A DNA stretch of 64,000 bases, from the NCBI GenBank assembly GCA_038217285.1, contig JBBQPO010000001.1, positions 22,264-86,263 on the forward strand, written 5' to 3'. Positions 1 through 64,000 of this stretch are shown piece by piece. The position numbers and the translations under genes were made by a program. Source of the DNA: Chthonomonadales bacterium. GTDB lineage: Bacteria > Armatimonadota > Chthonomonadetes > Chthonomonadales > Chthonomonadaceae. The notes below the pieces were generated by a model. That model was not told the origin of the DNA, did not search any database, and worked only from the letters and a program-made list of their open reading frames with translations. Numbering within the stretch: position 1 is the stretch's first letter; every line of letters begins with the position of its first letter.

Positions 1-436
1 CCTGATAGCCGGGGACATCGTCGAAGTTGACAGGGTGTATGCGGGCACAGACGCCGCTGTTGTAGCCGATCATCTTGACATCGATATGCATCTCGAAATC
101 ACGGTAATCTTTGGCGGAGAACATATAGTGGTGATGCGGCGTGCTGCCGCCCTTGTCACCGACGATCGCGCCGTCCTTGACCTGCCAGTACTCCTTTTCG
201 AAGAGCCATCCGTTCAGAGTCTTCCCATCGAACAGCGAAACCCAGCCTTTGGTGACGGGCTTACCGCTGACCGTCATGCCTTCCGCGCTGTCGCCCCACT
301 GCACGGCGTTTTTCCGCATCTTAACGTTTGGCTTGTGCGCCTTCACGACGGTATCTTGCGCATGGGAGACCGCCCATGTTCCGGCGACCGCCAGCAGGCC
401 GACGCTCAGCCCGAGCAGTCTCAAATTTGTTTGCAT
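1..436 (-). CDS. DUF1080 (3-keto-disaccharide hydrolase family) secreted protein, runs off the window edge
   Basis: Manual minus-strand translation from ATG at 436 (AGGAG RBS upstream): MQTNLRLLGLSVGLLAVAG...GWVSLFDGKTLNGW...WQVKDGAIVG...YRDFEMHIDVKM..NSGV, typical DUF1080 motifs. Not in the ORF track because it is truncated. Confidence 0.8.
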   Translation of the reverse strand, partial: MQTNLRLLGLSVGLLAVAGTWAVSHAQDTVVKAHKPNVKMRKNAVQWGDSAEGMTVSGKPVTKGWVSLFDGKTLNGWLFEKEYWQVKDGAIVGDKGGSTPHHHYMFSAKDYRDFEMHIDVKMIGYNSGVCARIHPVNFDDVPGYQ

Positions 437-575
437 CTTCGAAGCTCCTATGTTCGTGGGAGTTGGGAGGGGCGCGTCAATGATCCCGGGACGACGTTCG
501 CGGCAGGCCACAGCGCCCTCTCTACATCGGTTCCTCACGGTGACGTTTCCCTGCTGTCTGTCGGGAAAGACGGCT

Positions 576-2849
576 CTATGTTTCGGCGGATGTGGTTAGT
601 TTCGCCTCCTTCAGGGCAGAATCCTCCGTATCAACGAGAGCTGCGTAGAGGGGGCAGGCGCAGGAGACGGCGAAGAGGCCCGCCGCTGTCACGACGCCGG
701 AGTCTTTGAATAGCAGCGCGGCGATGATCGTGGCGAGGGTGACTTTGAGCCCCCGCGTCGACCAGGGCCGACGTACCAGGGCCTGACGCAGAGGAGCGCC
801 GATGAGTGCATGGCCCAGGCCAAGCGGCAGCAACGCGAGGGCGGCAAGCACCCAGAACGGCGGCGAGATCAGCAGCCGCAGGTTCATGCCGACCTTGCGT
901 ACGATGATCTCCGCGAGATAGCCGGGGCCGCGTCCACCCGCCGAGGCCTGGATCGCCGCCCCGAAGTGCGAGCTTGCGCCGCCGCTACGCGCGGCGTCCA
1001 GTACGCCGAAACCGAAGGCCAACGCGAGCCCAAAGCCGACGCAGAGCGCCGCGAGCCCGAACGTGACCCGACGCCCACATAGCAGCGCCAGCCCTACGCC
1101 GAACCCCGCGCCGGTGCAGGCCAGACTGCCCGCGTTCGCGCCCCAGCCGGGCCAGCCGAGCGCCACCATCATACCCAGCCAGCCTACGCCGATCAGCAGG
1201 CGCAGTTTCCGCCCGGTCGCGTCCGGCGGAAACTTCAGACGGCGGTCGTCGAGCAGTGCGAACATGCCGCTCAGCGCCGAGGCCAGCAGCGGCCCCAGAT
1301 ACTCGTTGCCGATCCCATAGTAGCGCAGTCCGGAGATCGCGTCACTGCAGAGCGGAGAGTCCTTCTGCAGCGGCTGGCCCAGGCCGATGTCCACCATGAG
1401 CACGGCGATCAGGAGAAGTGACGCCCCGACAGGCGGCGACACGCGCAGTACGCGGGAGATCAGGTAACTGCCGACGGTCAGCGCGCCCATCCAGGCCGCG
1501 ATGCGCAGGGCGTACTCCTCGGCCGTCGGTGGGATCAGAATCGGCGCGAGCAGGGTGGCGGCGGTCAGGCTCTGCAGGGTGACGATGGCCCAGGCGAGGC
1601 GTCGGGCAGACTGCGGCCCCTGCGTTCGCCGCAAGACCATGCCGACAACGATCAGCAGCAGGCAGAGGAGCGTCAGCGGCGCGAGGCCCCAGGTCTTGAC
1701 CGCTTCGTTCAGCGCCGAGACGAACTCCTTGCGCGCCACCGTCGCCAGGCGCTCCTCGGCGGTACGCTCTGTCGCCGTCACCTGGAGTGGCCGTCCGACC
1801 ATGGTGCTCGGAATCGGGGCGTGGAGGAGACGCAGTACGGTCGGGGCGATATCGACATTGGCGATCAGGCCGGCGGTGCGCGTCGTGGCGGAGGTGAGCA
1901 GCCCGGCACCAAAATTCGGCCCGGTGGCGATCACCGGCGTCAGGCGCGTCCAGGGCACAGGGTAGCGATGCGGTTCGGCGGGTGGGTAAGACGAGACGAG
2001 GAGCAGATCGGTGTGGGAATGCGCGCGCATCCAGGGCAGGAGCAGCGACAGCATCAGATCCAGGCGCTGGAGGGCGTCGTGTCGTGCCTGCCGATAGGCC
2101 AATGGCGAGAGCCGGGGCCGGGCCGCTTCTGCCCGCGTCAGATCCCCCAACTGCAGCACGACCAGCCCGGCGTCCGATTCGGTGAGGGACTGCAGCAGCA
2201 GCAGCGGATCGTCCACGATGCCGAACGGACTGCCCGGATGTTCGCGTCTGCTCCCTACTCTGCCCGCGCCGATCCCGACGGCATCAACCGTCAGCAGGGC
2301 CGCACGACGGTCAGGCGTATCGGTGTCGGCGTTTCCGTAAACCTCAGCGCGCACGGGCGGAATGGCCTGCGGCAGAGCCGCGCCCAGCCGCTCGGCCGCC
2401 AGCCCGCGCCGCTCCAGCCCCGCCATACCAAGATGCCAGACAGGGTTAGGCGGCAGGGCTTTGCCGGTCGGCAGGTCTCCCATGCGGCGCACATAGACCG
2501 CGCGCGCGGTGCCGTGTTCGCCCAGAACCATCTCGTTGTCATCGCCTGCCTGCGCGTCGGTCGGTTCGCTCCGGGCCTGCTCCCCGGTCGCCAGGGTCAA
2601 GGTGGCGGAGAGAGACGAGCGCGGTCCGGGCACGACATCATTCATCACTCCGATAGCGCCTAGTCCTGCCCAGGCCCGCAGCCCTGCGCCGTCCACGCCC
2701 TGCAGATCGTCCATCGTCAGCCCGTCGCAGAGTACCAACACGACCCTCGGTCGCTCCTGTGCAGGAGCGACCAAGGGCCAGACGAGCAGAGCCAGGAATA
2801 GCACAATGCGAAAGGCTCCGAGCGCCAGGAAGCAGGCGATGGAATGCAT
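576..2849 (-). CDS. Membrane protein: N-terminal alkaline-phosphatase/phosphoglyceromutase-like domain plus multi-TM C-terminal domain
   Basis: Signal-like N-terminus, VVLVLCDG and GLIANVDIAPTVL (AlkP-fold-like), then many TM helices with RYYGIGNEY. Start placed at MHSIAC (2849). The ORF stays open to 3332 through a repeat region. Confidence 0.65.
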   Translation of the reverse strand: MHSIACFLALGAFRIVLFLALLVWPLVAPAQERPRVVLVLCDGLTMDDLQGVDGAGLRAWAGLGAIGVMNDVVPGPRSSLSATLTLATGEQARSEPTDAQAGDDNEMVLGEHGTARAVYVRRMGDLPTGKALPPNPVWHLGMAGLERRGLAAERLGAALPQAIPPVRAEVYGNADTDTPDRRAALLTVDAVGIGAGRVGSRREHPGSPFGIVDDPLLLLQSLTESDAGLVVLQLGDLTRAEAARPRLSPLAYRQARHDALQRLDLMLSLLLPWMRAHSHTDLLLVSSYPPAEPHRYPVPWTRLTPVIATGPNFGAGLLTSATTRTAGLIANVDIAPTVLRLLHAPIPSTMVGRPLQVTATERTAEERLATVARKEFVSALNEAVKTWGLAPLTLLCLLLIVVGMVLRRTQGPQSARRLAWAIVTLQSLTAATLLAPILIPPTAEEYALRIAAWMGALTVGSYLISRVLRVSPPVGASLLLIAVLMVDIGLGQPLQKDSPLCSDAISGLRYYGIGNEYLGPLLASALSGMFALLDDRRLKFPPDATGRKLRLLIGVGWLGMMVALGWPGWGANAGSLACTGAGFGVGLALLCGRRVTFGLAALCVGFGLALAFGFGVLDAARSGGASSHFGAAIQASAGGRGPGYLAEIIVRKVGMNLRLLISPPFWVLAALALLPLGLGHALIGAPLRQALVRRPWSTRGLKVTLATIIAALLFKDSGVVTAAGLFAVSCACPLYAALVDTEDSALKEAKLTTSAET

Positions 2850-2877
2850 TGTTGAGCACGTGACGGACAGGCGTGAG

Positions 2878-3027
2878 CGACAGCAGGCAAGCGATGGAAT
2901 GAATTCCGTTCGCATGTGACCCGCCCGACGGAATCGACAGCAGGCGAGCGATGGAATGAATTCCGTTCGCATGCGACCCGTCCGACGGAAGCGACAGCAG
3001 GCGAGCGATGGAATGAATTCCTTCGCT
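2878..3027. repeat. Tandem 57-bp repeat, about 2.6 copies, with palindromic core AGCGATGGAATGAATTCC(G/T)TTCGC
   Basis: Units begin CGACAGCAGGC at 2878, 2935 and 2992 and are near-identical. Confidence 0.9.
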
Positions 3028-3050
3028 AGGAGCCTTCGGCTGAGTGACCG

Positions 3051-3274
3051 CCTTCGCGGGCACAAAGCACTGACTGCAACCCTGTCTCTCGTCCGTGAGG
3101 ACGATCCGGCGGAGCCGTGTAGCGAGGGGTGATAACCCCTTGACCGCCCCAAGACGCTGGTGTCGCCTCGTCCGACGGGCTTCCTGCCGAACCCGCGTAG
3201 CGAGGGGTAACACCCCCTGGCTGCCGAACACGCGTGGCGAGGGGGAACACCCCTTGGCCTTCGCGGGCACAAAG
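3051..3274. repeat. Cluster of REP-like GTAG palindromes bracketed by two CCTTCGCGGGCACAAAG copies
   Basis: GTAGCGAGGGGTGATAACCCCT (3119), GTAGCGAGGGGTAACACCCCCT (3197), GTGGCGAGGGGGAACACCCCT (3234). The 17-mer occurs at 3051 and 3258. Confidence 0.75.
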
Positions 3275-3344
3275 ACGTTGCATTTCGAAAAAGCAATGGC
3301 TCTGGAACCGATAGGCCGATCTCTCTCTTCATGGGTGGCGCGCT

Positions 3345-6062
3345 CTACTTGACGCCAGCGGCGCGCTGGGCGCGGATCAGGCCGGGTACGGCGGTGAGGG
3401 CCTCGGTGAGTTTGCCGGGATCGCGTCCACCCGCCTGCGCAAAGTCGGCGCGCCCGCCTCCACCCCCGCCCGTCATCTTCGCGACCTCGCGCACCAGATT
3501 GCCCGCATGCAGGCCCTGGGCGATCAGGTCGGGCGTCACCTTGGCGGCGAACGAGACCTTGCCGGCGTTGACCGTGCCGAGCACGATGACCGCCGAATGG
3601 AGTTTCTGCGCCGTGCTGTCGGCGAGATTGGCGAGCATCTCGGGGTCGGCGTTGTCGAGCTGCTGAACGACGACCGCGATGCCGTCCAGGTTTTGTGGCG
3701 TCAGATCTGCCTCATGGGCCGAGCCGCCGCCCGCCCGAAGCTGCCGGTTCTGTTTCTCCAGCTCCTGGCGCTGCGCCAGCAGGCGCTCCGTCGCGGTGAG
3801 GACATCGTTGATGTTCGCTTTGAGCAGCCCGGCGAGTTGCGCCAGCGTCTCTTCTTGTCGCTGCACGAACTCATACGCGCCCACGCCGGTCACGGCCTCG
3901 ATACGCCGTACCCCCGACGCCACGCCCGACTCCGAGACGATCTTGAACAGACCGACCTGGGAGGTGCGCGCCAGATGGATGCCTCCACACAGTTCCAAAC
4001 TGAAGCCAGGGATCTCGACCATCCGCACAGAGTCGCCGTACTTCTCGCCGAAGAGGGCCATCGCCCCACGAGCACGCGCCTCTGCAATCGGGATGTCGGT
4101 AAAGATCGTCACTTCGGCGTCGTCCAGCACGTGCGCGTTGACCATCTCCTCGACGCGGCGAAGCTCGGCAGCGGTCATCGGCTGGGTGTGGGTGAAGTCG
4201 AAGCGCAGACGCTCGGGCGCGACGAGCGAGCCTTTCTGATGCACATGGCCGCCCAGCGTCTGCCGGAGCGCAGCCTGGAGCAGGTGCGTCGCGGTATGGT
4301 TGCGCACGATGTGCCGCCGACGGGTGGCGTCCACGGTCGCGGTGACGGTCTGCCCGACGGTCGCCTCGCCTTCCAGCACCTTACCGGTATGGAAGAAGAC
4401 GCCGCCGGTCTTTTTGGTGTCGGTGACCTCGATCTTCAGGGTGCAGGTGGTGTCGCCGCCGGGAGCAGTGAGAAGGCCGGTGTCGCCGACCTGTCCGCCC
4501 GACTCCGCGTAGAAGGGGGTCCGGTCGAGGGCCACGGTGATGGTTTCGCCCGCCCGCGCGAAGCTGACCTGCTCGCCGCCGCTCAGCAGCGCGACGATCT
4601 TGCTCTCCGCCGTGGTCTGGCTGTAGCCGAGGAACTGCGTCGGCGCGTCGAGGGTCAACGGTGTGCCGCCAGAGGTGACGAAGACCTCTTTCTCGCCGCC
4701 CGCCGCACGGGAGCGTTCCCGCTGCTCGGTCATGGCGGCTTCGAAGCCCGCCATGTCGAGAGCAAACCCGTGCTCCTGCGCTATCTCTTCCGTCAGGCGC
4801 AGGGGAAAACCGAAGGTGTCGTAGAGGGAGAAGATCTCGCGGCCAGGCAGGATCTTCGACGCCTGCAGCGCGGGGTTCGACAGCATCTCTTCCAGACGGC
4901 TCATGCCGTTGTCGAGGGTCTTGCGGAAGCCCTCTTCCTCGCGCTGGATCGTCTTGAGGATCAGTTCGCGACGCTCGTGGAGATCGGGATAGAAGTCGCC
5001 CATCTGCGCGATGATCTTCGGCGCGACCTCGTGCAGGAACGGCGCGTCGAAGCCCAGTACCGACTTGCCGTAGCGAATGGCGCGGCGCATGATGTAGCGC
5101 AGCACGTAGCCGCGACCTTCGTTGGACGGCAGGATGCCATCGGCGATACAGAAGGTCATCGAGCGCGTATGCTCCGCCACCACCCGGAACGCGAAATCGA
5201 CAGGATCCATCGTGCCGCCATAGGGCTTGCCGGAGAGGGTCGCGATCTGCTCCAGCGTCGGGCCGAACAGGTCGGTTTCGAAGACGCTGCTCTTCTGCTG
5301 GGAGACCAGCGCGATCCGGTCGAGGCCAGCGCCGGTGTCGTTGTTCTTCTTCGGCAGGGGGGTCAGCAGGGGCGCACCGCTCGGCTCCTCGCTGCGGTCG
5401 AACTGGGTGAAAACGTTGTTCCAGACCTCGAGCCAGCGGCCCGCGCTGTCATCGACGAGGTAGCGCTCGGTGGGAGTCAGCGCGGGATCGGATGTCATCT
5501 CCTCCAGCGGCGCGACGCGATAGAAGACTTCGGAGCAGGGCCCGCACGGCCCGTTCGGCCCCTCGATGATGGCGTTGGCGGGCCAGAAATTCTTGTCCGC
5601 ACCCAGCCGATGGATGCGATCCTCGGGCAGCCCAATGACTTCGTTCCAAATCTTAAACGCCTCGTCGTCCTCGACATAGACCGTGACGCAGAACCGGTCC
5701 TTGTCCAGCCCGACCACCTCCGTCAAAAACTCCCAGGTCCACGGGATTACTTCCGCCTTGAAGTAGTCGCCGAAGCTGAAGTTGCCAAGCATCTCGAAGA
5801 GCGTGCAGTGTGAGTAGTCACCGACGCTGTCGATATCGTTCGTGCGCAGGCACTTCTGCACCGTCACAACACGGGACTGCGGCGGCGTGGCGGCTCCCGT
5901 GAAGAAGGGCTTGAACTGCTGCATGCCCGCACTGGTAAAGAGGGTCGAGGTATCGGGGTTGCCGAGCGCATCCACCGGGGTCAACGGCGCGCCCGGCAGA
6001 GGCAGATGTCCCCTGCTCTGAAAAAACTCGATATACTTCTGGCGTATCTCATGCGCTAACAT
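3345..6062 (-). CDS. alaS: Alanine--tRNA ligase
   Basis: TLFTSAGMQQFKP, FEMLGNFSFGDYFK, NHTATHLL editing motif, ELCGG, GGGGGRADFAQAGG. Start MLAHEIRQKY. Confidence 0.98.
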   Translation of the reverse strand: MLAHEIRQKYIEFFQSRGHLPLPGAPLTPVDALGNPDTSTLFTSAGMQQFKPFFTGAATPPQSRVVTVQKCLRTNDIDSVGDYSHCTLFEMLGNFSFGDYFKAEVIPWTWEFLTEVVGLDKDRFCVTVYVEDDEAFKIWNEVIGLPEDRIHRLGADKNFWPANAIIEGPNGPCGPCSEVFYRVAPLEEMTSDPALTPTERYLVDDSAGRWLEVWNNVFTQFDRSEEPSGAPLLTPLPKKNNDTGAGLDRIALVSQQKSSVFETDLFGPTLEQIATLSGKPYGGTMDPVDFAFRVVAEHTRSMTFCIADGILPSNEGRGYVLRYIMRRAIRYGKSVLGFDAPFLHEVAPKIIAQMGDFYPDLHERRELILKTIQREEEGFRKTLDNGMSRLEEMLSNPALQASKILPGREIFSLYDTFGFPLRLTEEIAQEHGFALDMAGFEAAMTEQRERSRAAGGEKEVFVTSGGTPLTLDAPTQFLGYSQTTAESKIVALLSGGEQVSFARAGETITVALDRTPFYAESGGQVGDTGLLTAPGGDTTCTLKIEVTDTKKTGGVFFHTGKVLEGEATVGQTVTATVDATRRRHIVRNHTATHLLQAALRQTLGGHVHQKGSLVAPERLRFDFTHTQPMTAAELRRVEEMVNAHVLDDAEVTIFTDIPIAEARARGAMALFGEKYGDSVRMVEIPGFSLELCGGIHLARTSQVGLFKIVSESGVASGVRRIEAVTGVGAYEFVQRQEETLAQLAGLLKANINDVLTATERLLAQRQELEKQNRQLRAGGGSAHEADLTPQNLDGIAVVVQQLDNADPEMLANLADSTAQKLHSAVIVLGTVNAGKVSFAAKVTPDLIAQGLHAGNLVREVAKMTGGGGGGRADFAQAGGRDPGKLTEALTAVPGLIRAQRAAGVK

Positions 6063-6297
6063 GGTGTCTGGTTGCTCCGATAAGGTGATCTGTTGCCGTA
6101 TAAGACAGAGGCGAGGCCAGTATAGTATACACGACAACGTCAAATCGAAGACAGCGCCGGTTTCAGGCCAAGGGCTGTTTGAGCTTCTTTTGGAAGAACC
6201 AACCTGCCGTTCGGCTCAACCGTCGCGTGATACTGTAATGTTGCCATGCTTTATGCCTCTTGTAGTTAAACTGCACCCTCTCTGTTCACGACATCAT

Positions 6298-9200
6298 TTA
6301 TACACCGGATGCGATGACGCTGTGGAGCATTGTAGAAATGTATGACGTTTTGTCTTCGACCTGGAAGAGAACGTTGCGACTTGCAAACTCCGCTTTCTCA
6401 TCGGCGGCCCACCAGCCGACTGACTTGAATGGAGTTGTCGAGACGATGAAGGAGTTCAGGACGACACTGGGGTCGCCCAGACGTGCCTCCAGCTCTTTGA
6501 TGGTCTTGTAGAAGGCGATCTTCGGATCGTTTAGCCCGGCAAGATTGCGAATTCCTTTGGGGTCGATGAAGGTCACGAACTGTCGGTCGCCTTCGACAAG
6601 CCAGAGGATAAAGTCGGGATAGAAGTTGCCCGCCTCGAAGAAGCCGATGCCTCGGCCACGGCTCATATTGCGGAGAAGGTAGAGTTCGCGCCCCTGGAAG
6701 AACTCGCTATGGCTCTCATAGAACTTACGAAGGTCTTCGACGAAGTCGCGCTCGCCGACATTCAGTGGAACCGGCGTGATCTCCAGCAGTTTGTTCTTGA
6801 GATGCAGCAACGGTCTGTAGAGATGTCGGGAGAACCCGAGCGCCACAAGCGAATCGAAACTCCAGCCATCCTCGCGGAGTTGTCCGGAGGTAACCAGTGA
6901 TTTCAGTTCCGTCAGTTTGGCGACGACCTCCTCCCGTTCCTGGTCTACCCAGATTCGGTACTGCTGGATGAAGTTCGGGTCGTCGGGAGCAATCTCTCGG
7001 TACTGCGTATGGGGCCGTTCGAACTCCGCTTTGCGGTAGAGATAGAGCCTTTCCACGTATTTCTTGAGCAGGGCGACAGCGATCTCCTGCCAGCGACGCA
7101 CCTTACCGAAATCGGTAAAATCCAGTTCCGCTGCCGGAATGTAGAGCGTATACCAGTCGTCGCGTTGGAGTATCTCAGAGACAGCCTCTCGGGAGAGGTT
7201 CAGGTTATACCAGGAACGCTCCGCCTTGTAGTTCTGCAGCGCAAACCAGATTTCGTCCCAATTGAAGAACGCCGTATGGAGAGGCGTCAACTTGTGCGTC
7301 TCCAGAGCGCTCTCATCCGCTGGACGGCCTGTTCCCTTGCTCTGTTGCGCTTGAATCCTGGGATACCAGTTCAATGAAACCGGCGGCAATCCTCCGGCTG
7401 GGGGCTCCAGATTCGGTTTCGTTCCCTGCCGCTTAAAATCAACATCCTTCGGAACGTCCAGCACTTTTAATCTCCTTGATCCAAGGTTGTTGATGACCGG
7501 AAGTTCGAAAACGTCTTCTGAATCGCCAGGGGGAACACCCTCCTCTTCAAGCATCTCCTTAAACTGGGTCATGTAGTCGGCACGAACGCCGAACACATTC
7601 AGGGTTTCCAGGAAACGAAGGGACTTCGGCGGTTTGGGATTCAGTTCTAGCATGGACGAGCGTTTCAAGCTCATCTCATGCCCCTTCAGGCGCACGCCAC
7701 GCCCGAAAAGCTGAATGATCTGCGATCCTTCCGAGCGCCCGATGTTCATCAGTCCCATCGTCGAGACCCGCCAACTGTTCCAGCCTTCTGTAAACTTACG
7801 AGAACCGATGAGGATGTTGACCCTGGAATCTTTATCGTTGAGGCGTGCGAAGACCGAACCGCTAAACTGCTTCTCCCCGGTTATTAGCCCGGCCGCTTCG
7901 CAAAGCGCGTGTAGCCTCGGAGCGTCGCCGACGTTGATGACGCCAAAAGCCTCATTGTCGCCCAGACGCAGAGTCAACTCGCCGTTCGAGCCTTTGAGCA
8001 GATCCACATGGAGAGCGGCCTGGAAGGGAGCATTGCATACCAGATCCAGGATACCTTCGTAGGCTTGCTGACCGGTCATCCCCGACGTGTTCAAGTAATC
8101 GAAGGCGCCGGAGCCAAAAACGGAGCGGCCCTTCTGATCTCGCAAAGAGCCATCGTAGTTCAGGAGCCTCTGCAAGCGAACAACCGATTTCGCGCCTGCA
8201 TTCGCAATGAACTCTTTGAAGAAGAGCAGCACCGTGGTGACGTCCGAGACTTCGCGTTTGTCCTCTGTGCGAACGGCATTCACGCTGCCGCCGACGAAGA
8301 TGGCGAGAGGCTTTTCCAGCAGGAACTTCGCAAATTCGGCACCCTTATCTTTGTATAAGCGGATCTGCTGATAGAAGGAGAGCAGGCAGGCGGTCAGGTA
8401 GAGATTCCGTATCTCGGCATCCTGGTCCTCTACGAGGTTCAGGATGCGATACTCTTTCCCGTAGCCGTCGCGATAGAAATACTTGTAGGAGTAGTCGAAC
8501 AAGATACACCGCGCATACTCCTGCTCTAGTTTCCGTTGCGTGGCTCCGGCAGCGGCACGGACGACCTGGCCGAAAGTCGCAGAGTATTCAAAGGAAAAGC
8601 CCTGCTCGGCGAGCCTGTCACGCATCGACTTCCAGACTTCGCCGCTTGCACCGCGATGGCCTTCGTCTACCAGCACCAGGTTGTTACCTTCGAAGGCTTC
8701 GATAGCGACCGCCTTATCGCCCATCTCTTCCTTGAGTTTGGTGATCTCGATGACCTCGACAGCCTTGCCGGAGAAGAGCGATGCGCCGTCCTTCCGGAAG
8801 ATGTCGGCTTCGATACCGGACTTCGCGAACTCCTCCAGGTGCTGCCGTGACAGCCCTTCGTTCGGCGTCAACAGGATGATTCGGTTCAGGTCGCGCCCGC
8901 GCCCATGAGAGTTCAGATAGTGCTTGTACTGGAGGATATTGACGTGCATGAGCAGCGTTTTGCCGGAACCGGTGGCGCTCCAAAACGCGATTTTCCGCAG
9001 GTCTTCCAGTTTGTAAAGCTCAATGCCCGCAGCGTTGTCTCGATTGAACTCCCTGGAGAATGTATTCAAGTCAGCCAGCAAGCCGTTGAGATCCCGGAAA
9101 TAGCGGTCGAGATAGATCTCGGCAAAAAGCAGGCTGAGATACTGGAAATACTTCCACTGCATCGGCTCGGGGCGACTTGCACTGATCGTCTGCGTATGCC

Positions 9201-9474
9201 GGACGATATTGTTGTCGTAGCGCAGGAGGTCGTCGTCCCGCAAATTGGCGCGTTCGACCGTCCGGTTGACCAACTGTTTGTGCAGGTGCGAGACGTTATC
9301 AACGTCAAGCCCTTCCAACTCCGGTCGCTTCAACTCCGAGGCAAGGTCTTCAAACCGCTCGACTTCGAAAAGCGACAGCATCCAGCGCACAAGAACCAGC
9401 TTCTGGTCGAAGCGCAAGGCAGGAGCAAGCATCTGCGGTTGCCCCGCATAGACCTGGGTGCGAGCGCGCCGCAT
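6298..9474 (-). CDS. res: Type III restriction endonuclease Res-like subunit (SF2 helicase plus C-terminal PD-(D/E)xK nuclease)
   Basis: SATGSGKT, VDEGHR, YSATF, FTEGWN, QLFGRGVRL, C-terminal YPDFILW...FIDPKG. Confidence 0.88.
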   Translation of the reverse strand: MRRARTQVYAGQPQMLAPALRFDQKLVLVRWMLSLFEVERFEDLASELKRPELEGLDVDNVSHLHKQLVNRTVERANLRDDDLLRYDNNIVRHTQTISASRPEPMQWKYFQYLSLLFAEIYLDRYFRDLNGLLADLNTFSREFNRDNAAGIELYKLEDLRKIAFWSATGSGKTLLMHVNILQYKHYLNSHGRGRDLNRIILLTPNEGLSRQHLEEFAKSGIEADIFRKDGASLFSGKAVEVIEITKLKEEMGDKAVAIEAFEGNNLVLVDEGHRGASGEVWKSMRDRLAEQGFSFEYSATFGQVVRAAAGATQRKLEQEYARCILFDYSYKYFYRDGYGKEYRILNLVEDQDAEIRNLYLTACLLSFYQQIRLYKDKGAEFAKFLLEKPLAIFVGGSVNAVRTEDKREVSDVTTVLLFFKEFIANAGAKSVVRLQRLLNYDGSLRDQKGRSVFGSGAFDYLNTSGMTGQQAYEGILDLVCNAPFQAALHVDLLKGSNGELTLRLGDNEAFGVINVGDAPRLHALCEAAGLITGEKQFSGSVFARLNDKDSRVNILIGSRKFTEGWNSWRVSTMGLMNIGRSEGSQIIQLFGRGVRLKGHEMSLKRSSMLELNPKPPKSLRFLETLNVFGVRADYMTQFKEMLEEEGVPPGDSEDVFELPVINNLGSRRLKVLDVPKDVDFKRQGTKPNLEPPAGGLPPVSLNWYPRIQAQQSKGTGRPADESALETHKLTPLHTAFFNWDEIWFALQNYKAERSWYNLNLSREAVSEILQRDDWYTLYIPAAELDFTDFGKVRRWQEIAVALLKKYVERLYLYRKAEFERPHTQYREIAPDDPNFIQQYRIWVDQEREEVVAKLTELKSLVTSGQLREDGWSFDSLVALGFSRHLYRPLLHLKNKLLEITPVPLNVGERDFVEDLRKFYESHSEFFQGRELYLLRNMSRGRGIGFFEAGNFYPDFILWLVEGDRQFVTFIDPKGIRNLAGLNDPKIAFYKTIKELEARLGDPSVVLNSFIVSTTPFKSVGWWAADEKAEFASRNVLFQVEDKTSYISTMLHSVIASGV

Positions 9475-10496
9475 CAGTTGTTCTCCTCGGACGAGCGCCC
9501 CTGAATCCGCTTTACTTCCCGCTCGAAATCGCTTTCGAACGCTCTGTCCTGCTTGACCCGAAATTCGGCATATTGCGCTTCGGCAAGCTGCTTTGCCACT
9601 TCCCTGGATACTTCGCCCGGGTTCGTCAAGACTTCGTATTCGTTGAACTTGAGGAACGCGTCGAGACGGGCGACCCAGTCGGTCATTCGCATAGGAATAT
9701 GGCGGGCAGCCTGATTTTCGGCATAGTCAAGGTACATGCCGACGATGCGTTCGAGTTCTTTGATCTCCTGCTCGATGAGATAGTTCTTCGCCACGCAGAC
9801 GTCGGCTTTCAGGATCTTTCCGTCCGGCCCGTTCTTCCAGTGGGTCAGTCCCATGCTCGGCCTGGAAGCGTCCGCACGAGAAGCGATGATCTCTGCCGCC
9901 GTCTGTCCTGTGACAGCCCAGTGAAGCTTGTTCTGCACCGTGGCGAAGAATGTCTTCGTGATCTCGGCGTCTTTGTCGTAGTCTATGCTCGCCTGCTCAT
10001 AGATGTCCGTGATCTTGAGGTAGAACCGTCGTTCGCTGGCGCGAATTTCGCGTATCCGCTCCAGCAACTGGTCGAAGAAGTCTTTCCCAAAGCGTGTGTT
10101 CAGTTTCAGACGCTCATCATCGAGGACAAAGCCCTTTACGACAAACTCTTTGAGCGTTTGCGTCGCCCAGATGCGAAACTGCGTCGCCTGGAGACTATTG
10201 ACCCGGTAGCCAACGGAGATAACCGCATCGACACTGTAGAACTGCACCTGATATGTCTTTCCGTCATCGGCAGTATGTGCAAATTTTGCACATACTGCCT
10301 CGCTGTCCAGTTCGCCCTCGTCAAAGATGTTAGACAAATGCTTGGTGATGACACTGCGATCAACCGCAAATAGTTCGGCCATTCGCTTTTGTGTCAGCCA
10401 AAACGTGTCCTCGTCAAAGAGAACCTCTACCTTTACCGTTCCGTCATGCGACCGGTAGAGAATGACGTCACCCCGCTTGAGTTCCGGCTGATCCAT
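9474..10496 (-). CDS. rhuM: Virulence RhuM family protein
   Basis: WLTQKRMAELF, ISVGYRVNS..ATQFRIWAT, IREIRASERRFY, VQNKLHWA. The ATG at 10496 overlaps the mod stop (TAATG). Confidence 0.9.
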   Translation of the reverse strand: MDQPELKRGDVILYRSHDGTVKVEVLFDEDTFWLTQKRMAELFAVDRSVITKHLSNIFDEGELDSEAVCAKFAHTADDGKTYQVQFYSVDAVISVGYRVNSLQATQFRIWATQTLKEFVVKGFVLDDERLKLNTRFGKDFFDQLLERIREIRASERRFYLKITDIYEQASIDYDKDAEITKTFFATVQNKLHWAVTGQTAAEIIASRADASRPSMGLTHWKNGPDGKILKADVCVAKNYLIEQEIKELERIVGMYLDYAENQAARHIPMRMTDWVARLDAFLKFNEYEVLTNPGEVSREVAKQLAEAQYAEFRVKQDRAFESDFEREVKRIQGRSSEENN

Positions 10497-13400
10497 TAAA
10501 TGTTCTCCACATCCCACATCAGACGATGGAAATCTTCTTCAATGAGGCGGACTTTCCATGTCTGGTCGTCCCTCTTAAAATTTTGCAGGTTGTTGTCGCC
10601 ATTGACATAGATGACATCGAACTCCTGGTCGAGCGTATTATAGGTCTGCTTGCGGAAAAACTCGTCGAGCTTATCGTTCGGGTTCTCCACTGTATCCCGC
10701 CAGATGATAAGGGCCTTCTCCCCATTTTCGCTGTTGCCCGGACCAGGCAAGCGACCGGTGACCACATGGAAACCGCGAATGACGTCCATCGTCTGCACAC
10801 GAAGCCCAAGCAGCCAGTTGAATGTCTCGGCAAGGTCAACATTTACTTCCTTTGTCTCACCAATCGTGTCCGTAGCAACTTTGAGTTTGTACTGGAATGG
10901 GTGGGCGAATTCCTGGATATTGAGCATCGCCTGACTGCCCGCCGTTGCATCCTCTAGAACGTAGTGGAGCATATAATCTTCGCGCAACGTGTCATTTGAT
11001 GCCAACAAGTCGGTTTGAAGGCTATTTGGCTTGTTGATTTCCAAGTTAGTGAGGGCATCTTCGTAGGATTCGAGACGAAGAACCTTAATGATCCGTGGGC
11101 TACGTTCTACCTCTTTGACAGTAGCACGACGTTTGGGCTTTCCGTCCTTCCATTCCGGAGCATATGTTACTTTTTTAATGCGAGGTACTAGCACGGTGTC
11201 AAAGTATGTCCCCATTTCAACAAGGGAGAATTTACGCCGCCCTCCATCGTCGCGATTGAGGTTGATTACGGCATGTCCTGTGGTCCCAGAGCCTCCAAAA
11301 AAGTCTAAGATAAGTGGCTCCTCATATTGATAGCTCATTGCCTCAACGGCATCAAGGACTGTATAGATTGACTTCGGATAAGAAAATGCCTCGCGGTTGC
11401 CAAGGATTTCTGCAACGAGAGCAGTGCCGTGTGGACCAGCGTTATACCTACTGTCAGTCCAATTGCTCATAAGACTACTTCGCTTGCCCTGAGTATCGAC
11501 GACAAGTTTTATTGAGCCACCTTCGGTCATCACAATTTCTCCTGTTGCGAGACCTTTGACGGCTGATTCGTATGCTCTGCACCACACTTTTTCTTCGCCA
11601 TTAGGACTAATGGGATAGCGTCTCGTATATCCCTCAGCAGTTTTGGCCGTTGGGTATGGTCCGGATGGGCCTGGCGACGGTTCAATTCCAACAATCTTGT
11701 TGGAATCATCTACAAGTAGTGCATAAAAACTGTTTGAGCGTCCTGCTCGGGCCTTGTTATCGCCAGGTCCACTCAACATAAAACTTCGGTATTCGATGTC
11801 TCCAGATTTAGCTTTTCCCTTGAGAATGTCATTGCCTGACGGAGTCAGCATAAGCATATATTCGTGAGTCCGTGAAACGTTATGGCTCATGCCTCCTTGA
11901 GGATGATGATTTACGACTACCATGTTGCGATCATAGTCAGTAAAGATACTGTCAACCAATTCACACAGGCGAGCCAATTCCAGGTCGTCGATCGCAATTG
12001 CATAGCATGCGTCCTTGTGCAAAAGATGTAACGATCTGTAAAGTCGATCATTCATAAGCGATAACCAAGACGCATCGCGGTACGAGTTTTTATAGATGAT
12101 CTCAGATTGGCCAGTATTGTAGGGAGGATCAATGTAAATACATTGCACTTGTGATCTATATCGTTGGTCCATGACGCCAAGCGCTTGGAAGTTCTCGCTT
12201 CTGAACATCAAGCCATCAGTCAATTCGTTTAGATCACCCAGTACTCTTAGCAACGAATCAGTAAAGGCTTCATTGTAATGACGTGTATCTACTACCAATG
12301 TAGGATTCGCGTTCAGGAAATCCAATGTCAGCGGAATCGTATATCCAGGCTGTTCGAGATCCTGCTCTATTTCATCTATAGCACACAGGTTTATCCACTC
12401 TAAACGTTGGGCATCGTTCGCCATAATGTCGTTATATAGCAACTTTGGCACACAGTTGAGAGTGACCAAGTATTGCGTTTCGACGACAAACTTCTTCTTG
12501 AGCCAGAGACGTTTCTGGAAGTCCTCAAGTTGGGCCAGAAATTCGATAATTTTGCTGGCGACCCGGCGAATTGCGCGCACTTTCGCCAAATACTGTTCGA
12601 CCTTGGGAGCGGAGGCGTCTTCGATGTCATCGAGGTGCATGACCTCGTTCTTGATGTAGAAATCGAGTTCCCGCCGCAGGAAGCCGCCAAGGTCTTTGTG
12701 GATGAAATAGTCGAAGGTATTTCGAGCGGTATAGTCTGTTAGGTGCTTAGCCAGGACGGTTCGGGTAGGCTCTTTCGCGGTCGGAGCCGTCGCGTTGAGC
12801 AGTCCCTTCCACTCAGCAGGAGCCAAGGACAAGATCGCTTCTTCTGCCACGCCGTTCAGGTCTTTCTGCTTGCGCTTGGAGGCATCGTTGCGATATTCGA
12901 AGCGGAGGAATAGCTCGCCGTTCTCCTCTATGATCGGGTCCGCTTCGACCAGGATGAAGACGCGTTTCTCCGTCTCCTTATTGTTGTCTCGCTCCGTCTG
13001 AGCGTCGGCCAGTTTGAAGTGAACGCGTTTTTCGCCGCCTGCTTTGAATGTGTAGTCGCGGAAGTGTTCGGCAGTCTTGATGTAGTACTGGTCGGCGTTC
13101 GCCCAGTGGAGTTTGACTTCCTCGCCTTCATAGGGGATAGCATAGACGCCCTCTTTATAACGGCGCAGGCTGAGAAAGTCCCCTTCGTCGTAGTAGCGGC
13201 GGAAGAAGTTGTAAAGGTGGTTGAAGACTTCCTGCTCCAGCGCGCCCAGATCGCCCGCACCTGCATAGTTCGCGCGGAGTTCACGGACTTTGGGGCTGTC
13301 GTCGGGATTCATGCCCGCATTCCGAATCTGATTCTCCAGAGTTTCGAGTTCGTGCAGTCCGGCGCTGCCGATATCGCCCTGGGCGGCGTGCAGCACTTGT

Positions 13401-13549
13401 TTGACCTGTGGCAGCAGGTCGCGTTCGAGGAAGCGGACGATCTCATCTCGCTTTGAGTTCATAATTCGGTAGATGCCGAAGTCGAGATCCGCCTGGTCGA
13501 GTTGAAATATCTCGGTCAGTTTGGAAAGCAGTTTATCGTAGTTCGTCAT
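10496..13549 (-). CDS. mod: Type III-like site-specific DNA methyltransferase (Mod, beta class), unusually long
   Basis: [11 protein letters not shown] (motif IV) precedes [12 protein letters not shown] (motif I). N-terminal [12 protein letters not shown]. 1017 aa. Confidence 0.9.
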
Positions 13550-16410
13550 TAGATGATCCTCCAGCGGATCGTGAAAAGGTTGTCGGAATAGGTTTTCTGT
13601 TGCATGCGTTTCTCAAGAGCGCCGATGAGCAGGTTGCGCTTTTCGATGATTTCGTCTTCGATCTCAAATATCCGTTGCCGTTGTCGGCGCTGCCTTTGCT
13701 CCAGGTCGCGGATTTTGCTCTGAAAGGCGATCTGTTCTTCCGTGGTGGGAGCCTGCCGCGCCTGCCGATTGGCCTCCCGGAGCTGACCTTTAATGTCTTT
13801 CAACTCTTTTTCGGCCGCAAGGATCATGTCATCCGCCCACTTCTCCAGGCGTTCACGCTCCTCATTCATAAAGCGATTGTTGGCTTCGAAGGATTGATGC
13901 ATCGTCGCCTTTTGATGCTGCGCTGATTCGGCGGTCAGTCGCTCGGGCAGCGCCGAGCCATCGACCAGAGCGGTGACTGCGCCTCCGCACAAGAACACCT
14001 TTTCCAGAACTTCCTGATCTACCGATGCACCGCTATCGGTAAAGCCAGACAGCAAAATGTACTCTTCACGCTCGAACGCGTCGATGACAAGCTTATTGAG
14101 CGTCATCCAGCCAGCCTGCCCTTGCAAGCCTTCGACCACACTCAGGCGACCACGATGACTTGTGACGTCGAAGGTCACCTCTGCCAATGGGGTCGGGCAC
14201 GCCTTCGCGCGGTCGATCACATGCTCTCCAAGTGGATGAGAAAGCCGATACAGGAAATCGCCATCGATATTCTCTTTGCTCTTCGAGATGAGATGGTAGG
14301 TTCCTGTTGGGATGTCCGAGATCGGCGGACTGTTGAGATCGAAAGCCAGCGCATCGTCATCGAACACGGCGGCATCTCCGATGATATGCTCGGTAAGCCA
14401 CCAGAACTGCTTTCCAAATCGGTCGAGTTGCTGCTGCGCGCCTTCTAGTTGCAGGCGCAGGCGCTGATGGATCTCTTCGTCAAAAAACTCCAACAGCATC
14501 TGTCGCGTTGAGGCCATGCGGGCCTTGATGCTGGCATCGAGTTGTTGCCGCAATTCGCGAAAGGCGACCTCGATCTGCGCGTTTGTTCGACAGGACTGAT
14601 AGATGTCGTAAATCCGCTTTTCGAAATCGACCCCGGATTCTATGCTTCCGAGGACTTCATCGGACGCGCCGAAAACACCATCGAACAGTTGAAACTTCTC
14701 CTCCAGGAGTTCAAAGGTGCGCTGATCGGCAGCGTTGCGCTCATTGACGAAGTTGATGACCACAACGTCGTGCTTCTGCCCATACCGATGACAGCGCCCG
14801 ATTCGTTGCTCGATCCGTTGTGGGTTCCACGGCAGGTCGTAGTTCACGACCAGGCTGCAAAACTGAAGGTTCACGCCCTCGGCCGCCGCTTCCGTAGCAA
14901 TAAGGATCTCGGCGTGATTCTTGAACTCCTCGATGATAGCGGAGCGCGCATCGACATCTCGCGAGCCTGTGACTTTGCCGGAGCCTTTATTGGCAGCGAC
15001 CCAGCGATCGGTAAGCTTCCGAGCCTCCTCGTCGTTATTCGAGCCGTTGAAGCGAACGACTTTGCCCGCGTACCCATTGGCATCGAGGAAGTTGCGAAGG
15101 TAGGACTGGGTGCGCCGCGACTCCGTGAAGATGAGCGCCTTTCGTGCAGCGCCGTTCTCCTGCATCTTCGTGAAGCCGATTTCGAGCGCGTTCAAAAGCG
15201 TGCGAGACTTGGAGTCTACTCCGATGCTCCGCGCCCACCGAATGTAGTGATCCAGCTCTTGTATCTCGGCGTCGAGCTTTGCAACGTCGATGGCGGGAGC
15301 GTTCTCACTCTCCTCTTCGACGTCGATGGCGCCCTCAAAGAGGTCGTCGTCCTCAAGATCCTCCCCGGCGATGATTTTGTCGACAATGTCGCCCTCGGGC
15401 ATACCTGACTTCAGGTCCATGAGCCGCTGTTTGATGATCTCCAGCGTTCCCGCGATGGCCGGAGAGGACGAGGCGAGGATCTTCCTCAACCGGAGAGTCA
15501 AAAGTACGCGCTGGCGTTTGGGAATGCTGAAGGTCTCCGCGCGTTGGAGGAAGGTTGAAATAGCCTCGTAGAGAGTATGCTCTTCATCGGTAGGGTGGAA
15601 CGGGCGAGTGACGGCCTGGCGCTTTGTATACTGGACGTATTCCAGCACATCCTTCCGCAGCGTCCGCTTGCAGAACCCTTTGAGGCGCGTCTTCAGATCG
15701 TCCAGGTCGGCATCCGCACCGACATAGAGCGCACGAAAGACGGACGGCTCTCCGAACATATACTCGTCGATGATGGAGGACATGCCGTAGAACTCCATTA
15801 AGGAGTTCTGGAGCGGGGTCGCCGTCAGGAGAATCTTCTTAGGCCCTTCAACGGCGAGACGAATAGCCTGTCCTGTTTTGTTGCTTGGCTGGTGGGCATT
15901 GCGCAGCTTATGCGCCTCGTCGATAACGACCAGATTCCAACCGACCGCGCGAATCTCGTCCTTCATTTTTGCGGCGAAATTGTACGAACAGATGACGACC
16001 TTACCGCCTTCGAACGGACTGGCGGCGCCACCGTTCTTCACCTGGTTGTAGGCACGAGCATCCAGAATGATCGAAGGCAGATTGAACTTCTCTTCAAGTT
16101 CTGTCGCCCACTGCTTGCGAATCGAGGCCGGACAGATGACGAGAAGCCTGCGCTTACGCTCCGCCCAGAGTTGACAAAGAACAAGGCTTGCTTCGATGGT
16201 CTTGCCAAGACCGACTTCATCGGCAAGAAGGACGCCCTTGGAGACCGGCGACCGCAGCGCAAAAAGAGCGGCTTCAATTTGGTGGGGGTTCAGATCTACA
16301 TTGGCATCGAATAAGGCCATTGAAAGCCTTTCGAGTCCCTCCCGCGATGCTTGCCGAGTCAGATCATGAGCGAAGTACTTCGCATGGTAGTCGGTAACGA
16401 GCAACGCCAT
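13549..16410 (-). CDS. SNF2-family helicase with C-terminal coiled coil
   Basis: NPHQIEAA, LADEVGLGKT, IDEAH, LTATPLQN, EGVNLQ, YDLPWNPQRIEQRIGRCHRYGQ. Confidence 0.92.
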   Translation of the reverse strand: MALLVTDYHAKYFAHDLTRQASREGLERLSMALFDANVDLNPHQIEAALFALRSPVSKGVLLADEVGLGKTIEASLVLCQLWAERKRRLLVICPASIRKQWATELEEKFNLPSIILDARAYNQVKNGGAASPFEGGKVVICSYNFAAKMKDEIRAVGWNLVVIDEAHKLRNAHQPSNKTGQAIRLAVEGPKKILLTATPLQNSLMEFYGMSSIIDEYMFGEPSVFRALYVGADADLDDLKTRLKGFCKRTLRKDVLEYVQYTKRQAVTRPFHPTDEEHTLYEAISTFLQRAETFSIPKRQRVLLTLRLRKILASSSPAIAGTLEIIKQRLMDLKSGMPEGDIVDKIIAGEDLEDDDLFEGAIDVEEESENAPAIDVAKLDAEIQELDHYIRWARSIGVDSKSRTLLNALEIGFTKMQENGAARKALIFTESRRTQSYLRNFLDANGYAGKVVRFNGSNNDEEARKLTDRWVAANKGSGKVTGSRDVDARSAIIEEFKNHAEILIATEAAAEGVNLQFCSLVVNYDLPWNPQRIEQRIGRCHRYGQKHDVVVINFVNERNAADQRTFELLEEKFQLFDGVFGASDEVLGSIESGVDFEKRIYDIYQSCRTNAQIEVAFRELRQQLDASIKARMASTRQMLLEFFDEEIHQRLRLQLEGAQQQLDRFGKQFWWLTEHIIGDAAVFDDDALAFDLNSPPISDIPTGTYHLISKSKENIDGDFLYRLSHPLGEHVIDRAKACPTPLAEVTFDVTSHRGRLSVVEGLQGQAGWMTLNKLVIDAFEREEYILLSGFTDSGASVDQEVLEKVFLCGGAVTALVDGSALPERLTAESAQHQKATMHQSFEANNRFMNEERERLEKWADDMILAAEKELKDIKGQLREANRQARQAPTTEEQIAFQSKIRDLEQRQRRQRQRIFEIEDEIIEKRNLLIGALEKRMQQKTYSDNLFTIRWRII

Positions 16411-16637
16411 GAAGGCAGATCTCCCTACTCTGGAAAACTTAAACTGCTTCCAACATAACTGAACGCCCCGGCGAGGCTGGCCCCGATTGGGCTTCTACCG
16501 GTCGAGATAGGAAGAGGATAAATCAGTATACACGAAAACAGGCAAGTGATGATCCTGCCCTTCACGCGTCAACAACCATTGTGTACGAAGCGTCCGTGTT
16601 GCCGGAGCAGCGCAAGTCGGCGGTAAGTGACCGCCCT

Positions 16638-17900
16638 CTAAGCAGGGTCCGCGCCTTGCCAGAGCGCGGAGAGCGGCACGGCGAAGAGCTTTGCTCCGAA
16701 CGGCACCACGCGCTCACCTGTATAGAGCACGATGCCACGCACAAAGCGCTCCGCTGTCAGCGCTTCCAACGCGCGCAGGCCCTTGAAGTCCTCTGCCCCT
16801 ACCGTGCTGGACGCTTTCACTTCTATGCCGACCAGGGTGCCATCGCGCTTTTCCAGCAGCAGATCTACTTCTTCTCGGTTGGCGGTATGCCAATGGTAGA
16901 GCGTTGGGCGTGTTTCGCTCCAGCCGATGTCTTTTAGCACCTCCATGACCACAAAATTTTCGAGAAGGCCGCCCAGATGCGTCGGTTCCTGCAAGAGTCT
17001 CGCTTCCGAGACACCGAGCAGATGCGCTGCAAGCCCGGTATCCGTCAATACGATTTTCGGCGATTTAATAAGACGGGTCGTCAGGTTTCCACTCCACGCT
17101 GGCACCGTGCGGACAAGATAGGTGGTTTCGAGCAGAGTCAGGTAGCGCGTGAGCGTGGAGTAAGGCACGTTGGCGGTGCGAGAAATGTCTGCAGCGTTCA
17201 GGAGCGAAGCGGTCCGAGCCGCAAGCAGTGCCAGGAGGCGCGGCATCTGAGTAAGGCCTTCAATGTTAGCCAGATCTCTGACATCCCGCTGCAGAATGGT
17301 TGCGATATACGATTCAAACCAGTTCTGTCGCCTTCTCGCGGGACGAGTCATCGGTTCGGGGTAGCCTCCCCGCACAACACGTCCTATAATATCTTCGCGT
17401 GATGTCACAGGCGCGGAGGCAAAGGCGTTCAGAGGCGAGGCGAAAGCAAACAGTCTGTCGACAAAACTCACACTTACCCCTTCGATCTCCGCTTGCGCGA
17501 GAGGCCACAGGGTCAGAATCTCCATACGGCCAGCCAGAGATTCAGAGAGCCTGGGAAGCAAGAGAACATTGGTCGATCCAGTCAGCAAAAAGCGTCCGGG
17601 CCGCCTGTCTCGATCCACGCTGGCTTTGATCACAGGAAATAGTCCGGGCACGCGCTGTACTTCGTCCAGAATGACCGGTTCACCCGAAGCACTCAAGCTT
17701 GCGATAAATCCCGTCGGATCCGAAATAGCCGCCGAAAGGACATCGAGATCATCGAGCGTAGCATAGGTGGCAGAATTCGATGTTATTTCCTGCGCGCGTA
17801 CAAGAGTTGTTTTCCCGGTCTGGCGGGCACCACCCAGAAGCACGACAGGAGTGTCGGCCAGTGCATCCCGCATTTGCTCGGCTACATTTCGTCGGTACAT
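16638..17900 (-). CDS. AAA_14 ATPase with DUF4143 domain
   Basis: GARQTGKT, ILDEVQ, LTGS, ESLAGR, GGYP, C-terminal EVDLLLE...IEVKAS. Confidence 0.9.
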   Translation of the reverse strand: MYRRNVAEQMRDALADTPVVLLGGARQTGKTTLVRAQEITSNSATYATLDDLDVLSAAISDPTGFIASLSASGEPVILDEVQRVPGLFPVIKASVDRDRRPGRFLLTGSTNVLLLPRLSESLAGRMEILTLWPLAQAEIEGVSVSFVDRLFAFASPLNAFASAPVTSREDIIGRVVRGGYPEPMTRPARRRQNWFESYIATILQRDVRDLANIEGLTQMPRLLALLAARTASLLNAADISRTANVPYSTLTRYLTLLETTYLVRTVPAWSGNLTTRLIKSPKIVLTDTGLAAHLLGVSEARLLQEPTHLGGLLENFVVMEVLKDIGWSETRPTLYHWHTANREEVDLLLEKRDGTLVGIEVKASSTVGAEDFKGLRALEALTAERFVRGIVLYTGERVVPFGAKLFAVPLSALWQGADPA

Positions 17901-18013
17901 GGGTATATATTACCCACACTGTGGTGATTTTGCATAGGTTTCTTTTAGCCGCTATGGTCAACGTCCCACCAAAAGCGAATGGGCCTCTTGATCCCAATGT
18001 TAGGCTTCCATCC

Positions 18014-18055
18014 TTGACAGCCTCTGCTACATCGTGTACAATCCTTACAATGTAG
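18014..18055 (+). promoter_or_regulatory. Sigma70 promoter of the TA operon with an overlapping inverted repeat
   Basis: TTGACA (18014)-17 bp-TACAAT (18037). CTACAT (18027) and ATGTAG (18050) form an inverted pair straddling the -10. Confidence 0.7.
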
Positions 18056-18080
18056 TGCGGGTAGAGGAGGAGAGAATCCT

Positions 18081-18524
18081 ATGTCTCAGGTCGTCAGTTT
18101 GCGCCTGCCGGATGCGACGGCGGAACGCCTGAAGATGAATGCGCGGCGAACCGGAAGAACCGTCAACGAAACTGCCGCACGCTCTCTCGAAGAGTGGCTG
18201 CGACAGGAAGAGTTCGCCGACATCGAGTTTCGCAGCTTCAATGGCGAGCGCCATGCCTGCCTCAAAGGCGCGCTTCCGGTCTGGCAGTTCATTATGGTCG
18301 CAAAAGACCACGACATGGACGCGGACAGGACGGCGGCCTATTTCCGATTTCCGATCCCTCGGGTGAAAGCGGCTTTTCATTACTATGAAGCCTATCCGCA
18401 CGAGATCGATTCGGTGATTGCCGACAACGACGCCATGACATTCGACAAACTCAAGCGCCTTCTGCCGCAGTTGGAAGGCATCGCGGTACCGCCGTCGGTG
18501 TTGGATGGCGAGAGCGCCGCGTAG
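18081..18524 (+). CDS. Antitoxin: N-terminal ribbon-helix-helix plus DUF433 (VapB45-like)
   Basis: VVSLRLPD (RHH strand), then ACLKGALPVWQFI...VKAAFHYYEAYPHEID. The stop overlaps the PIN gene start. Confidence 0.8.
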   Translation: MSQVVSLRLPDATAERLKMNARRTGRTVNETAARSLEEWLRQEEFADIEFRSFNGERHACLKGALPVWQFIMVAKDHDMDADRTAAYFRFPIPRVKAAFHYYEAYPHEIDSVIADNDAMTFDKLKRLLPQLEGIAVPPSVLDGESAA

Positions 18525-18904
18525 TGTTGTCGCTGTTGCTGGACCAGCATATCTCCGTGGAGATCGCCGAACAGGTGCGGGCAAAACGGCCGGAGATTCC
18601 GATTCGGAGCCTTTATGAGTGGCGCAACGGCGCGTTTATAGGGGCCGCCGATCCGATTATTCTGCAGGCGGCTGCAGCCGAGAGTCTCACGCTGGTCACC
18701 TACGACCGCCAGACTATTCCGCCGGTTCTACGGGAATGGGGAATCTCGGGCATCGCTCATGGCGGTGTGCTCTTTGTGGACAACCGTACGATAGCTACCA
18801 ACGATTTCGGACGGCTGATTCGCGCACTGATCTACTACTGGGACCGTGAACAGAACAACGGTTGGGCGAATCGGATCGGGTTTCTGCCTGCTCCTCTCGG
18901 ATAA
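18524..18904 (+). CDS. PIN-like toxin (DUF5615/VapC45-like)
   Basis: LLLDQHIS, AADPIILQAA, LVTYD, HGGVLF. Coupled to the DUF433 gene. Confidence 0.8.
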   Translation: MLSLLLDQHISVEIAEQVRAKRPEIPIRSLYEWRNGAFIGAADPIILQAAAAESLTLVTYDRQTIPPVLREWGISGIAHGGVLFVDNRTIATNDFGRLIRALIYYWDREQNNGWANRIGFLPAPLG

Positions 18905-18994
18905 TCGGCATAGACCAGGGCGTTGCAGGGAAGAGGGCAGAGGCGCCTGTGTGTACCGCGTGTACGGAGGCACAGGCACATCTGCCCGTGCGGC

Positions 18995-20920
18995 TCACCG
19001 GTAGGCGGCGGCCTGGAGATCGAAGAGTTCGGCGTAGGTGCCGCCCAGGGCGAGTAGCTCCTCGTGGGTGCCGTTCTCCTTGATACTGCCGTCCTCCAGC
19101 ACGAGGATTCGATCCGCGAGTCGGACGGTTCCGAAGCGGTGGCTGATGAAGAGCGCCATCTTCCCGGTGGTCAGTTGCTGCATCTGCGCGAAGATCTCGG
19201 CTTCGGCGCGTGCATCCAGGCTGGCGGTCGGCTCGTCGAGGATCAGCACCTCCGCATCCCGCATGAAGGCGCGGGCCAGCGCCACCTTCTGCCACTCGCC
19301 CCCGGAGAGCTGGACGCCCTCGTCGAACCAGCGGCCGAGCGTGGTGTCGTAGCCGCTCGGCAGCCGCGCGATCATCTCCGCCGCTCCGCTCTTGTCCGCC
19401 GCCTCCTCTATCCGCACGCGATCCTCGACATCGCGGATCCGCCCCACCCCGATATTCTCCGCCGCGCTGAAGAAGTAGGTCACGTAGTCCTGAAAGATCA
19501 CGCCGACCGCCAGCCGCAGCGACTCCAGGTCGTACTCGCGAATGTCGCGGCCGTTCAGGAAGATCACGCCCTCGCCGGGGTCGTAGAGGCGCGTGAGCAG
19601 CTTGACGATCGTCGTCTTACCCGCTCCGTTGCGCCCTACCAGCGCGATCGTCTCGTCCAGAGCAAGGGTAAAGCTGACATCGTTCAGGGCAGGCGCGCTC
19701 TTATTCGGGTAGGTAAAGCTGACGTTGCGGAACTCGATGCCCGATTCGAGGACGGGCGGAAGCGCGAGGGCGTCGGGTCGATTGCGGATCCTGGGCTCAT
19801 AGTCGAGGTAAGAGAAGAGGTTGTTGAGATAGAGCCCGCCCTCGTAGAGCGAGGAGAAGCTGCCGAGGATGCTCTGAAAGCTGGACTGTACGCTGCTCAC
19901 GGCCTGCGTGTAGAGGGTCAGATCCCCAAGCGTCAGGCGGCGCGAGATCGCCTGCAGAGCGACATAGAGAAACGTGCTGCTGGTCACCAGGGTCGTGAGG
20001 TTTCCCCAGAGGAAGCCCATCAGGGCGCGGCGGGTGAACAGCGCCTGATTCTCGCGGTAGAAGCGATCCGCGATCTCTTTCCAGCGCTTCAGAAAATGAC
20101 GGCCCAGTCCGAAGAGCTTGATCTCCTTGTTGTAGGTGTCTTTGGTCAGCAGGTCGAGGAAGTAGCCCATACGGCGGCGGTCCGGTGACTGTCGGCGAGC
20201 CTGCATGAAGCCGCGCCAGCCGTAACGTGTGCTCGCGATGAAGCTGGGGATCGGAGCCACCAGCGCCATGGCGGCGACACCCGGCCCGAGCCGAGCCATC
20301 AGCACGATCATCGAGAGGAAGGTGATCAGCGAGCGCACCAGGCTCAGGAGTTGCTGCACCATGCCGATAGGGCGGTACGACGCCTCGCTCTGCGCCTGCT
20401 GGAGGGTGTCGTAAAACTTGGGATCTTCGAAGAAGGCGAGGTCGAGCCGGTTCGCATGCTCCATGATCGTGAGCTGGACGCGGATGCCGGTCAGCTCCTG
20501 CAGACCCTGCTGCACGATACTCTGTGTCACCTGCAGCAGCGCACTCGCCAGCAGCAGCGCCAACTGCGTACCGACCAGGACCATGACCCAATGGACCTCC
20601 GCCGTGCGCCCTCCGACGCTCGTGGCGGCGACCACCGCATCGATCAGCAGCTTGGTGACCCAGGCGGTAGCGGTGGGGATAGCGCCCCCAATAACTGCCA
20701 TCAACGCCAACCCGACCGTGAAGCCCCGATGCGCTCCCCAGACCAGCCCGAACGCGCGCGGCAGCCCCGAGAGGATCACGCGCACATTCTCCCGAGATCG
20801 CTTCCACTGCTCCCGTAACGACAGCGGAGCCACTTCTTCCGGTCCTGCCTTGGGCGGCGGCGCGCCCTCTCCGCGCCCGACGAACTGCGGACCCTCCTCA
20901 CCCCCTCTGCGTTGACGCAT
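18995..20920 (-). CDS. ABC exporter, fused permease/ATP-binding protein
   Basis: TM domain plus GRNGAGKT, LSGGEWQK, ILDEPT, ISHR. Confidence 0.92.
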   Translation of the reverse strand: MRQRRGGEEGPQFVGRGEGAPPPKAGPEEVAPLSLREQWKRSRENVRVILSGLPRAFGLVWGAHRGFTVGLALMAVIGGAIPTATAWVTKLLIDAVVAATSVGGRTAEVHWVMVLVGTQLALLLASALLQVTQSIVQQGLQELTGIRVQLTIMEHANRLDLAFFEDPKFYDTLQQAQSEASYRPIGMVQQLLSLVRSLITFLSMIVLMARLGPGVAAMALVAPIPSFIASTRYGWRGFMQARRQSPDRRRMGYFLDLLTKDTYNKEIKLFGLGRHFLKRWKEIADRFYRENQALFTRRALMGFLWGNLTTLVTSSTFLYVALQAISRRLTLGDLTLYTQAVSSVQSSFQSILGSFSSLYEGGLYLNNLFSYLDYEPRIRNRPDALALPPVLESGIEFRNVSFTYPNKSAPALNDVSFTLALDETIALVGRNGAGKTTIVKLLTRLYDPGEGVIFLNGRDIREYDLESLRLAVGVIFQDYVTYFFSAAENIGVGRIRDVEDRVRIEEAADKSGAAEMIARLPSGYDTTLGRWFDEGVQLSGGEWQKVALARAFMRDAEVLILDEPTASLDARAEAEIFAQMQQLTTGKMALFISHRFGTVRLADRILVLEDGSIKENGTHEELLALGGTYAELFDLQAAAYR

Positions 20921-21080
20921 CGTGAACCCCCTCGCCGTAAACGTGGTCAGGACTCTATGGAGCCGGACCTTCTCCTGTCATCCGAAAAGAGCCGTCTTTT
21001 TGTGTACAGGGATAGATATTACCACGGCACGGTGTTTTCGCCTGAGTATCCGTGATTTGATGCAGTCAGAGGAAGGAGGT

Positions 21081-21497
21081 TCAAGAGGGAAGATGCAGGA
21101 CAACGTTGCCGGACTGAACGGTGACCGGGAATGTCTCGACGACTGCCTCCGTTTCGGCGCTTTCGAGAGGATCGACGGTCACCTCGTAGGCACGCACGCG
21201 TACCTTCTGGGGGCTGCAGACCGAGCGCCCTGTGGTCACATCGAACTCCCAGCCGTGCCAGGGGCAGCGGAGTATCTCGCCTTCGCGGGCCCAGATATAT
21301 TCGCCGGGCTGCGACGGCAGGGCCGTTCCCTTCACGCTTCCCAAGCAGAGCGGAGCGCCCTGATGCGGGCAGCGGTTCCGCAGCGCGTAGTAGACGCCGT
21401 TCACATTGAACACGCCTATGGAGATCCCGTTCACCGCGACGATCTTGCGCTGTCCGGGCCCGATCTCCGCCGTCGAGCCCACCACATATTTTGCCAT
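21081..21497 (-). CDS. Rieske [2Fe-2S] ferredoxin
   Basis: CPHQGAPL and CPWHGWEFD. Start MAKYVVG. Confidence 0.9.
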   Translation of the reverse strand: MAKYVVGSTAEIGPGQRKIVAVNGISIGVFNVNGVYYALRNRCPHQGAPLCLGSVKGTALPSQPGEYIWAREGEILRCPWHGWEFDVTTGRSVCSPQKVRVRAYEVTVDPLESAETEAVVETFPVTVQSGNVVLHLPS

Positions 21498-21511
21498 CTG
21501 TCCCGGCTCCC

Positions 21512-22600
21512 TTATAGTCCGTACCACTCACGTGCATTGGCTTCGAAGATGCGATGATGCAGGGCTTCCGGCAGCTTCGGAAAGGCGTGCGACGGCGAAT
21601 CGAAATCCCAGTGTGGATAGTCGGACGAAAACATCAGCAGATTTTCGGCATCCATCATCTCCAGCATCTGCAGGAAATGTCTGTCATCCTCGGGCCGTTC
21701 CAGTGGCTGTGTGGTAAAGCGAACATGATCTCGCAGGTAGGCAGACGGGGGCCGCTTCACCCAGGGAACCTCCGTGCGCAGCGCTTTCCACTCCGCATCC
21801 AGCCGCCACATCAAGCCGGGAATCCACGCGGTGCCCCCTTCCGTCAGCACCACGCGGAACTTCGGAAACTTTTCGAAGACGCCTTCGGTGAGCAGAGAGA
21901 CCAGATGCGCCTGGAAGGCCAACGAGAGACAGGTGTGCCACTCGATATAGTGCGTCGGAAAGCCGGGCGAGGGCTGCACATTGATCCCCATCCCGTCTGT
22001 ACCGGGATGGATCGCGAACGGCAGATCGTGTTTCGCGCAGGCTTCGTAGATCGGATGGTACTGGCGCTGGCCGAAGGGAGCGCGTGCGCCCGAGTCCGTC
22101 ATGACCTGCACGAAGTGCGGGTGGCCCGCCCAGCGCTCGATCTCCCGTGCGGCCGCGTGAGGGTCCTGATGAGCCACGGTGATCGAGCCTTTGAACACGC
22201 CATCCGCATTGTATTTGTCCAGCCAGGTCTCCGCCAGCCAGTCGTTGAAGGCCGCAGCAATGGCCGTGCCGAAATCGGGATCGGGGTGCAGATTACAGAA
22301 GGAGCGCGGCAGTAAGATGGCATGGGCCATGCCGTGCTCCTCCACGAGTTGTGTGCGCAGGAAGTCCGGGTCGCTTCCCGCCCCTCCCCCGCCCGGCGGG
22401 TTCGAATCCAGTCGCGCGCCATGCACAGGATTGCCGAAGAAGCCGCGCCCGCCCCCGTTCCAGCGGTCCCGAAACGGCATCGGCATATGCGCCTTGATCT
22501 CCGCCACGCTCCTCGGGCCGGGATGCACATCGCAGTCGATGATCCCGACACGGCGCTCGCGCGTCGGGCGCGCCTCACGTTCCGACAAAAATGTGGTCAT
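21512..22600 (-). CDS. Amidohydrolase_2-fold protein, possible dinuclear oxygenase
   Basis: IIDCDVHP, FAIHPG, VLTEGG, FSSDYPHWDFD. Start MTTFLSE overlaps the AKR stop. Confidence 0.85.
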   Translation of the reverse strand: MTTFLSEREARPTRERRVGIIDCDVHPGPRSVAEIKAHMPMPFRDRWNGGGRGFFGNPVHGARLDSNPPGGGGAGSDPDFLRTQLVEEHGMAHAILLPRSFCNLHPDPDFGTAIAAAFNDWLAETWLDKYNADGVFKGSITVAHQDPHAAAREIERWAGHPHFVQVMTDSGARAPFGQRQYHPIYEACAKHDLPFAIHPGTDGMGINVQPSPGFPTHYIEWHTCLSLAFQAHLVSLLTEGVFEKFPKFRVVLTEGGTAWIPGLMWRLDAEWKALRTEVPWVKRPPSAYLRDHVRFTTQPLERPEDDRHFLQMLEMMDAENLLMFSSDYPHWDFDSPSHAFPKLPEALHHRIFEANAREWYGL

Positions 22601-23514
22601 GGTTCCCTGACTCCTCTTTCCGAATGGGCTTTTGTGGCCTGCTCGTCCGCCTCTTTGTAGATTCCAGCGGTGCGCAGAGGAATCGCGGACAGGTCGAAGT
22701 CCGGCTTGAACTCCTCTGCCAGACGCACGTTTCGGGTGATCTCCTCCGGCCAGCGCGCGCCCACCAGCGCGGTATGTACACGGGGATCGGATAGCACGAA
22801 GCGCAGGCAGACCTCGTAGGGATCCTGCGCCGCCAGCCATGCGGGCGCCAGGTCGCGAAGTATACGCTGCAGAATACCGCTGGTCATCGGACGCATGATC
22901 GCCACGCCCAGATCCCCCTCTTTCGCTTTCGGCAGCGCCTGTTCCGCCGCCTGATGATTGAGAAGGTTATAGCGCAACTGCACCACATCGAAAAGGCCGG
23001 AGGCCATCAGCGGCAAGGCAGTGAAGGGCTCCTCGCAGGTGAAGCCCACAAAGCGCACTTTGCCCTCGTCCCGAAGATTGGTCAGCGCCTCCAGCGGGCC
23101 ATTCTCCAGAATGTGGCGTGTATCGGCCTCCGTAAACATGCCGCCGTGGAACTGGACGATATCGACGGTGTCGCGCCGCAGTCGCCGCAGCGAAGCCTCC
23201 ACACTGGCACGCACCTCCGTCGCGCCGACTCCCTGCCAGGGGCATTTGGTCGCCAGCGTGTAGGCCGCCTGAACGCCTTCCAGGGCCTCGCCAAAGATGC
23301 TCTCGGAGTTCCCGTCTCCGTAGCCGGGCGCGGTATCGAAGTAGTCGATCCCACACTCCACGGCCGTTCGGATCGTTGTCAGCGCCATCGCGCGTCCCTC
23401 GGGCGTGAAAGGGTTCCATCCCGACGCTTCGTTCACGCCGCCGAACGGAAAACCGCCCAGGCCCAGGCGCGTCACTTGCAGATTAGTTTTACCGAATCGG
23501 TTCGTTGGCAGCAT
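22597..23514 (-). CDS. Aldo/keto reductase
   Basis: FDTAPGYGDGNSE, LATK, SLRRLRRDTVDIVQFH, GKVRFVG. Confidence 0.92.
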   Translation of the reverse strand: MLPTNRFGKTNLQVTRLGLGGFPFGGVNEASGWNPFTPEGRAMALTTIRTAVECGIDYFDTAPGYGDGNSESIFGEALEGVQAAYTLATKCPWQGVGATEVRASVEASLRRLRRDTVDIVQFHGGMFTEADTRHILENGPLEALTNLRDEGKVRFVGFTCEEPFTALPLMASGLFDVVQLRYNLLNHQAAEQALPKAKEGDLGVAIMRPMTSGILQRILRDLAPAWLAAQDPYEVCLRFVLSDPRVHTALVGARWPEEITRNVRLAEEFKPDFDLSAIPLRTAGIYKEADEQATKAHSERGVREP

Positions 23515-23540
23515 GTTTCCTCGTCTCTGTTCCGTGGCAC

Positions 23541-24167
23541 CTAGCGGGCGGCCAAAAAGTAGTTGTCGTGTCCGGGAATCACGATATCGGCGATCTGTGC
23601 GAGGGCTTCTATGGAGCGGGTGGCGAGCTCGAAATCTGCGGAGTTGAAGTAGCCACGCCGGTCGTTCCAGAAGTCACGGTTCATCGCGGCATCGGCGGCG
23701 ATCACGACGGAGCGCCCCTCGCAGTCGAAGCGCAGGCTGTGATGGCTGAGACTGTGTCCCGGAGTAGGGAGGATCTCTACAGCGTCGTAGAGCAGACCGG
23801 TCTGCGCTTCGACCGCCCTGTCATACTGTCCGGAACGATTCAGGATGTCGGCGACAGGAGGAGCGGCCCACCATTTTGCGTGCGGAAAGTGCTTCAGGCC
23901 GAAGTGATGATCGCCATGTTCATGGGTCATGAAGACCGCATCTATCTCTTCCAGCTTGCACCCGGTGCGCCGATCCAACTCCGCGCGCATCTGCGCTTCA
24001 TCCTGTAAAGAGGGGTCTACCAGCAGTCGGAAGCCATCGCCGGTCACCAGCGTACAGGTGCAGATTGCGGATCGATACGCCTGTTCGTCTCGCTCGCCCC
24101 AGTACCGGTTTCGAGAGATGTTGCCGATGGTCACGATGTCCCAGCGAACGATGTCAACGTGGCTCAT
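23541..24167 (-). CDS. Metallo-beta-lactamase fold hydrolase
   Basis: THEHGDH, TPGHS, ADA, IPGHD. Confidence 0.88.
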   Translation of the reverse strand: MSHVDIVRWDIVTIGNISRNRYWGERDEQAYRSAICTCTLVTGDGFRLLVDPSLQDEAQMRAELDRRTGCKLEEIDAVFMTHEHGDHHFGLKHFPHAKWWAAPPVADILNRSGQYDRAVEAQTGLLYDAVEILPTPGHSLSHHSLRFDCEGRSVVIAADAAMNRDFWNDRRGYFNSADFELATRSIEALAQIADIVIPGHDNYFLAAR

Positions 24168-24237
24168 TATATCTCCTCATGGTGGGATAGTGTCCGTCAA
24201 ATGTCTGAGAAAAACTCTGCCCTGGCAGGCTGGTCGA

Positions 24238-26388
24238 TCAGGCTTTGAGGCCGTTGGGCGCCAGGGGCAGGGTATACAGCGGCTGGCCGGTCGCATTGAA
24301 GAGGGCGTTGCGGATGGCGGGCGCGATGACGACGATGGGCGTCTCCCCTGCCCCCTGTGAGGGCAGGTCTTTGCGATCCACGAGCACGATCTCGATGGGC
24401 GGCACGTCGGCGAAACGCGGGACGCGGTAGGCGGCCAGGTGCGGATTGAGAATTTTGCCCTGCTCGAACTGAATGGCCTCGAACAGCGCACCCCCCATGC
24501 CCATCACGAGCGAACCCTCCACCTGATTTTGCAGATGCAGCGGGTTGACGATCGCGCCGCACTCGAAAGCCGCGACGATCCGTGTCACCTGCACTTTGCC
24601 GGTAACTCTCTCGACCATAACCTCCACACAGCCGGCGACATAGCTTCCCTTTTCCGTGCCACAGGCCAGACCATAGCCACGCCCAGGGGCAGCGCGCCGC
24701 TTGTCCCAGCCAAAGTGCGTTGCAGCCGCTTCCAGCACGGCGCGCAAACGCGGATCTTCGAGATTCTTGAGGCGAAAGGCGAGCGGATCGAGCTTGACGG
24801 CATGGGCCAGGTCGTCGATATGCGATTCGCGCGCGAAGTGGTTGGCGGTGGCGGCCAGACCACGATAGGAGCCTTCGCGCAGCGGCGCCTGAGTCCGATG
24901 GAAATCGGCGCGCTGATCGGGAACGGCGTAAGGGGCGCGAATGCCGGACGGCCCGGAATTGTAGTTGTCGAACTCCCAGTGCGTCAGGGTTCCATCGGCC
25001 TGCGCCGTTGCCTTGACGTCGATGACCCCTGCCGGCCGGAAGTAGGCCCAGGTGAACTCCTCTTCCCGCGTCCAGACCAGTTTGACGGGTTTGCCCGCCG
25101 CACGGGCGAGCCGCGCCGCTTCGATGGCGACCTCGCCGGTATGCTTGCCGCCATAGCCCGACCCAGTATCCGGAACGATCACGCGCACACTGCTTTCCGG
25201 CACTTTGAGCGCTGTCGCCAGGTCGCTGCGCACACCGAAGGGACGCTGAGTGCCGGTCCAGACCGTGAGACGATCATCCTTCCACTCCGCGACCGCCGCG
25301 CGCGGTTCGAGCGGGGTGTGCGCGATATAGGCGACCGTGTACGTCGCCGCTATGGTGGAACCGGTCGCAGCAGGATCGGACGCCTTCGCCTCTCCCGTTT
25401 TCCCTGCCTTCGCGCCCGGTCGTAGCTGCTCGTAGAGAGTCTGACCGGACGGCTGGGCAACGGTCTGCCAGTCGGCTTTGAGCGCCTCCAGCGCGGCGAC
25501 CGCTTCGTGCATCGAGGGCGCCGTGATGCCCACGAAGTCGCCCTCCTGCACGACGGTGACGCCGGGCATCGCTTTCGCGGCCTGCGCGTCGAGGGAGTTC
25601 AGCGTGGCATGAAAGGCCGCAGGGCGCAGGATCTTGCCGTACAGCATTCCGGCACGTTTGACGTCGGTCGTATACTGGTGGCGGCCGGTGACGAAGGCGC
25701 GGCCGTCCGCTTTGGGCGTGGATACTCCCATCACCTTCCACTCGGCAGTCGGAGTCAGCGCGATGTCGGCAGGGATCGTCTGCGTCAGCTTCTGGCCTTT
25801 GACCAGCTCCCCATACGTGACGGTGCGATTCGTGGCGACATGATGGATCTTGCCTCCTCTGGCCGTGAGGGCGCTGCGGTCGACCTGCCACTGGGCGGCG
25901 GCAAGATCGAGAAGCGTCTCGCGCGCGGCGGCGGCGGCTTTGCGTAACTGGGGGATCATGGTCGGCGTGGTTCGACTGCCGAAGGTGCCCATATCGTAGG
26001 GCGTGAGGTCGGTATCTCCCAGCACCATCTGCACGGAGCCAAAAGGTACGCGCAGCTCCTCGGCCACAGCCTGCGCCAGGGAGGTGCGGGCGTTCTGCCC
26101 GACCTCGACCTTACCGCTATAGACCGTCACCTCGCCATTGGCCGCAATGTGCAGCCAGGCTCCAATGGTCTGCGGAGTGGACGGCCCCTGTCGGCGACTG
26201 CCGCCGCCGGACTCCTGGGCCTCTGCATCGGGCAGGGCGACCAGCAGCAGAAGGCCCGCGCCCACCGTACGCAACAGCTCTCGGCGAGACAGAAGCGAAG
26301 GCGCATTCGGACTCGGGCGACCGGCGGCGGACAGAGCCACTGCCTCCTGCGGCTCCGGTTCCGGCAGTAGTAGCGGTCGGCGGCTCAT
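24238..26388 (-). CDS. Xanthine dehydrogenase family molybdopterin-binding subunit (IorB-like), Tat-exported
   Basis: LSRRELL twin-arginine signal, GKVEVGQNA, GTFGSRT, GSGYGGK, GAGETP. Start MSRRPLL overlaps the upstream stop. Confidence 0.9.
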   Translation of the reverse strand: MSRRPLLLPEPEPQEAVALSAAGRPSPNAPSLLSRRELLRTVGAGLLLLVALPDAEAQESGGGSRRQGPSTPQTIGAWLHIAANGEVTVYSGKVEVGQNARTSLAQAVAEELRVPFGSVQMVLGDTDLTPYDMGTFGSRTTPTMIPQLRKAAAAARETLLDLAAAQWQVDRSALTARGGKIHHVATNRTVTYGELVKGQKLTQTIPADIALTPTAEWKVMGVSTPKADGRAFVTGRHQYTTDVKRAGMLYGKILRPAAFHATLNSLDAQAAKAMPGVTVVQEGDFVGITAPSMHEAVAALEALKADWQTVAQPSGQTLYEQLRPGAKAGKTGEAKASDPAATGSTIAATYTVAYIAHTPLEPRAAVAEWKDDRLTVWTGTQRPFGVRSDLATALKVPESSVRVIVPDTGSGYGGKHTGEVAIEAARLARAAGKPVKLVWTREEEFTWAYFRPAGVIDVKATAQADGTLTHWEFDNYNSGPSGIRAPYAVPDQRADFHRTQAPLREGSYRGLAATANHFARESHIDDLAHAVKLDPLAFRLKNLEDPRLRAVLEAAATHFGWDKRRAAPGRGYGLACGTEKGSYVAGCVEVMVERVTGKVQVTRIVAAFECGAIVNPLHLQNQVEGSLVMGMGGALFEAIQFEQGKILNPHLAAYRVPRFADVPPIEIVLVDRKDLPSQGAGETPIVVIAPAIRNALFNATGQPLYTLPLAPNGLKA

Positions 26389-26867
26389 CGCTTTGCCTCC
26401 TTCGGCTGGGCCTCGGCGGCCGCTCGCACGGCGTGCACAATGCGGCGGTAGGTGCCGCAGCGGCAGACGTTGCCGTTCATACCGCGAATGATGTCCTGAT
26501 CGGTCGGATGGGGCGTTTTGCGCAGCAGGCCGACGGCGGACAGGATCATGCCGGAGGTGCAGTAGCCGCACTGGAGAGCGTCGGCATCGAGGAACGCCTG
26601 CTGCACCGGATGGAGGCTGCCCCCGTGTTCGAGGCCTTCGATGGTCAGCACCTGCTTCTTGGCGACGGAACCGATGGGGGTGATGCAGGATCGGGTGGGC
26701 TGTCCGTCGATCAGGACGGTGCAGGCGCCGCACTGGCCTTCGCCGCAACCGTAGTGCGCGCCGGTCAGGTCGAGATCGTCGCGCAGGACGCTGAGCAGAC
26801 TGCGCTCCGGAGCGGCTTCAACGGGATGAACGCTCCCGTTGACGTGAAGTTCGTGTCGGGCAAGCAT
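26385..26867 (-). CDS. (2Fe-2S)-binding small subunit (IorA/CoxS-like)
   Basis: GCGEGQCGACTV, QCGYCTSG, NVCRCGTY. Confidence 0.93.
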   Translation of the reverse strand: MLARHELHVNGSVHPVEAAPERSLLSVLRDDLDLTGAHYGCGEGQCGACTVLIDGQPTRSCITPIGSVAKKQVLTIEGLEHGGSLHPVQQAFLDADALQCGYCTSGMILSAVGLLRKTPHPTDQDIIRGMNGNVCRCGTYRRIVHAVRAAAEAQPKEAKR

Positions 26868-26979
26868 GGAGTGCTCCCTTCAGCAGGGCGGAGAGACGAA
26901 TTAGCCGAAGGTCAGGCTTACTCTATAGACGAACTCCACGGCACAAAGTTAGCACTTCGCCCCCAAATTTGACGCCTCG

Positions 26980-29169
26980 CTATTGCGCCGTGGGAAGCAC
27001 GGGGTCCGCTTTGGAGAGGCGGCAGGCGCAGGCTTTGTACTCCGGGATTTTGGAGACAGGATCGAGCGCCGGGTTCGTCAGCAGATTGGCCGATTTCTCG
27101 TCGCCCCAATGGTAGGGAATGAACACCGTATCCTCGCGAATTGTCGCCACGATGCTCGCTTTCAGCGTCACCTGCCCCCGGCGGGTTTCCACCTTCACCC
27201 AGTCGCCGGGAACGAGGCCCAGTGGCTCCGCTAGCTTCGGGTGGATCTCCACGAGTGGCTCGGGGTACTGGTCCACCAGGCTGCCGATGCGCCGGGTCTG
27301 GGTGCCGCTCAGATACTGGCTGACGACGCGGCCCGTCGTGAGGACGACGGGATACTCCTCATCCGGCACCTCGGCAGGCGGACGAAATTCGACGGCGTTG
27401 AAATGCGCTTTTTTGTCCGGAGTGAAGAACTTACGGTCTTCAAAGAGGCGCGGGGTGCCGGGATGATCCAGATCTGGACAAGGCCAGAAGACCCCCTGTG
27501 TGCGCTCGATCTTGTCGTAGGTGATGCCGTAGTAGTCCGCCGTCCCGCCTTTGGAAGCCACTCGCAACTCGTTGAACATATCCTCGGCGGTCTTGTAGGG
27601 GAAGTACTGCCCGCGGCCCAGACGGTTCGCGATGTCGAGCAGGATGTGCCAGTCTACCCGCGCCTCCCCCGGCGGGTCTACGGCTTTGCGGATGCGAATG
27701 ACACGCCCCTCCGCGCTCGTAGAGGTGCCTTCGTCCTCTTCGTGCAGGGAGCCCGGCAGGACAATATCGGCGTGACGGGCTGTCTCACTCATAAAGAAGT
27801 CGATGATCGTGTAGTGTTCGAGACGGTTGAACGCCTCCTTGGTGAAATCGGCGTCCGGAAGAGAGACGACGGGGTTGAAGCAGAGCGACAGCAGGCCCTT
27901 GATCTCCCCGGCATGCATCAACTGGATGATCTCCTGGGCGGTCGCGCCCTTGTGCGGCATCTCCGACTCGGCGATCTTCCAGACTTCGGCGATATAGCGA
28001 CGATGCTCCATATTCTCGATGTCGCGATTGCCGGGCAACTGATCGCACTTGTGCCCGTGCTCGCGGCCGCCCTGACCGTTGCCCTGCCCGGTGATGGTGG
28101 CATAACCGCATCCCGGCCTGCCGAGGCGCCCGGTCGCCAGCACCAGATTGATGCACGACAAGACGTTCTCGACACCTTTCGTGTGGTGTTCGATGCCGCG
28201 CGCGTGGAGCAGAAAACTGGTCTTCGCCGGTCCCCACATCTCGGCCGCCCGGACGATGAGGGCCGGATCTACGCCGGAGAGTTCGCCCGCGAACTCCGGG
28301 GTGTATTTCTCGACCGCCTTTTTGACCTCTTCAAAGCCGCTCGTGCAGTTGTCGATAAACTCCTGGTCGATCCACCCACGGGCGATGACGACGTGCAGAA
28401 TGCCGTTCATAAGCGCGGAGTCGCCGCCGGGACGAACGGGAATATAAAGGTCGGCGGTGCGGGCCATGGGCGTCATGCGGGGATCGATCATGATGAGCTT
28501 CGCGCCCCGATCCCGCGCCCGCCAGATGTAGTCGGTCGTGATGGGCGCGCACTCCGCCACGTTCGCCCCGGTCACGAGGATGACATCGGCCAGGGGAATA
28601 TCGTCCCAGGAGTTCGCCGCGCGGTCTATCCCGAACGCCTTCTTGTTGCCTGCGCCGGCCGAAACCATGCAGAGGCGGCCGTTATAGTCCAGATGTTTCG
28701 TCTGCAGGGCGACACGGGCGAACTTGCCCGCCAGATACGATTTCTCATTCGTGAGGGAGACGCCGGAGAGCATAGCGAACGCGTCTTTACCGAACTGCTG
28801 CTGGATGCGCTTGATCTCCGAGACGGTCGTATCGAGCGCTTCGTCCCAGGAGATCGGCTTGAAACCGGCGTCCGTGCGCTTCAATGGGTGCAGCAGACGG
28901 TCAGGATGCTCGTTCTGGAGATAGCGCTTGATGCCCTTGGGGCAGAGTTTGCCCTGGTTGAAGGGGAAATCTTCGCGCGGCTCGAAGCCGATGACCTTGT
29001 TGTTCTTGACTTTGAGGTTGATGCCGCACTGCTGCCCGCAGAAGCAGCAGTGGGTCGCGACGAGCTTATCCGGCTCCCCCTGATACTGCCAGCCGCCGGG
29101 CGGCGTATAGTTCAGGGTCGGGCCGTACTCCCGAATCAGTTCCTTTACGGACAACGGCGGTTTCGCCAT
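26980..29169 (-). CDS. Mo-bisPGD oxidoreductase catalytic subunit, Nas/Nap nitrate-reductase-like, no Tat signal
   Basis: [11 protein letters not shown]...LCPKG [4Fe-4S] motif, active-site [36 protein letters not shown]. Confidence 0.88.
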
Positions 29170-29284
29170 AGTTCCCACGACCTTTCTACTCTTGGGAGGC
29201 AGGCGGCTGAAACCGGCTCCGCCTTGCACGAACCTGTCGGGAAATCGAGAACCATCCTATCGACGTCCCGCTTCCCACTGCGAC

Positions 29285-30325
29285 CTATAAAAAGCCTGGA
29301 CCGCCGATGGCTTCCAACTGATTGACGGCGAGCATTTTACGCCGGCAGGTCGGGCAGATGTCCTGATAATGCGTTCCGTCTTCGTAGGTATAGTCCATTC
29401 CCAGTTCACCGAGCACCTGTTTCAGATCGGTAACCTGCAGCAGGGAGGCGAACGTCTCCCCGCACCGCCCGCACGGCGCCTGCGCCGTCTCCGCGCCCTC
29501 CTCCTTGTAGTACTGCACTCCCAGATTGGCGGGACGCTGGAAGATATGGAAGAACTTGCCGAACGGCAGATAGAGCAGCAGCAGGATGACGCTGTAGGCA
29601 TGGAGCAGGGAGATGAAACTGTAGGAGTGACCGCGCATCCAGGTGGCGCTGGCCGTCATCATCAGCCCAGTGATACAGACCGCAACGAGCAGGATAAGCG
29701 GCAGGAAGTCCATCGAGAACGACTGCAGGGTCATCGCGCCCTTGTCGTACATACGACGCCGAAACACCAGCGCCATGCCGACGATGATGGCGATGGCGCA
29801 GAAGTCCAGAATATGGAAGGTGACCCAGCCGACCAGCGAGTCCGCCGGGAAGACGCCTGCCGGAATCCCGAAGACCATCGCCTGATACATGGCGGGATCG
29901 CTTGGAGAGGCTTCGAAGTGGATCCAGCCGAAGACCAGTGGGAACGTCACCGCGAACGCGATGAGGCAGCCCCACGACATCAAGAAGTGCGCCGCCCAAC
30001 GCAGATGGCTGCGCCGCGCAATGAAGAGCTGCAGCACGAAATTGGTGACGAACATCTTCATCAGGTGCTGCAGGTTTTTCGGCAGGTGGGCGGGCCGCAG
30101 GAAAAGCTGCCAGCCACGCCGCCAGTAGAGCCGGGTCGGCGGCTTTTGCAGCCAGATCGAATAGCGGTAGACGATCCCGAAGGTCGCAAAAACGGTCGCG
30201 CTGGTATAGGCGATCAAGGCAGGATCGAAGTACCGAAGCCTGCCGGAGCCGAAGTAGATGCCCAGGACCAGTAACAACGAGGCGATGATTCCATTGAGGA
30301 TGGCTTTACGATCCAGGGGGTGCAT
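29285..30325 (-). CDS. NarI-like membrane (cytochrome b) subunit with C-terminal Cys motif
   Basis: Multiple TMs with His residues (AAHFL, FHIL, LLHAY, PFGKFFH). C-terminal CGRC...CPTC. Confidence 0.65.
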   Translation of the reverse strand: MHPLDRKAILNGIIASLLLVLGIYFGSGRLRYFDPALIAYTSATVFATFGIVYRYSIWLQKPPTRLYWRRGWQLFLRPAHLPKNLQHLMKMFVTNFVLQLFIARRSHLRWAAHFLMSWGCLIAFAVTFPLVFGWIHFEASPSDPAMYQAMVFGIPAGVFPADSLVGWVTFHILDFCAIAIIVGMALVFRRRMYDKGAMTLQSFSMDFLPLILLVAVCITGLMMTASATWMRGHSYSFISLLHAYSVILLLLYLPFGKFFHIFQRPANLGVQYYKEEGAETAQAPCGRCGETFASLLQVTDLKQVLGELGMDYTYEDGTHYQDICPTCRRKMLAVNQLEAIGGPGFL

Positions 30326-31424
30326 CAGGACGGCCTAACCCTTTCTTGACATCTCCCAACGCCGCCGGGAGCGTCCACGACTGCCCTATCCCGCGCACAA
30401 GCGAGCGGACCAGGCCAAACATGGTGATCGCCCAGGCCGTCAGCGCTAGCCAGGCAAAGACGGCTGAAATCTGCTGCAGCGGCGCAATATGCATGACGAC
30501 GGACACCCGGTAGGTGGCCACAGAGTACATTCCCAGAGGAAAGACCAGGCTCCAGTAGGCCGGATGATAGGTCACCGGAACTCTACATATCAGATGACGC
30601 CATATCCCATAGATGACAAGCATCGGCACCCACCAACTGCTCCAGGCCAGGAGAAGCAGAGAGACGCCTCTCAGCATAGGCTCCAGCGACGCGAGCAGCG
30701 GCGAGGAGGGTGCGGCCGCCAGGAGATTGACGCCTGCCAGCGTGCTGATCGCGGTAGCGCCCAGAATGATCCAGTTGGGTGGCAGCATCTCGCCCAGATC
30801 GAGATGGGCAAAGAAGAGGCGGTAGACAATCAGCGTGATAAAGATGCTATAGAGTGCCACGCCGATCCCCCAGAGTCCGTACAGCAAAAGGAGGACCATC
30901 TCCGTGTTTCCACCAAAACCCGGAGCCAACAGTGCGCCAAGGACCGTGACGGACTGCATTCCGACGATCAGGATCAGCCAGCTTGAGTTCACCGCTTCCG
31001 CCAGGGGCCGGGTGTTGACGAATGTCAGAGTGCTGAAACAGAAGTATGCCAGAACCATACTGCCTACGAAGGCAACGATCCAGAGCGTCAGCGCGGGCGC
31101 CCTATAGCCTCGCAACAGGAACTGAATACCCAGCACATCGCTCGCTGCCACAAAGGTAAAAAACGTAAACATCGTCGGCGCACCGATCAGATCTGCCCAC
31201 AGTTTCGCCCCGAAGCGGAGGGCGCGGTACACGGTAGCGGCAATCAGCACGGGGTACAGGATCAGATTGATCCAGAAGAGCCATTGCGAGATGTCGCGCA
31301 TTTTGAGAAAAAAGAGCGCGGTGGACACAATTCCGGTCGCCATGACCATCGAAAAGTAACTGGAATTCATCTTTTCGTTCGCGGCGGAGGCCCTGTCGGT
31401 CAGGCGTTGAATCAAAGCAGTCAC
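30306..31424 (-). CDS. TDT/SLAC1 family (tellurite resistance/dicarboxylate) anion channel
   Basis: YFSMVMATGIVS, FTFVAASDVLG, PPNWIILGATAIS, YWSLVFPLGMY. About 10 TM segments. Confidence 0.85.
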   Translation of the reverse strand: MTALIQRLTDRASAANEKMNSSYFSMVMATGIVSTALFFLKMRDISQWLFWINLILYPVLIAATVYRALRFGAKLWADLIGAPTMFTFFTFVAASDVLGIQFLLRGYRAPALTLWIVAFVGSMVLAYFCFSTLTFVNTRPLAEAVNSSWLILIVGMQSVTVLGALLAPGFGGNTEMVLLLLYGLWGIGVALYSIFITLIVYRLFFAHLDLGEMLPPNWIILGATAISTLAGVNLLAAAPSSPLLASLEPMLRGVSLLLLAWSSWWVPMLVIYGIWRHLICRVPVTYHPAYWSLVFPLGMYSVATYRVSVVMHIAPLQQISAVFAWLALTAWAITMFGLVRSLVRGIGQSWTLPAALGDVKKGLGRPDAPPGS

Positions 31425-31437
31425 GTGTTTGCGTTCC

Positions 31438-31680
31438 TCATCTGTCGCTGCGATCCAGGTGGACCAGGTAGTGGAGCAGCCAGAGGTTCAGGAGGAAGCA
31501 GACGCCGGAGGCGCCGAATGTGGGCAGCGCCAGCGCGGTATGCGCCGCCATAAACTCCTCCAGCGCGATGTTCAGCAGCCAGAGCTGGATCAGCAGAACG
31601 GCGAGGATGAGCGCCATCAGGGTCAGGATACCCTGGGTGCGCTGCTCCAGTTTCGCCAGGCGGGGATCGATCCGTCTCAT
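31438..31680 (-). CDS. Small two-TM membrane protein (DUF6755-like)
   Basis: 80 aa, LLIQLWLLNIALEEF...LNLWL. The start overlaps the Rieske stop (ATGA). Confidence 0.7.
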   Translation of the reverse strand: MRRIDPRLAKLEQRTQGILTLMALILAVLLIQLWLLNIALEEFMAAHTALALPTFGASGVCFLLNLWLLHYLVHLDRSDR

Positions 31681-32171
31681 GCGCCCTGTACTCCTACGGC
31701 AAAAATCTGCTCGCCCTCGGTCTTCAGCAGAATGCGCGGCAGCGGTCGCGGCGGCGGGCCTTCCAGAACGTTCCCGGTCGTCGCATCGAAGGCCCCGTTG
31801 TGGCAGGGGCACTCCAGGCGATTGGTATTGGCGGCGAAATGGACGGGGCAACTGAGATGCGTACAGCGCTGCAGATAGGCGACATGCTCTCCACTCGCGA
31901 GACGGATGAGGAGGGCGGGTGAGTCCGCATCCGGGTAGCGAAACAGTTTAACCTGACCGGCCGTCAGCTCATCTGTCCGTGCAATCGGCTGCCGTGCGAA
32001 CTTTTCCAGGTGCTGCCGATAGTGCTGCAGGACGAAGTAGCCGTTGCCCAGGAAGGTCGCGCCAGAGATCAGCACCAGAAATTTGGTAAACTCGCGGCGC
32101 GTGACGTAGTTGTCCGCGCCCCATTCGATGGGGAAATCTTCGCGCCATTTCGGCGTCATCTCGTCGCTCAC
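31677..32171 (-). CDS. Membrane-anchored Rieske [2Fe-2S] protein (QcrA/AioB-like)
   Basis: TRREF twin-arginine-like motif plus [22 protein letters not shown]. Confidence 0.88.
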
Positions 32172-32779
32172 AGCGCATTCTCCTTCCGCTCCGTCGTCCG
32201 AATGTCCGTCAGGCGAATATCTATCTGGGGCCTGGCGCTGCTTCCGGCGGCATCCGCGCTCTCCGGCATCACCATGTAGACGTTGGTACGGACGGTCTGC
32301 CTGCCGAACTTCCAGGTGTTGACCGGTGTGCCGCGCCGACGCTTTTTGAACTCCTCCGGCGACCCAAAATAGAGGGCCTCAGACGGGCAGACGGTCGCGC
32401 ACATGGGCCGTTTCCCAACGGAAGTGCGGTCGTAACACATATCGCACTTCATCATCTGATCGGGCTCGGCGAGGTACTTGGGGACTCCGAAGGGGCAGGC
32501 AAGCACACAGTTCTGGCAGCCGATGCAGCGCGGCTTGAGGGAGGACTGCACAACGCCGTCGGGCATCTGCTTGATCGCATCTGCCGGGCAGACCTGGGCG
32601 CATGTCGGATTTTCACAGTGCATGCAGACCTGCGGGGTAGTCTGCACGGTTTCCGCGCGGTTGATATATTCCAGATGGATCAGAGAGACACCACGATGCG
32701 TGTCACACTCGCCACACGCATGCACACACGCCTGACAACCGATGCAGCGAGCGGGATCGATGATAAAGACATTCTCCAA
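32168..32779 (-). CDS. 4Fe-4S electron-transfer subunit (DmsB/NrfC-like)
   Basis: [42 protein letters not shown]...CATVCP. Confidence 0.92.
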
Positions 32780-33051
32780 CGCGTCACCTCTTTATGGCGC
32801 TGACGGCTCCAGGTTTCATCCTGCCGGGATGCCTGCGGAAAAGATATCAGACTGCTTAAAGGCAGCCCTTGTTCTATAACCTTAGATATACCCCATTTTC
32901 CTCCTTATTATAACCTTCAATGGTCCCGCACCGCATCCCCTAAATGGCGGGTTGTGCTTCAAACCGGCTGCATTTCACCCCATTTCGATTGCCAAATCCA
33001 GGCCGCTCCTTGATCTCCTTGAGGAGCGGCCGTGGGGGTGCGATACCCGTA

Positions 33052-33795
33052 TCAATTTCCGCGCTTCTGTGCGGGGCAGGCTGTGGACAGTTCTGCTTCG
33101 CGCGCCTCCGCTCTGGGAAACAGGATACTGTTCTCTTTATGCACGTGCCGGTGCGTATCGGCTTCCAACTCGGCAAGCCCATCGAGCATCACGCGGTAAG
33201 TGGCGCAGCCGCCTTCGGGAAGTGTGAATCCGTTGGTCAGGCGACGCATGGTCTCCAGCGCCGCTCCTGCCGCCTCGTGTTCCTTTTCCAACACGCGGAT
33301 CGAACTGCCTATTGCGGCAGAAGGGGAGGCAGGCAGCGTCTCTACCCGTTCCAGACGATCAATGTAGGGAAAGAACACCTTCTCTTCCTCTTGCGTATGC
33401 GACTCCATTTCGGCCCGAAACCCCGCGAAAATAGTGGCGAGTTCGACCAGTTCCGGATGTCGCTGTGCATGGACATCGCGGACCTTTTGAGTCAGGAAGC
33501 TCAGGCGCGGGAGCGCTTCGCGCAGATAGGCATGATGGGTCGTGAGGATGTCTGCGATGAGTTCGGAAAGCCGCGCCGTCCTCCAGTCCCTGCGGTCACC
33601 GCGTTCTTCCGTGCCTTCGGCCTGGAGATCACGCAGGATGGCGTCGAGGGCGCCCGACTTGCCCACACAGGCCGCTTCCAGCCGTTGTTTGCCTCCACAG
33701 CAGTAGTCGATCCCCCAGTGTTCAAACAGACGGGCGCGAGACGGGCGCTCCGCGACCAGACCTCCCACCGTTTGCTGCAATAGTTCGGCGTTCAT
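33052..33795 (-). CDS. ric: Iron-sulfur cluster repair di-iron protein (RIC/YtfE/ScdA)
   Basis: GIDYCCGG, HHAYLR, HPEL, HTQEEE..FP, EHE, HVHKENSILFP. Start MNAELL. Confidence 0.92.
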   Translation of the reverse strand: MNAELLQQTVGGLVAERPSRARLFEHWGIDYCCGGKQRLEAACVGKSGALDAILRDLQAEGTEERGDRRDWRTARLSELIADILTTHHAYLREALPRLSFLTQKVRDVHAQRHPELVELATIFAGFRAEMESHTQEEEKVFFPYIDRLERVETLPASPSAAIGSSIRVLEKEHEAAGAALETMRRLTNGFTLPEGGCATYRVMLDGLAELEADTHRHVHKENSILFPRAEAREAELSTACPAQKRGN

Positions 33796-33840
33796 TAGAC
33801 TCTCTTCTCTGTTCCAGGAATCCAGGAATTCCCGCCGGAA

Positions 33841-33902
33841 CGTTAATTGGATATACATGTCCAATTAACGATACTGTACCGCTCGTCTTTCTCGACTGTC
33901 AA
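33841..33902 (-). promoter_or_regulatory. ric promoter with a 30-bp palindromic operator over the transcription start
   Basis: Minus strand TTGACA (33902-33897)-18 bp-TACAGT (33878-33873), immediately followed by CGTTAATTGGA-N8-TCCAATTAACG (33841-33870). Confidence 0.75.
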
Positions 33903-33969
33903 GCCAAATGCCGTAAAGCAGGCCACAATCCGCCATTCGGGGGATAAAACAGACCTCTTTTCCTGAGAC

Positions 33970-34004
33970 AAAAAAAGAACCTACAGCCTGTGACTGTAGG
34001 TTCT
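33970..34004 (-). terminator. Intrinsic terminator downstream of tRNA-Asn
   Basis: 11-bp stem AGAACCTACAG/CTGTAGGTTCT followed by a T-run on the minus strand. Confidence 0.85.
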
Positions 34005-34030
34005 CGATCATGGCCATTTTATGGCCTATA

Positions 34031-34102
34031 CTCCCTGTGATGGGCTCGAACCATCAACATTTCGGTTAACAGCCGAACGCTCTACCATTGAGCTAACAGG
34101 GA
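34031..34102 (-). tRNA. tRNA-Asn (GTT), CCA not encoded
   Basis: Reverse complement TCCCTGTTAGCTCAATGGTAGAGCGTTCGGCT-GTT-AACCGAAATGTTGATGGTTCGAGCCCATCACAGGGAG folds into a cloverleaf. Confidence 0.97.
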
Positions 34103-34144
34103 TCACGCATTAGAAAAGGAGTCGTTAACTCCTCCAACACACCA

Positions 34145-34173
34145 ATTATACTCAAAACATGCCAACCTGTCAA
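34145..34173 (-). promoter_or_regulatory. Consensus sigma70 promoter of tRNA-Asn
   Basis: TTGACA-17 bp-TATAAT on the minus strand. Confidence 0.85.
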
Positions 34174-34445
34174 GGCTTCTGCCTGCTCTTTAAGCCGCTT
34201 TTCCACATTTGCCCATCGGCCTGCCTTTTACCAGAGAAGACATGCCAAGGGGGACTGCACCTAATGCTCTTTGACATTCTATTTCGGTAACTCTAATGGC
34301 ACCGCCGAACTGGCATGGAATGTTGAGCCGCAGAGGATAACTTCCTTTCTGCCTGACTCCTTGCATATTCGAGAGAAAGTAGAAAATTCCTCCTAAAGAA
34401 CAGAAATTATTTCAGCGGATGATCAGAAGGTTGAGACGCACGTTC

Positions 34446-35130
34446 CTACTCCGCGCGCATGGCATTGAACAGCGTCTCCAGGAGCGTGTCGTCGAGGCGG
34501 TTCCGCATCTGTGGCGCGATGCAGGGCATACCGTAAGAGAGGGTCGCGTCGCCGTACCCGTTGACGGCGCGCACGTCCAGGTTCAGGTCGGCAAACGCGA
34601 TGCCATCGTCCGCAGTCTCCGCCAGAATCGCGCCGATCAAACCGATGATCATGCTTGGCGGGGTGATCGAAGCCGCGACGAAGTAGAGGCCATTGTCGAG
34701 CGCGCGCGTCCGCCAGGTGATCGGTTTGCCGCCGGCGACCGGCAGGAACAGAATTTCGGCGCCCTGGTGCGCGAAGCTGCGCGCCACTTCAGGGAAAAAC
34801 TCGTCGTAGCAGATGTGAATTGCGATGCGCCCGAAGTCGAGATCGAAGAGAGGATAGGCGCTGCCGCAGGAGAAGCCCTGCTGCAGTTCGCCGAACGTGG
34901 GGTGCGTCTTGTCGTACTGCCCCAGGAACCGGCCCTCGCGGTCGAAGAGGACGGCCGTATTGAACAGGTAGTCTCCCCGCCGCTCGATTACGCCTGCCAG
35001 GACGTACATTCGATGCTGTCGCGCCTTCTTGGAGAGGAGCGCGCCTGTCGGCCCGCCCGGAACGGCTTCGGCGACCTCCCAGTAGGATCCGTACACGTCG
35101 CGCGCAACACCGATGATCGGACTGTACTCT
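34446..35130 (-). pseudogene. Carbon-nitrogen hydrolase (nitrilase family), 5'-truncated
   Basis: FNTAVLFDREG, YDKTHP and ICYD present. The sequence begins abruptly at EYSP (expected LPE) and lacks the N-terminal strand/helix. Confidence 0.7.
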
Positions 35131-35388
35131 AAACGGAACCGCATGTGCCAGATGCTTGTCCCAGTCGCATCCCTGAATAAATCCGATGTCTACCTTCTCC
35201 GCCAACTCCTCGACGGTCCCACAACGGGCTTCCAGATCGTGATGGCGAAGGAACGCCTCCACTTCGTCGTCGCCGCGAAAGCCGTCGTTGTAGACGGCGA
35301 CATAGCGTGCCCGGCCGCCCTGTTCCAGCGTGCGGGCGAAAGCCAGAGGATGCGAGGTATCCAGGTTGACAACGCCGATGCGAATCAC
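35131..35388 (-). pseudogene. Gfo/Idh/MocA oxidoreductase, N-terminal fragment only
   Basis: IRIGVVNLDTSHP...VEELAEKVDIGFI..DWDKHLAHAVPF. Family similarity ends before the expected xKP motif. Confidence 0.7.
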
Positions 35389-35404
35389 GGGGCTGAACTC
35401 CTCG

Positions 35405-36196
35405 TCACGGTGCGGCTGGCTCGTCTAAATCGGTGCAGTTCGCCAGCGAGGTTCCATAGGCGTCCCCGATCCCCAGCAGTTGTTGCATCACACGGGTTTT
35501 CGCTTGTGCGAGCGTCTGCTCGGTAGGGGCGTAGCCGGTCCATACCTTCATCCAGAAGTGGCCATAGTTATAGATCAGGGCGCGACGCGGGGATTCGGTG
35601 CGGTTATTGAGCGCGGCGTGATAGATGCGCCCATTGAACAGATAGGCCGTTCCCGCAGAATAGGCCAAACTGACATGGCCCGGCATCTCGTCGGGATTTT
35701 CGACATTGGGCAGCGCGAAATCGTTGGGGAAGCGGTGCGAGCCGGGAATTACGGCGGTTCCACCCCCTCCTTCCGGCACATCGCTGAGCAGATAGAAGGC
35801 TTTGACCATCAGCGTAGAACGTGGATGATAGACACCCGCCTGCCCGACATCGTGATGCCAATGGGCATGGCTCCGGGTCTGGGGCAGAGTAATGAAATAG
35901 TCGTTGTCGATCATGGAGATGTCATCGCCGAGCAGCTCCCACGCGATGGGGAAGACCTTCGGATGCGCCAGAAGGTTGAGCAGGACCGGATCGTACTCGA
36001 TGGGAGCCAGCACCTGTTCGAGATTGGGTCCGCGACTGCCGGGTCGGGTCGGGTCGGCGCGCCAGAGCGCCTCGGCGCGATCCGCAGCCTTGCGCACGGC
36101 TGTCAGCTCCACCGGCGAAAGCGCGTTCGGGATCACAAGATAGCCGTTCGCCTCAAAGCAAAGCCGCTGCTCGTCGGTCATTACGCGGACAGGCAT
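35405..36196 (-). CDS. Phytanoyl-CoA dioxygenase (PhyH) family Fe(II)/2OG oxygenase
   Basis: FEANGYLVI, WHHD, VIPGSH, IYHAA..N...RR. AAGGAG RBS before MPVRV. Confidence 0.88.
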   Translation of the reverse strand: MPVRVMTDEQRLCFEANGYLVIPNALSPVELTAVRKAADRAEALWRADPTRPGSRGPNLEQVLAPIEYDPVLLNLLAHPKVFPIAWELLGDDISMIDNDYFITLPQTRSHAHWHHDVGQAGVYHPRSTLMVKAFYLLSDVPEGGGGTAVIPGSHRFPNDFALPNVENPDEMPGHVSLAYSAGTAYLFNGRIYHAALNNRTESPRRALIYNYGHFWMKVWTGYAPTEQTLAQAKTRVMQQLLGIGDAYGTSLANCTDLDEPAAP

Positions 36197-36225
36197 CGAT
36201 TCTCTCCTTCCTCCGGAACTCGGCA

Positions 36226-38655
36226 TCACCAGCCGACGGAGTCTACGTAACAGACGCCTGTCCAGACGCCGTTCGTCTGGAACTGAACTCCAAGCTGAGA
36301 CAAGGGCGTGGCTGCGGTGGCGGGAACCGTGACGGTCAGGGTATTCCAGGCGCCTGCCGCCAGGCTTGCAATCGGCTGCCAGTTGCCGGTCCAGGTCCAG
36401 TTGCCTCCCGCTCCCTGCTGCACGAAGGGCTGGATAGATGTCAGGGTGCTGCCGGACGGGATCCAGATATGGAAGGTGACCGTCGCGCCCGCCGGTGTCG
36501 CTGGGGAGCCGACATAGGCCGTCTGGGCGCCTCCGGCGGAGGGGCTGTTGATCGATACGGCCAGGGAGTGCGACCCGGCATAGGCTTTCACCGTGCTGCC
36601 GGCCACGCCGGTGAGGATGCCGCCGGAAGAGACCCAACCCTGCGCACCGCTCTCGAAGTTGTACTGGGCGGAGTCACCGGCGGTAACGGTCACGGTCGCC
36701 GCCGCGCCGTTCCAGTAGTAGTTGACCCCCCACGTCGAATTGAACACACCAACCTTCACCGTATAGGTGCCCACCGTGGAAGGCACCACCCAGGCCCATG
36801 AATAGGGGCGGGACTGATTGGCGGTAAAGTTCTGGCCGGTATAGGCTTGCTGACCGACTTTGGTCCCGGCCAAATTATAGACCTCCAGATCTACGATTCC
36901 GTTGGAGAGCGCGCCGCCCGCGTCGGTGACGGTCGTGGAGATGGTCGCGGTCGCTCCCGGAGCGACGGAAGACGGGGAGACGCTCGTGGAACTCGTGAAG
37001 GTCGGCGTCTTACCGGCGGATTTGGGCAGGACGAACAGCGTGATGCTCTGCGCGGGCGCGGTGAAACCAAGGCTGCTGCCACTGACGGTGATGTCGCTCA
37101 GGCGGTTGATGGCGTTGGCGGAGGTGAGCTGCCAGACCTGCGCCGTGCCGGTGCTGGTGAAGTTGGCAAGGTTCAGGGTGACGGCGGTCGTGCCCGACAG
37201 GTACTTGCTGATAACCATGACGGTGAGCGCGCCGTCGATGGTTCGCTGGGCGGCGAAGGCGGAGACATTGTCCGGGTTCGGAACGGTCGCAGACACGCTG
37301 GTATCGCCGAACGTGGACTTGCTGCCGTCGTAGTTGCGATACATCTTGATCGCTTTGTAGGTCGGCGTCGTGTTGCCCGGCGTCGTCCACCGGGTGGCCA
37401 AGTCCAGCCCTTCCCGCCCAAAGATGCCGAGGATATCCGCCTGCGTGGTCGCGCCGTTGATATGCCCTTCGGCTCCCCAGTTGTATTCGGTAATGCCGGT
37501 GAAGGTGCCCGGATAGTAGGTGTTCACCCAGCCCTTGATGCGGGGGATGAGTTGAACCTGGCTATTGATCCACGACTGGTCTACATAGCTCGGATCCCAC
37601 AGCGAGCGCGTGGACTGATTGCGTTTGGTCTGCATCGCCGTCGTCACATCGTTGCTGAACTCTCCGCCTTGCGGATAGTAGTGGACGCTGAACACGTCCA
37701 GGATCCGCTTGCCGGTAGAGGCATTGTTCTGACGCAACTGATCGAGCAGCCAGGGCAGATAGTCCCAGTTGCCGTTTGCGGCTCTATCCGGGATCGTGCT
37801 CCATCCATGTATTCCGGTGTACTGCTGGTCGTAGCCGCTGTAGAAGTAACCGCTCCAACCCCACTCTTCCGGCCCAACCACCAGGGCGGAACTGTCGTTC
37901 GCCTTGACCTTCCCGCCATAATCGAGGATCTTATTGCGGATCTCGGCCATCGTGGCGCCGGTGGGATGGACATCGCGGTGGGTGCTATGCCAGAGGCTCG
38001 GCTCATTGTCCATGAGGTAGTATCGGAGCCCTCCGCTGTTGGCGGGACCCCACTTCGCGACAAGATGCTGCATCCAGCTATTCTGAAAAGTCGAATCGGA
38101 GAGGACATTGGCATCGTTCGGATCGTTGCCCGTCACGTTCTGCCCTGTGCTGCTCAGAACACCGTTGCCGGCATCCGGAAACCACTGAAAATCATTACCC
38201 GTCTGTGCGCCGTATTTGGCGATGGAGAAGCTGGCGAGTTTGCTGCGGTTGGCCCCTACCCTGGCGACCCAGCCGACCATCGGGATCGTGAGCAGGGCTT
38301 GCGCCCCGCCGCTCTTGCTGTTGGAGATAAACGTGTCGCCCCGCTCCCCAGCGACAGCGCTGGTGTCGCCGATGCTCTCGAAATAGTAGTCGCTGCCGCG
38401 ATTGTCGGCGTTCACATTCCAGTTGTAGCGGCTGGTGTTGTTGCCGCCATTGCGATTGAGAAGGATATTCAGGTCTGACAGGGTAGGAGTATCCGCGTAT
38501 GCCATCCCGTAGATGTTGGGGTTGATAGCGCGGCGGTTCGCATTCGCGTCGACGTTGACGGTGACGGCAGGATTTTGCCCCAGAGCAGGGCCTTCGAATG
38601 CGGTGATGGTGAGAAATAGGGCGGCGAAAGTCGCTGCAGGGTTGATTCGTACCAT
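36226..38655 (-). CDS. Secreted glycoside hydrolase family 44 (endoglucanase/xyloglucanase) with Ig-like and CBM-like C-terminal domains
   Basis: GGNNTSRYNW, MDNEPSLWHSTHRDVHP, HYYPQ, TRSLWDPSY, ITEYNWG, ADILGIFGREG. Confidence 0.9.
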   Translation of the reverse strand: MVRINPAATFAALFLTITAFEGPALGQNPAVTVNVDANANRRAINPNIYGMAYADTPTLSDLNILLNRNGGNNTSRYNWNVNADNRGSDYYFESIGDTSAVAGERGDTFISNSKSGGAQALLTIPMVGWVARVGANRSKLASFSIAKYGAQTGNDFQWFPDAGNGVLSSTGQNVTGNDPNDANVLSDSTFQNSWMQHLVAKWGPANSGGLRYYLMDNEPSLWHSTHRDVHPTGATMAEIRNKILDYGGKVKANDSSALVVGPEEWGWSGYFYSGYDQQYTGIHGWSTIPDRAANGNWDYLPWLLDQLRQNNASTGKRILDVFSVHYYPQGGEFSNDVTTAMQTKRNQSTRSLWDPSYVDQSWINSQVQLIPRIKGWVNTYYPGTFTGITEYNWGAEGHINGATTQADILGIFGREGLDLATRWTTPGNTTPTYKAIKMYRNYDGSKSTFGDTSVSATVPNPDNVSAFAAQRTIDGALTVMVISKYLSGTTAVTLNLANFTSTGTAQVWQLTSANAINRLSDITVSGSSLGFTAPAQSITLFVLPKSAGKTPTFTSSTSVSPSSVAPGATATISTTVTDAGGALSNGIVDLEVYNLAGTKVGQQAYTGQNFTANQSRPYSWAWVVPSTVGTYTVKVGVFNSTWGVNYYWNGAAATVTVTAGDSAQYNFESGAQGWVSSGGILTGVAGSTVKAYAGSHSLAVSINSPSAGGAQTAYVGSPATPAGATVTFHIWIPSGSTLTSIQPFVQQGAGGNWTWTGNWQPIASLAAGAWNTLTVTVPATAATPLSQLGVQFQTNGVWTGVCYVDSVGW

Positions 38656-38940
38656 AGATTACACCTCCGGGTGTCTCCGTGGGCGCCGTGCCCATCGTGG
38701 GATCTGTCAGCCTCTCCAAGCCCCGGTTCCGTCGGCTCCCGAGAACGGGCAACCTATGTTTGAGTTGCATATCGCGAATTCTGGCAATCACAATCGTTTT
38801 GAAAACAGATTATGGGCTTAGGAGGGCTCATCGCGTGCACGTCTCATGCAATATCACACGTTAGATACAGCATTGTCGTTCCAAAGACCTGCTTCGAACG
38901 GGCCTAGTTTTTCCTGAGGCATACAGTGCGTGGCCAAAGC

Positions 38941-38974
38941 AGCAAAATGGCCGTCGCGGGACGGCCATTTTGCT
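38941..38974. terminator. Perfect 15-bp hairpin downstream of purD, probable terminator
   Basis: AGCAAAATGGCCGTC-GCGG-GACGGCCATTTTGCT. Confidence 0.75.
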
Positions 38975-39057
38975 TTGGCGCAACTCCTTCATGAACGTGG
39001 TTTTCAGTCTTGCCGGCAATGAAAGTGGCTCAGTGGATTCCGGGAGGCTCGTTTGCC

Positions 39058-40353
39058 CTATGTAGTGACCTGGAGGGCGCGGGCGGCGATGTCGCGGCGG
39101 TAGGTGATGCCATCGAAGTTCAGGCGGGCCATACCTTTGTAGGCGCGGGTAACGGCCGTGCCGAGGTCTTCGGCGAGGCCGGTGACGCTCAGGACGCGGC
39201 CCCCATCGGTCACGGTCTGGCCGTCGGCGAGGCGGGTTCCGGCGTGGAAGACGAGGCAGTCCTCCTGCGTTCCGAACGTCTCCAGGCCGGTGATGACTTT
39301 GCCTGTCTCATAGTCGTCGGGATAGCCGCCCGAGGCCGCCACGACGGTCGCGGAGGCGCCACCGCGCCAGCGCACCTCCTGCTGCTCCAGCGTACAGTCC
39401 GTCACGCCCAACAGCAGGGGAACCAAATCGCTCGCCAGCAGGGGCAGGACCGCCTGCGTCTCCGGATCGCCGAGGCGACAGTTGAACTCGATGCACTTCG
39501 GGCCTTCAGCAGTGATAATGATACCGGCGTAGAGGACGCCCTTATAGGGGATGCCCAGTTCGCGCACCGCCCGAATAGCGGGCCGCAGAATGCGCTCCAT
39601 CGCAATGTTCACCGTATCTGCGGGGATCGTGGGAACAGGCGCGTAGGCGCCCATACCGCCCGTATTCGGGCCGGTGTCGCCCTCCCCTATCCGCTTGTGA
39701 TCCTGCGACGGCACCAGCGGAATGATCGTCTCGCCGTCTGTGATCGCCATGATCGACGCCTCTTCGCCGTAGAGCCGCTCCTCGATCACCACCACATCTC
39801 CGGCCTGTCCGAAGACCCTCTCGCCCATGATACGGATCAGGCCTGCCTCGGCCTCGGCCTGGTTGTTCGCGACGATCACGCCTTTGCCTGCCGCAATCCC
39901 ATCCGCCTTTATGACGATTCCGACATCCGGAGCGTTCTGCGCGTAGTAGGCCCGCAGGATCGCCTGCGCTTCCGCGAGCGAACGGCATGTCCAGAAGGCG
40001 GCCGTGGGAATGCCTGCCGACTGCATCAGCTCCTTGGCGAAAGTCTTACTGCCTTCCAGCCGGGCCGGATCGGTGGAGGGGCCAAAGATCGGCAGCCCTC
40101 GCGCCTCGAACTTATCGACGATCCCGGCGATAAGCGGCGCTTCCGGCCCCACAACGGTCAGGCCCACGCCGTTCCTCTCGGCGAAATCCGCCAGGAGAGA
40201 GATATCCGTCGCCTGGATCGGCACGCACTCCGCCATCTGCGCGATGCCCGCATTGCCCGGCGCACAGAAGATCTTCTCCACCAGCGGACTCTGGGCGATC
40301 TTCCAGACCAGCGCGTGTTCGCGCCCGCCCCCGCCTACGACCAGTACACGCAT
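39058..40353 (-). CDS. purD: Phosphoribosylamine--glycine ligase
   Basis: MRVLVVGGGGREHA, LEGSK, QDHKR, GPNTGGMGAY, EFNCRLGDPETQ. Confidence 0.98.
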   Translation of the reverse strand: MRVLVVGGGGREHALVWKIAQSPLVEKIFCAPGNAGIAQMAECVPIQATDISLLADFAERNGVGLTVVGPEAPLIAGIVDKFEARGLPIFGPSTDPARLEGSKTFAKELMQSAGIPTAAFWTCRSLAEAQAILRAYYAQNAPDVGIVIKADGIAAGKGVIVANNQAEAEAGLIRIMGERVFGQAGDVVVIEERLYGEEASIMAITDGETIIPLVPSQDHKRIGEGDTGPNTGGMGAYAPVPTIPADTVNIAMERILRPAIRAVRELGIPYKGVLYAGIIITAEGPKCIEFNCRLGDPETQAVLPLLASDLVPLLLGVTDCTLEQQEVRWRGGASATVVAASGGYPDDYETGKVITGLETFGTQEDCLVFHAGTRLADGQTVTDGGRVLSVTGLAEDLGTAVTRAYKGMARLNFDGITYRRDIAARALQVTT

Positions 40354-40467
40354 GCCCTTACGCTCCTTCCGTCTACTCCCCGAAATCAAAAATCTCTCCT
40401 TCTGCCAACGCCCTGAATTCAAAATCGTATCTCTCCACTCCTCGACATTCCGAAATCAAAAATGGCT

Positions 40468-41898
40468 TCATTCTCCGCTGTCGCCAGGGTCATAGTAGCC
40501 GGGCGCGAGGTTTTCGAACCGGGCGTAGTGCGGCAGGAAGCCGACCTTGACCGGTCCGGTCGGGCCGTTACGCTGCTTGGCGATGATCAGCTCCGCCACT
40601 TCCAGTTTTTCCCGGTCCCGCTCGTCCCGGTCGCCCGACTGCTGCTCCCGGTCATCCGCCGCTGAGCTCGCCTCTTTCATTTTGTAGTAGGCTTCGCGGT
40701 AGATAAACATGACGATGTCCGCCTCCGCCTCGATCGCGCCGGATTCGCGAAGGTCGGAGAGCATCGGGCGTTTGTCGGGGCGCGATTCGACGGCGCGGCT
40801 GAGCTGCGACAGCGCGATCACCGGGACTTCCAACTCGCGCGCCATCTGCTTGGTGGAGCGGGCGATCTCAGAGATCTCCTGGTTGCGGTTCTCGGTGCGT
40901 TTATGGGAGCGCATCAGTTGCAGATAGTCGATGACGACCATGCCCAGGCCCTTCTGCTCTGCCTTCAGTCGGCGGCATTTGGCGCGGATCTCCAGCGCGG
41001 AGATGTCGGGCGAATCGTCGATGAAGATCGGGGCCTCGGCCAGCCGCTGGATTCCCTCGCCGACCCGCTGCCAGTCGTCGCTCTGCAGGAATCCGGTACG
41101 CAGCTTATGCGCGTCTACCCGCGACTCGGAACAGATCATACGCGTGACCAACTGCTCCGCCGACATCTCCAGGCTGAAGATCGCCACCGGCAGCTTCTCG
41201 TTCAAGGCCACGTACTGTGCCAGTTGGACGGTCAGGGCGGTCTTGCCCATACTCGGTCGGGCGGCGACGATGATGAGGTCGGAGGGCTGAAAACCGGCGG
41301 TCTTGTAGTTGAGGTCGTCGAAGGGGGTTTTGCGGCCCGTCGGAGCGCCACGATTGGAGTCCAGACTGTCGAGGCGATCCAGCTCTTTGTCGAGCAGGGG
41401 GCGAAGCTGTTTGAAGAACTGGCCGGCGCGCCTGCGACCGATCTCGAAAACGATCTGTTCCGCCCGGTCCACCACTTCACTGATATTGTTGAACTCGGAA
41501 TAGGCCAGTCCCTGCACCTGCGTCCCGGCATCGAGCAGGCGGCGCAGAATCGATTTCTCTTCGACCAGGCGGGCGTAGTACTCGATATTGGCGGCAGTCG
41601 AGGGCGCCTCCATCAGGTTCTGAAGGTAGATCAAACCTCCGACCGAGTCGTACTGCCCACGCGCTCTCAGTTCGTTGGTCAGGGTGATCAGATCGACAGG
41701 CTCGTCCCGCTGGGTGAGGGCTAGCATGCCCTCGAAGACGAAGCGGTGGGCGTCGCGATAGAAGTCTTCCGGGCGCAGGATCTCCGCGCCGCGCTCGACC
41801 GCTGTCCGCTCGATCAGCATCGAGCCCAGCACGGCCTGCTCCGCTTCCAGGTTCTGCGGGGGAACACGATCAAACGAACCCGGATAGTCCGATGCCAC
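40468..41898 (-). CDS. dnaB: Replicative DNA helicase
   Basis: PPQNLEAEQAVLG, AARPSMGKT, IDYLQL, LSQLSR, DLRESGAIE, AKQRNGP. GTG start after a GGAGG RBS. Confidence 0.97.
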   Translation of the reverse strand: MASDYPGSFDRVPPQNLEAEQAVLGSMLIERTAVERGAEILRPEDFYRDAHRFVFEGMLALTQRDEPVDLITLTNELRARGQYDSVGGLIYLQNLMEAPSTAANIEYYARLVEEKSILRRLLDAGTQVQGLAYSEFNNISEVVDRAEQIVFEIGRRRAGQFFKQLRPLLDKELDRLDSLDSNRGAPTGRKTPFDDLNYKTAGFQPSDLIIVAARPSMGKTALTVQLAQYVALNEKLPVAIFSLEMSAEQLVTRMICSESRVDAHKLRTGFLQSDDWQRVGEGIQRLAEAPIFIDDSPDISALEIRAKCRRLKAEQKGLGMVVIDYLQLMRSHKRTENRNQEISEIARSTKQMARELEVPVIALSQLSRAVESRPDKRPMLSDLRESGAIEAEADIVMFIYREAYYKMKEASSAADDREQQSGDRDERDREKLEVAELIIAKQRNGPTGPVKVGFLPHYARFENLAPGYYDPGDSGE

Positions 41899-42004
41899 GA
41901 TAGCGCCCTCCCCTGGATTAGGATGCACAGGATAAACTGGATGAAACGGTGAGTAGAAGTACTGAATCGCGAAACGGGTTTGAAAACGAGCGGATGGAAG
42001 CAAA

Positions 42005-42109
42005 ATAGACAGGATCTACAAGATTTACAGGAGGAACAAGGGTTCGGCGTCTGCACCGCACCCTCCATTGACCTCTAGCTTACCTGTAAATCCTGGAAAT
42101 CCTGTCTAT
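42005..42109. repeat. Intergenic element with 27-bp imperfect inverted repeats
   Basis: ATAGACAGGATCTACAAGATTTACAGG (42005-42031) vs CCTGTAAATCCTGGAAATCCTGTCTAT (42083-42109), 24/27 complementary. Confidence 0.75.
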
Positions 42110-42130
42110 ATTCCCGCAGCGGGGAAAGAA

Positions 42131-42790
42131 CTAACCTTCGGCGTCGGGAGCCTCGTCGAGCAGGGAGTAGTTGCGGCGCGGGCGGCGCTCACGGGGCGGC
42201 TCATCGCCACGGGCTTCCTGCGCGGCGGCGCGGGCTTCGGCAGCGGCCTGAGCCGCGACTTCGGCGGCAGCAAGGCGGGCCGCTTCGCGCTCGGCGGCGA
42301 GTTCGGCAGCGACGCGGGCTTTCTCTTTGGCTTCGATAATTTCTGGGGTGACCACTTCCACCTTGAACGGGACCGTGACTTCCGGATGCAGGCGGGCGGT
42401 CAGGTCGTAGGTGCCGGTCACTTTGATCGGGTCGATCAGGCTGACGCGGCGCTTGTCGACTTCCACTCCGAGGGTCTTCTGAATAATTTCGACTACGTCC
42501 GCCTCGGTCACGGCGCCGAAGAGACGATTGGACTTCGGGTTGGAACGGGCCATGATCTGGAACGACTGGTCGCGCAGTTTCTCCGCGTTGGCCTGCGCGT
42601 TCGCAAGCAGCGCCGCCGTCTTGGCGACTTCGCGGTTGATGCGGTTTTCGTGGTTCTTGAGCGCCGAACCCTTGGCGACGACAGCGAGTTGGCGGGGGAA
42701 CAGATAGTTACGCGCATAACCGTCCGCAACGGCGAGAATCTCTCCGTCCTTGCCGACCTTCGGCACATCGCGGGTTAAAATCACTTTCAT
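42131..42790 (-). CDS. rplI: 50S ribosomal protein L9 with Ala/Glu-rich C-terminal extension
   Basis: MKVIL..DV..VG..G..VADGYARNYLFP, RLFGAVT, LHPEV. Adjacent to dnaB. Confidence 0.96.
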   Translation of the reverse strand: MKVILTRDVPKVGKDGEILAVADGYARNYLFPRQLAVVAKGSALKNHENRINREVAKTAALLANAQANAEKLRDQSFQIMARSNPKSNRLFGAVTEADVVEIIQKTLGVEVDKRRVSLIDPIKVTGTYDLTARLHPEVTVPFKVEVVTPEIIEAKEKARVAAELAAEREAARLAAAEVAAQAAAEARAAAQEARGDEPPRERRPRRNYSLLDEAPDAEG

Positions 42791-42827
42791 CGAGAGGATC
42801 TCCTGTATCGGTAAAAATAGGTGCAGA

Positions 42828-44309
42828 TTACTGTTTTATCTGAAAGCCGATAATCGGAACGGGGGTGCGGAGAAGGTTGTCTGCGCCCAGCCAAACCGAA
42901 GCGTTCTGTTTTACCCTAAAAAGGGCCTTCGCGTCAAGGCGTGGACGGTTCGTATCCCATAAATCGACGCGAAAACCGAGGCCACGCTTCGACTCGTAAT
43001 CGAGTCCGGCCCCAAGGCGTGAGGCATAGAGCCCATAACGGAGCAGGAGGCTGTCGGCGGTTTCACCGGGACGCAGGTTGGCGACAGGGAGCATGTACGT
43101 GCCCGCCTGCAGGTTCAGGCGCGTGTTCTGCCCCAGATCGTAGAAGCCGACGTCTACAAGTCCCGTGCGACTGGTGGGAATGCGGGCATCCACATCGATG
43201 CGCAGTCGCGTCGGGTCGAGCGATTCGGAGACGTTGCCGATCACCTCGATCTTGGGCACACGCGGCCCATGCGACCCTGGGCTCGTCAGTTTGTTGAGCA
43301 GCGTGTCCACCTTCTCCGCCACCCCGCGCCCTCGGTCGGTGATCTCCTGCAGGTTGGCGACGCTGGTCTTCAGATTGGTCTGAAGGTTCGGATCGCCGGA
43401 AATCTCATGAATGTCGGAGGCGATCTGGTTGAAACGAGCGAGCGTCGTCCGGGCGAGATCGGCCGTCTCCTGCAGCGTGTTTTGCAGGCGCGGGTCGGTG
43501 ACCTGTTCCGTCAGCTTCTTCACGATCGTGTTCGTGTCGTCGATGGTGGTATCGACATGGTCGAGCACTTCGTTGACTTTGGCGGTCAGCTTGTCCAGGT
43601 TGCCGCGGCTGCCCTTGATCGTCTCGGTCAACTGGACTCGCAGACTATCCGAGGCTTTCTTGGCGTTGGCCGAGGTGTCTTGAAAGTTCTGAAGCGTGCT
43701 CAAGAGCCTGTTTTTTAGCACCGGATCCCCGATGAAGCTCTGCGTGGAGGCGACGGTCTTATTGGTCGTATCGAGCAGTGTCTTGGTCCGGTCGAGCACG
43801 TCATTGAGCTTTCCGGACGTACTCTTCAGGGTGAGTTGGAGGTCGTTGACGAGTTTCGTACTGTTCTGCACGGCCTCTTCCAGCTTCGGGTCGAGACTGG
43901 CGAGGGCTCCCTGCGGCTTGTCGCCATCGGCGACAGCAGAGTTGTCGGTCAGCAGGTAGGTCGCCTTATCCGAGGGCTTGACCAGAATCTGCGGCGTGGT
44001 GATGAGCAGGCCAGAGACGATGACGAAGTGCGATCCTTCGGGAATCGTGTACTTGTTGTTGATGGCAAGCGTCACGATAGGCAGCGGGGGATGCTGCGTC
44101 TGATCCAGGGTGACATTGGCCACCTCGCCGATGGCGACACCCTGCATCCGCACGACGCTCTGCCGCTGGACTCCCAGCGTATCCTCGAAACGTACTTTGA
44201 TTTTATAGGTGTTCGGGTTGATATGCGAAAGGTAGAGGTAGAGCACTCCAAACACGGCCAGCGCCAGCAACACCATGCTTCCAACCTTCGTAACTGTTCT
44301 CGATTCCAT
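42828..44309 (-). CDS. mlaD: MlaD/MCE family protein with coiled coil and beta-rich C-terminus
   Basis: N-terminal TM, VRMQGVAIGEV (MCE), long heptad region. In operon with mlaF/mlaE-like genes. Confidence 0.8.
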   Translation of the reverse strand: MESRTVTKVGSMVLLALAVFGVLYLYLSHINPNTYKIKVRFEDTLGVQRQSVVRMQGVAIGEVANVTLDQTQHPPLPIVTLAINNKYTIPEGSHFVIVSGLLITTPQILVKPSDKATYLLTDNSAVADGDKPQGALASLDPKLEEAVQNSTKLVNDLQLTLKSTSGKLNDVLDRTKTLLDTTNKTVASTQSFIGDPVLKNRLLSTLQNFQDTSANAKKASDSLRVQLTETIKGSRGNLDKLTAKVNEVLDHVDTTIDDTNTIVKKLTEQVTDPRLQNTLQETADLARTTLARFNQIASDIHEISGDPNLQTNLKTSVANLQEITDRGRGVAEKVDTLLNKLTSPGSHGPRVPKIEVIGNVSESLDPTRLRIDVDARIPTSRTGLVDVGFYDLGQNTRLNLQAGTYMLPVANLRPGETADSLLLRYGLYASRLGAGLDYESKRGLGFRVDLWDTNRPRLDAKALFRVKQNASVWLGADNLLRTPVPIIGFQIKQ

Positions 44310-44392
44310 GCTGACTCCTCATGCCCGACAGGGGGCTACCGACAGCGAAGGGCCTATGGCCCGCCTTCGTGGGCACAACGCCTTCCTTGACG

Positions 44393-45154
44393 TTATGGCC
44401 CGCTTACGCCCGCGACCATGTGTGTTTCCGGGTGCAGAAACTCCTGCACGATAGGGTTGGGTGAGGCACGCACTTCGTCGGGGGTGCCGTAGATGACTAT
44501 CTTGCCCTTGTGCAGCATCGCCACATGATCGGATATACGAAAGATCGAAGGCAGATGATGTGAAACGACCACAGAGGTGACTCCGGTGCGTTCCCGCGTC
44601 TGCATGATAAGATTGTCGATCGTGTTGGCCGTGATCGGATCGAGGCCGCTGGTCGGCTCATCATAAAAGACGATGGACGGCTCCATTGCCAGCGCGCGCG
44701 CCAGCCCGACCCGCTTTTGCATGCCGCCGGAGAGCTCCGAAGGAAAGCGTTTCTCCACGCCCGGCAACTCCACTTCAGCCAGTCGATCCCGCACCATTTT
44801 TTCCAACTCCGCCTTCGGAACCCGGTGGCGGTGGCGCACCACGCCGAACACGATGTTATCGAAGACACTGAGGGAGTCGAAGAGTGCGGAGTACTGAAAG
44901 ACGAGGCCGATCTTCAGGCGCATCTTGTCCAGTTCCGACTCTTTCAGGGCGGCGATGTCCTGCTCGTCGATAAGAATCTGCCCGGAGGTCGGCCGGATCA
45001 GCCCGGTCAGCAGCTTCAGCAGGGTCGTCTTACCGCTGCCGGACTGCCCCATGATGGAGACGATCTCACCTTTGGCGATGTCGAGGTCGATGTCGTTCAG
45101 GATGCGTTTATGCGGGACTTCGTAGACCACATTTCGGACGGATACTGCGCTCAT
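44393..45154 (-). CDS. mlaF: MlaF/Mkl-type ABC ATP-binding protein
   Basis: GQSGSGKT, FQYSALFDS, LSGGMQKRVGLARA, YDEPTSGLDP. Confidence 0.88.
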   Translation of the reverse strand: MSAVSVRNVVYEVPHKRILNDIDLDIAKGEIVSIMGQSGSGKTTLLKLLTGLIRPTSGQILIDEQDIAALKESELDKMRLKIGLVFQYSALFDSLSVFDNIVFGVVRHRHRVPKAELEKMVRDRLAEVELPGVEKRFPSELSGGMQKRVGLARALAMEPSIVFYDEPTSGLDPITANTIDNLIMQTRERTGVTSVVVSHHLPSIFRISDHVAMLHKGKIVIYGTPDEVRASPNPIVQEFLHPETHMVAGVSGP

Positions 45155-45173
45155 AGCCTTGCCTCTCCCCGAC

Positions 45174-46025
45174 TCATTTCGTCAGTATCTGCGCCAGGAA
45201 GAAGTCGGTGATAAAGATCAGCACGACACACAGCACCACAGAACTGGTGGTGGCGCGGCCCACGCCGGTGGCGCCGCCCTTCGTGCGCAGTCCTTGCTGG
45301 CAGGCGACCAGCCCGATCAGAAAGCCGAACACGACCGACTTCAAGAGGCCGTGCAGGAGGTCCGACGATTTCGTATAGGTATGCACCGATGTCCAGTACG
45401 ATTCCGCCGAGACGCCCGCTCCCAGCGAAAACAGATAGCCGCCGCAGAGCCCGGCGATGTCGGCCAGCACCGTCAGCAAGGGGAGCATGATGACGGCGGC
45501 GAGTACGCGTGGCACGACCAGATAGCGGATGGGGGAGACCGCCATAGCCCGCAGGGCATCGACCTGCTCCGTGACGACCATAGAGCCGATCTCGGCGGCG
45601 ATGGCGGCTCCCGACCGCGCCGCCAGTCCGACCCCCCCCAGTGTCGGGCCGAGCTCGTTCAAAAAGCTGTAGCTGACGGTCCCACCAAGAAACTGATTGA
45701 ACCCGCTGCCGAACTGACTCGTCAGTGTGGCGATATAGAAGGCGAAGACCGCGCCCGTCGCACCGGTGATGATGAGCACGATCCAGACGGAATCGACGCC
45801 AATGGAGGCCATCTGATGGATGAGATCGCGCATCTCGAAGCCGCCGTGCAGGATCGAGGTGAAGGCTTGACCGGCGAGAATGGTCACCTCACCGACGAAA
45901 TCCACCATGTTATGCAGCATACGGAGCAGACGGCGCACCGCTCCCCGAGGCGGATCGTCCGGAGACTCCACGTCGGAGGTTGGAGTCTCGACGCCTTTTT
46001 TCGGTTGTGCTGCCTGATCCACCAT
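45174..46025 (-). CDS. mlaE: MlaE family permease
   Basis: ELGP, ARSGAAIAAEIGSM..EQVDAL, YLVVPR, GVGRATT. Start uncertain. Confidence 0.88.
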   Translation of the reverse strand: MVDQAAQPKKGVETPTSDVESPDDPPRGAVRRLLRMLHNMVDFVGEVTILAGQAFTSILHGGFEMRDLIHQMASIGVDSVWIVLIITGATGAVFAFYIATLTSQFGSGFNQFLGGTVSYSFLNELGPTLGGVGLAARSGAAIAAEIGSMVVTEQVDALRAMAVSPIRYLVVPRVLAAVIMLPLLTVLADIAGLCGGYLFSLGAGVSAESYWTSVHTYTKSSDLLHGLLKSVVFGFLIGLVACQQGLRTKGGATGVGRATTSSVVLCVVLIFITDFFLAQILTK

Positions 46026-46041
46026 GCTCTCAGTATACCCT

Positions 46042-47436
46042 TTAGTTGCTGCGCGCTTCTTCGATTCGGGCGAGCAGGTGGGCCAGATGGCGTGTACCCA
46101 GGAGGAAATCCGGCAGGCGGATATGCTCATTGGGGGCGTGCACACGAACGCCGGGATACTCGATTCCGGGGCTGGTGACGGGCAGCCCAAGCCTGCCGCT
46201 GAACCACCACATGGGGCCGGAGCCGCCGACGATGGGCGTGATGCGGGCCGGTTTGCCGTAGACCGCTTCGGCGGTCCGGGCGGCGAGCTGGATCAGGGGA
46301 TGGTCTGGATCGACGCGCGCGGGGCGCTGTCCGCCCAGGTATCGGATCTCGATGTCGGCAAAGCCGTGCCTATCGAGATGGGTGCGGAGCGCGGCGTACA
46401 CCGTCTCCGGATCCTGATCGGGCACGAGCCGAAAGTCCATCTTGGCCTTCGCTTCCGACGGCAGGACCGTCTTCGCCCCTGCTCCCTGCCAGCCGCTGTC
46501 GAGGCCGCAGATCGTCAGCGTCGGCTCGAACACAGCGCGGCGTTTCAGCTCCAGCCCCGTGGTCTGCGCTCCGCCCAGAAAGCCGCCTTCCGGCAGCCCG
46601 AACTGGCTGCGCAGATACGCCTCGTCGTCCGGCAGCGCGTCCAGCAGCTCCAGATCCCGTACCGTGGCCAGCCGGGCCGTATCGTAATGTCCCGGCAGCA
46701 GAATGCGCTCGTTCCGGTCTTTGAGTGTGGCCAGCGCCCAGACGAGCCTCCACGCGGCGTTCGGCAACAGCGAGCCGCCCTGGCCGGAGTGGGCGTCGTA
46801 GGCGATGGTCCGGACGCTCAGCTCGAAATAGGCGATTCCGCGCATGCCACAATAGAGAAATGGGTTGCCGTCGTTGTCGGTGCCGCCCTCTTCCCATATG
46901 CAGAAGTCGGCGCGCAGCAGCTCCGTGTTCCGCTCGATCCAGGCCCCAAGATGGGGGCTGCCGATCTCCTCTTCGCCCTCCACCAGAAACTTGACGTGAA
47001 AGGGGTAGCGGCCGCCGTTCGCCTCGCGAATGGCCCGCAGCGCCAGCAGGCGGGAGATGATATGCCCTTTGTCGTCCGCAACCCCCCGCGCAAAAGCTTT
47101 GCCGTCCCGCACCGTCAGTTGAAACGGCGGACTGTCCCAAAGCTCCAGCGGCTCAGCGGGCTGCACATCGTAGTGGTTGTAGAACAGGACGGTCGGCGCG
47201 TCGGCACGGTCGGCACCCGCCTCCCCAAAAGCGACCGGCGGCCCGCCTGGAACATCGAGCACCTGGGCAGTCAGCCCCTCCGCGCGCATAAACGCCGCGA
47301 CCTGTTCGGCGCACGGCTCCAGCGCCTCCCCTTTGGCCGAGACGCTCGGCAGCGCGCAGAGCGTGGCGAGGTCCGCCAATGCGCCCTCGTTTCCAGCGGC
47401 GATGATGGCATCCAGTTGTTCGGGTTTAATCAGCAT
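46042..47436 (-). CDS. M20/M25/M40 family metallopeptidase
   Basis: YNHYDVQP, RGVADDKG, EGEEEIGS, HAPNE. Confidence 0.92.
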   Translation of the reverse strand: MLIKPEQLDAIIAAGNEGALADLATLCALPSVSAKGEALEPCAEQVAAFMRAEGLTAQVLDVPGGPPVAFGEAGADRADAPTVLFYNHYDVQPAEPLELWDSPPFQLTVRDGKAFARGVADDKGHIISRLLALRAIREANGGRYPFHVKFLVEGEEEIGSPHLGAWIERNTELLRADFCIWEEGGTDNDGNPFLYCGMRGIAYFELSVRTIAYDAHSGQGGSLLPNAAWRLVWALATLKDRNERILLPGHYDTARLATVRDLELLDALPDDEAYLRSQFGLPEGGFLGGAQTTGLELKRRAVFEPTLTICGLDSGWQGAGAKTVLPSEAKAKMDFRLVPDQDPETVYAALRTHLDRHGFADIEIRYLGGQRPARVDPDHPLIQLAARTAEAVYGKPARITPIVGGSGPMWWFSGRLGLPVTSPGIEYPGVRVHAPNEHIRLPDFLLGTRHLAHLLARIEEARSN

Positions 47437-47500
47437 GGGATCTCTTTCATAGGGCGTAAGGAAGCGATGCTAAGTCGTGCCGAACGATAGCAACAGTGGT

Positions 47501-47663
47501 GCTAGCGATGGAATGAATTCCTTCGCTAGGGGCGCTCTGCGCCGAGTGACTGCCTTCGCGGGCACAAAGGTGCTCGTTCTCGAAGCAAATTGGCCCCGGT
47601 ACGTGGCCTGCTCCGTCCAGAGGACGGCTCGGCAAAGCCGCGTAGCGAAGGACGACGTCCTTT
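47501..47663. repeat. Second copy of the REP-like composite seen at about 3000-3140
   Basis: TAGCGATGGAATGAATTCCTTCGCTAGG...GAGTGAC.GCCTTCGCGGGCACAAAG, then CGGCAAAGCCGCGTAGCGAAGGA at about 47630-47652. Confidence 0.8.
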
Positions 47664-47877
47664 GATTCGGGACAACACTCCTCGATTCCTGTTACCACGT
47701 CAGAGCACAAAGTCGTTTCTTCACGAGAAGACGCCGTTGGTCCACCGGAAGTGTGTGGAGTGTATGCAAGCGCGGCAGGAAAATGCGGCGGAGACTGCGA
47801 ACATAGCCGACGACATGCCCACCGAACGGACTGCGCTTTATGCGGAGCCGGAAGTTCCGAAAAAGGAGAACAACGCG

Positions 47878-48993
47878 ATGCCGACAGTAGAAGGCCGTGC
47901 GGTCTTATTGAACGAGGCGGGAACTCCCGCCACCCTGGAAGATATCACCATCGAAGCGCCGGGTCCGGGCGAGGTTCTGGTAGGGATCGTGGCGAGCGGG
48001 GTCTGCCACACCGATCTGACCATCAAGAACCTCAAAGGTAACGGCATGCCGTTCCCGATCGTGCTGGGGCACGAAGGGGCAGGGTACGTGGAGCAAGTTG
48101 GGGAGGGGGTCACGCATCTGAAGGTAGGGGATCCGGTGGTGCTGGCCTATCGCGCGCCCTGCGAACAGTGCCCGGCCTGTCGGCGCGGCGACCCGCGCCA
48201 CTGCTACGCGGCCCTGAAACCGAAACAGCGGATACGGCGCAAACGCGACGGCGCGCTCTGTTCGCAGGTGCTGCGCTGCGGCACCTTCAGCACCCATACG
48301 GTCGTGCATAGCAAGGCCGCGATCAAGATGCCCGCCGCCATGCCGCTCGACAAGGCCTGCCTGATCGCCTGCGGCGTCATCACCGGCGTGGGCGCGACGA
48401 TGAATACGACCAAGGTCTGGCCCGGCGCACGCGTCGCCGTGGTCGGCTGCGGCGGTGTCGGGCTGAGCGTTATTCAAGGGGCGAGACTGGCTCATGCCGG
48501 AATGATCATCGCGGTCGATGTCAACCCCGTCAAGCTGGACTGGGCCAAAGAGTACGGCGCAACTCACTTCGTCAATGCGAAGGACGGCGATCCCGTGGCG
48601 GCCGTGCGCGCCCTGACGGAAGACGGCTGGGACGGCGGCGTCGAGTTCGCCTACGAGGCCACCGGCATACCGGCCTGTATCGAGCAGGCCGTCAAGATGC
48701 TCTCCTACAACGGCACGGCCACGACCATCGGCTTCCCCGCTGCCGCCGATGCCGTCACGCTGAACCTCGGCGACATGTCCACCGGGGTCTACTGGAACAA
48801 GACCGGGATCTGCGTCTGCCACGCCGGAGACACCCTCCCATCACACGACTTTCCTCTGCTGGCCCAGCTCTACCTGGACGGTCAGCTCAAGCTCGACGGC
48901 ATGGTTACCAATATCATCTCTCTCGACGAAGTCGAAGACGCTTTTCACGCCATGGAGACCGGCAACGTCATCCGCTCCGTCATCAAGATCTAG
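47878..48993 (+). CDS. Zinc-dependent alcohol dehydrogenase (class III / MscR-like)
   Basis: GVCHTD, GHEGAG, CEQCPACRRG...C, GCGGVG. AAGGAG RBS before MPTVEG. Confidence 0.9.
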   Translation: MPTVEGRAVLLNEAGTPATLEDITIEAPGPGEVLVGIVASGVCHTDLTIKNLKGNGMPFPIVLGHEGAGYVEQVGEGVTHLKVGDPVVLAYRAPCEQCPACRRGDPRHCYAALKPKQRIRRKRDGALCSQVLRCGTFSTHTVVHSKAAIKMPAAMPLDKACLIACGVITGVGATMNTTKVWPGARVAVVGCGGVGLSVIQGARLAHAGMIIAVDVNPVKLDWAKEYGATHFVNAKDGDPVAAVRALTEDGWDGGVEFAYEATGIPACIEQAVKMLSYNGTATTIGFPAAADAVTLNLGDMSTGVYWNKTGICVCHAGDTLPSHDFPLLAQLYLDGQLKLDGMVTNIISLDEVEDAFHAMETGNVIRSVIKI

Positions 48994-49032
48994 TTCGAAG
49001 CTGAAACTGGCTTCAAGGGGGCCCATACACTC

Positions 49033-49215
49033 ATGAAATGGAATAGCAAAACGTCCTGGAAATTACTCGCATTCGCTATCGTCACTCTGATGCTGGCAGG
49101 CTGCGGGAGCGGATCTTATACGACGGGCACGTCGTACACCTGTCATGACGGAACCATCACGGATAAAGCGGGCGGTTGCGATGCGCACGGTGGGGTTCAA
49201 TCAGTCCTGGGCTAA
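49033..49215 (+). CDS. Small lipoprotein with DUF3761-like Cys/His motif
   Basis: Lipobox LAGC and TCHDGT....GGCDAHGGV. Confidence 0.65.
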   Translation: MKWNSKTSWKLLAFAIVTLMLAGCGSGSYTTGTSYTCHDGTITDKAGGCDAHGGVQSVLG

Positions 49216-49263
49216 GAAGCCGCTCGGTTAGAGCAACTCTCTCTTCTATTCTTCCTGCGTGTT

Positions 49264-50532
49264 TCAGGAGACCAGGGAGTCGTAATGGGGAAGCGGCAGG
49301 AGGATGCCGCCGCTGGTAGAGTAGAAGAGAGAGTCGAGAGCGAAGACGCCGTGCCGCGATTCGGTCCAGGGCGCACCGGCGCAGGGATGGTAAGACTGCA
49401 TGCGGTCCCAGTCGCGGTAGTTCTGATGGCCGTTGGCTTCCAGCGCGCCGCCGGTGAGGCCGGGCAGGGGAGCGAGACGGGCCGCGAAGGTTTTGTTCCA
49501 ATCGACGAGGATGGGATTGACGGTCAGGTCGGCGCACAGGCAGGGAACGCCTGCCGCGTGGGCCACCTGCGCCATGCGAAAGCTCATGCTGAGAGTCTTG
49601 GCAGCCGGTTTCAAGGCGATGGCTCCGTAACCGAGCACTATACGCTCCGCCACGTCTCGGTCGGTGTGGGCGCTCTCGTCGGCGACCACGCGCACCGGCA
49701 CATCCGCTACATTCTCCTTGTTCTCCTCCGCAAACGGCTCTTCGAGCAGCACGGTCTGCGCCAGCGCGCCGCACGAGTCGAGCGCGTCCAGCAGTCGCAG
49801 CAGACGCGCCTTACTGTCGTAGCGTCCATTGGCATCCAGATAGTACCGGACGTGCGGATAGGGCTGCAGCGCGGCATGGAGGGCTCGCATGCGGGCGATG
49901 TCGCCGTTCAGCATCTTCGCGGGGTCACCGTCTTTTGCCGGATCCGAGCCGACCTTGATCTTGAACAGAGAGTATCCCTCTTCGGCCAGCCGCACGACCT
50001 CCGCGACCGCCAGCCCATAGCCGACCGCCGGAATGCTCAGAACCTCGTGGTGTCGATACGACAGGGCAGGCCGGGCGAAATCCGGAATAAGGGCGTCGAA
50101 ATCGGAGAGTGCCTGTTCCGCGGCGTAGAGCCGCCAGGCCGCATTATCGACCGCGACCAGCGCGTTCAGCACAAAAGTCAGACGCAGATGCGGGTTGCCC
50201 GTAATCGCCTTGCCGTATTCAAAAGTAGGCGGCACGAGAGCGTCGAGCAGATCCAGAGGCGTCTCGAACGCTTTGCCCTCCGCCGCCCGTAGGGCAAACG
50301 CGGTGAGGAGCAGCATGAGGGCGTTGCCGCCCGCCTCGGAGTTGGCGGCGAACACTTTTGGGTCCGACCAGAGTGTGCTCTGCACCCCCAGCCCGACCCC
50401 ACGGTTTCCGCTCTCGCTGGTGAGGAGGGCGATGGTCTGCCAGAGCTCGGTGAGAAAACCGCCTTTGAAGCCGAAGGGCGTCGCCAGCGGCTCTCGTTCG
50501 AAATTCAAATTGGTGCGGGTTATTCGGATCAT
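49264..50532 (-). CDS. Enolase superfamily protein (mandelate racemase/epimerase-like)
   Basis: FKIKVG (KxK), YLDANG, LEEP, ADES, ALKP. Confidence 0.85.
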   Translation of the reverse strand: MIRITRTNLNFEREPLATPFGFKGGFLTELWQTIALLTSESGNRGVGLGVQSTLWSDPKVFAANSEAGGNALMLLLTAFALRAAEGKAFETPLDLLDALVPPTFEYGKAITGNPHLRLTFVLNALVAVDNAAWRLYAAEQALSDFDALIPDFARPALSYRHHEVLSIPAVGYGLAVAEVVRLAEEGYSLFKIKVGSDPAKDGDPAKMLNGDIARMRALHAALQPYPHVRYYLDANGRYDSKARLLRLLDALDSCGALAQTVLLEEPFAEENKENVADVPVRVVADESAHTDRDVAERIVLGYGAIALKPAAKTLSMSFRMAQVAHAAGVPCLCADLTVNPILVDWNKTFAARLAPLPGLTGGALEANGHQNYRDWDRMQSYHPCAGAPWTESRHGVFALDSLFYSTSGGILLPLPHYDSLVS

Positions 50533-50536
50533 AGGC

Positions 50537-51802
50537 TCAGGGCGTCTTCTTCTCACCGTTCGTAATCGGCAGCGGTGGCTGACTGGGCAGGCCGTAACCT
50601 GCGTTGCTGTTCTGCTGTCCCTGACCGCCGACCTGCGACGTCGAATAGGCGTTGCTGCCGAAAATCACACGGGGCGAGGTAGAATTGAAAAAAATCTGAA
50701 AGTCGGGCATGGCGCTCACATAGACACTCGTGCCCAGCCAGCGCCAGTTCAGGCGGGTGGCCTGCGTAAGAACATTCAGGGCTTCCGGCAGTGTGCGCGG
50801 CGTAATGTGGCCCTGCAGGTTGAACTTTGGACCCGTCGGGACGCTCGGATCGATCAGAATACGTGTGTTCGACTGCCGTCCCAACTCCTGTAACACGTCG
50901 GTGACGACGGCCTTCTGCCCACCTGTGTTGATATAGACGAGCCCGTTCTGCTGCAGATAGGCGCGGTAGTTGTCGGGGTTTTGCAACTCGTTGTTGTTCT
51001 GCGGATTCAGCCCGAAGATATCCGCCAGATCCCGCGCGGTCAGATAGTTCAGATTGGCTGTCAGACCGTTCGACGTGGCGTCTTCTTTTGCAACAGATCT
51101 GTTGGTTATGGAGGGCACCAACTGAGTCCGTCTTGTTCCAGAGAGGGTGTTGGGATTGACTGCCCCGGCTTCGCCTCCTCCTCTTCCAACCACCGAACCC
51201 ACGCCCCCCCCAAAACCGGAACCGGCAGAAAGACTGCCCCGATTTTGCGCGACACCGGCGACCTTCTTATCTCTCTGTGCCACCCCGTTCGTTACCATGT
51301 CCAGGGGGCCGTCTTCCGGAAGGCTCAGGCCGACGGTACGCAACTGCTGGCGCAGCAGAGCGTCCAGGTCTTTGATGCGCATAATGGCGGCCTTTATAGC
51401 CTGCGTGTCCTGCTCGAAGACATAGATCCCTTTGGCGTCCTTATGATAGCGGATCAGCAACGACTTGCAGACGGCGTCGAGCGTGGTCGAAAACGACTGG
51501 TTCGACAGGTGCATCGTCACCTGCCCGACGACAACGTTGTTATCGGCCGTGAACTGGGCGTTGGCCTGATTGAAGAGCGCTTTCAGCACACTCTGGGCAT
51601 CGGCATGGTCCGCATCTACCGAGAACTTTTCCGCCGTGCCCGTCACCTGGAGCTTCGCGAGGGGAGCCGCATAGGGGGCGTTGGCAGCCTGCGGTTCCGT
51701 CGTCCGCTCGGCCTGGGCCAAACCGCTCAGCCCGCACAGAGCCAGGATAGCGCCGAGCGCCGTGAGGTTGCGCCCGCAACGCGAGGAGGTGGAAATGTCC
51801 AT
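50537..51802 (-). CDS. Secreted protein with two STN/secretin-N0-like domains and no beta-barrel
   Basis: Signal peptide. FSVDADHADAQSVLKALF...VTMHLSNQSFSTTLDAVC and VTDVLQELGRQSNTRILID...TLPEALNVLT..TRLNW. Confidence 0.55.
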   Translation of the reverse strand: MDISTSSRCGRNLTALGAILALCGLSGLAQAERTTEPQAANAPYAAPLAKLQVTGTAEKFSVDADHADAQSVLKALFNQANAQFTADNNVVVGQVTMHLSNQSFSTTLDAVCKSLLIRYHKDAKGIYVFEQDTQAIKAAIMRIKDLDALLRQQLRTVGLSLPEDGPLDMVTNGVAQRDKKVAGVAQNRGSLSAGSGFGGGVGSVVGRGGGEAGAVNPNTLSGTRRTQLVPSITNRSVAKEDATSNGLTANLNYLTARDLADIFGLNPQNNNELQNPDNYRAYLQQNGLVYINTGGQKAVVTDVLQELGRQSNTRILIDPSVPTGPKFNLQGHITPRTLPEALNVLTQATRLNWRWLGTSVYVSAMPDFQIFFNSTSPRVIFGSNAYSTSQVGGQGQQNSNAGYGLPSQPPLPITNGEKKTP

Positions 51803-51829
51803 GTTACTGTCCTTATGGTAAATCAATGC

Positions 51830-52831
51830 TCAGTTCCCGTCCGCTTCCACATGGACCGTGCTATTGCCGTCCTGCACTTCGACGTCACTGGCGACCCGAG
51901 TCATATTGCTGAACCCGCGCACCTGATCCGTCACCACCAGGCTGACTCCCGCTTCCCCTGGCGTGACATCCGCAAGCGGTTGCAGTTCCGCCTTTCGATT
52001 CATTGAATTTAATCCCAGCGCTCGTTCAGACGGACTGTTCTCTTGTACCGCAAACGATGTCATCAGATTTTTTGCCAGGGTCGCGACATCGGGCCGACTC
52101 TCCGGAGATTTCATAGAAGCATATCGGTCGTGCGCCTTGTCCGCATCCGCCAACAGGACGGGAGTCAACTGCGGGAGTCGCGCAGGGCGTCTGCTCACCA
52201 TCAAACGCCCCGACTCTCCCCGCCGCCGCCGCAATGTCTCCTTTGCCCTACCCTCGGCCATCCTTCCCCCCTCACGCTCAAGACCGGGCAGTCCGGGCCG
52301 TGGCGTCAGCTTGAAATCCGGTACGTTTTCGTCCGGTAGTTTTGTGGGTGATGACGCCGATGGCAGCGTAGAGACAAGGGCCGCAAGGGGCGGCGGAGTG
52401 GCCCGGACTACGGTCCCATTTTCCGGGCCGGGTTGCGGGATAAACAGGGTTTTCAGCGCGGGGCGTACCAGGATCAGCGCCAGACCGCAGACGGCCACGG
52501 CGGAGAGCGCCAGCGGTCGACCGTACCGGCGCGGCTGGCGGTGTTCTGCTGCGAGGCGGCCATAGAAACCGGCGCGCAGGTCTCCCGCAGGCGGAATCTG
52601 GGTGGAGGCAGTCAGCAGTGCGCCTTCTGCGCTGCGGCAGAGCGTCAATTCCCGACGGCACGATTCGCAGCCGTCCAGATGCGCCTGAACGTCTGTGCGT
52701 TCCGGTGTCGGCAGCGATCCCTCCGCGAAGTCCCACTCCCTGGCCCGAACATCGGCACAGGTCAGGGCGACGGGCGTACCGGCGTCAGCGCGCGCGTTTC
52801 GCGGCGTTGGTCTGGCGTCCTTCCGATGCAT
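51830..52831 (-). CDS. Zinc-binding (zf-HC2/ZAS) anti-sigma factor, single TM
   Basis: C..VR...HLDGCESC (HxxxCxxC), then a TM helix. Directly follows the ECF sigma gene. Confidence 0.82.
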   Translation of the reverse strand: MHRKDARPTPRNARADAGTPVALTCADVRAREWDFAEGSLPTPERTDVQAHLDGCESCRRELTLCRSAEGALLTASTQIPPAGDLRAGFYGRLAAEHRQPRRYGRPLALSAVAVCGLALILVRPALKTLFIPQPGPENGTVVRATPPPLAALVSTLPSASSPTKLPDENVPDFKLTPRPGLPGLEREGGRMAEGRAKETLRRRRGESGRLMVSRRPARLPQLTPVLLADADKAHDRYASMKSPESRPDVATLAKNLMTSFAVQENSPSERALGLNSMNRKAELQPLADVTPGEAGVSLVVTDQVRGFSNMTRVASDVEVQDGNSTVHVEADGN

Positions 52832-53465
52832 CCACCCCGTAAGTCGCAATGTAGTTCTCCTTGAAAGTCTGGCGGGCGCGGTGCAGCCGCACCTTCGCCG
52901 CCGCCACCGTACAGCCCACCGTCTCAGCGATTTCCTCGACCGAAAGCCCTTGATAGTAGCGCAGAACCAGGATGTCTCGTCCGGCTACCGGGCAGCGCAT
53001 CAGCACAGTCTGCACCGCTTCCTTCTCCATACTACGCTCGAACGCATACTCGGGCTCCCCTTCCGGAGGCGCGGCGCGTCCCAGCATGGTCGGATCTTCC
53101 AGAAGCGGCAGAAACCGCCATCGTCGCGCACCGCGCGCCGCATCGACGCCGCGATTGACGGCGATTCGGTAGAGCCAAGTCGCAAAGCGGGCTCCCTGTC
53201 GGAAGCCGCCCAGCGATTTATAGACCTGCAGAAACACATCCTGTGTCAGGTCTCGGGCCTCTTCTGCGCTGCCGACAATACCATAAAGGATATTGTAGAC
53301 GTAGTCCTGGTATTTGAGGAACAGCGCATCGAAGGCGGACGTGTCGCCGCTCAGAAAGCGGGCGACGAGTCGGCTGTCGTCGTCGGTCGTCACCGTCCGC
53401 TCCCCGTTCCTCGGTGTTCCCCACGCCAGTATACCGGCTTCTTGATTCGCCAAGGGCGTATCCAT
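52785..53465 (-). CDS. ECF sigma-70 factor
   Basis: DLTQDVFL, FATWLYRIAVN, LRYYQGLSVEEIAETVG....KVRLHRAR. Start uncertain. Confidence 0.92.
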   Translation of the reverse strand: MDTPLANQEAGILAWGTPRNGERTVTTDDDSRLVARFLSGDTSAFDALFLKYQDYVYNILYGIVGSAEEARDLTQDVFLQVYKSLGGFRQGARFATWLYRIAVNRGVDAARGARRWRFLPLLEDPTMLGRAAPPEGEPEYAFERSMEKEAVQTVLMRCPVAGRDILVLRYYQGLSVEEIAETVGCTVAAAKVRLHRARQTFKENYIATYGVDASEGRQTNAAKRAR

Positions 53466-53521
53466 CGCCGGCCCACAGGGACACGGCTCAGTTTCACAGA
53501 TTTTCCAACAGTCTCGGCCAT

Positions 53522-53549
53522 TAGACGCCTTGTCCCCAAGAAAGGTTAC
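53522..53549 (-). promoter_or_regulatory. ECF-type promoter upstream of the sigma gene, probable autoregulation
   Basis: Minus strand GTAACC-N16-CGTCTA, matching the AAC/CGT pattern of ECF promoters. Confidence 0.65.
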
Positions 53550-53873
53550 GTTCCCGCCATCCCGCGCCAAAGCCGCCTCTCTCTGCCCGCATAAAGCCAG
53601 CGCACCGCGTGAAATTTCGAAGCCGACATGCGATGTATTAGCACGTCCAATAGTATGAGCCAAGAGCGAAGCCTGAGCTTGCAGGTTTTCGCGTGGAGAA
53701 GAGGGAATACGCTCCCAATCTCTGCCATCCTAACCGGTTGGTATTCTGTCTCACTGCTCCTCCGGACAAAGCCCACAGCAGAACCGAGCGATTAGCCGCA
53801 TGAAAACCAGTATCGAAAATGCCGAGAATGAGCGTCTGCAAAGGAAGTTTACCGCTTGCAAGGAGATGAACTG

Positions 53874-56192
53874 ATGAAACGACCCTCGAATCTGATATTG
53901 GTTCTGTGTGCTTTCACCGTGGTGGCAGTTCTGTCCCACTCCCATCGGGCCACAGCACAGACAGGCGTTCGGCCAAATCCGGGGAACAAAATCCTCGTCA
54001 CGATGACTTCAACGCCATCTTCCTTAGTTTCAGGAACGACCACCCTTACGGCGTCTGCACCCGGAGCGGCGAGTGTAGATTACTGGATTGCAGGCCATTC
54101 CCGTGTGAGCGGAGCCCTGCCGACCGCGCCTCCGTTTACCACGAATGTCGATACGAAACTGCTCTGGGACGGACCCGTGCAGGTCGTTGCCGTTGCCCGC
54201 GATTCGGGAGGCAATATCAGCGGGCAGAGCCTGCCGGTTACGCTAAATGTCGCCAACGGCCGCAAAACCAGGGTGCGACACCTCTCCCCTGATTTCTCCA
54301 GGCCGCTTTCCGGCACGATCTCCTGGAGCGTGTCCGCCAGCGATCCTCGCGGGCTTCAGGCGTTTATCTACTTTGTCGATGGAAAACAGGTTCAACTTGA
54401 CTACGTGCAGGGGGATTCGGCGACTCACACGAGCTCCTTCGATACAACCCGTCTGTCAAACGGAAACCACAACTTCTATGTTCAGATCGTCCCTAACGTC
54501 AATTACCTCGATAGTGGGCACACCTCATTTGTCGGGACGGTCAGCAACACCGCGCGCCCCCTCGAGTTGAGAAGCCGTTTCCACGATGTGTTCCTACAAC
54601 CGGGCCAGACAGCTATGCTCACTGCGCGTCTGGTCGCCAGCGACGGTTCGGAACAGCCTGCAACGGCGACGTTCTCCAGCGACAAACCAACTATCGCGCG
54701 GGTGACTCCGGAGGGCCTGGTGACGGCGATGGCGGAGGGTGTGGCGAAGGTTACGCTATCCGCTGGGGGCAAAGCGACCACAACACGCATTGTGGTGAGC
54801 TCTCAGGAGGGGTTTCCACACTTCACCAGGAGCGGCCAGATCGTCTGGACCTATCAGCCTGGCAAATCGCTCTGGGTTCGCACCCTTTTCAATACAAGTG
54901 GATTACAACTCCAGATGAATGCCGCGATGGCACCCACCATGCACGCAGCCGGAGTGAACACCATCTCTTCAAATTTCTACTTCAATCCTGTGGACAACCT
55001 GCGCTCCTTTCCGGATTTTGCGAGTTGGAAATCCACTGCGGGAGCCGCGCTTGATAGTCGACTGGATACGATCAAAAAAGCGGGGTTCTGCATGCTTGGC
55101 ATTGGTGACGATGTGCAGAGGTCTCCCGGCGAGCTAAACAACACCCTCACAAATCCATGGGCGGCGGATGCGCTGAAGTACACTTTCAGCAAGATGGCTC
55201 AGGCAGGCAACGTCGTCTCTCTTGAGATGCAGGACGAGGTGGGCGGGGCGCAGGTGCCGGACGACTTTCGAAAGGTCATGGCGGTATTGAACGCTGCCGG
55301 ACCGCATCCACCGGTGTGCTGGCCGCCTGCCGGACTTCAGGGGCCAGATGTGAGCGCAGCCTGGATGGGTGACCCGAAGATGTCTGATTACACATCCTGG
55401 TACTGGACCTATCCCACGCCGTGGCGGATGGCCTTTCCATGGGGAGCCGGCCTCGTCCAAACAAAAATCGATCTCGACAAAGTTGCTGTCGACCGTCTTA
55501 CGGCTGTGCAGATGAACAGGCCGAAGTACCTCCTTGTTGGGGCAATGGGGCCGTCCTATCTCAAACGTGTCGCTGGCGGTGATTACCAGCCATGTCAGGA
55601 TCAACTTCAGGCTTCGGGCTCGATACCCGACGGCATTACCTCTCAGATCCTCTATGCGGCGGCGGAAGGGATGTCTGGCGTGCGGGTGTATGGATATGAC
55701 GGCATTCCAGGGACGAACGACGGCCTCTGGAATGACCAGCGTCTCAAGGCTTCCATCGGGCAAGGAGAGTTACAGACCGGTGCCACTCCGTTCGGCAGCA
55801 ACCAGTTGACCAAGGACCGCTGGACGGCTATCAGCAACGCGTTCCGCCTTGCCCAGGCGCTCGAACCTTACTTCCTATCGCCGCAAATCAACGCCATCGA
55901 TCTAGGTCCGGAAGTTGCGACGGGGGGGCGGCAGGCAAAAACGAGCCGTATGCTGGTGGTAATCAACCTCTCCGATGGCACCAAGTCCCTGAAAATCGAT
56001 CTGACATCCTATCGTTACTCTGGTGCGAAAACCGTAGCGCGCTATCATGTAGTCGGTCTGCTTTCGACCTCCGAACCGGCTGCCAATGATACGACCCAAA
56101 CCGTCACGATAGCGCCCGGCGAGTCGATCCTCTGGATATTCACTCCGTCCGCCTCTGGACGGCGATCAGATGTAAAGATGCCATCGAAATAG
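53874..56192 (+). CDS. Secreted protein with Ig-like (Big) domains and an uncharacterised, possibly glycoside hydrolase, domain
   Basis: Signal peptide, YFVDGK..FDTTRLSNGNH (Big_7-like), FSSDKPTIARVTPEGLVTA..EG (Big_2-like), then an alpha/beta domain with EMQDEV. Confidence 0.6.
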   Translation: MKRPSNLILVLCAFTVVAVLSHSHRATAQTGVRPNPGNKILVTMTSTPSSLVSGTTTLTASAPGAASVDYWIAGHSRVSGALPTAPPFTTNVDTKLLWDGPVQVVAVARDSGGNISGQSLPVTLNVANGRKTRVRHLSPDFSRPLSGTISWSVSASDPRGLQAFIYFVDGKQVQLDYVQGDSATHTSSFDTTRLSNGNHNFYVQIVPNVNYLDSGHTSFVGTVSNTARPLELRSRFHDVFLQPGQTAMLTARLVASDGSEQPATATFSSDKPTIARVTPEGLVTAMAEGVAKVTLSAGGKATTTRIVVSSQEGFPHFTRSGQIVWTYQPGKSLWVRTLFNTSGLQLQMNAAMAPTMHAAGVNTISSNFYFNPVDNLRSFPDFASWKSTAGAALDSRLDTIKKAGFCMLGIGDDVQRSPGELNNTLTNPWAADALKYTFSKMAQAGNVVSLEMQDEVGGAQVPDDFRKVMAVLNAAGPHPPVCWPPAGLQGPDVSAAWMGDPKMSDYTSWYWTYPTPWRMAFPWGAGLVQTKIDLDKVAVDRLTAVQMNRPKYLLVGAMGPSYLKRVAGGDYQPCQDQLQASGSIPDGITSQILYAAAEGMSGVRVYGYDGIPGTNDGLWNDQRLKASIGQGELQTGATPFGSNQLTKDRWTAISNAFRLAQALEPYFLSPQINAIDLGPEVATGGRQAKTSRMLVVINLSDGTKSLKIDLTSYRYSGAKTVARYHVVGLLSTSEPAANDTTQTVTIAPGESILWIFTPSASGRRSDVKMPSK

Positions 56193-56314
56193 AAAAGTGA
56201 GCGCAAAACGGTTCGGAAATTCACATTTTTAGCGCTGTAGAGAAAACGTATGCAACCCTCTGGCCGCCGCTCGATCCTGCCCGACCCTGAACTTTTCGAC
56301 ACCAAGGAGATATC

Positions 56315-57325
56315 ATGAGCCTCAAGATACTGTTTATCGGCGGCACCGGCATTATCAGCTCCGCCTGCTCCGCGCTGGCGATAGAGAACGGCTTCGATCT
56401 CTATTTGCTTAATCGCGGTCGCACCTCGTCGCGCCCGGTCCCTGCCGGAGCCACGGTGCTGAACGGCGACATTCGGGACACCGCTTCCGCGCGTGCCGCT
56501 CTGGAGGGCCACACCTTCGACGCGGTCGTCGACTGGATCGCCTTCACCCCGGAGCACATCGAGACCGACCTGGAACTGTTCCACGGCCGAACCGGGCAGT
56601 ATGTGTTCATCAGCTCCGCGTCCGCCTATCAGACGCCTCCGGCGAGCCTGCCGGTGACGGAATCGACGGTGCTGGCCAACCCTTTCTGGCCCTACTCCCG
56701 CAACAAGATCGCCTGCGAAGAGCGTCTAGTGCGCGCCTATCGCGAACAGAACTTCCCCGCGACCATCGTCCGCCCGTCGCATACCTACGACAAAACGCTT
56801 CTGCCCATGGACGGAGGCTACACGGCCATCGATCGGATGCGGCGGGGCAAGCCGGTCGTGGTTCACGGCGACGGCAGCTCTCTCTGGACGCTGACGCACC
56901 ACCGGGACTTCGCCAAAGGACTGGTGGGCTTGCTGGGCAATCATCATGCTATCGGGGAGGCGTTTCATATCACCTCGGACGAGGTGGTCACCTGGAACCA
57001 GATCTTCCGGATCTTTGCCGAGGCCGCAGGCGTCTCCTCCCCGACCCTGGTCCACATCCCCTCAGACGTCATCGCCGCCTACGACTCGCGGTGGGGGGAG
57101 GGCCTGCTGGGAGACAAAGCGCACAGCATGATCTTTGACAACAGCAAGATCAAACGCTTCGTGCCGGGCTTTGCGGCCACAATCCCGCTCTCCTGGGGCG
57201 CGAAAGAGGTGCTGGCCTGGTACGACGCTGACCCCACGCGACAGACCGTAGACGCCCGCATGGACGGCCTGATGGACACTCTGATTGAAGCACAAACGCG
57301 CGCACTTCCTACAAAGGGAGAGTGA
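56315..57325 (+). CDS. NAD-dependent epimerase/dehydratase
   Basis: IGGTGIIS, FISSASAY, YSRNK, VRPSHTY. Confidence 0.9.
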   Translation: MSLKILFIGGTGIISSACSALAIENGFDLYLLNRGRTSSRPVPAGATVLNGDIRDTASARAALEGHTFDAVVDWIAFTPEHIETDLELFHGRTGQYVFISSASAYQTPPASLPVTESTVLANPFWPYSRNKIACEERLVRAYREQNFPATIVRPSHTYDKTLLPMDGGYTAIDRMRRGKPVVVHGDGSSLWTLTHHRDFAKGLVGLLGNHHAIGEAFHITSDEVVTWNQIFRIFAEAAGVSSPTLVHIPSDVIAAYDSRWGEGLLGDKAHSMIFDNSKIKRFVPGFAATIPLSWGAKEVLAWYDADPTRQTVDARMDGLMDTLIEAQTRALPTKGE

Positions 57326-57420
57326 AGACGGATAACTGGCGGGAACCCGGCGCATATCTCCTGTGTCTATAGCGTGAAGATCCGAACTCTCACCCTTCCA
57401 GCCAGGAAAGGAAAACTCCG

Positions 57421-58038
57421 ATGAAACAGTTGATCCCGTGTTGCATCCTCGCTTGCGTCGCCCTCACGTCTGTCGCTCCAGCGCAGCGCTCCCAGCACGC
57501 CGGGATGTCCGGAATGCACGGCGGGCACAAGGGCATGGCGATGCGCCTCCGCCCCTCCATGCCTATGGGAATGAGCGGTATGCAGGCTCTCCAGGGGCTT
57601 TCGGGGAAGAAGTTCGATATCGCCTTTATGTCGCAGATGATCGCGCATCATCGGGGCGCGATCAACATGGCGCAGCAGGCGCTCAAGATCACCAGGCTCG
57701 CCGAGGTCCATAAAGAGGCGAAGATGATCGTGATCGGTCAGACGAAGGAGATCGCGACGATGTCGGCCTGGCTGCGAAAATGGTACGGGGTCAAGCCGTC
57801 GCCGGAGCAGATGGCACTGATGAAAGCCGATATGAAGGCCATGATGTCCATGAAGATCACGACGGATCGGATATTTCTGGAGAGGATGATCCCGCACCAT
57901 CAAGGTGCCATCGACATGAGTCGTCTGGCCCTCAAACAAGGCGGCAAACCGGAGCTAAAACAGATGGCGCAGGACACGATCTGGGCGCAGGGGATGGAGA
58001 TCGCCCGCTACAAGGAGCTTTTGCACCACGTGCATTAG
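57421..58038 (+). CDS. DUF305 (CopM-like) secreted Met/His-rich protein
   Basis: Two MIxHHxGAIxM repeats, signal peptide, Met-rich. Confidence 0.88.
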   Translation: MKQLIPCCILACVALTSVAPAQRSQHAGMSGMHGGHKGMAMRLRPSMPMGMSGMQALQGLSGKKFDIAFMSQMIAHHRGAINMAQQALKITRLAEVHKEAKMIVIGQTKEIATMSAWLRKWYGVKPSPEQMALMKADMKAMMSMKITTDRIFLERMIPHHQGAIDMSRLALKQGGKPELKQMAQDTIWAQGMEIARYKELLHHVH

Positions 58039-58146
58039 CGATGGGGCAGGAGACGGCTCTTGGGAGTCCTGCTGGTCGTCGCCCGCCCGTTCGCACGCGA
58101 CAATAGCTGTCGGGCGGCGCAAATGGTGAAAACTCTGCGCGGATGA

Positions 58147-58328
58147 TTGACAGGGGCGTTCGTCGCCTGCTATACTCTAAGGAGTGTTGAGGCGCGGTGT
58201 TGCGCTTCCCCTTCGATCCAGTCATTTCCCCGATCGCATTCGGACGGACACAATGTCGTTCCCGTCTTAAGCCAGCGTTCTTTGTCCGACTCCTTCTCAT
58301 GAGGAGGAGGCGAAGGCGTTTTTTGTTT
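58147..58328 (+). promoter_or_regulatory. glnA promoter and structured 5' leader with a terminator-like hairpin
   Basis: TTGACA (58147)-18 bp-TATACT (58171). Stem CTCCTTCTC/GAGGAGGAG with an extended lower stem and TTTTTTGTTT about 40 nt before the ATG. Confidence 0.6.
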
Positions 58329-58368
58329 GGACAAATTCCCCACCCTTTTACAAGGAGACGCGCGTAAC

Positions 58369-59784
58369 ATGACGCCCAAAGACGTTATCGCTCTCGTCAA
58401 AGAGAAGGAAGCGAAAGTCGTAGACATTCGCTTCACCGACCTGTTCGGTCAGCAACAGCACTTCTCGATCCCGGCTTCCGTCCTTGACGAGGACAAGTTT
58501 GCGGAAGGACTGGCCTTCGATGGCTCCTCCATCCGTGGCTTCAAAGCCATCAACGAGTCGGATATGCTGCTCGTTCCCGATCCCAACACCGCCTATATCG
58601 ATCCCTTTACCGATGTCGTGACCCTCAATATCGTCTGTGATATCGAAGAGCCCATGACGCGGGAAGTCTACAGCCGTGACCCCCGCCAGGTGGCGAAGAA
58701 GGCCGAGCAGTATCTCACCAGCACCGGCATCGCGGACACGGCGTACTTCGGCCCCGAAGCGGAGTTCTACATCTTCAACGATGTGCGCTATGATCAGACC
58801 TCCCACTCCGGCTACTACTACCTCGATAGTGACGAAGGCATCTGGAACTCCGGGCGCGATGAGAAGCCGAACCTGGGCTACAAGATCCCGTACAAGCGCG
58901 GCTACTACCCCGTTCCGCCGAACGACAGCCTGCAGGACCTCCGCACTTATATGATGCTCAACCTCATCGAATCCGGTATCGAGGTCGAGATGCAGCACCA
59001 TGAGGTCGGCACGGCGGGCCAGTCCGAAATCGACCTGAAGTTCGACACCCTGCTGGTCATGGCGGACAAACTCCAGAAGTACAAATATATCATCAAGAAC
59101 ACGGCCTTTCAGCATGGCTACACCGTGACCTTCATGCCCAAACCGCTGTTCCAGGACAACGGCTCCGGTATGCACGTCCATCAGTCCCTCTGGAAAGACG
59201 GCAAGCCCCTGTTCTACGACGAGAAGGGCTACGGCCAGCTTTCCGAGATGGCGACCCACTACATCGGCGGCATCCTGAAGCATGCGCCAGCCCTCCTCGC
59301 GATCTGCGCCCCGACCACCAACTCCTACCGTCGGCTGGTTCCCGGCTACGAGGCGCCGATCAACCTGGTCTACTCCGCCCGTAACCGCTCGGCCTGCGTC
59401 CGTATCCCGATGGTCAGCAAGTCGCCGAAGGCCAAGCGCATCGAGTTCCGCGCGCCCGATCCTTCCGCCAACCCCTACCTCTGCTTCGCGGCCCTGCTGA
59501 TGGCCGGCCTGGACGGTATCGAGAACAAGATCATGCCGCCGACCCCTGTCGATAAAGACCTCTACGAGATGCATCCGCATGAGAAGGAAGGCATTCAGCA
59601 GACGCCCGGAACGCTGGAAGAGGCGCTCGCCGCGCTCGCCGCCGACCATGAGTTCCTGCTCAAAGGCGATGTCTTCACCAAAGACATGATCGAAACCTAC
59701 ATCGACTACAAACTGGTCAACGAGACCAAGCAGGTCGCTCTTCGCCCACACCCGTACGAGTTCTTCCTCTACTACGACGTGTGA
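58369..59784 (+). CDS. glnA: Glutamine synthetase type I
   Basis: [61 protein letters not shown]. Confidence 0.98.
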
Positions 59785-59801
59785 CACTCTCCCCCGCACC
59801 G

Positions 59802-59841
59802 CAAATCGCCCGCCTCTCTTGTCTGAGAGGCGGGCGATTTG
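59802..59841. terminator. 17-bp hairpin between convergent genes
   Basis: CAAATCGCCCGCCTCTC/GAGAGGCGGGCGATTTG. Confidence 0.8.
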
Positions 59842-59869
59842 TGTTCTGACGCCAGTCCCAAAGGGACGG

Positions 59870-60520
59870 CTATTTTGCGGCTTTAATGGTGAGGGTGACG
59901 GCTTTGGCGGACCATGTCGCGGCGACGCCGGGATCGGCCTCCGCGACGATCAGTGTGACGGGCAAGCCCTGCGACAGCGCGGCGATCAGGGATATCTGGC
60001 CGGGGAGGCCCTGGAAGAGAACGTAGTTGCCAGCGATGGCCGCCGCCAGGGCCGCCTTGGTGGCGGGCTTCGTGAAGGTGGCCTTGCCGAGAAGTTCGCC
60101 GTGCAGAAGGCCGGCCTTCGGGTCGTAAGGGTATTTCAGCGGACTGCCGGGGGTTTTGATATCCGTCTTAGCGTCGGAGGAGATGTAGAACTCTACGCTG
60201 CCGTCCTTTGTGAATGCGGCACTGCTCTGCGTCATATGAAGTGCCACGCCCGTAATCTTGTATTTCCCGGCTCCGAACTTCTTGTCGAGTTCGGCTTTCA
60301 GGGCTTTCGTCTCGAAGCGCAGCACCCCATAGCCCCTATACTTGTCGTGGCTCTTGCCTTCGACATTGAAATAGCGCTCGGCGGTCGGTCCTTGTTTGGG
60401 GCCATCGGCCAGGATCATAGCCGTCTGCGTCGCGAGTACCGGGCTCTGCGCGTGGGCCACGCCGCTGAGGAGAATGCCGCCGAGGAGGGGCAGAAAGGCG
60501 AAACGGGAGAGACACAGCAT
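59870..60520 (-). CDS. Hypothetical secreted protein
   Basis: AAGGAG RBS, signal peptide ending AHA, beta-rich mature region. Confidence 0.7.
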   Translation of the reverse strand: MLCLSRFAFLPLLGGILLSGVAHAQSPVLATQTAMILADGPKQGPTAERYFNVEGKSHDKYRGYGVLRFETKALKAELDKKFGAGKYKITGVALHMTQSSAAFTKDGSVEFYISSDAKTDIKTPGSPLKYPYDPKAGLLHGELLGKATFTKPATKAALAAAIAGNYVLFQGLPGQISLIAALSQGLPVTLIVAEADPGVAATWSAKAVTLTIKAAK

Positions 60521-60558
60521 TGCGGAAACGCTCCTTATCGAACGGGAAGAAGAGGGGA

Positions 60559-61344
60559 CTATTTGCCGAGGAGTTCGCGCACTTTCGCGCCGATGTCGGC
60601 CTCGCGCATCAGCGATTCGCCGACGAGGATCGCGTGTACGTTTGCCGCTTCCAGGGTTTCGACATCCTGGCGCGTAAAGATGCCGCTCTCACTGACGATC
60701 AGGCGGTTCGGATCTGCAGGCAGGGTCGGAAGCAGATCGAGCGTCACGCTCAGGGTCGTGCGAAAGGTGTGCAGGTTGCGGTTGTTGATTCCGATCAGCT
60801 CGGCCCCAGCATCGAGCGCCTCCTGCATCTCCTCCGCATCATGCACCTCTACCAGCGCGGCCAGATCGTACTCCGCAGCCATCTTTATCAGACCGCGCAG
60901 GTCTTGCGGGCAGAGCGCCGCCACGATGAGAAGGATGGCATCGGCTCCCGCCGCGCGGCTCTCGGCGATCTGCCAGGGGTCCACGATGAAATCTTTCCGC
61001 AGCAGAGGCACGGCGACGACTTCCCGAATCAGGTGCAGATAGTCCAGTTTGCCCTGGAAATAGCGCTCGTCGGTCAGTACGGAGAGGCAGGTCGCCCCGT
61101 TCTCCGCATAGGTCTGTGCAATGGCGACCGCATCGAAATCGGCGCGGATCACGCCTTTGGAGGGCGAGGCTTTTTTCAATTCGGCGATCAGCGCCGTTCC
61201 CTGCGCCGCCGCCAGCGCGGCGCGGAAGTCACGGGTCGGCGGCGCGTCCCGTAGGCGTTCCTGCAGGGTCTGCAGGGAGGTGCGCTCTTTTAGGAAGGCC
61301 ACCTCCGTGCGCTTCGTCGCCAGTATTTCGGAGAGAACACTCAT
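60559..61344 (-). CDS. trpC: Indole-3-glycerol phosphate synthase
   Basis: IAELKKASPSKG, SVLTD..YFQG, LRKDF, GINNRNL, VSESGI, LVGESLM. Confidence 0.97.
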   Translation of the reverse strand: MSVLSEILATKRTEVAFLKERTSLQTLQERLRDAPPTRDFRAALAAAQGTALIAELKKASPSKGVIRADFDAVAIAQTYAENGATCLSVLTDERYFQGKLDYLHLIREVVAVPLLRKDFIVDPWQIAESRAAGADAILLIVAALCPQDLRGLIKMAAEYDLAALVEVHDAEEMQEALDAGAELIGINNRNLHTFRTTLSVTLDLLPTLPADPNRLIVSESGIFTRQDVETLEAANVHAILVGESLMREADIGAKVRELLGK

Positions 61345-61361
61345 GGGTTTAAACACACTCC

Positions 61362-62417
61362 TCAGATGGTTTCCTGCAGGGTCAGGCGGCGAGTGAAAGA
61401 GATAAGCTCCTCCAGTTTGGTGAGGGCTGCGCCGGAGGCGAGCAGCGTGCGTGCCTCCTGGATCGCTTCGGGCCACGAAGTCGCCAGACCAGAGACCCGC
61501 AGCGCTGCAGCGGCGTTGACAGCGACCAGATCGATCCGCGCCTGCGTGCATTCGTCACGGGCGACCCCCGTGAGAACCTCCCGCACGATGTCGGCATTGG
61601 CGGTGGCCTCGGGTGCGGGCGCGAGATAGCCACGCATCGGCATCGGCCCCGTCAGTCCCAGATCTTCGCGCGTCAGCGTATAGTTGACGATCTCACCGTC
61701 GCGGAGCTCACTGACGGACGTCGGGCCGAGCGTGGAAATCTCGTCCAGGCCGACTTCGCCGTGCAACACCACGGCGCTCTCACTGCCGAGTTCGCGCAGA
61801 GCGCCGGCGACCAGCGGGCCGAGCGCGGCGGCATAGACGCCCATGACCTGATGGGTGGCCCCCGCCGGATTGGTCAGAGGCCCCAGCAGATTGAAAATGC
61901 TGCGTACGCCGATTTCGCGGCGGGGGCCATTCACCTGGCGCATGGCGGGATGATGCGCCTGCGCGAACAGGAAGCCGATGCCGACCGTCTCGATACAGGC
62001 AGCGCACTGCTCCGCCGTCAGATCGACCCGCACCCCCAGCGCCTCCAGCACATCGGCGCTGCCGCAGATACCCGTGACCGCCCGGTTGCCGTGCTTGGCG
62101 ACCGCAATGCCCGCCGCCGCCGCCACGAACGCCGCCGCTGTCGAGACGTTGAAGGTCCGGAAAAAGCTGCCGCCGGTTCCGCAGGTGTCGAGCAGCGGGC
62201 GTCGGCCCACCTGCACCGGCACGGCCCGCGCCCGCATCCCCTCGGCGAAGCCCGTCACCTCTTCCACGGTTTCGCCCTTCATACGGAGCGCCACCAGGAT
62301 CGCGGCGATCTGCGCCGGGGTCGCTCTCCCGTCCATCAGAATATTGAGCGCTTCTCGGGCCTCTGTGCGCGTGAGATGCTCGCCGCAGACCAGCTTTTGG
62401 ATCACTTCTATGGGCAT
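61362..62417 (-). CDS. trpD: Anthranilate phosphoribosyltransferase
   Basis: DTCGTGG, FNVST, AKHGNR, GSADVLE, FNLLGPLTNP, GLDE. Confidence 0.97.
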   Translation of the reverse strand: MPIEVIQKLVCGEHLTRTEAREALNILMDGRATPAQIAAILVALRMKGETVEEVTGFAEGMRARAVPVQVGRRPLLDTCGTGGSFFRTFNVSTAAAFVAAAAGIAVAKHGNRAVTGICGSADVLEALGVRVDLTAEQCAACIETVGIGFLFAQAHHPAMRQVNGPRREIGVRSIFNLLGPLTNPAGATHQVMGVYAAALGPLVAGALRELGSESAVVLHGEVGLDEISTLGPTSVSELRDGEIVNYTLTREDLGLTGPMPMRGYLAPAPEATANADIVREVLTGVARDECTQARIDLVAVNAAAALRVSGLATSWPEAIQEARTLLASGAALTKLEELISFTRRLTLQETI

Positions 62418-63479
62418 TTAACGGGAACCTTTGGTGGGCGCAGCGGGGGTGACGGGCTCGGTCGACTCGGTCAGTCCCCCGAACGCACTGAAATCGACCG
62501 CGCCAGGGCGCCGATGTGGCTGAGGAGGAGCGGAGGCGGCAGCGACCGCCTGTCCTCCTTTGGCAAAGACACTGTTCGGATCCATTCCAGTCGCCTGAAT
62601 CGCGCTACCGGCCCCCTGCTGGTAGATCGTGACCAGGCCGCCGGTCGTGGCGGCGCTGATGTGGAACAACTGGTTGGTCAGCGCATGCGTCTGATTGACG
62701 GCGCTGCGGCCCGAGGAGATGATCTGCTGAATGAGGCCCGGCTCATCGGCGCGAAGGGCGACCAGGCGATTGCGGGTGGGCAGGGAGAAGACGATATCGC
62801 CCTGAAGCCGTTGAATCACATAGTCCCGGAAACGTTCCATAATGATCCAGGTTGCTGTCAGGTGATCGCCCTCGAACACCAGCCCGACCTCCTCGCCCTT
62901 CGCATTTTTGCGCCCGCCGCCTCCCGCCGTAAGCGCGTTGGTCACGAGGGGCAGGGACGACATATTCATGTTGTTCATCGCCTGCTTCAGCGCCTCTTCG
63001 TAGCCGACATTCCAGCTCTCCAGTGTGCTCTGCGTGACGCCGACGACGGTTCCCGGCAGCTCCCGCATGATGATGACCGAGAGCTCGCCGGCGAACGGCG
63101 CGTAGGGCAGGCTGTCGGGAGGCGTGTTGCGCTGCATGGCGCGATGGGCGCTGGCCAGATACTCGGCGGGTTTGAGCGTGGGACGCAGCGTCATCATCGC
63201 TTCCATCCAGGTGTGATCGGGCACTTCCATCGTCAGGGATTTAACCCAGCGGGTGATCAGCACATCGCGGTCGTTGGGCTTACGGGTGTAGTCGAGGTAG
63301 AGGGTGCGCAGATTGCAGGAGGTGGGGGACTTGCTGTCCTGCATGATGTTGAAGCCAACGTCCGTCGACTCTATCTTCGCTCCCGGCACACTGCGTCGTA
63401 CAGCGAGTCGCACCATATCCCGAAACTCCGGAAAGAGAACGACTTTTTCCTGACCAAGAGAGATACCAAAAAGTTTCAT
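62418..63479 (-). CDS. Hypothetical protein, possibly DUF1444/YtpQ-like
   Basis: AGGA RBS, long ORF abutting trpD. VTQSTLESWNV..EEALKQAMNNM resembles DUF1444-type segments (weak). Confidence 0.6.
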   Translation of the reverse strand: MKLFGISLGQEKVVLFPEFRDMVRLAVRRSVPGAKIESTDVGFNIMQDSKSPTSCNLRTLYLDYTRKPNDRDVLITRWVKSLTMEVPDHTWMEAMMTLRPTLKPAEYLASAHRAMQRNTPPDSLPYAPFAGELSVIIMRELPGTVVGVTQSTLESWNVGYEEALKQAMNNMNMSSLPLVTNALTAGGGGRKNAKGEEVGLVFEGDHLTATWIIMERFRDYVIQRLQGDIVFSLPTRNRLVALRADEPGLIQQIISSGRSAVNQTHALTNQLFHISAATTGGLVTIYQQGAGSAIQATGMDPNSVFAKGGQAVAAASAPPQPHRRPGAVDFSAFGGLTESTEPVTPAAPTKGSR

Positions 63480-64000
63480 CGCTGTCCTCACAGGAGCGCA
63501 CGCAGCCGTGCCTGCCTCGTGTCGAAAAATGGGGTCGGGGAACATTCGAACCTTTCCGATTATACTACCTCATAGAAGGAGAGGAACGCAAATATCGGTC
63601 TGTCCGCAGCAGGGCCGGCGCGGTGGAGCGTCGTACCCGGTTCCTCTCCGAAATCCGCCAGTGTGGGGGCATCGACCCGAGCAACCCTTGTTGTCATCCC
63701 ACGGCAGTTTTGCGATAGGATGCAGAGCCATTCGCGACAGGAACGGTGTTTTTCAGGCAAAAGGCAACTTTTTTTTGCTCTCAGGGCTGCAGGGAACTCT
63801 TTGGCATGATAATTGCTATAGAGAAATGATGAGGAGAGCGTAAAAACTCACAACCGAAGAGAGCCTTGTGCTGTTGAATCGCGCCTAACAGGAATGGAGG
63901 TTCCGGACTCCCTTCCGCACGGTTCCGCCTATCGAGGTTTTCTGCTCAGAGCGGTTTCGTCGGCTGGTTCGGCGGAGCCGCTCTTCGTTTCGAGACCTGC

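What the first reader, a model, noticed from the sequence alone, without database searches (positions are those of the whole stretch)
26980..33870. Candidate nitrosative-stress / N-oxide-converting membrane complex: RIC + 4Fe-4S + Rieske + small TM + SLAC1 channel + NarI-like + Nas-type Mo enzyme
Seen: overlapping or tightly spaced genes for a DmsB-like FeS protein, a Tat-type Rieske, an 80-aa TM protein, a TDT/SLAC1 channel and a His-containing NarI-like protein with a CxxC..CxxC tail. These are followed by a cytoplasmic Mo-bisPGD enzyme with the RLCM nitrate-reductase active-site signature, and preceded by ric. Known: this combination matches none of NarGHJI, NapAB, NasA/NirBD or AioAB. RIC is a hallmark NO-stress gene, and SLAC1-family channels conduct anions including nitrate. 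No nitrite reductase or NarK transporter lies nearby. Inference: a hybrid quinone-linked complex interconverting NO/nitrite/nitrate, with its own anion channel. Related core clusters may already be reported in other bacteria; the embedded channel looks like the unusual part. Best candidate for an under-described system in this window.
Basis: partly seen in the sequence, partly recalled or inferred. Interest (0 to 1): 0.75.

Follow-up and report, generated by a model that had tools for sequence, protein, structure and literature searches.

The report
Rieske-linked membrane nitrate reductase operon
This operon probably encodes a membrane-bound nitrate-reducing complex of a build not yet characterised: a Nas-type catalytic subunit wired to a four-cluster ferredoxin, a NarI-like cytochrome and a Rieske protein. 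It is common in soil bacteria, and here a SLAC1-type anion carrier sits where the usual nitrate transporter would be.

Summary
In detail: all seven genes lie on the minus strand at the stated coordinates.

- **Conserved module.** Six of them (FeS, Rieske, DUF6755, SLAC1/TDT, NarI-like, NasC-like) are tightly packed. Their core recurs in Armatimonadota, Acidobacteriota, Planctomycetota, Myxococcota, four cultured Deinococcus plasmids and Brevibacillus laterosporus.
- **Transporter slot.** The usual sixth member is a NarK-like MFS transporter. Of 52 complete loci, 44 had MFS only, 6 TDT only, none both. This genome lacks that MFS.
- **Mo subunit.** It carries the GRLCM motif. In a tree it forms its own clade inside Bacillus-type NasC, apart from NapA and FdhF.
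- **Membrane subunits.** The NarI-like protein resembles NarI and EtfD in fold. The Rieske is bc1/AioB-type with an invariant twin-arginine anchor. A complex model places it on the outer face of the NarI-like protein (0.79; best control 0.43).
- **ric.** It has its own promoter and is a frequent but optional neighbour (20 of 80 loci).

Best reading: a quinol-linked, cytoplasm-facing nitrate reductase of a new architecture. It is not an NO/nitrite/nitrate interconverter. Only a passing 2012 remark on Bacillus bataviensis was found in print. Nothing has been tested experimentally.

The parts
33052..33864 (-). ric (di-iron Fe-S repair protein, ScdA/YtfE type). The ORF runs from the TTG at 33864; the likely start is the ATG at 33795. 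It is an optional neighbour transcribed on its own.
   Evidence: TIGR03652 236.5 bits against 204.7. Pfam finds ScdA_N plus Hemerythrin. The promoter-like TTGACA..TACAGT and the start context were read.
33843..33868 (.). Perfect palindrome TTAATTGGA-N8-TCCAATTAA just downstream of the ric promoter-like hexamers. It is a probable operator.
   Evidence: One match in the window, none in 100 shuffles. It is the only site in the 6.2-Mb genome at up to 3 mismatches.
32168..32779 (-). Four-cluster [4Fe-4S] ferredoxin (FCP, DmsB/HybA/FdnH-like). It has no signal peptide and no membrane helix.
   Evidence: Fer4_11 76.8 bits. HybA 100, FDH-beta 98.9 and DmsB 98.9 bits, all under their cut-offs. Sixteen cluster Cys are invariant in 40 sequences.
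31677..32171 (-). Membrane-anchored Rieske [2Fe-2S] protein. It has a conserved N-terminal peptide, a twin-arginine anchor helix, and an outward-facing domain with CTHLSC and CPCH boxes.
   Evidence: PF00355 48.6 bits. R25, R26, C103, H105, C108, C121, C123 and H124 are invariant in 37 sequences. The nearest solved relatives are AioB at 78 bits and bc/b6f Rieske at 60-69 bits.
31438..31680 (-). DUF6755, an 80-aa two-helix membrane protein. The model packs it against the Rieske anchor helix.
   Evidence: PF20540 54.9 bits against 27. The QLWL motif is invariant in 29 sequences. Contacts with Rieske residues 32-43 appear in the complex model.
30306..31424 (-). SLAC1/TDT-family anion carrier in the slot that a NarK-like MFS transporter fills in most relatives. 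It is the probable nitrate/nitrite carrier.
   Evidence: PF03595 144.1 bits against 27.9; TIGR00816 92.8 bits against 237.25. MFS and TDT exclude each other across loci. This genome has no orthologue of the module's MFS.
29285..30325 (-). NarI/EtfD-like six-helix membrane protein, a probable b-type cytochrome and quinol site, with a cytoplasmic Cys4 tail.
   Evidence: QmoC 34.5 bits at E 1.5e-8; PF02665 18.2 bits, under its cut-off. H113, H242, H260 and C285, C288, C324, C327 are invariant. The AF2 model has pLDDT 87.4. VIA-align gives EtfD Z 11.3 and NarI Z 10.0.
26980..29229 (-). NasC-type Mo-bisPGD catalytic subunit. It is cytoplasmic and has an N-terminal [4Fe-4S] and a Cys-Met active-site motif. 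The start is either the GTG at 29229 or the ATG at 29169.
   Evidence: NF047855 846.9 bits against 1100. GR[LF]CM is present in 71 of 71 cluster members. It forms its own clade with SH-aLRT 100.

Best explanation
The six packed genes encode a membrane-bound, cytoplasm-facing nitrate reductase of a so far uncharacterised architecture, together with its anion carrier.

Proposed electron path (inferred):
- Quinol is oxidised at the outer face of the NarI-like b-type cytochrome.
- The Tat-inserted, bc1/AioB-type Rieske domain docks at that face.
- Electrons cross the membrane through the haem(s) of the NarI-like protein.
- They reach the cytoplasmic four-cluster ferredoxin.
- They pass from there to the [4Fe-4S] centre and the Mo-bisPGD site of the NasC-type subunit, which reduces nitrate to nitrite.

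Other parts:
- DUF6755 is a small membrane subunit that clamps the Rieske anchor helix.
- Nitrate entry and/or nitrite exit is normally served by a NarK-like MFS transporter. In this genome a SLAC1/TDT carrier does that job.
- ric next door repairs Fe-S clusters damaged by NO that arises from nitrite. It is a separate, optional transcription unit.

In this organism the nitrite is most simply passed to a NirA-type nitrite reductase encoded elsewhere, which would be assimilation. The redox-loop layout would also conserve energy, so a respiratory role at low oxygen is equally possible.

Shown: gene content, conservation, motifs, folds, and a complex model that passed its controls. Inferred: the substrate, quinol as donor, haem binding, the direction of transport, and the physiological role.
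For: 1. **Conserved module.**
- All four core genes are present in 68 of 80 loci. The other 12 are cut by contig ends.
- Two gene orders occur. FCP-Rieske-DUF6755 and carrier-NarI-NasC move as two blocks.
- The module is also present in four cultured Deinococcus plasmids and in Brevibacillus laterosporus.

2. **Nitrate as substrate.**
- NasC is the best NCBIfam model at 846.9 bits.
- GR[LF]CM occurs in 71 of 71 cluster members, whereas the solved FDHs shown have Cys/Sec-His at that position.
- The module Mo subunits form one clade (SH-aLRT 100) inside the group that holds NasC/NasA genes lying next to nirB/nirBD. NapA and FdhF fall outside it.
- The partner MFS scores best against NarK TIGR00886: 215-236 bits against 44-87 bits for the next models.
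- MobA follows the Mo gene in L007.
- Neighbouring genes include ric, NnrS-like, Crp/Fnr, haemerythrins and multihaem cytochromes.

3. **Membrane complex and topology.**
- The loops of the NarI-like protein that are rich in Arg/Lys (61-106, 190-197) fall on the side of its N-terminus and of the Cys4 tail. This was read from the sequence against the model's helices.
- MFS-NarI fusions exist: L016 at 728 aa, and six frames of 751-804 aa.
- The fold resembles EtfD and NarI.
- The Rieske twin arginine and the bc-type CTHLSC/CPCH boxes are invariant.

4. **Complex model.**
- Rieske was the partner against NarI-like, FCP and DUF6755.
- The score was 0.79 and the best control 0.43.
- That mark was reached by 116 of 157 solved complexes and 2 of 215 mismatched pairs.
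- The runs agree in at least 92% of contacts, and the partner pLDDT is at least 77.
- The Rieske cluster loops touch the outer loops of the NarI-like protein (136-147, 161-170).
- The anchor helix touches NarI-like helices and DUF6755.
- The Rieske N-terminal peptide touches FCP residues 58-78.

5. **Carrier.**
- Of 52 complete loci with at least 1.5 kb on both sides, 44 had MFS only, 6 TDT only, 0 both and 2 neither.
- Of 15 TDT loci in the phylum sample, 6 are embedded in the module and 2 lie next to the MFS.
- The genome has no NarK over cut-off and no orthologue of the module's MFS.

6. **This genome.** It has no NarG, no second NasC, no NrfA, and no NirB or NirK over cut-off. A NirA-like fragment is present.
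Against: - **No experimental support.** No experiment exists, and no RNA run holds the locus.
- **Scores below cut-offs.**
  - Every subunit except ric, TDT, Rieske and DUF6755 scores below the curated cut-off of its nearest family.
  - The best solved relatives of the Mo subunit by sequence are formate dehydrogenases at 501-539 bits, against 351 bits for NapA.
- **Haem ligands incomplete.**
  - Only three membrane His are invariant in the NarI-like protein.
  - The candidate fourth haem ligand, H171, is Asn in the Terriglobales-type sequences.
  - Two bis-His haems as in NarI are therefore not assured.
- **Weak fold evidence.**
  - Foldseek gave no match at E 0.001 or better.
  - VIA Z scores of 10-11 for a helical bundle are moderate by the tool's own note.
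- **Complex model is indirect.**
  - It used my own alignments and four chains, unlike the calibration.
  - One control reached 0.43.
  - FCP-NasC and FCP-NarI contacts were not tested.
- **Rieske role unclear.** No electron acceptor or donor for the Rieske domain is conserved, so its role is unexplained.
- **Carrier direction unclear.** An anion channel under an inside-negative membrane potential would favour efflux, so TDT may export nitrite only. Nitrate entry in this genome would then be open.
- **Known Nas enzymes are soluble.** Known NasC-type enzymes are soluble and assimilatory (PMC7331816 and PMC10100899, passages read).
Confidence: 0.6

Rival explanations
1. This is a soluble, purely assimilatory Nas variant. 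The FeS protein and the Rieske protein act as ferredoxin-like donors to NasC, as NasG does in Paracoccus. The NarI-like protein and DUF6755 belong to the transporter or are unrelated.
For: The Mo subunit nests inside the NasC group whose other members lie beside nirB/nirBD. Heylen and Keltjens proposed an 'alternative assimilatory' system for nasC plus FeS plus Rieske in B. bataviensis (PMC3475470, passages). This genome has a NirA fragment and no dissimilatory nitrite reductase was found. The Deinococcus carriers are aerobes (recalled).
Against: The Rieske has an invariant twin-arginine anchor helix and bc1-type disulfide Cys. It is closest to AioB and bc Rieske at 60-78 bits, against 26-37 bits for dioxygenase ferredoxins. 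The NarI-like gene is present in every uncut locus and is sometimes fused to the MFS. The complex model joins Rieske, NarI-like and DUF6755.
Confidence: 0.12
2. The Mo subunit and the FeS protein are carried across the membrane by the Rieske protein's Tat signal, as AioA is by AioB. This would give a periplasm-facing nitrate reductase fed by the NarI-like quinol dehydrogenase.
For: The twin arginine is invariant in the only subunit that has a signal. The Rieske is nearest to AioB. Hitch-hiking export of Mo enzymes is known (recalled). Haloarchaeal outward-facing Nar has its own Rieske, NarB, and cytochrome b, NarC (PMC2483277, passages).
Against: A nitrate/nitrite carrier is conserved beside the module or fused to it, which an outward-facing enzyme would not need. 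In the model FCP touches the Rieske N-terminal peptide, which lies on the cytoplasmic side of the anchor helix. The Cys4 tail of the NarI-like protein lies on the cytoplasmic side.
Confidence: 0.08
3. The enzyme acts on another substrate, such as chlorate, selenate, tellurite, iodate or formate. The TDT (tellurite-resistance/dicarboxylate family) carrier would move that substrate.
For: The NasC score is under the equivalog cut-off, and Fdh-alpha scores 622.7 bits against 666.25. The best solved relatives are FDHs. Members of the TDT family are named for tellurite resistance and dicarboxylate transport.
Against: The Cys-Met motif, not Cys/Sec-His, is present in 71 of 71 members. The usual partner is a NarK-family MFS. 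The neighbouring genes are ric, NnrS-like, Crp/Fnr and multihaem cytochromes. The clade sits within NasC.
Confidence: 0.08
4. One reading: a nitrosative-stress complex that interconverts NO, nitrite and nitrate, with ric and the channel as integral parts.
For: ric lies in 20 of 80 loci, on varied sides and strands. NnrS-like and haemerythrin genes recur nearby.
Against: ric and TDT are optional: TDT is in 8 of 80 loci and ric within 1.5 kb in 11 of 80. ric has its own promoter and a unique operator. The module contains no NO-binding or NO-reducing family. The conserved set is what a nitrate reductase needs.
Confidence: 0.05

Closest known systems
NarGHI respiratory nitrate reductase
   Same: The layout is the same: a Mo-bisPGD subunit, a four-cluster FeS subunit and a NarI-fold membrane subunit facing the cytoplasm. 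NarK-type carriers lie alongside. Such a redox loop would conserve energy. The NarI fold match is Z 10.0 with 22% identity over 180 residues.
   Different: The catalytic subunit is the Cys-ligated NasC type, not the Asp-ligated NarG type: narG model 59 bits against 1084. The FeS subunit has 203 aa, and the narH model gives 40 bits against 524. The membrane subunit has six helices, a Cys4 tail and only three invariant His. Rieske and DUF6755 subunits are added. No NarJ was seen.
Bacillus-type assimilatory NasC (with NasB/NirB)
   Same: The catalytic subunit is the nearest relative: NF047855 846.9 bits, and the same clade in the tree. The GRLCM motif is shared.
   Different: The score is under the equivalog cut-off of 1100. 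No NasB/NirB partner lies at the locus. The partners are FCP, a NarI-like protein and a membrane Rieske instead. The module forms a separate clade with SH-aLRT 100.
nasC plus FeS protein plus Rieske cluster of Bacillus bataviensis (Heylen and Keltjens 2012, PMC3475470)
   Same: This is probably the same module. The authors noted nasC linked to an iron-sulfur protein gene and a Rieske gene and called it an alternative assimilatory system (passages read). A related Bacillales copy, in Brevibacillus, carries the NarI-like and MFS genes too.
   Different: The passages read mention no membrane subunit, topology, distribution or carrier, and the remark was not tested. I did not examine the B. bataviensis locus itself.
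Arsenite oxidase AioAB / iodate reductase IdrAB
   Same: A Mo-bisPGD enzyme of the Nas/Nap/Aio branch is paired with a Tat-anchored, disulfide-bearing Rieske protein. AioB is the nearest solved Rieske at 78 bits.
   Different: The Aio models score under their cut-offs: large subunit 175.9 bits against 359, small subunit 55.2 against 95.65. Here the Mo subunit keeps its Cys ligand and its [4Fe-4S] motif. FCP and a NarI-like subunit are present. The active site is probably cytoplasmic.
Rieske/cytochrome b complexes (bc1, b6f; NarB/NarC of haloarchaeal Nar)
   Same: A Rieske domain is docked on the outer face of a b-type membrane cytochrome at a quinol site. In Haloferax a Rieske (NarB) and a cytochrome b (NarC) are encoded in the nar operon (PMC2483277, passages).
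   Different: The membrane partner here has the NarI/EtfD fold, not the cytochrome b fold; Pfam finds no cytochrome b at E 0.01 or better. No cytochrome c1/f-type acceptor is conserved.
EtfD / QmoC / HdrE / DsrM-type NarI-like membrane modules
   Same: EtfD gives the best fold match, Z 11.3 over 220 residues. QmoC gives the best sequence match, 34.5 bits. In both, a NarI-like membrane domain is tied to cytoplasmic Cys-rich or FeS parts.
   Different: All scores are far under the family cut-offs. Those systems serve flavoprotein or sulfur metabolism. None is known to me with a Rieske partner (recalled).

Membership tests
NarGHI | NarG-type catalytic subunit (TIGR01580) | tested here: not met
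   59.1 bits against the cut-off of 1084.15. No NarG elsewhere in the genome; the best match is 51.9 bits.
NarGHI | NarH-type FeS subunit (TIGR01660) | tested here: not met
   40.2 bits against 524.05.
NarGHI | NarI gamma subunit (PF02665) with four haem-ligand His | tested here: inconclusive
   18.2 bits against 22.9. The fold match to 1q16_C is Z 10.0. H113, H242 and H260 are invariant, and the fourth candidate, H171, is His or Asn.
Nap (periplasmic nitrate reductase) | NapA equivalog score and a Tat leader on the Mo subunit | tested here: not met
   TIGR01706 290 bits against 930.55. There is no twin arginine before the first Cys motif. NapA forms a separate clade.
Assimilatory NasC (NF047855 equivalog) | Score over the equivalog cut-off | tested here: not met
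   846.9 bits against 1100. It is the nearest family but a distinct clade.
Assimilatory NasC | Cys-Met active-site motif and N-terminal [4Fe-4S] motif | tested here: met
   GRLCM is present in 71 of 71 cluster members. Molybdop_Fe4S4 scores 51.1 bits. That Cys-Met marks nitrate reductases is recalled.
Assimilatory NasC | NAD(P)H or ferredoxin-type partner (NasB/NirB) at the locus | tested here: not met
   None found in the window or among the recurrent neighbour clusters of the 80 loci.
Arsenite oxidase AioAB | AioA and AioB equivalog scores | tested here: not met
   175.9 bits against 359.05, and 55.2 against 95.65.
Formate dehydrogenase alpha (TIGR01591) | Score over the cut-off and Cys/Sec-His at the active site | tested here: not met
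   622.7 bits against 666.25. Met, not His, follows the Cys, whereas the solved FDHs shown have His.
RIC / ScdA / YtfE | TIGR03652 equivalog score; ScdA_N plus haemerythrin domains | tested here: met
   236.5 bits against 204.7. Both domains are present.
SLAC1/TDT (PF03595) | Pfam gathering score | tested here: met
   144.1 bits against 27.9, covering 3-330 of 331 profile positions. The TIGR00816 subfamily is not met: 92.8 bits against 237.25.
Respiratory (bc1/b6f/AioB-type) Rieske proteins | CxHxxC and CxCH boxes with disulfide Cys; twin-arginine signal anchor | tested here: met
   CTHLSC, CPCH and R25/R26 are invariant in 37 sequences. The nearest solved relatives are AioB and bc/b6f Rieske. 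That the second Cys of each box forms the disulfide is recalled.
Rieske/cytochrome b complex | Cytochrome b (bc1/b6 type) membrane subunit | tested here: not met
   Pfam finds no cytochrome b family in the NarI-like protein at E 0.01 or better. Its fold is closest to EtfD and NarI.
DUF6755 (PF20540) | Pfam gathering score | tested here: met
   54.9 bits against 27.
NarK/NNP transporters (partner in relatives, absent here) | TIGR00886 score | tested here: inconclusive
   Three partner MFS proteins of relatives (one of them the fused form in L016) score 215-236 bits against 311.7, but far above any other MFS model. 53 of 56 carry one GxGNxG motif. In this genome the best score is 35.6 bits.

The most novel reading that the evidence does not exclude
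The module is a new class of Rieske/b-cytochrome complex. A NarI-fold cytochrome takes the place of cytochrome b. The Rieske centre sits at the outer quinol site. The low-potential branch ends on a cytoplasmic Nas-type nitrate reductase instead of a second quinone site. If so, it would be a fourth bacterial nitrate reductase architecture beside Nar, Nap and Nas. It might split the two electrons of quinol as bc1 does. It could also be an evolutionary link between Nas and the Rieske-bearing Aio/Idr enzymes. SLAC1-family proteins would then serve as bacterial nitrate/nitrite carriers interchangeable with NarK.
Probability: 0.2. Interest if true: 0.9.

Novelty: new variant of a known kind. Interest (0 to 1): 0.7.

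Why it matters
- **Textbook view.**
  - Nitrate reductases are sorted into Nar, Nap and Nas.
  - Two family-wide phylogeny papers state that the Nas/Nap/Aio branch is not tied to four-cluster or membrane-anchor subunits (PMC7331816 and PMC10100899, passages read). This module breaks that rule.
- **Abundance.** The NarI-like marker was found in 59 of 401 sampled species genomes of the window's phylum and in 56 of 401 sampled Acidobacteriota. These are major soil phyla.
- **Misannotation.**
  - Records call the parts 'MFS transporter', 'molybdopterin oxidoreductase family protein' and the like.
  - Metagenome surveys would therefore score the module as plain assimilatory nasC, or miss it.
  - If it is quinol-linked and energy-conserving, budgets of dissimilatory against assimilatory nitrate reduction in soils would need a second look.
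- **Bacterial SLAC1.** The swap of NarK for TDT gives a testable role for bacterial SLAC1-family proteins.
- **Tractability.** Cultured carriers make all of this testable: several Deinococcus species, Edaphobacter aggregans DSM 19364 and Brevibacillus laterosporus.

Tried and rejected
- **Earlier notes of this scan:** none for this genome.
- **Literature searches that found no description of the module:**
  - DUF6755: 0 papers.
  - Nitrate reductase, Rieske, NarI-like, NasC.
  - Armatimonadota, Chthonomonas, nitrate reductase.
  - Six-term search with NarK, NnrS and Acidobacteria.
  - Rieske, nasA, quinol, Acidobacteria.
  - Deinococcus, Rieske, molybdopterin oxidoreductase: 0 papers.
  - nasC, Rieske, Brevibacillus, Paenibacillus. 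This returned only the 2012 Bacillus paper.
  - Subscription journals are not covered, and I opened no supplementary files.
- **RNA evidence:** no RNA holder was listed for the locus, so no reads were laid.
- **Foldseek on the NarI-like model:** no match at E 0.001 or better. VIA-align was used instead.
- **phmmer of the TDT protein against solved structures:** no hit at E 0.01 or better.
- **Protein atlas look-up:** not available.
- **Shared regulation of ric and the operon:** rejected. The ric palindrome occurs once in the genome.
- **ric as an integral part:** rejected as a defining feature.
- **First tree run:** lost. It was repeated with the quick LG+G4 method, so support values are SH-aLRT only. 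The long NasA, NapA and FdhF branches make the deeper order unsure.

Full report
**What is in the window.**

All seven genes lie on the minus strand, in a window of about 60% G+C. In order of transcription they are:
- ric, 33052-33864. TIGR03652 scores 236.5 bits, over its cut-off of 204.7.
- A 203-aa four-cluster ferredoxin (FCP), 32168-32779.
- A 164-aa Rieske protein, 31677-32171.
- An 80-aa DUF6755 protein, 31438-31680.
- A 372-aa SLAC1/TDT protein, 30306-31424.
- A 346-aa NarI-like protein, 29285-30325.
- A 749-aa Mo-bisPGD enzyme, 26980-29229.

The six genes from FCP to the Mo enzyme overlap or lie within 13-115 nt of one another. ric sits 272 nt upstream of FCP. It has its own promoter-like hexamers and a perfect palindrome, TTAATTGGA-N8-TCCAATTAA. 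That palindrome occurs nowhere else in the 6.2-Mb genome. A tRNA-Asn gene and a terminator-like hairpin precede ric.

The names of the closest homologues place the organism in Armatimonadota, order Chthonomonadales.

**The module is conserved and wide-spread.**

Of these, 523 encode a relative, and the best 80 loci were kept.

tblastn with the window's proteins found NarI-like, NasC-like, FCP and Rieske together in 68 of the 80 loci. In the other 12 the contig ends where the missing genes would lie.

Two gene orders occur:
- FCP-Rieske-DUF6755-carrier-NarI-NasC in the Armatimonadota-labelled loci.
- Carrier-NarI-NasC-FCP-Rieske-DUF6755 in Acidobacteriota and others, or the same order with the carrier last.

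FCP-Rieske-DUF6755 and NarI-NasC therefore move as two blocks.

Record titles include Acidobacteriaceae, Blastocatellia, Pyrinomonadaceae, Planctomycetota, Kofleriaceae and Edaphobacter aggregans DSM 19364.

The Mo subunit is 65-67% identical to genes on plasmids of four cultured Deinococcus strains. There the neighbours are annotated as follows:
- 'MFS transporter', which is the NarI-like gene.
- 'molybdopterin oxidoreductase family protein'.
- '4Fe-4S dicluster domain-containing protein'.
- 'Rieske 2Fe-2S domain-containing protein'.
- 'DUF6755 family protein'.
- 'nitrate/nitrite transporter'.

Brevibacillus laterosporus B9 carries a more distant copy: radical SAM, MFS, NarI-like, NasC at 51% identity, FCP, Rieske.

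A profile of the NarI-like protein matched 59 of 401 sampled species genomes of the window's own phylum, though none of the three same-genus genomes. It also matched 56 of 401 genomes sampled from the phylum of E. aggregans.

**The carrier slot.**

Clustering all ORFs of the 80 loci showed a 397-aa MFS protein beside the module in 56 loci. Its best NCBIfam model by far is NarK TIGR00886. That model gives 215-236 bits, under the cut-off of 311.7, while the next models reach 44-87 bits.

Among the 52 loci with the full core and at least 1.5 kb on both sides, the counts were as follows:

| Carrier next to the module | Loci |
|---|---|
| MFS only | 44 |
| TDT only | 6 |
| Both | 0 |
| Neither | 2 |

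In L016 the MFS is fused to the NarI-like protein as a 728-aa product. Six genomes of the Acidobacteriota sample show open frames of 751-804 aa at the match. This fits such fusions, but I did not inspect them.

The window's genome is 95% complete. It has no NarK over cut-off (best 35.6 bits) and no orthologue of the module's MFS (best 23.5 bits).

TDT genes are rare in the phylum sample, at 14 of 401 genomes. Yet of the 15 TDT loci, 6 are embedded in the module and 2 lie next to the module-type MFS. Some of these TDT copies are only 35-40% identical to the window's.

The simplest reading is non-orthologous replacement. TDT does here what the NarK-like carrier does elsewhere. Whether that is nitrate entry, nitrite exit or exchange is not shown.

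**The catalytic subunit.**

- The best NCBIfam model is Bacillus-type NasC at 846.9 bits, under the cut-off of 1100.
- Fdh-alpha follows at 622.7 bits (cut-off 666.25), NapA at 290 and NarG at 59.
- By plain sequence the best solved relatives are cytoplasmic formate dehydrogenases at 501-539 bits, ahead of NapA at 351.
- At the Mo-ligand position, however, the solved FDHs shown read Cys/Sec-His. All 71 members of the NasC-like ORF cluster read GR[LF]CM. That Cys-Met marks Nap and Nas enzymes is recalled.

I built a quick maximum-likelihood tree of 34 rows:
- 25 module copies, chosen by me to span the labelled taxa.
- The Brevibacillus copy and a second NasC paralogue from L007.
- Paenibacillus NasC, which lies beside nirB.
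- Deinococcus grandis nasA and Ralstonia nasA, each beside nirBD.
- Two NapA and two FdhF.
- The remaining cluster members, roughly 50, were left out.

The tree put all 25 module copies in one clade with SH-aLRT 100. Brevibacillus is their sister, with support 95. Both lie inside the group that holds the Paenibacillus and D. grandis assimilatory enzymes. NapA with Ralstonia NasA, and FdhF, lie outside.

The deep branches are long, so their order is unsure. The enzyme is thus a NasC-type nitrate reductase by descent, but a distinct lineage that goes with the new partners.

**The membrane part.**

*NarI-like protein*
- It matches QmoC's membrane domain (34.5 bits, E 1.5e-8) and PF02665 below cut-off.
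- Its AlphaFold model has mean pLDDT 87.4 and six long helices.
- Foldseek gave only weak rows.
- VIA-align against 48,161 chains ranked M. smegmatis EtfD first (Z 11.3, 220 residues) and E. coli NarI second (Z 10.0, 180 residues, 22% identity). Everything else scored Z 8 or less. By the tool's own note this is moderate support for a helical bundle.
- In 33 homologues H113, H242 and H260 are invariant. H242 and H260 are 18 residues apart, as I recall for NarI His187 and His205.
- A fourth candidate ligand, H171, is Asn in the Terriglobales-type sequences.
- The tail carries invariant C285, C288, C324, C327 and H319.
- Loops rich in Arg/Lys lie on the side of the N-terminus and the tail. By the positive-inside rule that puts both in the cytoplasm, which also fits the MFS fusions.

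*Rieske protein*
- It has invariant R25-R26 in an RRE(F/M)xKF motif before its only helix.
- It has an unusually conserved N-terminal peptide, with D12, F13 and P14 invariant.
- The bc1-type boxes CTHLSC and CPCH are invariant.
- The family profile is nearest to AioB (78 bits) and to bc and b6f Rieske proteins (60-69 bits). Dioxygenase ferredoxins reach only 26-37 bits.

**Complex model.**

One controlled prediction was run with four chains: NarI-like, FCP, DUF6755, and Rieske as the scored partner.
- It scored 0.79 against a best control of 0.43.
- That mark was reached by 116 of 157 solved complexes and 2 of 215 mismatched pairs.
- The runs agree in at least 92% of contacts, and the partner pLDDT is at least 77.
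- My own alignments and the four chains differ from the calibration, so the counts hold only roughly.

The contacts in the model are:
- The Rieske anchor helix lies between NarI-like helices (residues 46, 50, 247, 251, 252) and DUF6755.
- The cluster-binding loops (101-112, 122-126, 137-142) sit on the outer loops of the NarI-like protein (136-147, 161-170).
- The conserved N-terminal peptide reaches FCP residues 58-78 on the other side of the membrane.

This supports binding but does not show it. I know of no solved Rieske-NarI complex that the model could have memorised (recalled). FCP-NasC and FCP-NarI contacts were not tested.

**How it most likely works.**

Putting this together gives the following path:
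- Quinol is oxidised at the outer face of the NarI-like cytochrome, where the Rieske centre docks.
- Electrons cross the membrane.
- They enter the four-cluster ferredoxin and reach the NasC-type subunit.
- That subunit reduces nitrate brought in by the NarK-like or TDT carrier.

This is the logic of NarGHI built from Nas-type and bc-type parts. The role of the Rieske centre is the weakest point. It could be the first acceptor at the quinol site, or one arm of a bc1-like split. No conserved acceptor for it was found.

Physiological role:
- In this genome no NarG, second NasC, NrfA, NirB or NirK was found over cut-off. A contig end carries a NirA-like fragment of 243 bits over 311 aa, next to an ABC permease. 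Assimilation is therefore the simplest role here.
- In the Acidobacteriota loci the frequent neighbours are Crp/Fnr regulators, NnrS-like proteins, haemerythrins, Usp, NapC/NirT and multihaem cytochromes, and ric. That speaks for use at low oxygen.
- ric is present in 20 of 80 loci, and within 1.5 kb in 11. It occurs on either side and either strand, far more often than chance for a single-copy gene, but it is optional.

**What is known.**

- Two family-wide studies of the DMSO reductase family state that the Nas/Nap/Aio branch lacks the canonical four-cluster and membrane-anchor partners (PMC7331816 and PMC10100899, passages read).
- Heylen and Keltjens (PMC3475470, passages read) noted that nasC of Bacillus bataviensis is linked with an iron-sulfur protein gene and a Rieske gene. 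They suggested an alternative assimilatory system. This is the only prior mention I found.
- Haloarchaeal Nar operons encode their own Rieske (NarB) and cytochrome b (NarC) (PMC2483277, passages read). A nitrate reductase with a private Rieske therefore has a precedent, although that enzyme is of the NarG type and faces outward.
- Seven literature searches found no characterisation of the module. Subscription journals are not covered.

**Verdict.**

The finding is a new variant of a known kind: an uncharacterised, wide-spread nitrate reductase architecture. This copy is notable for a SLAC1-family carrier in the NarK slot. All functional statements remain inference from sequence, context and models.

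Noticed in passing
window 6298-17900: A low-G+C stretch (0.49-0.56, against about 0.62 around it). It holds Type III restriction/SNF2-like helicases, an N6/N4 DNA methylase, a RhuM-family protein and a DUF4143 AAA ATPase. It looks like an acquired restriction-modification or defence island.
   Followed up: no
window 24238-26867: A xanthine-dehydrogenase/aldehyde-oxidase-type Mo-hydroxylase pair (large subunit plus 2Fe-2S small subunit) lies directly downstream of the NasC-like gene on the same strand. It did not appear among the recurrent neighbour clusters of the related loci.
   Followed up: partly
window 33843-33868 and 34031-34102: A perfect 9+9 palindrome sits at the ric promoter and is unique in the genome. 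Its regulator is unknown. A tRNA-Asn gene with a terminator-like hairpin lies just upstream.
   Followed up: partly
L016 6846-9032; genomes G547, G548, G629, G667, G784, G785: The NarK-like MFS transporter is fused to the NarI-like protein in one reading frame of 728-804 aa. This probably explains why NCBI names the stand-alone NarI-like protein 'MFS transporter'.
   Followed up: partly
alignment A1, residues 138 and 171 of the NarI-like protein: The Terriglobales-type sequences have Arg for H138 and Asn for H171. One haem may therefore be bound differently, or be absent, in that lineage.
   Followed up: no
L010 9071-10243, L029 13254-14420, L114 274-1368 and others: A radical SAM gene, with a SPASM domain in the Armatimonadota and Acidobacteriota copies checked, recurs next to the module. 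One ORF cluster holds it in 9 loci, and it also occurs in L010 and Brevibacillus. It may be a maturase, but its role is unknown.
   Followed up: no
L021 12695-14035 and 11 further loci: A 446-aa membrane protein with only a sub-threshold NnrS match (24.4 bits against 28) follows the module in 12 loci. It is a conserved accessory of unknown role.
   Followed up: no
L007 9562-10194 and 10846-12978: A close relative carries MobA and a second NasC paralogue (48% identical) directly after the module's Mo gene. The two NasC types coexist there.
   Followed up: partly
G000 contig C425 (L087 1-933, minus strand): The genome's only NIR_SIR gene is a NirA-like fragment cut by the contig end. It lies next to an ABC permease that matches sulfonate and nitrate permease models about equally.
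   Followed up: partly
window 58327-59784 and 36226-38655: A glutamine synthetase gene lies about 25 kb from the operon, and a GH44 glycoside hydrolase with a long C-terminal extension lies 2.4 kb upstream of ric. No link to the module was seen.
   Followed up: no
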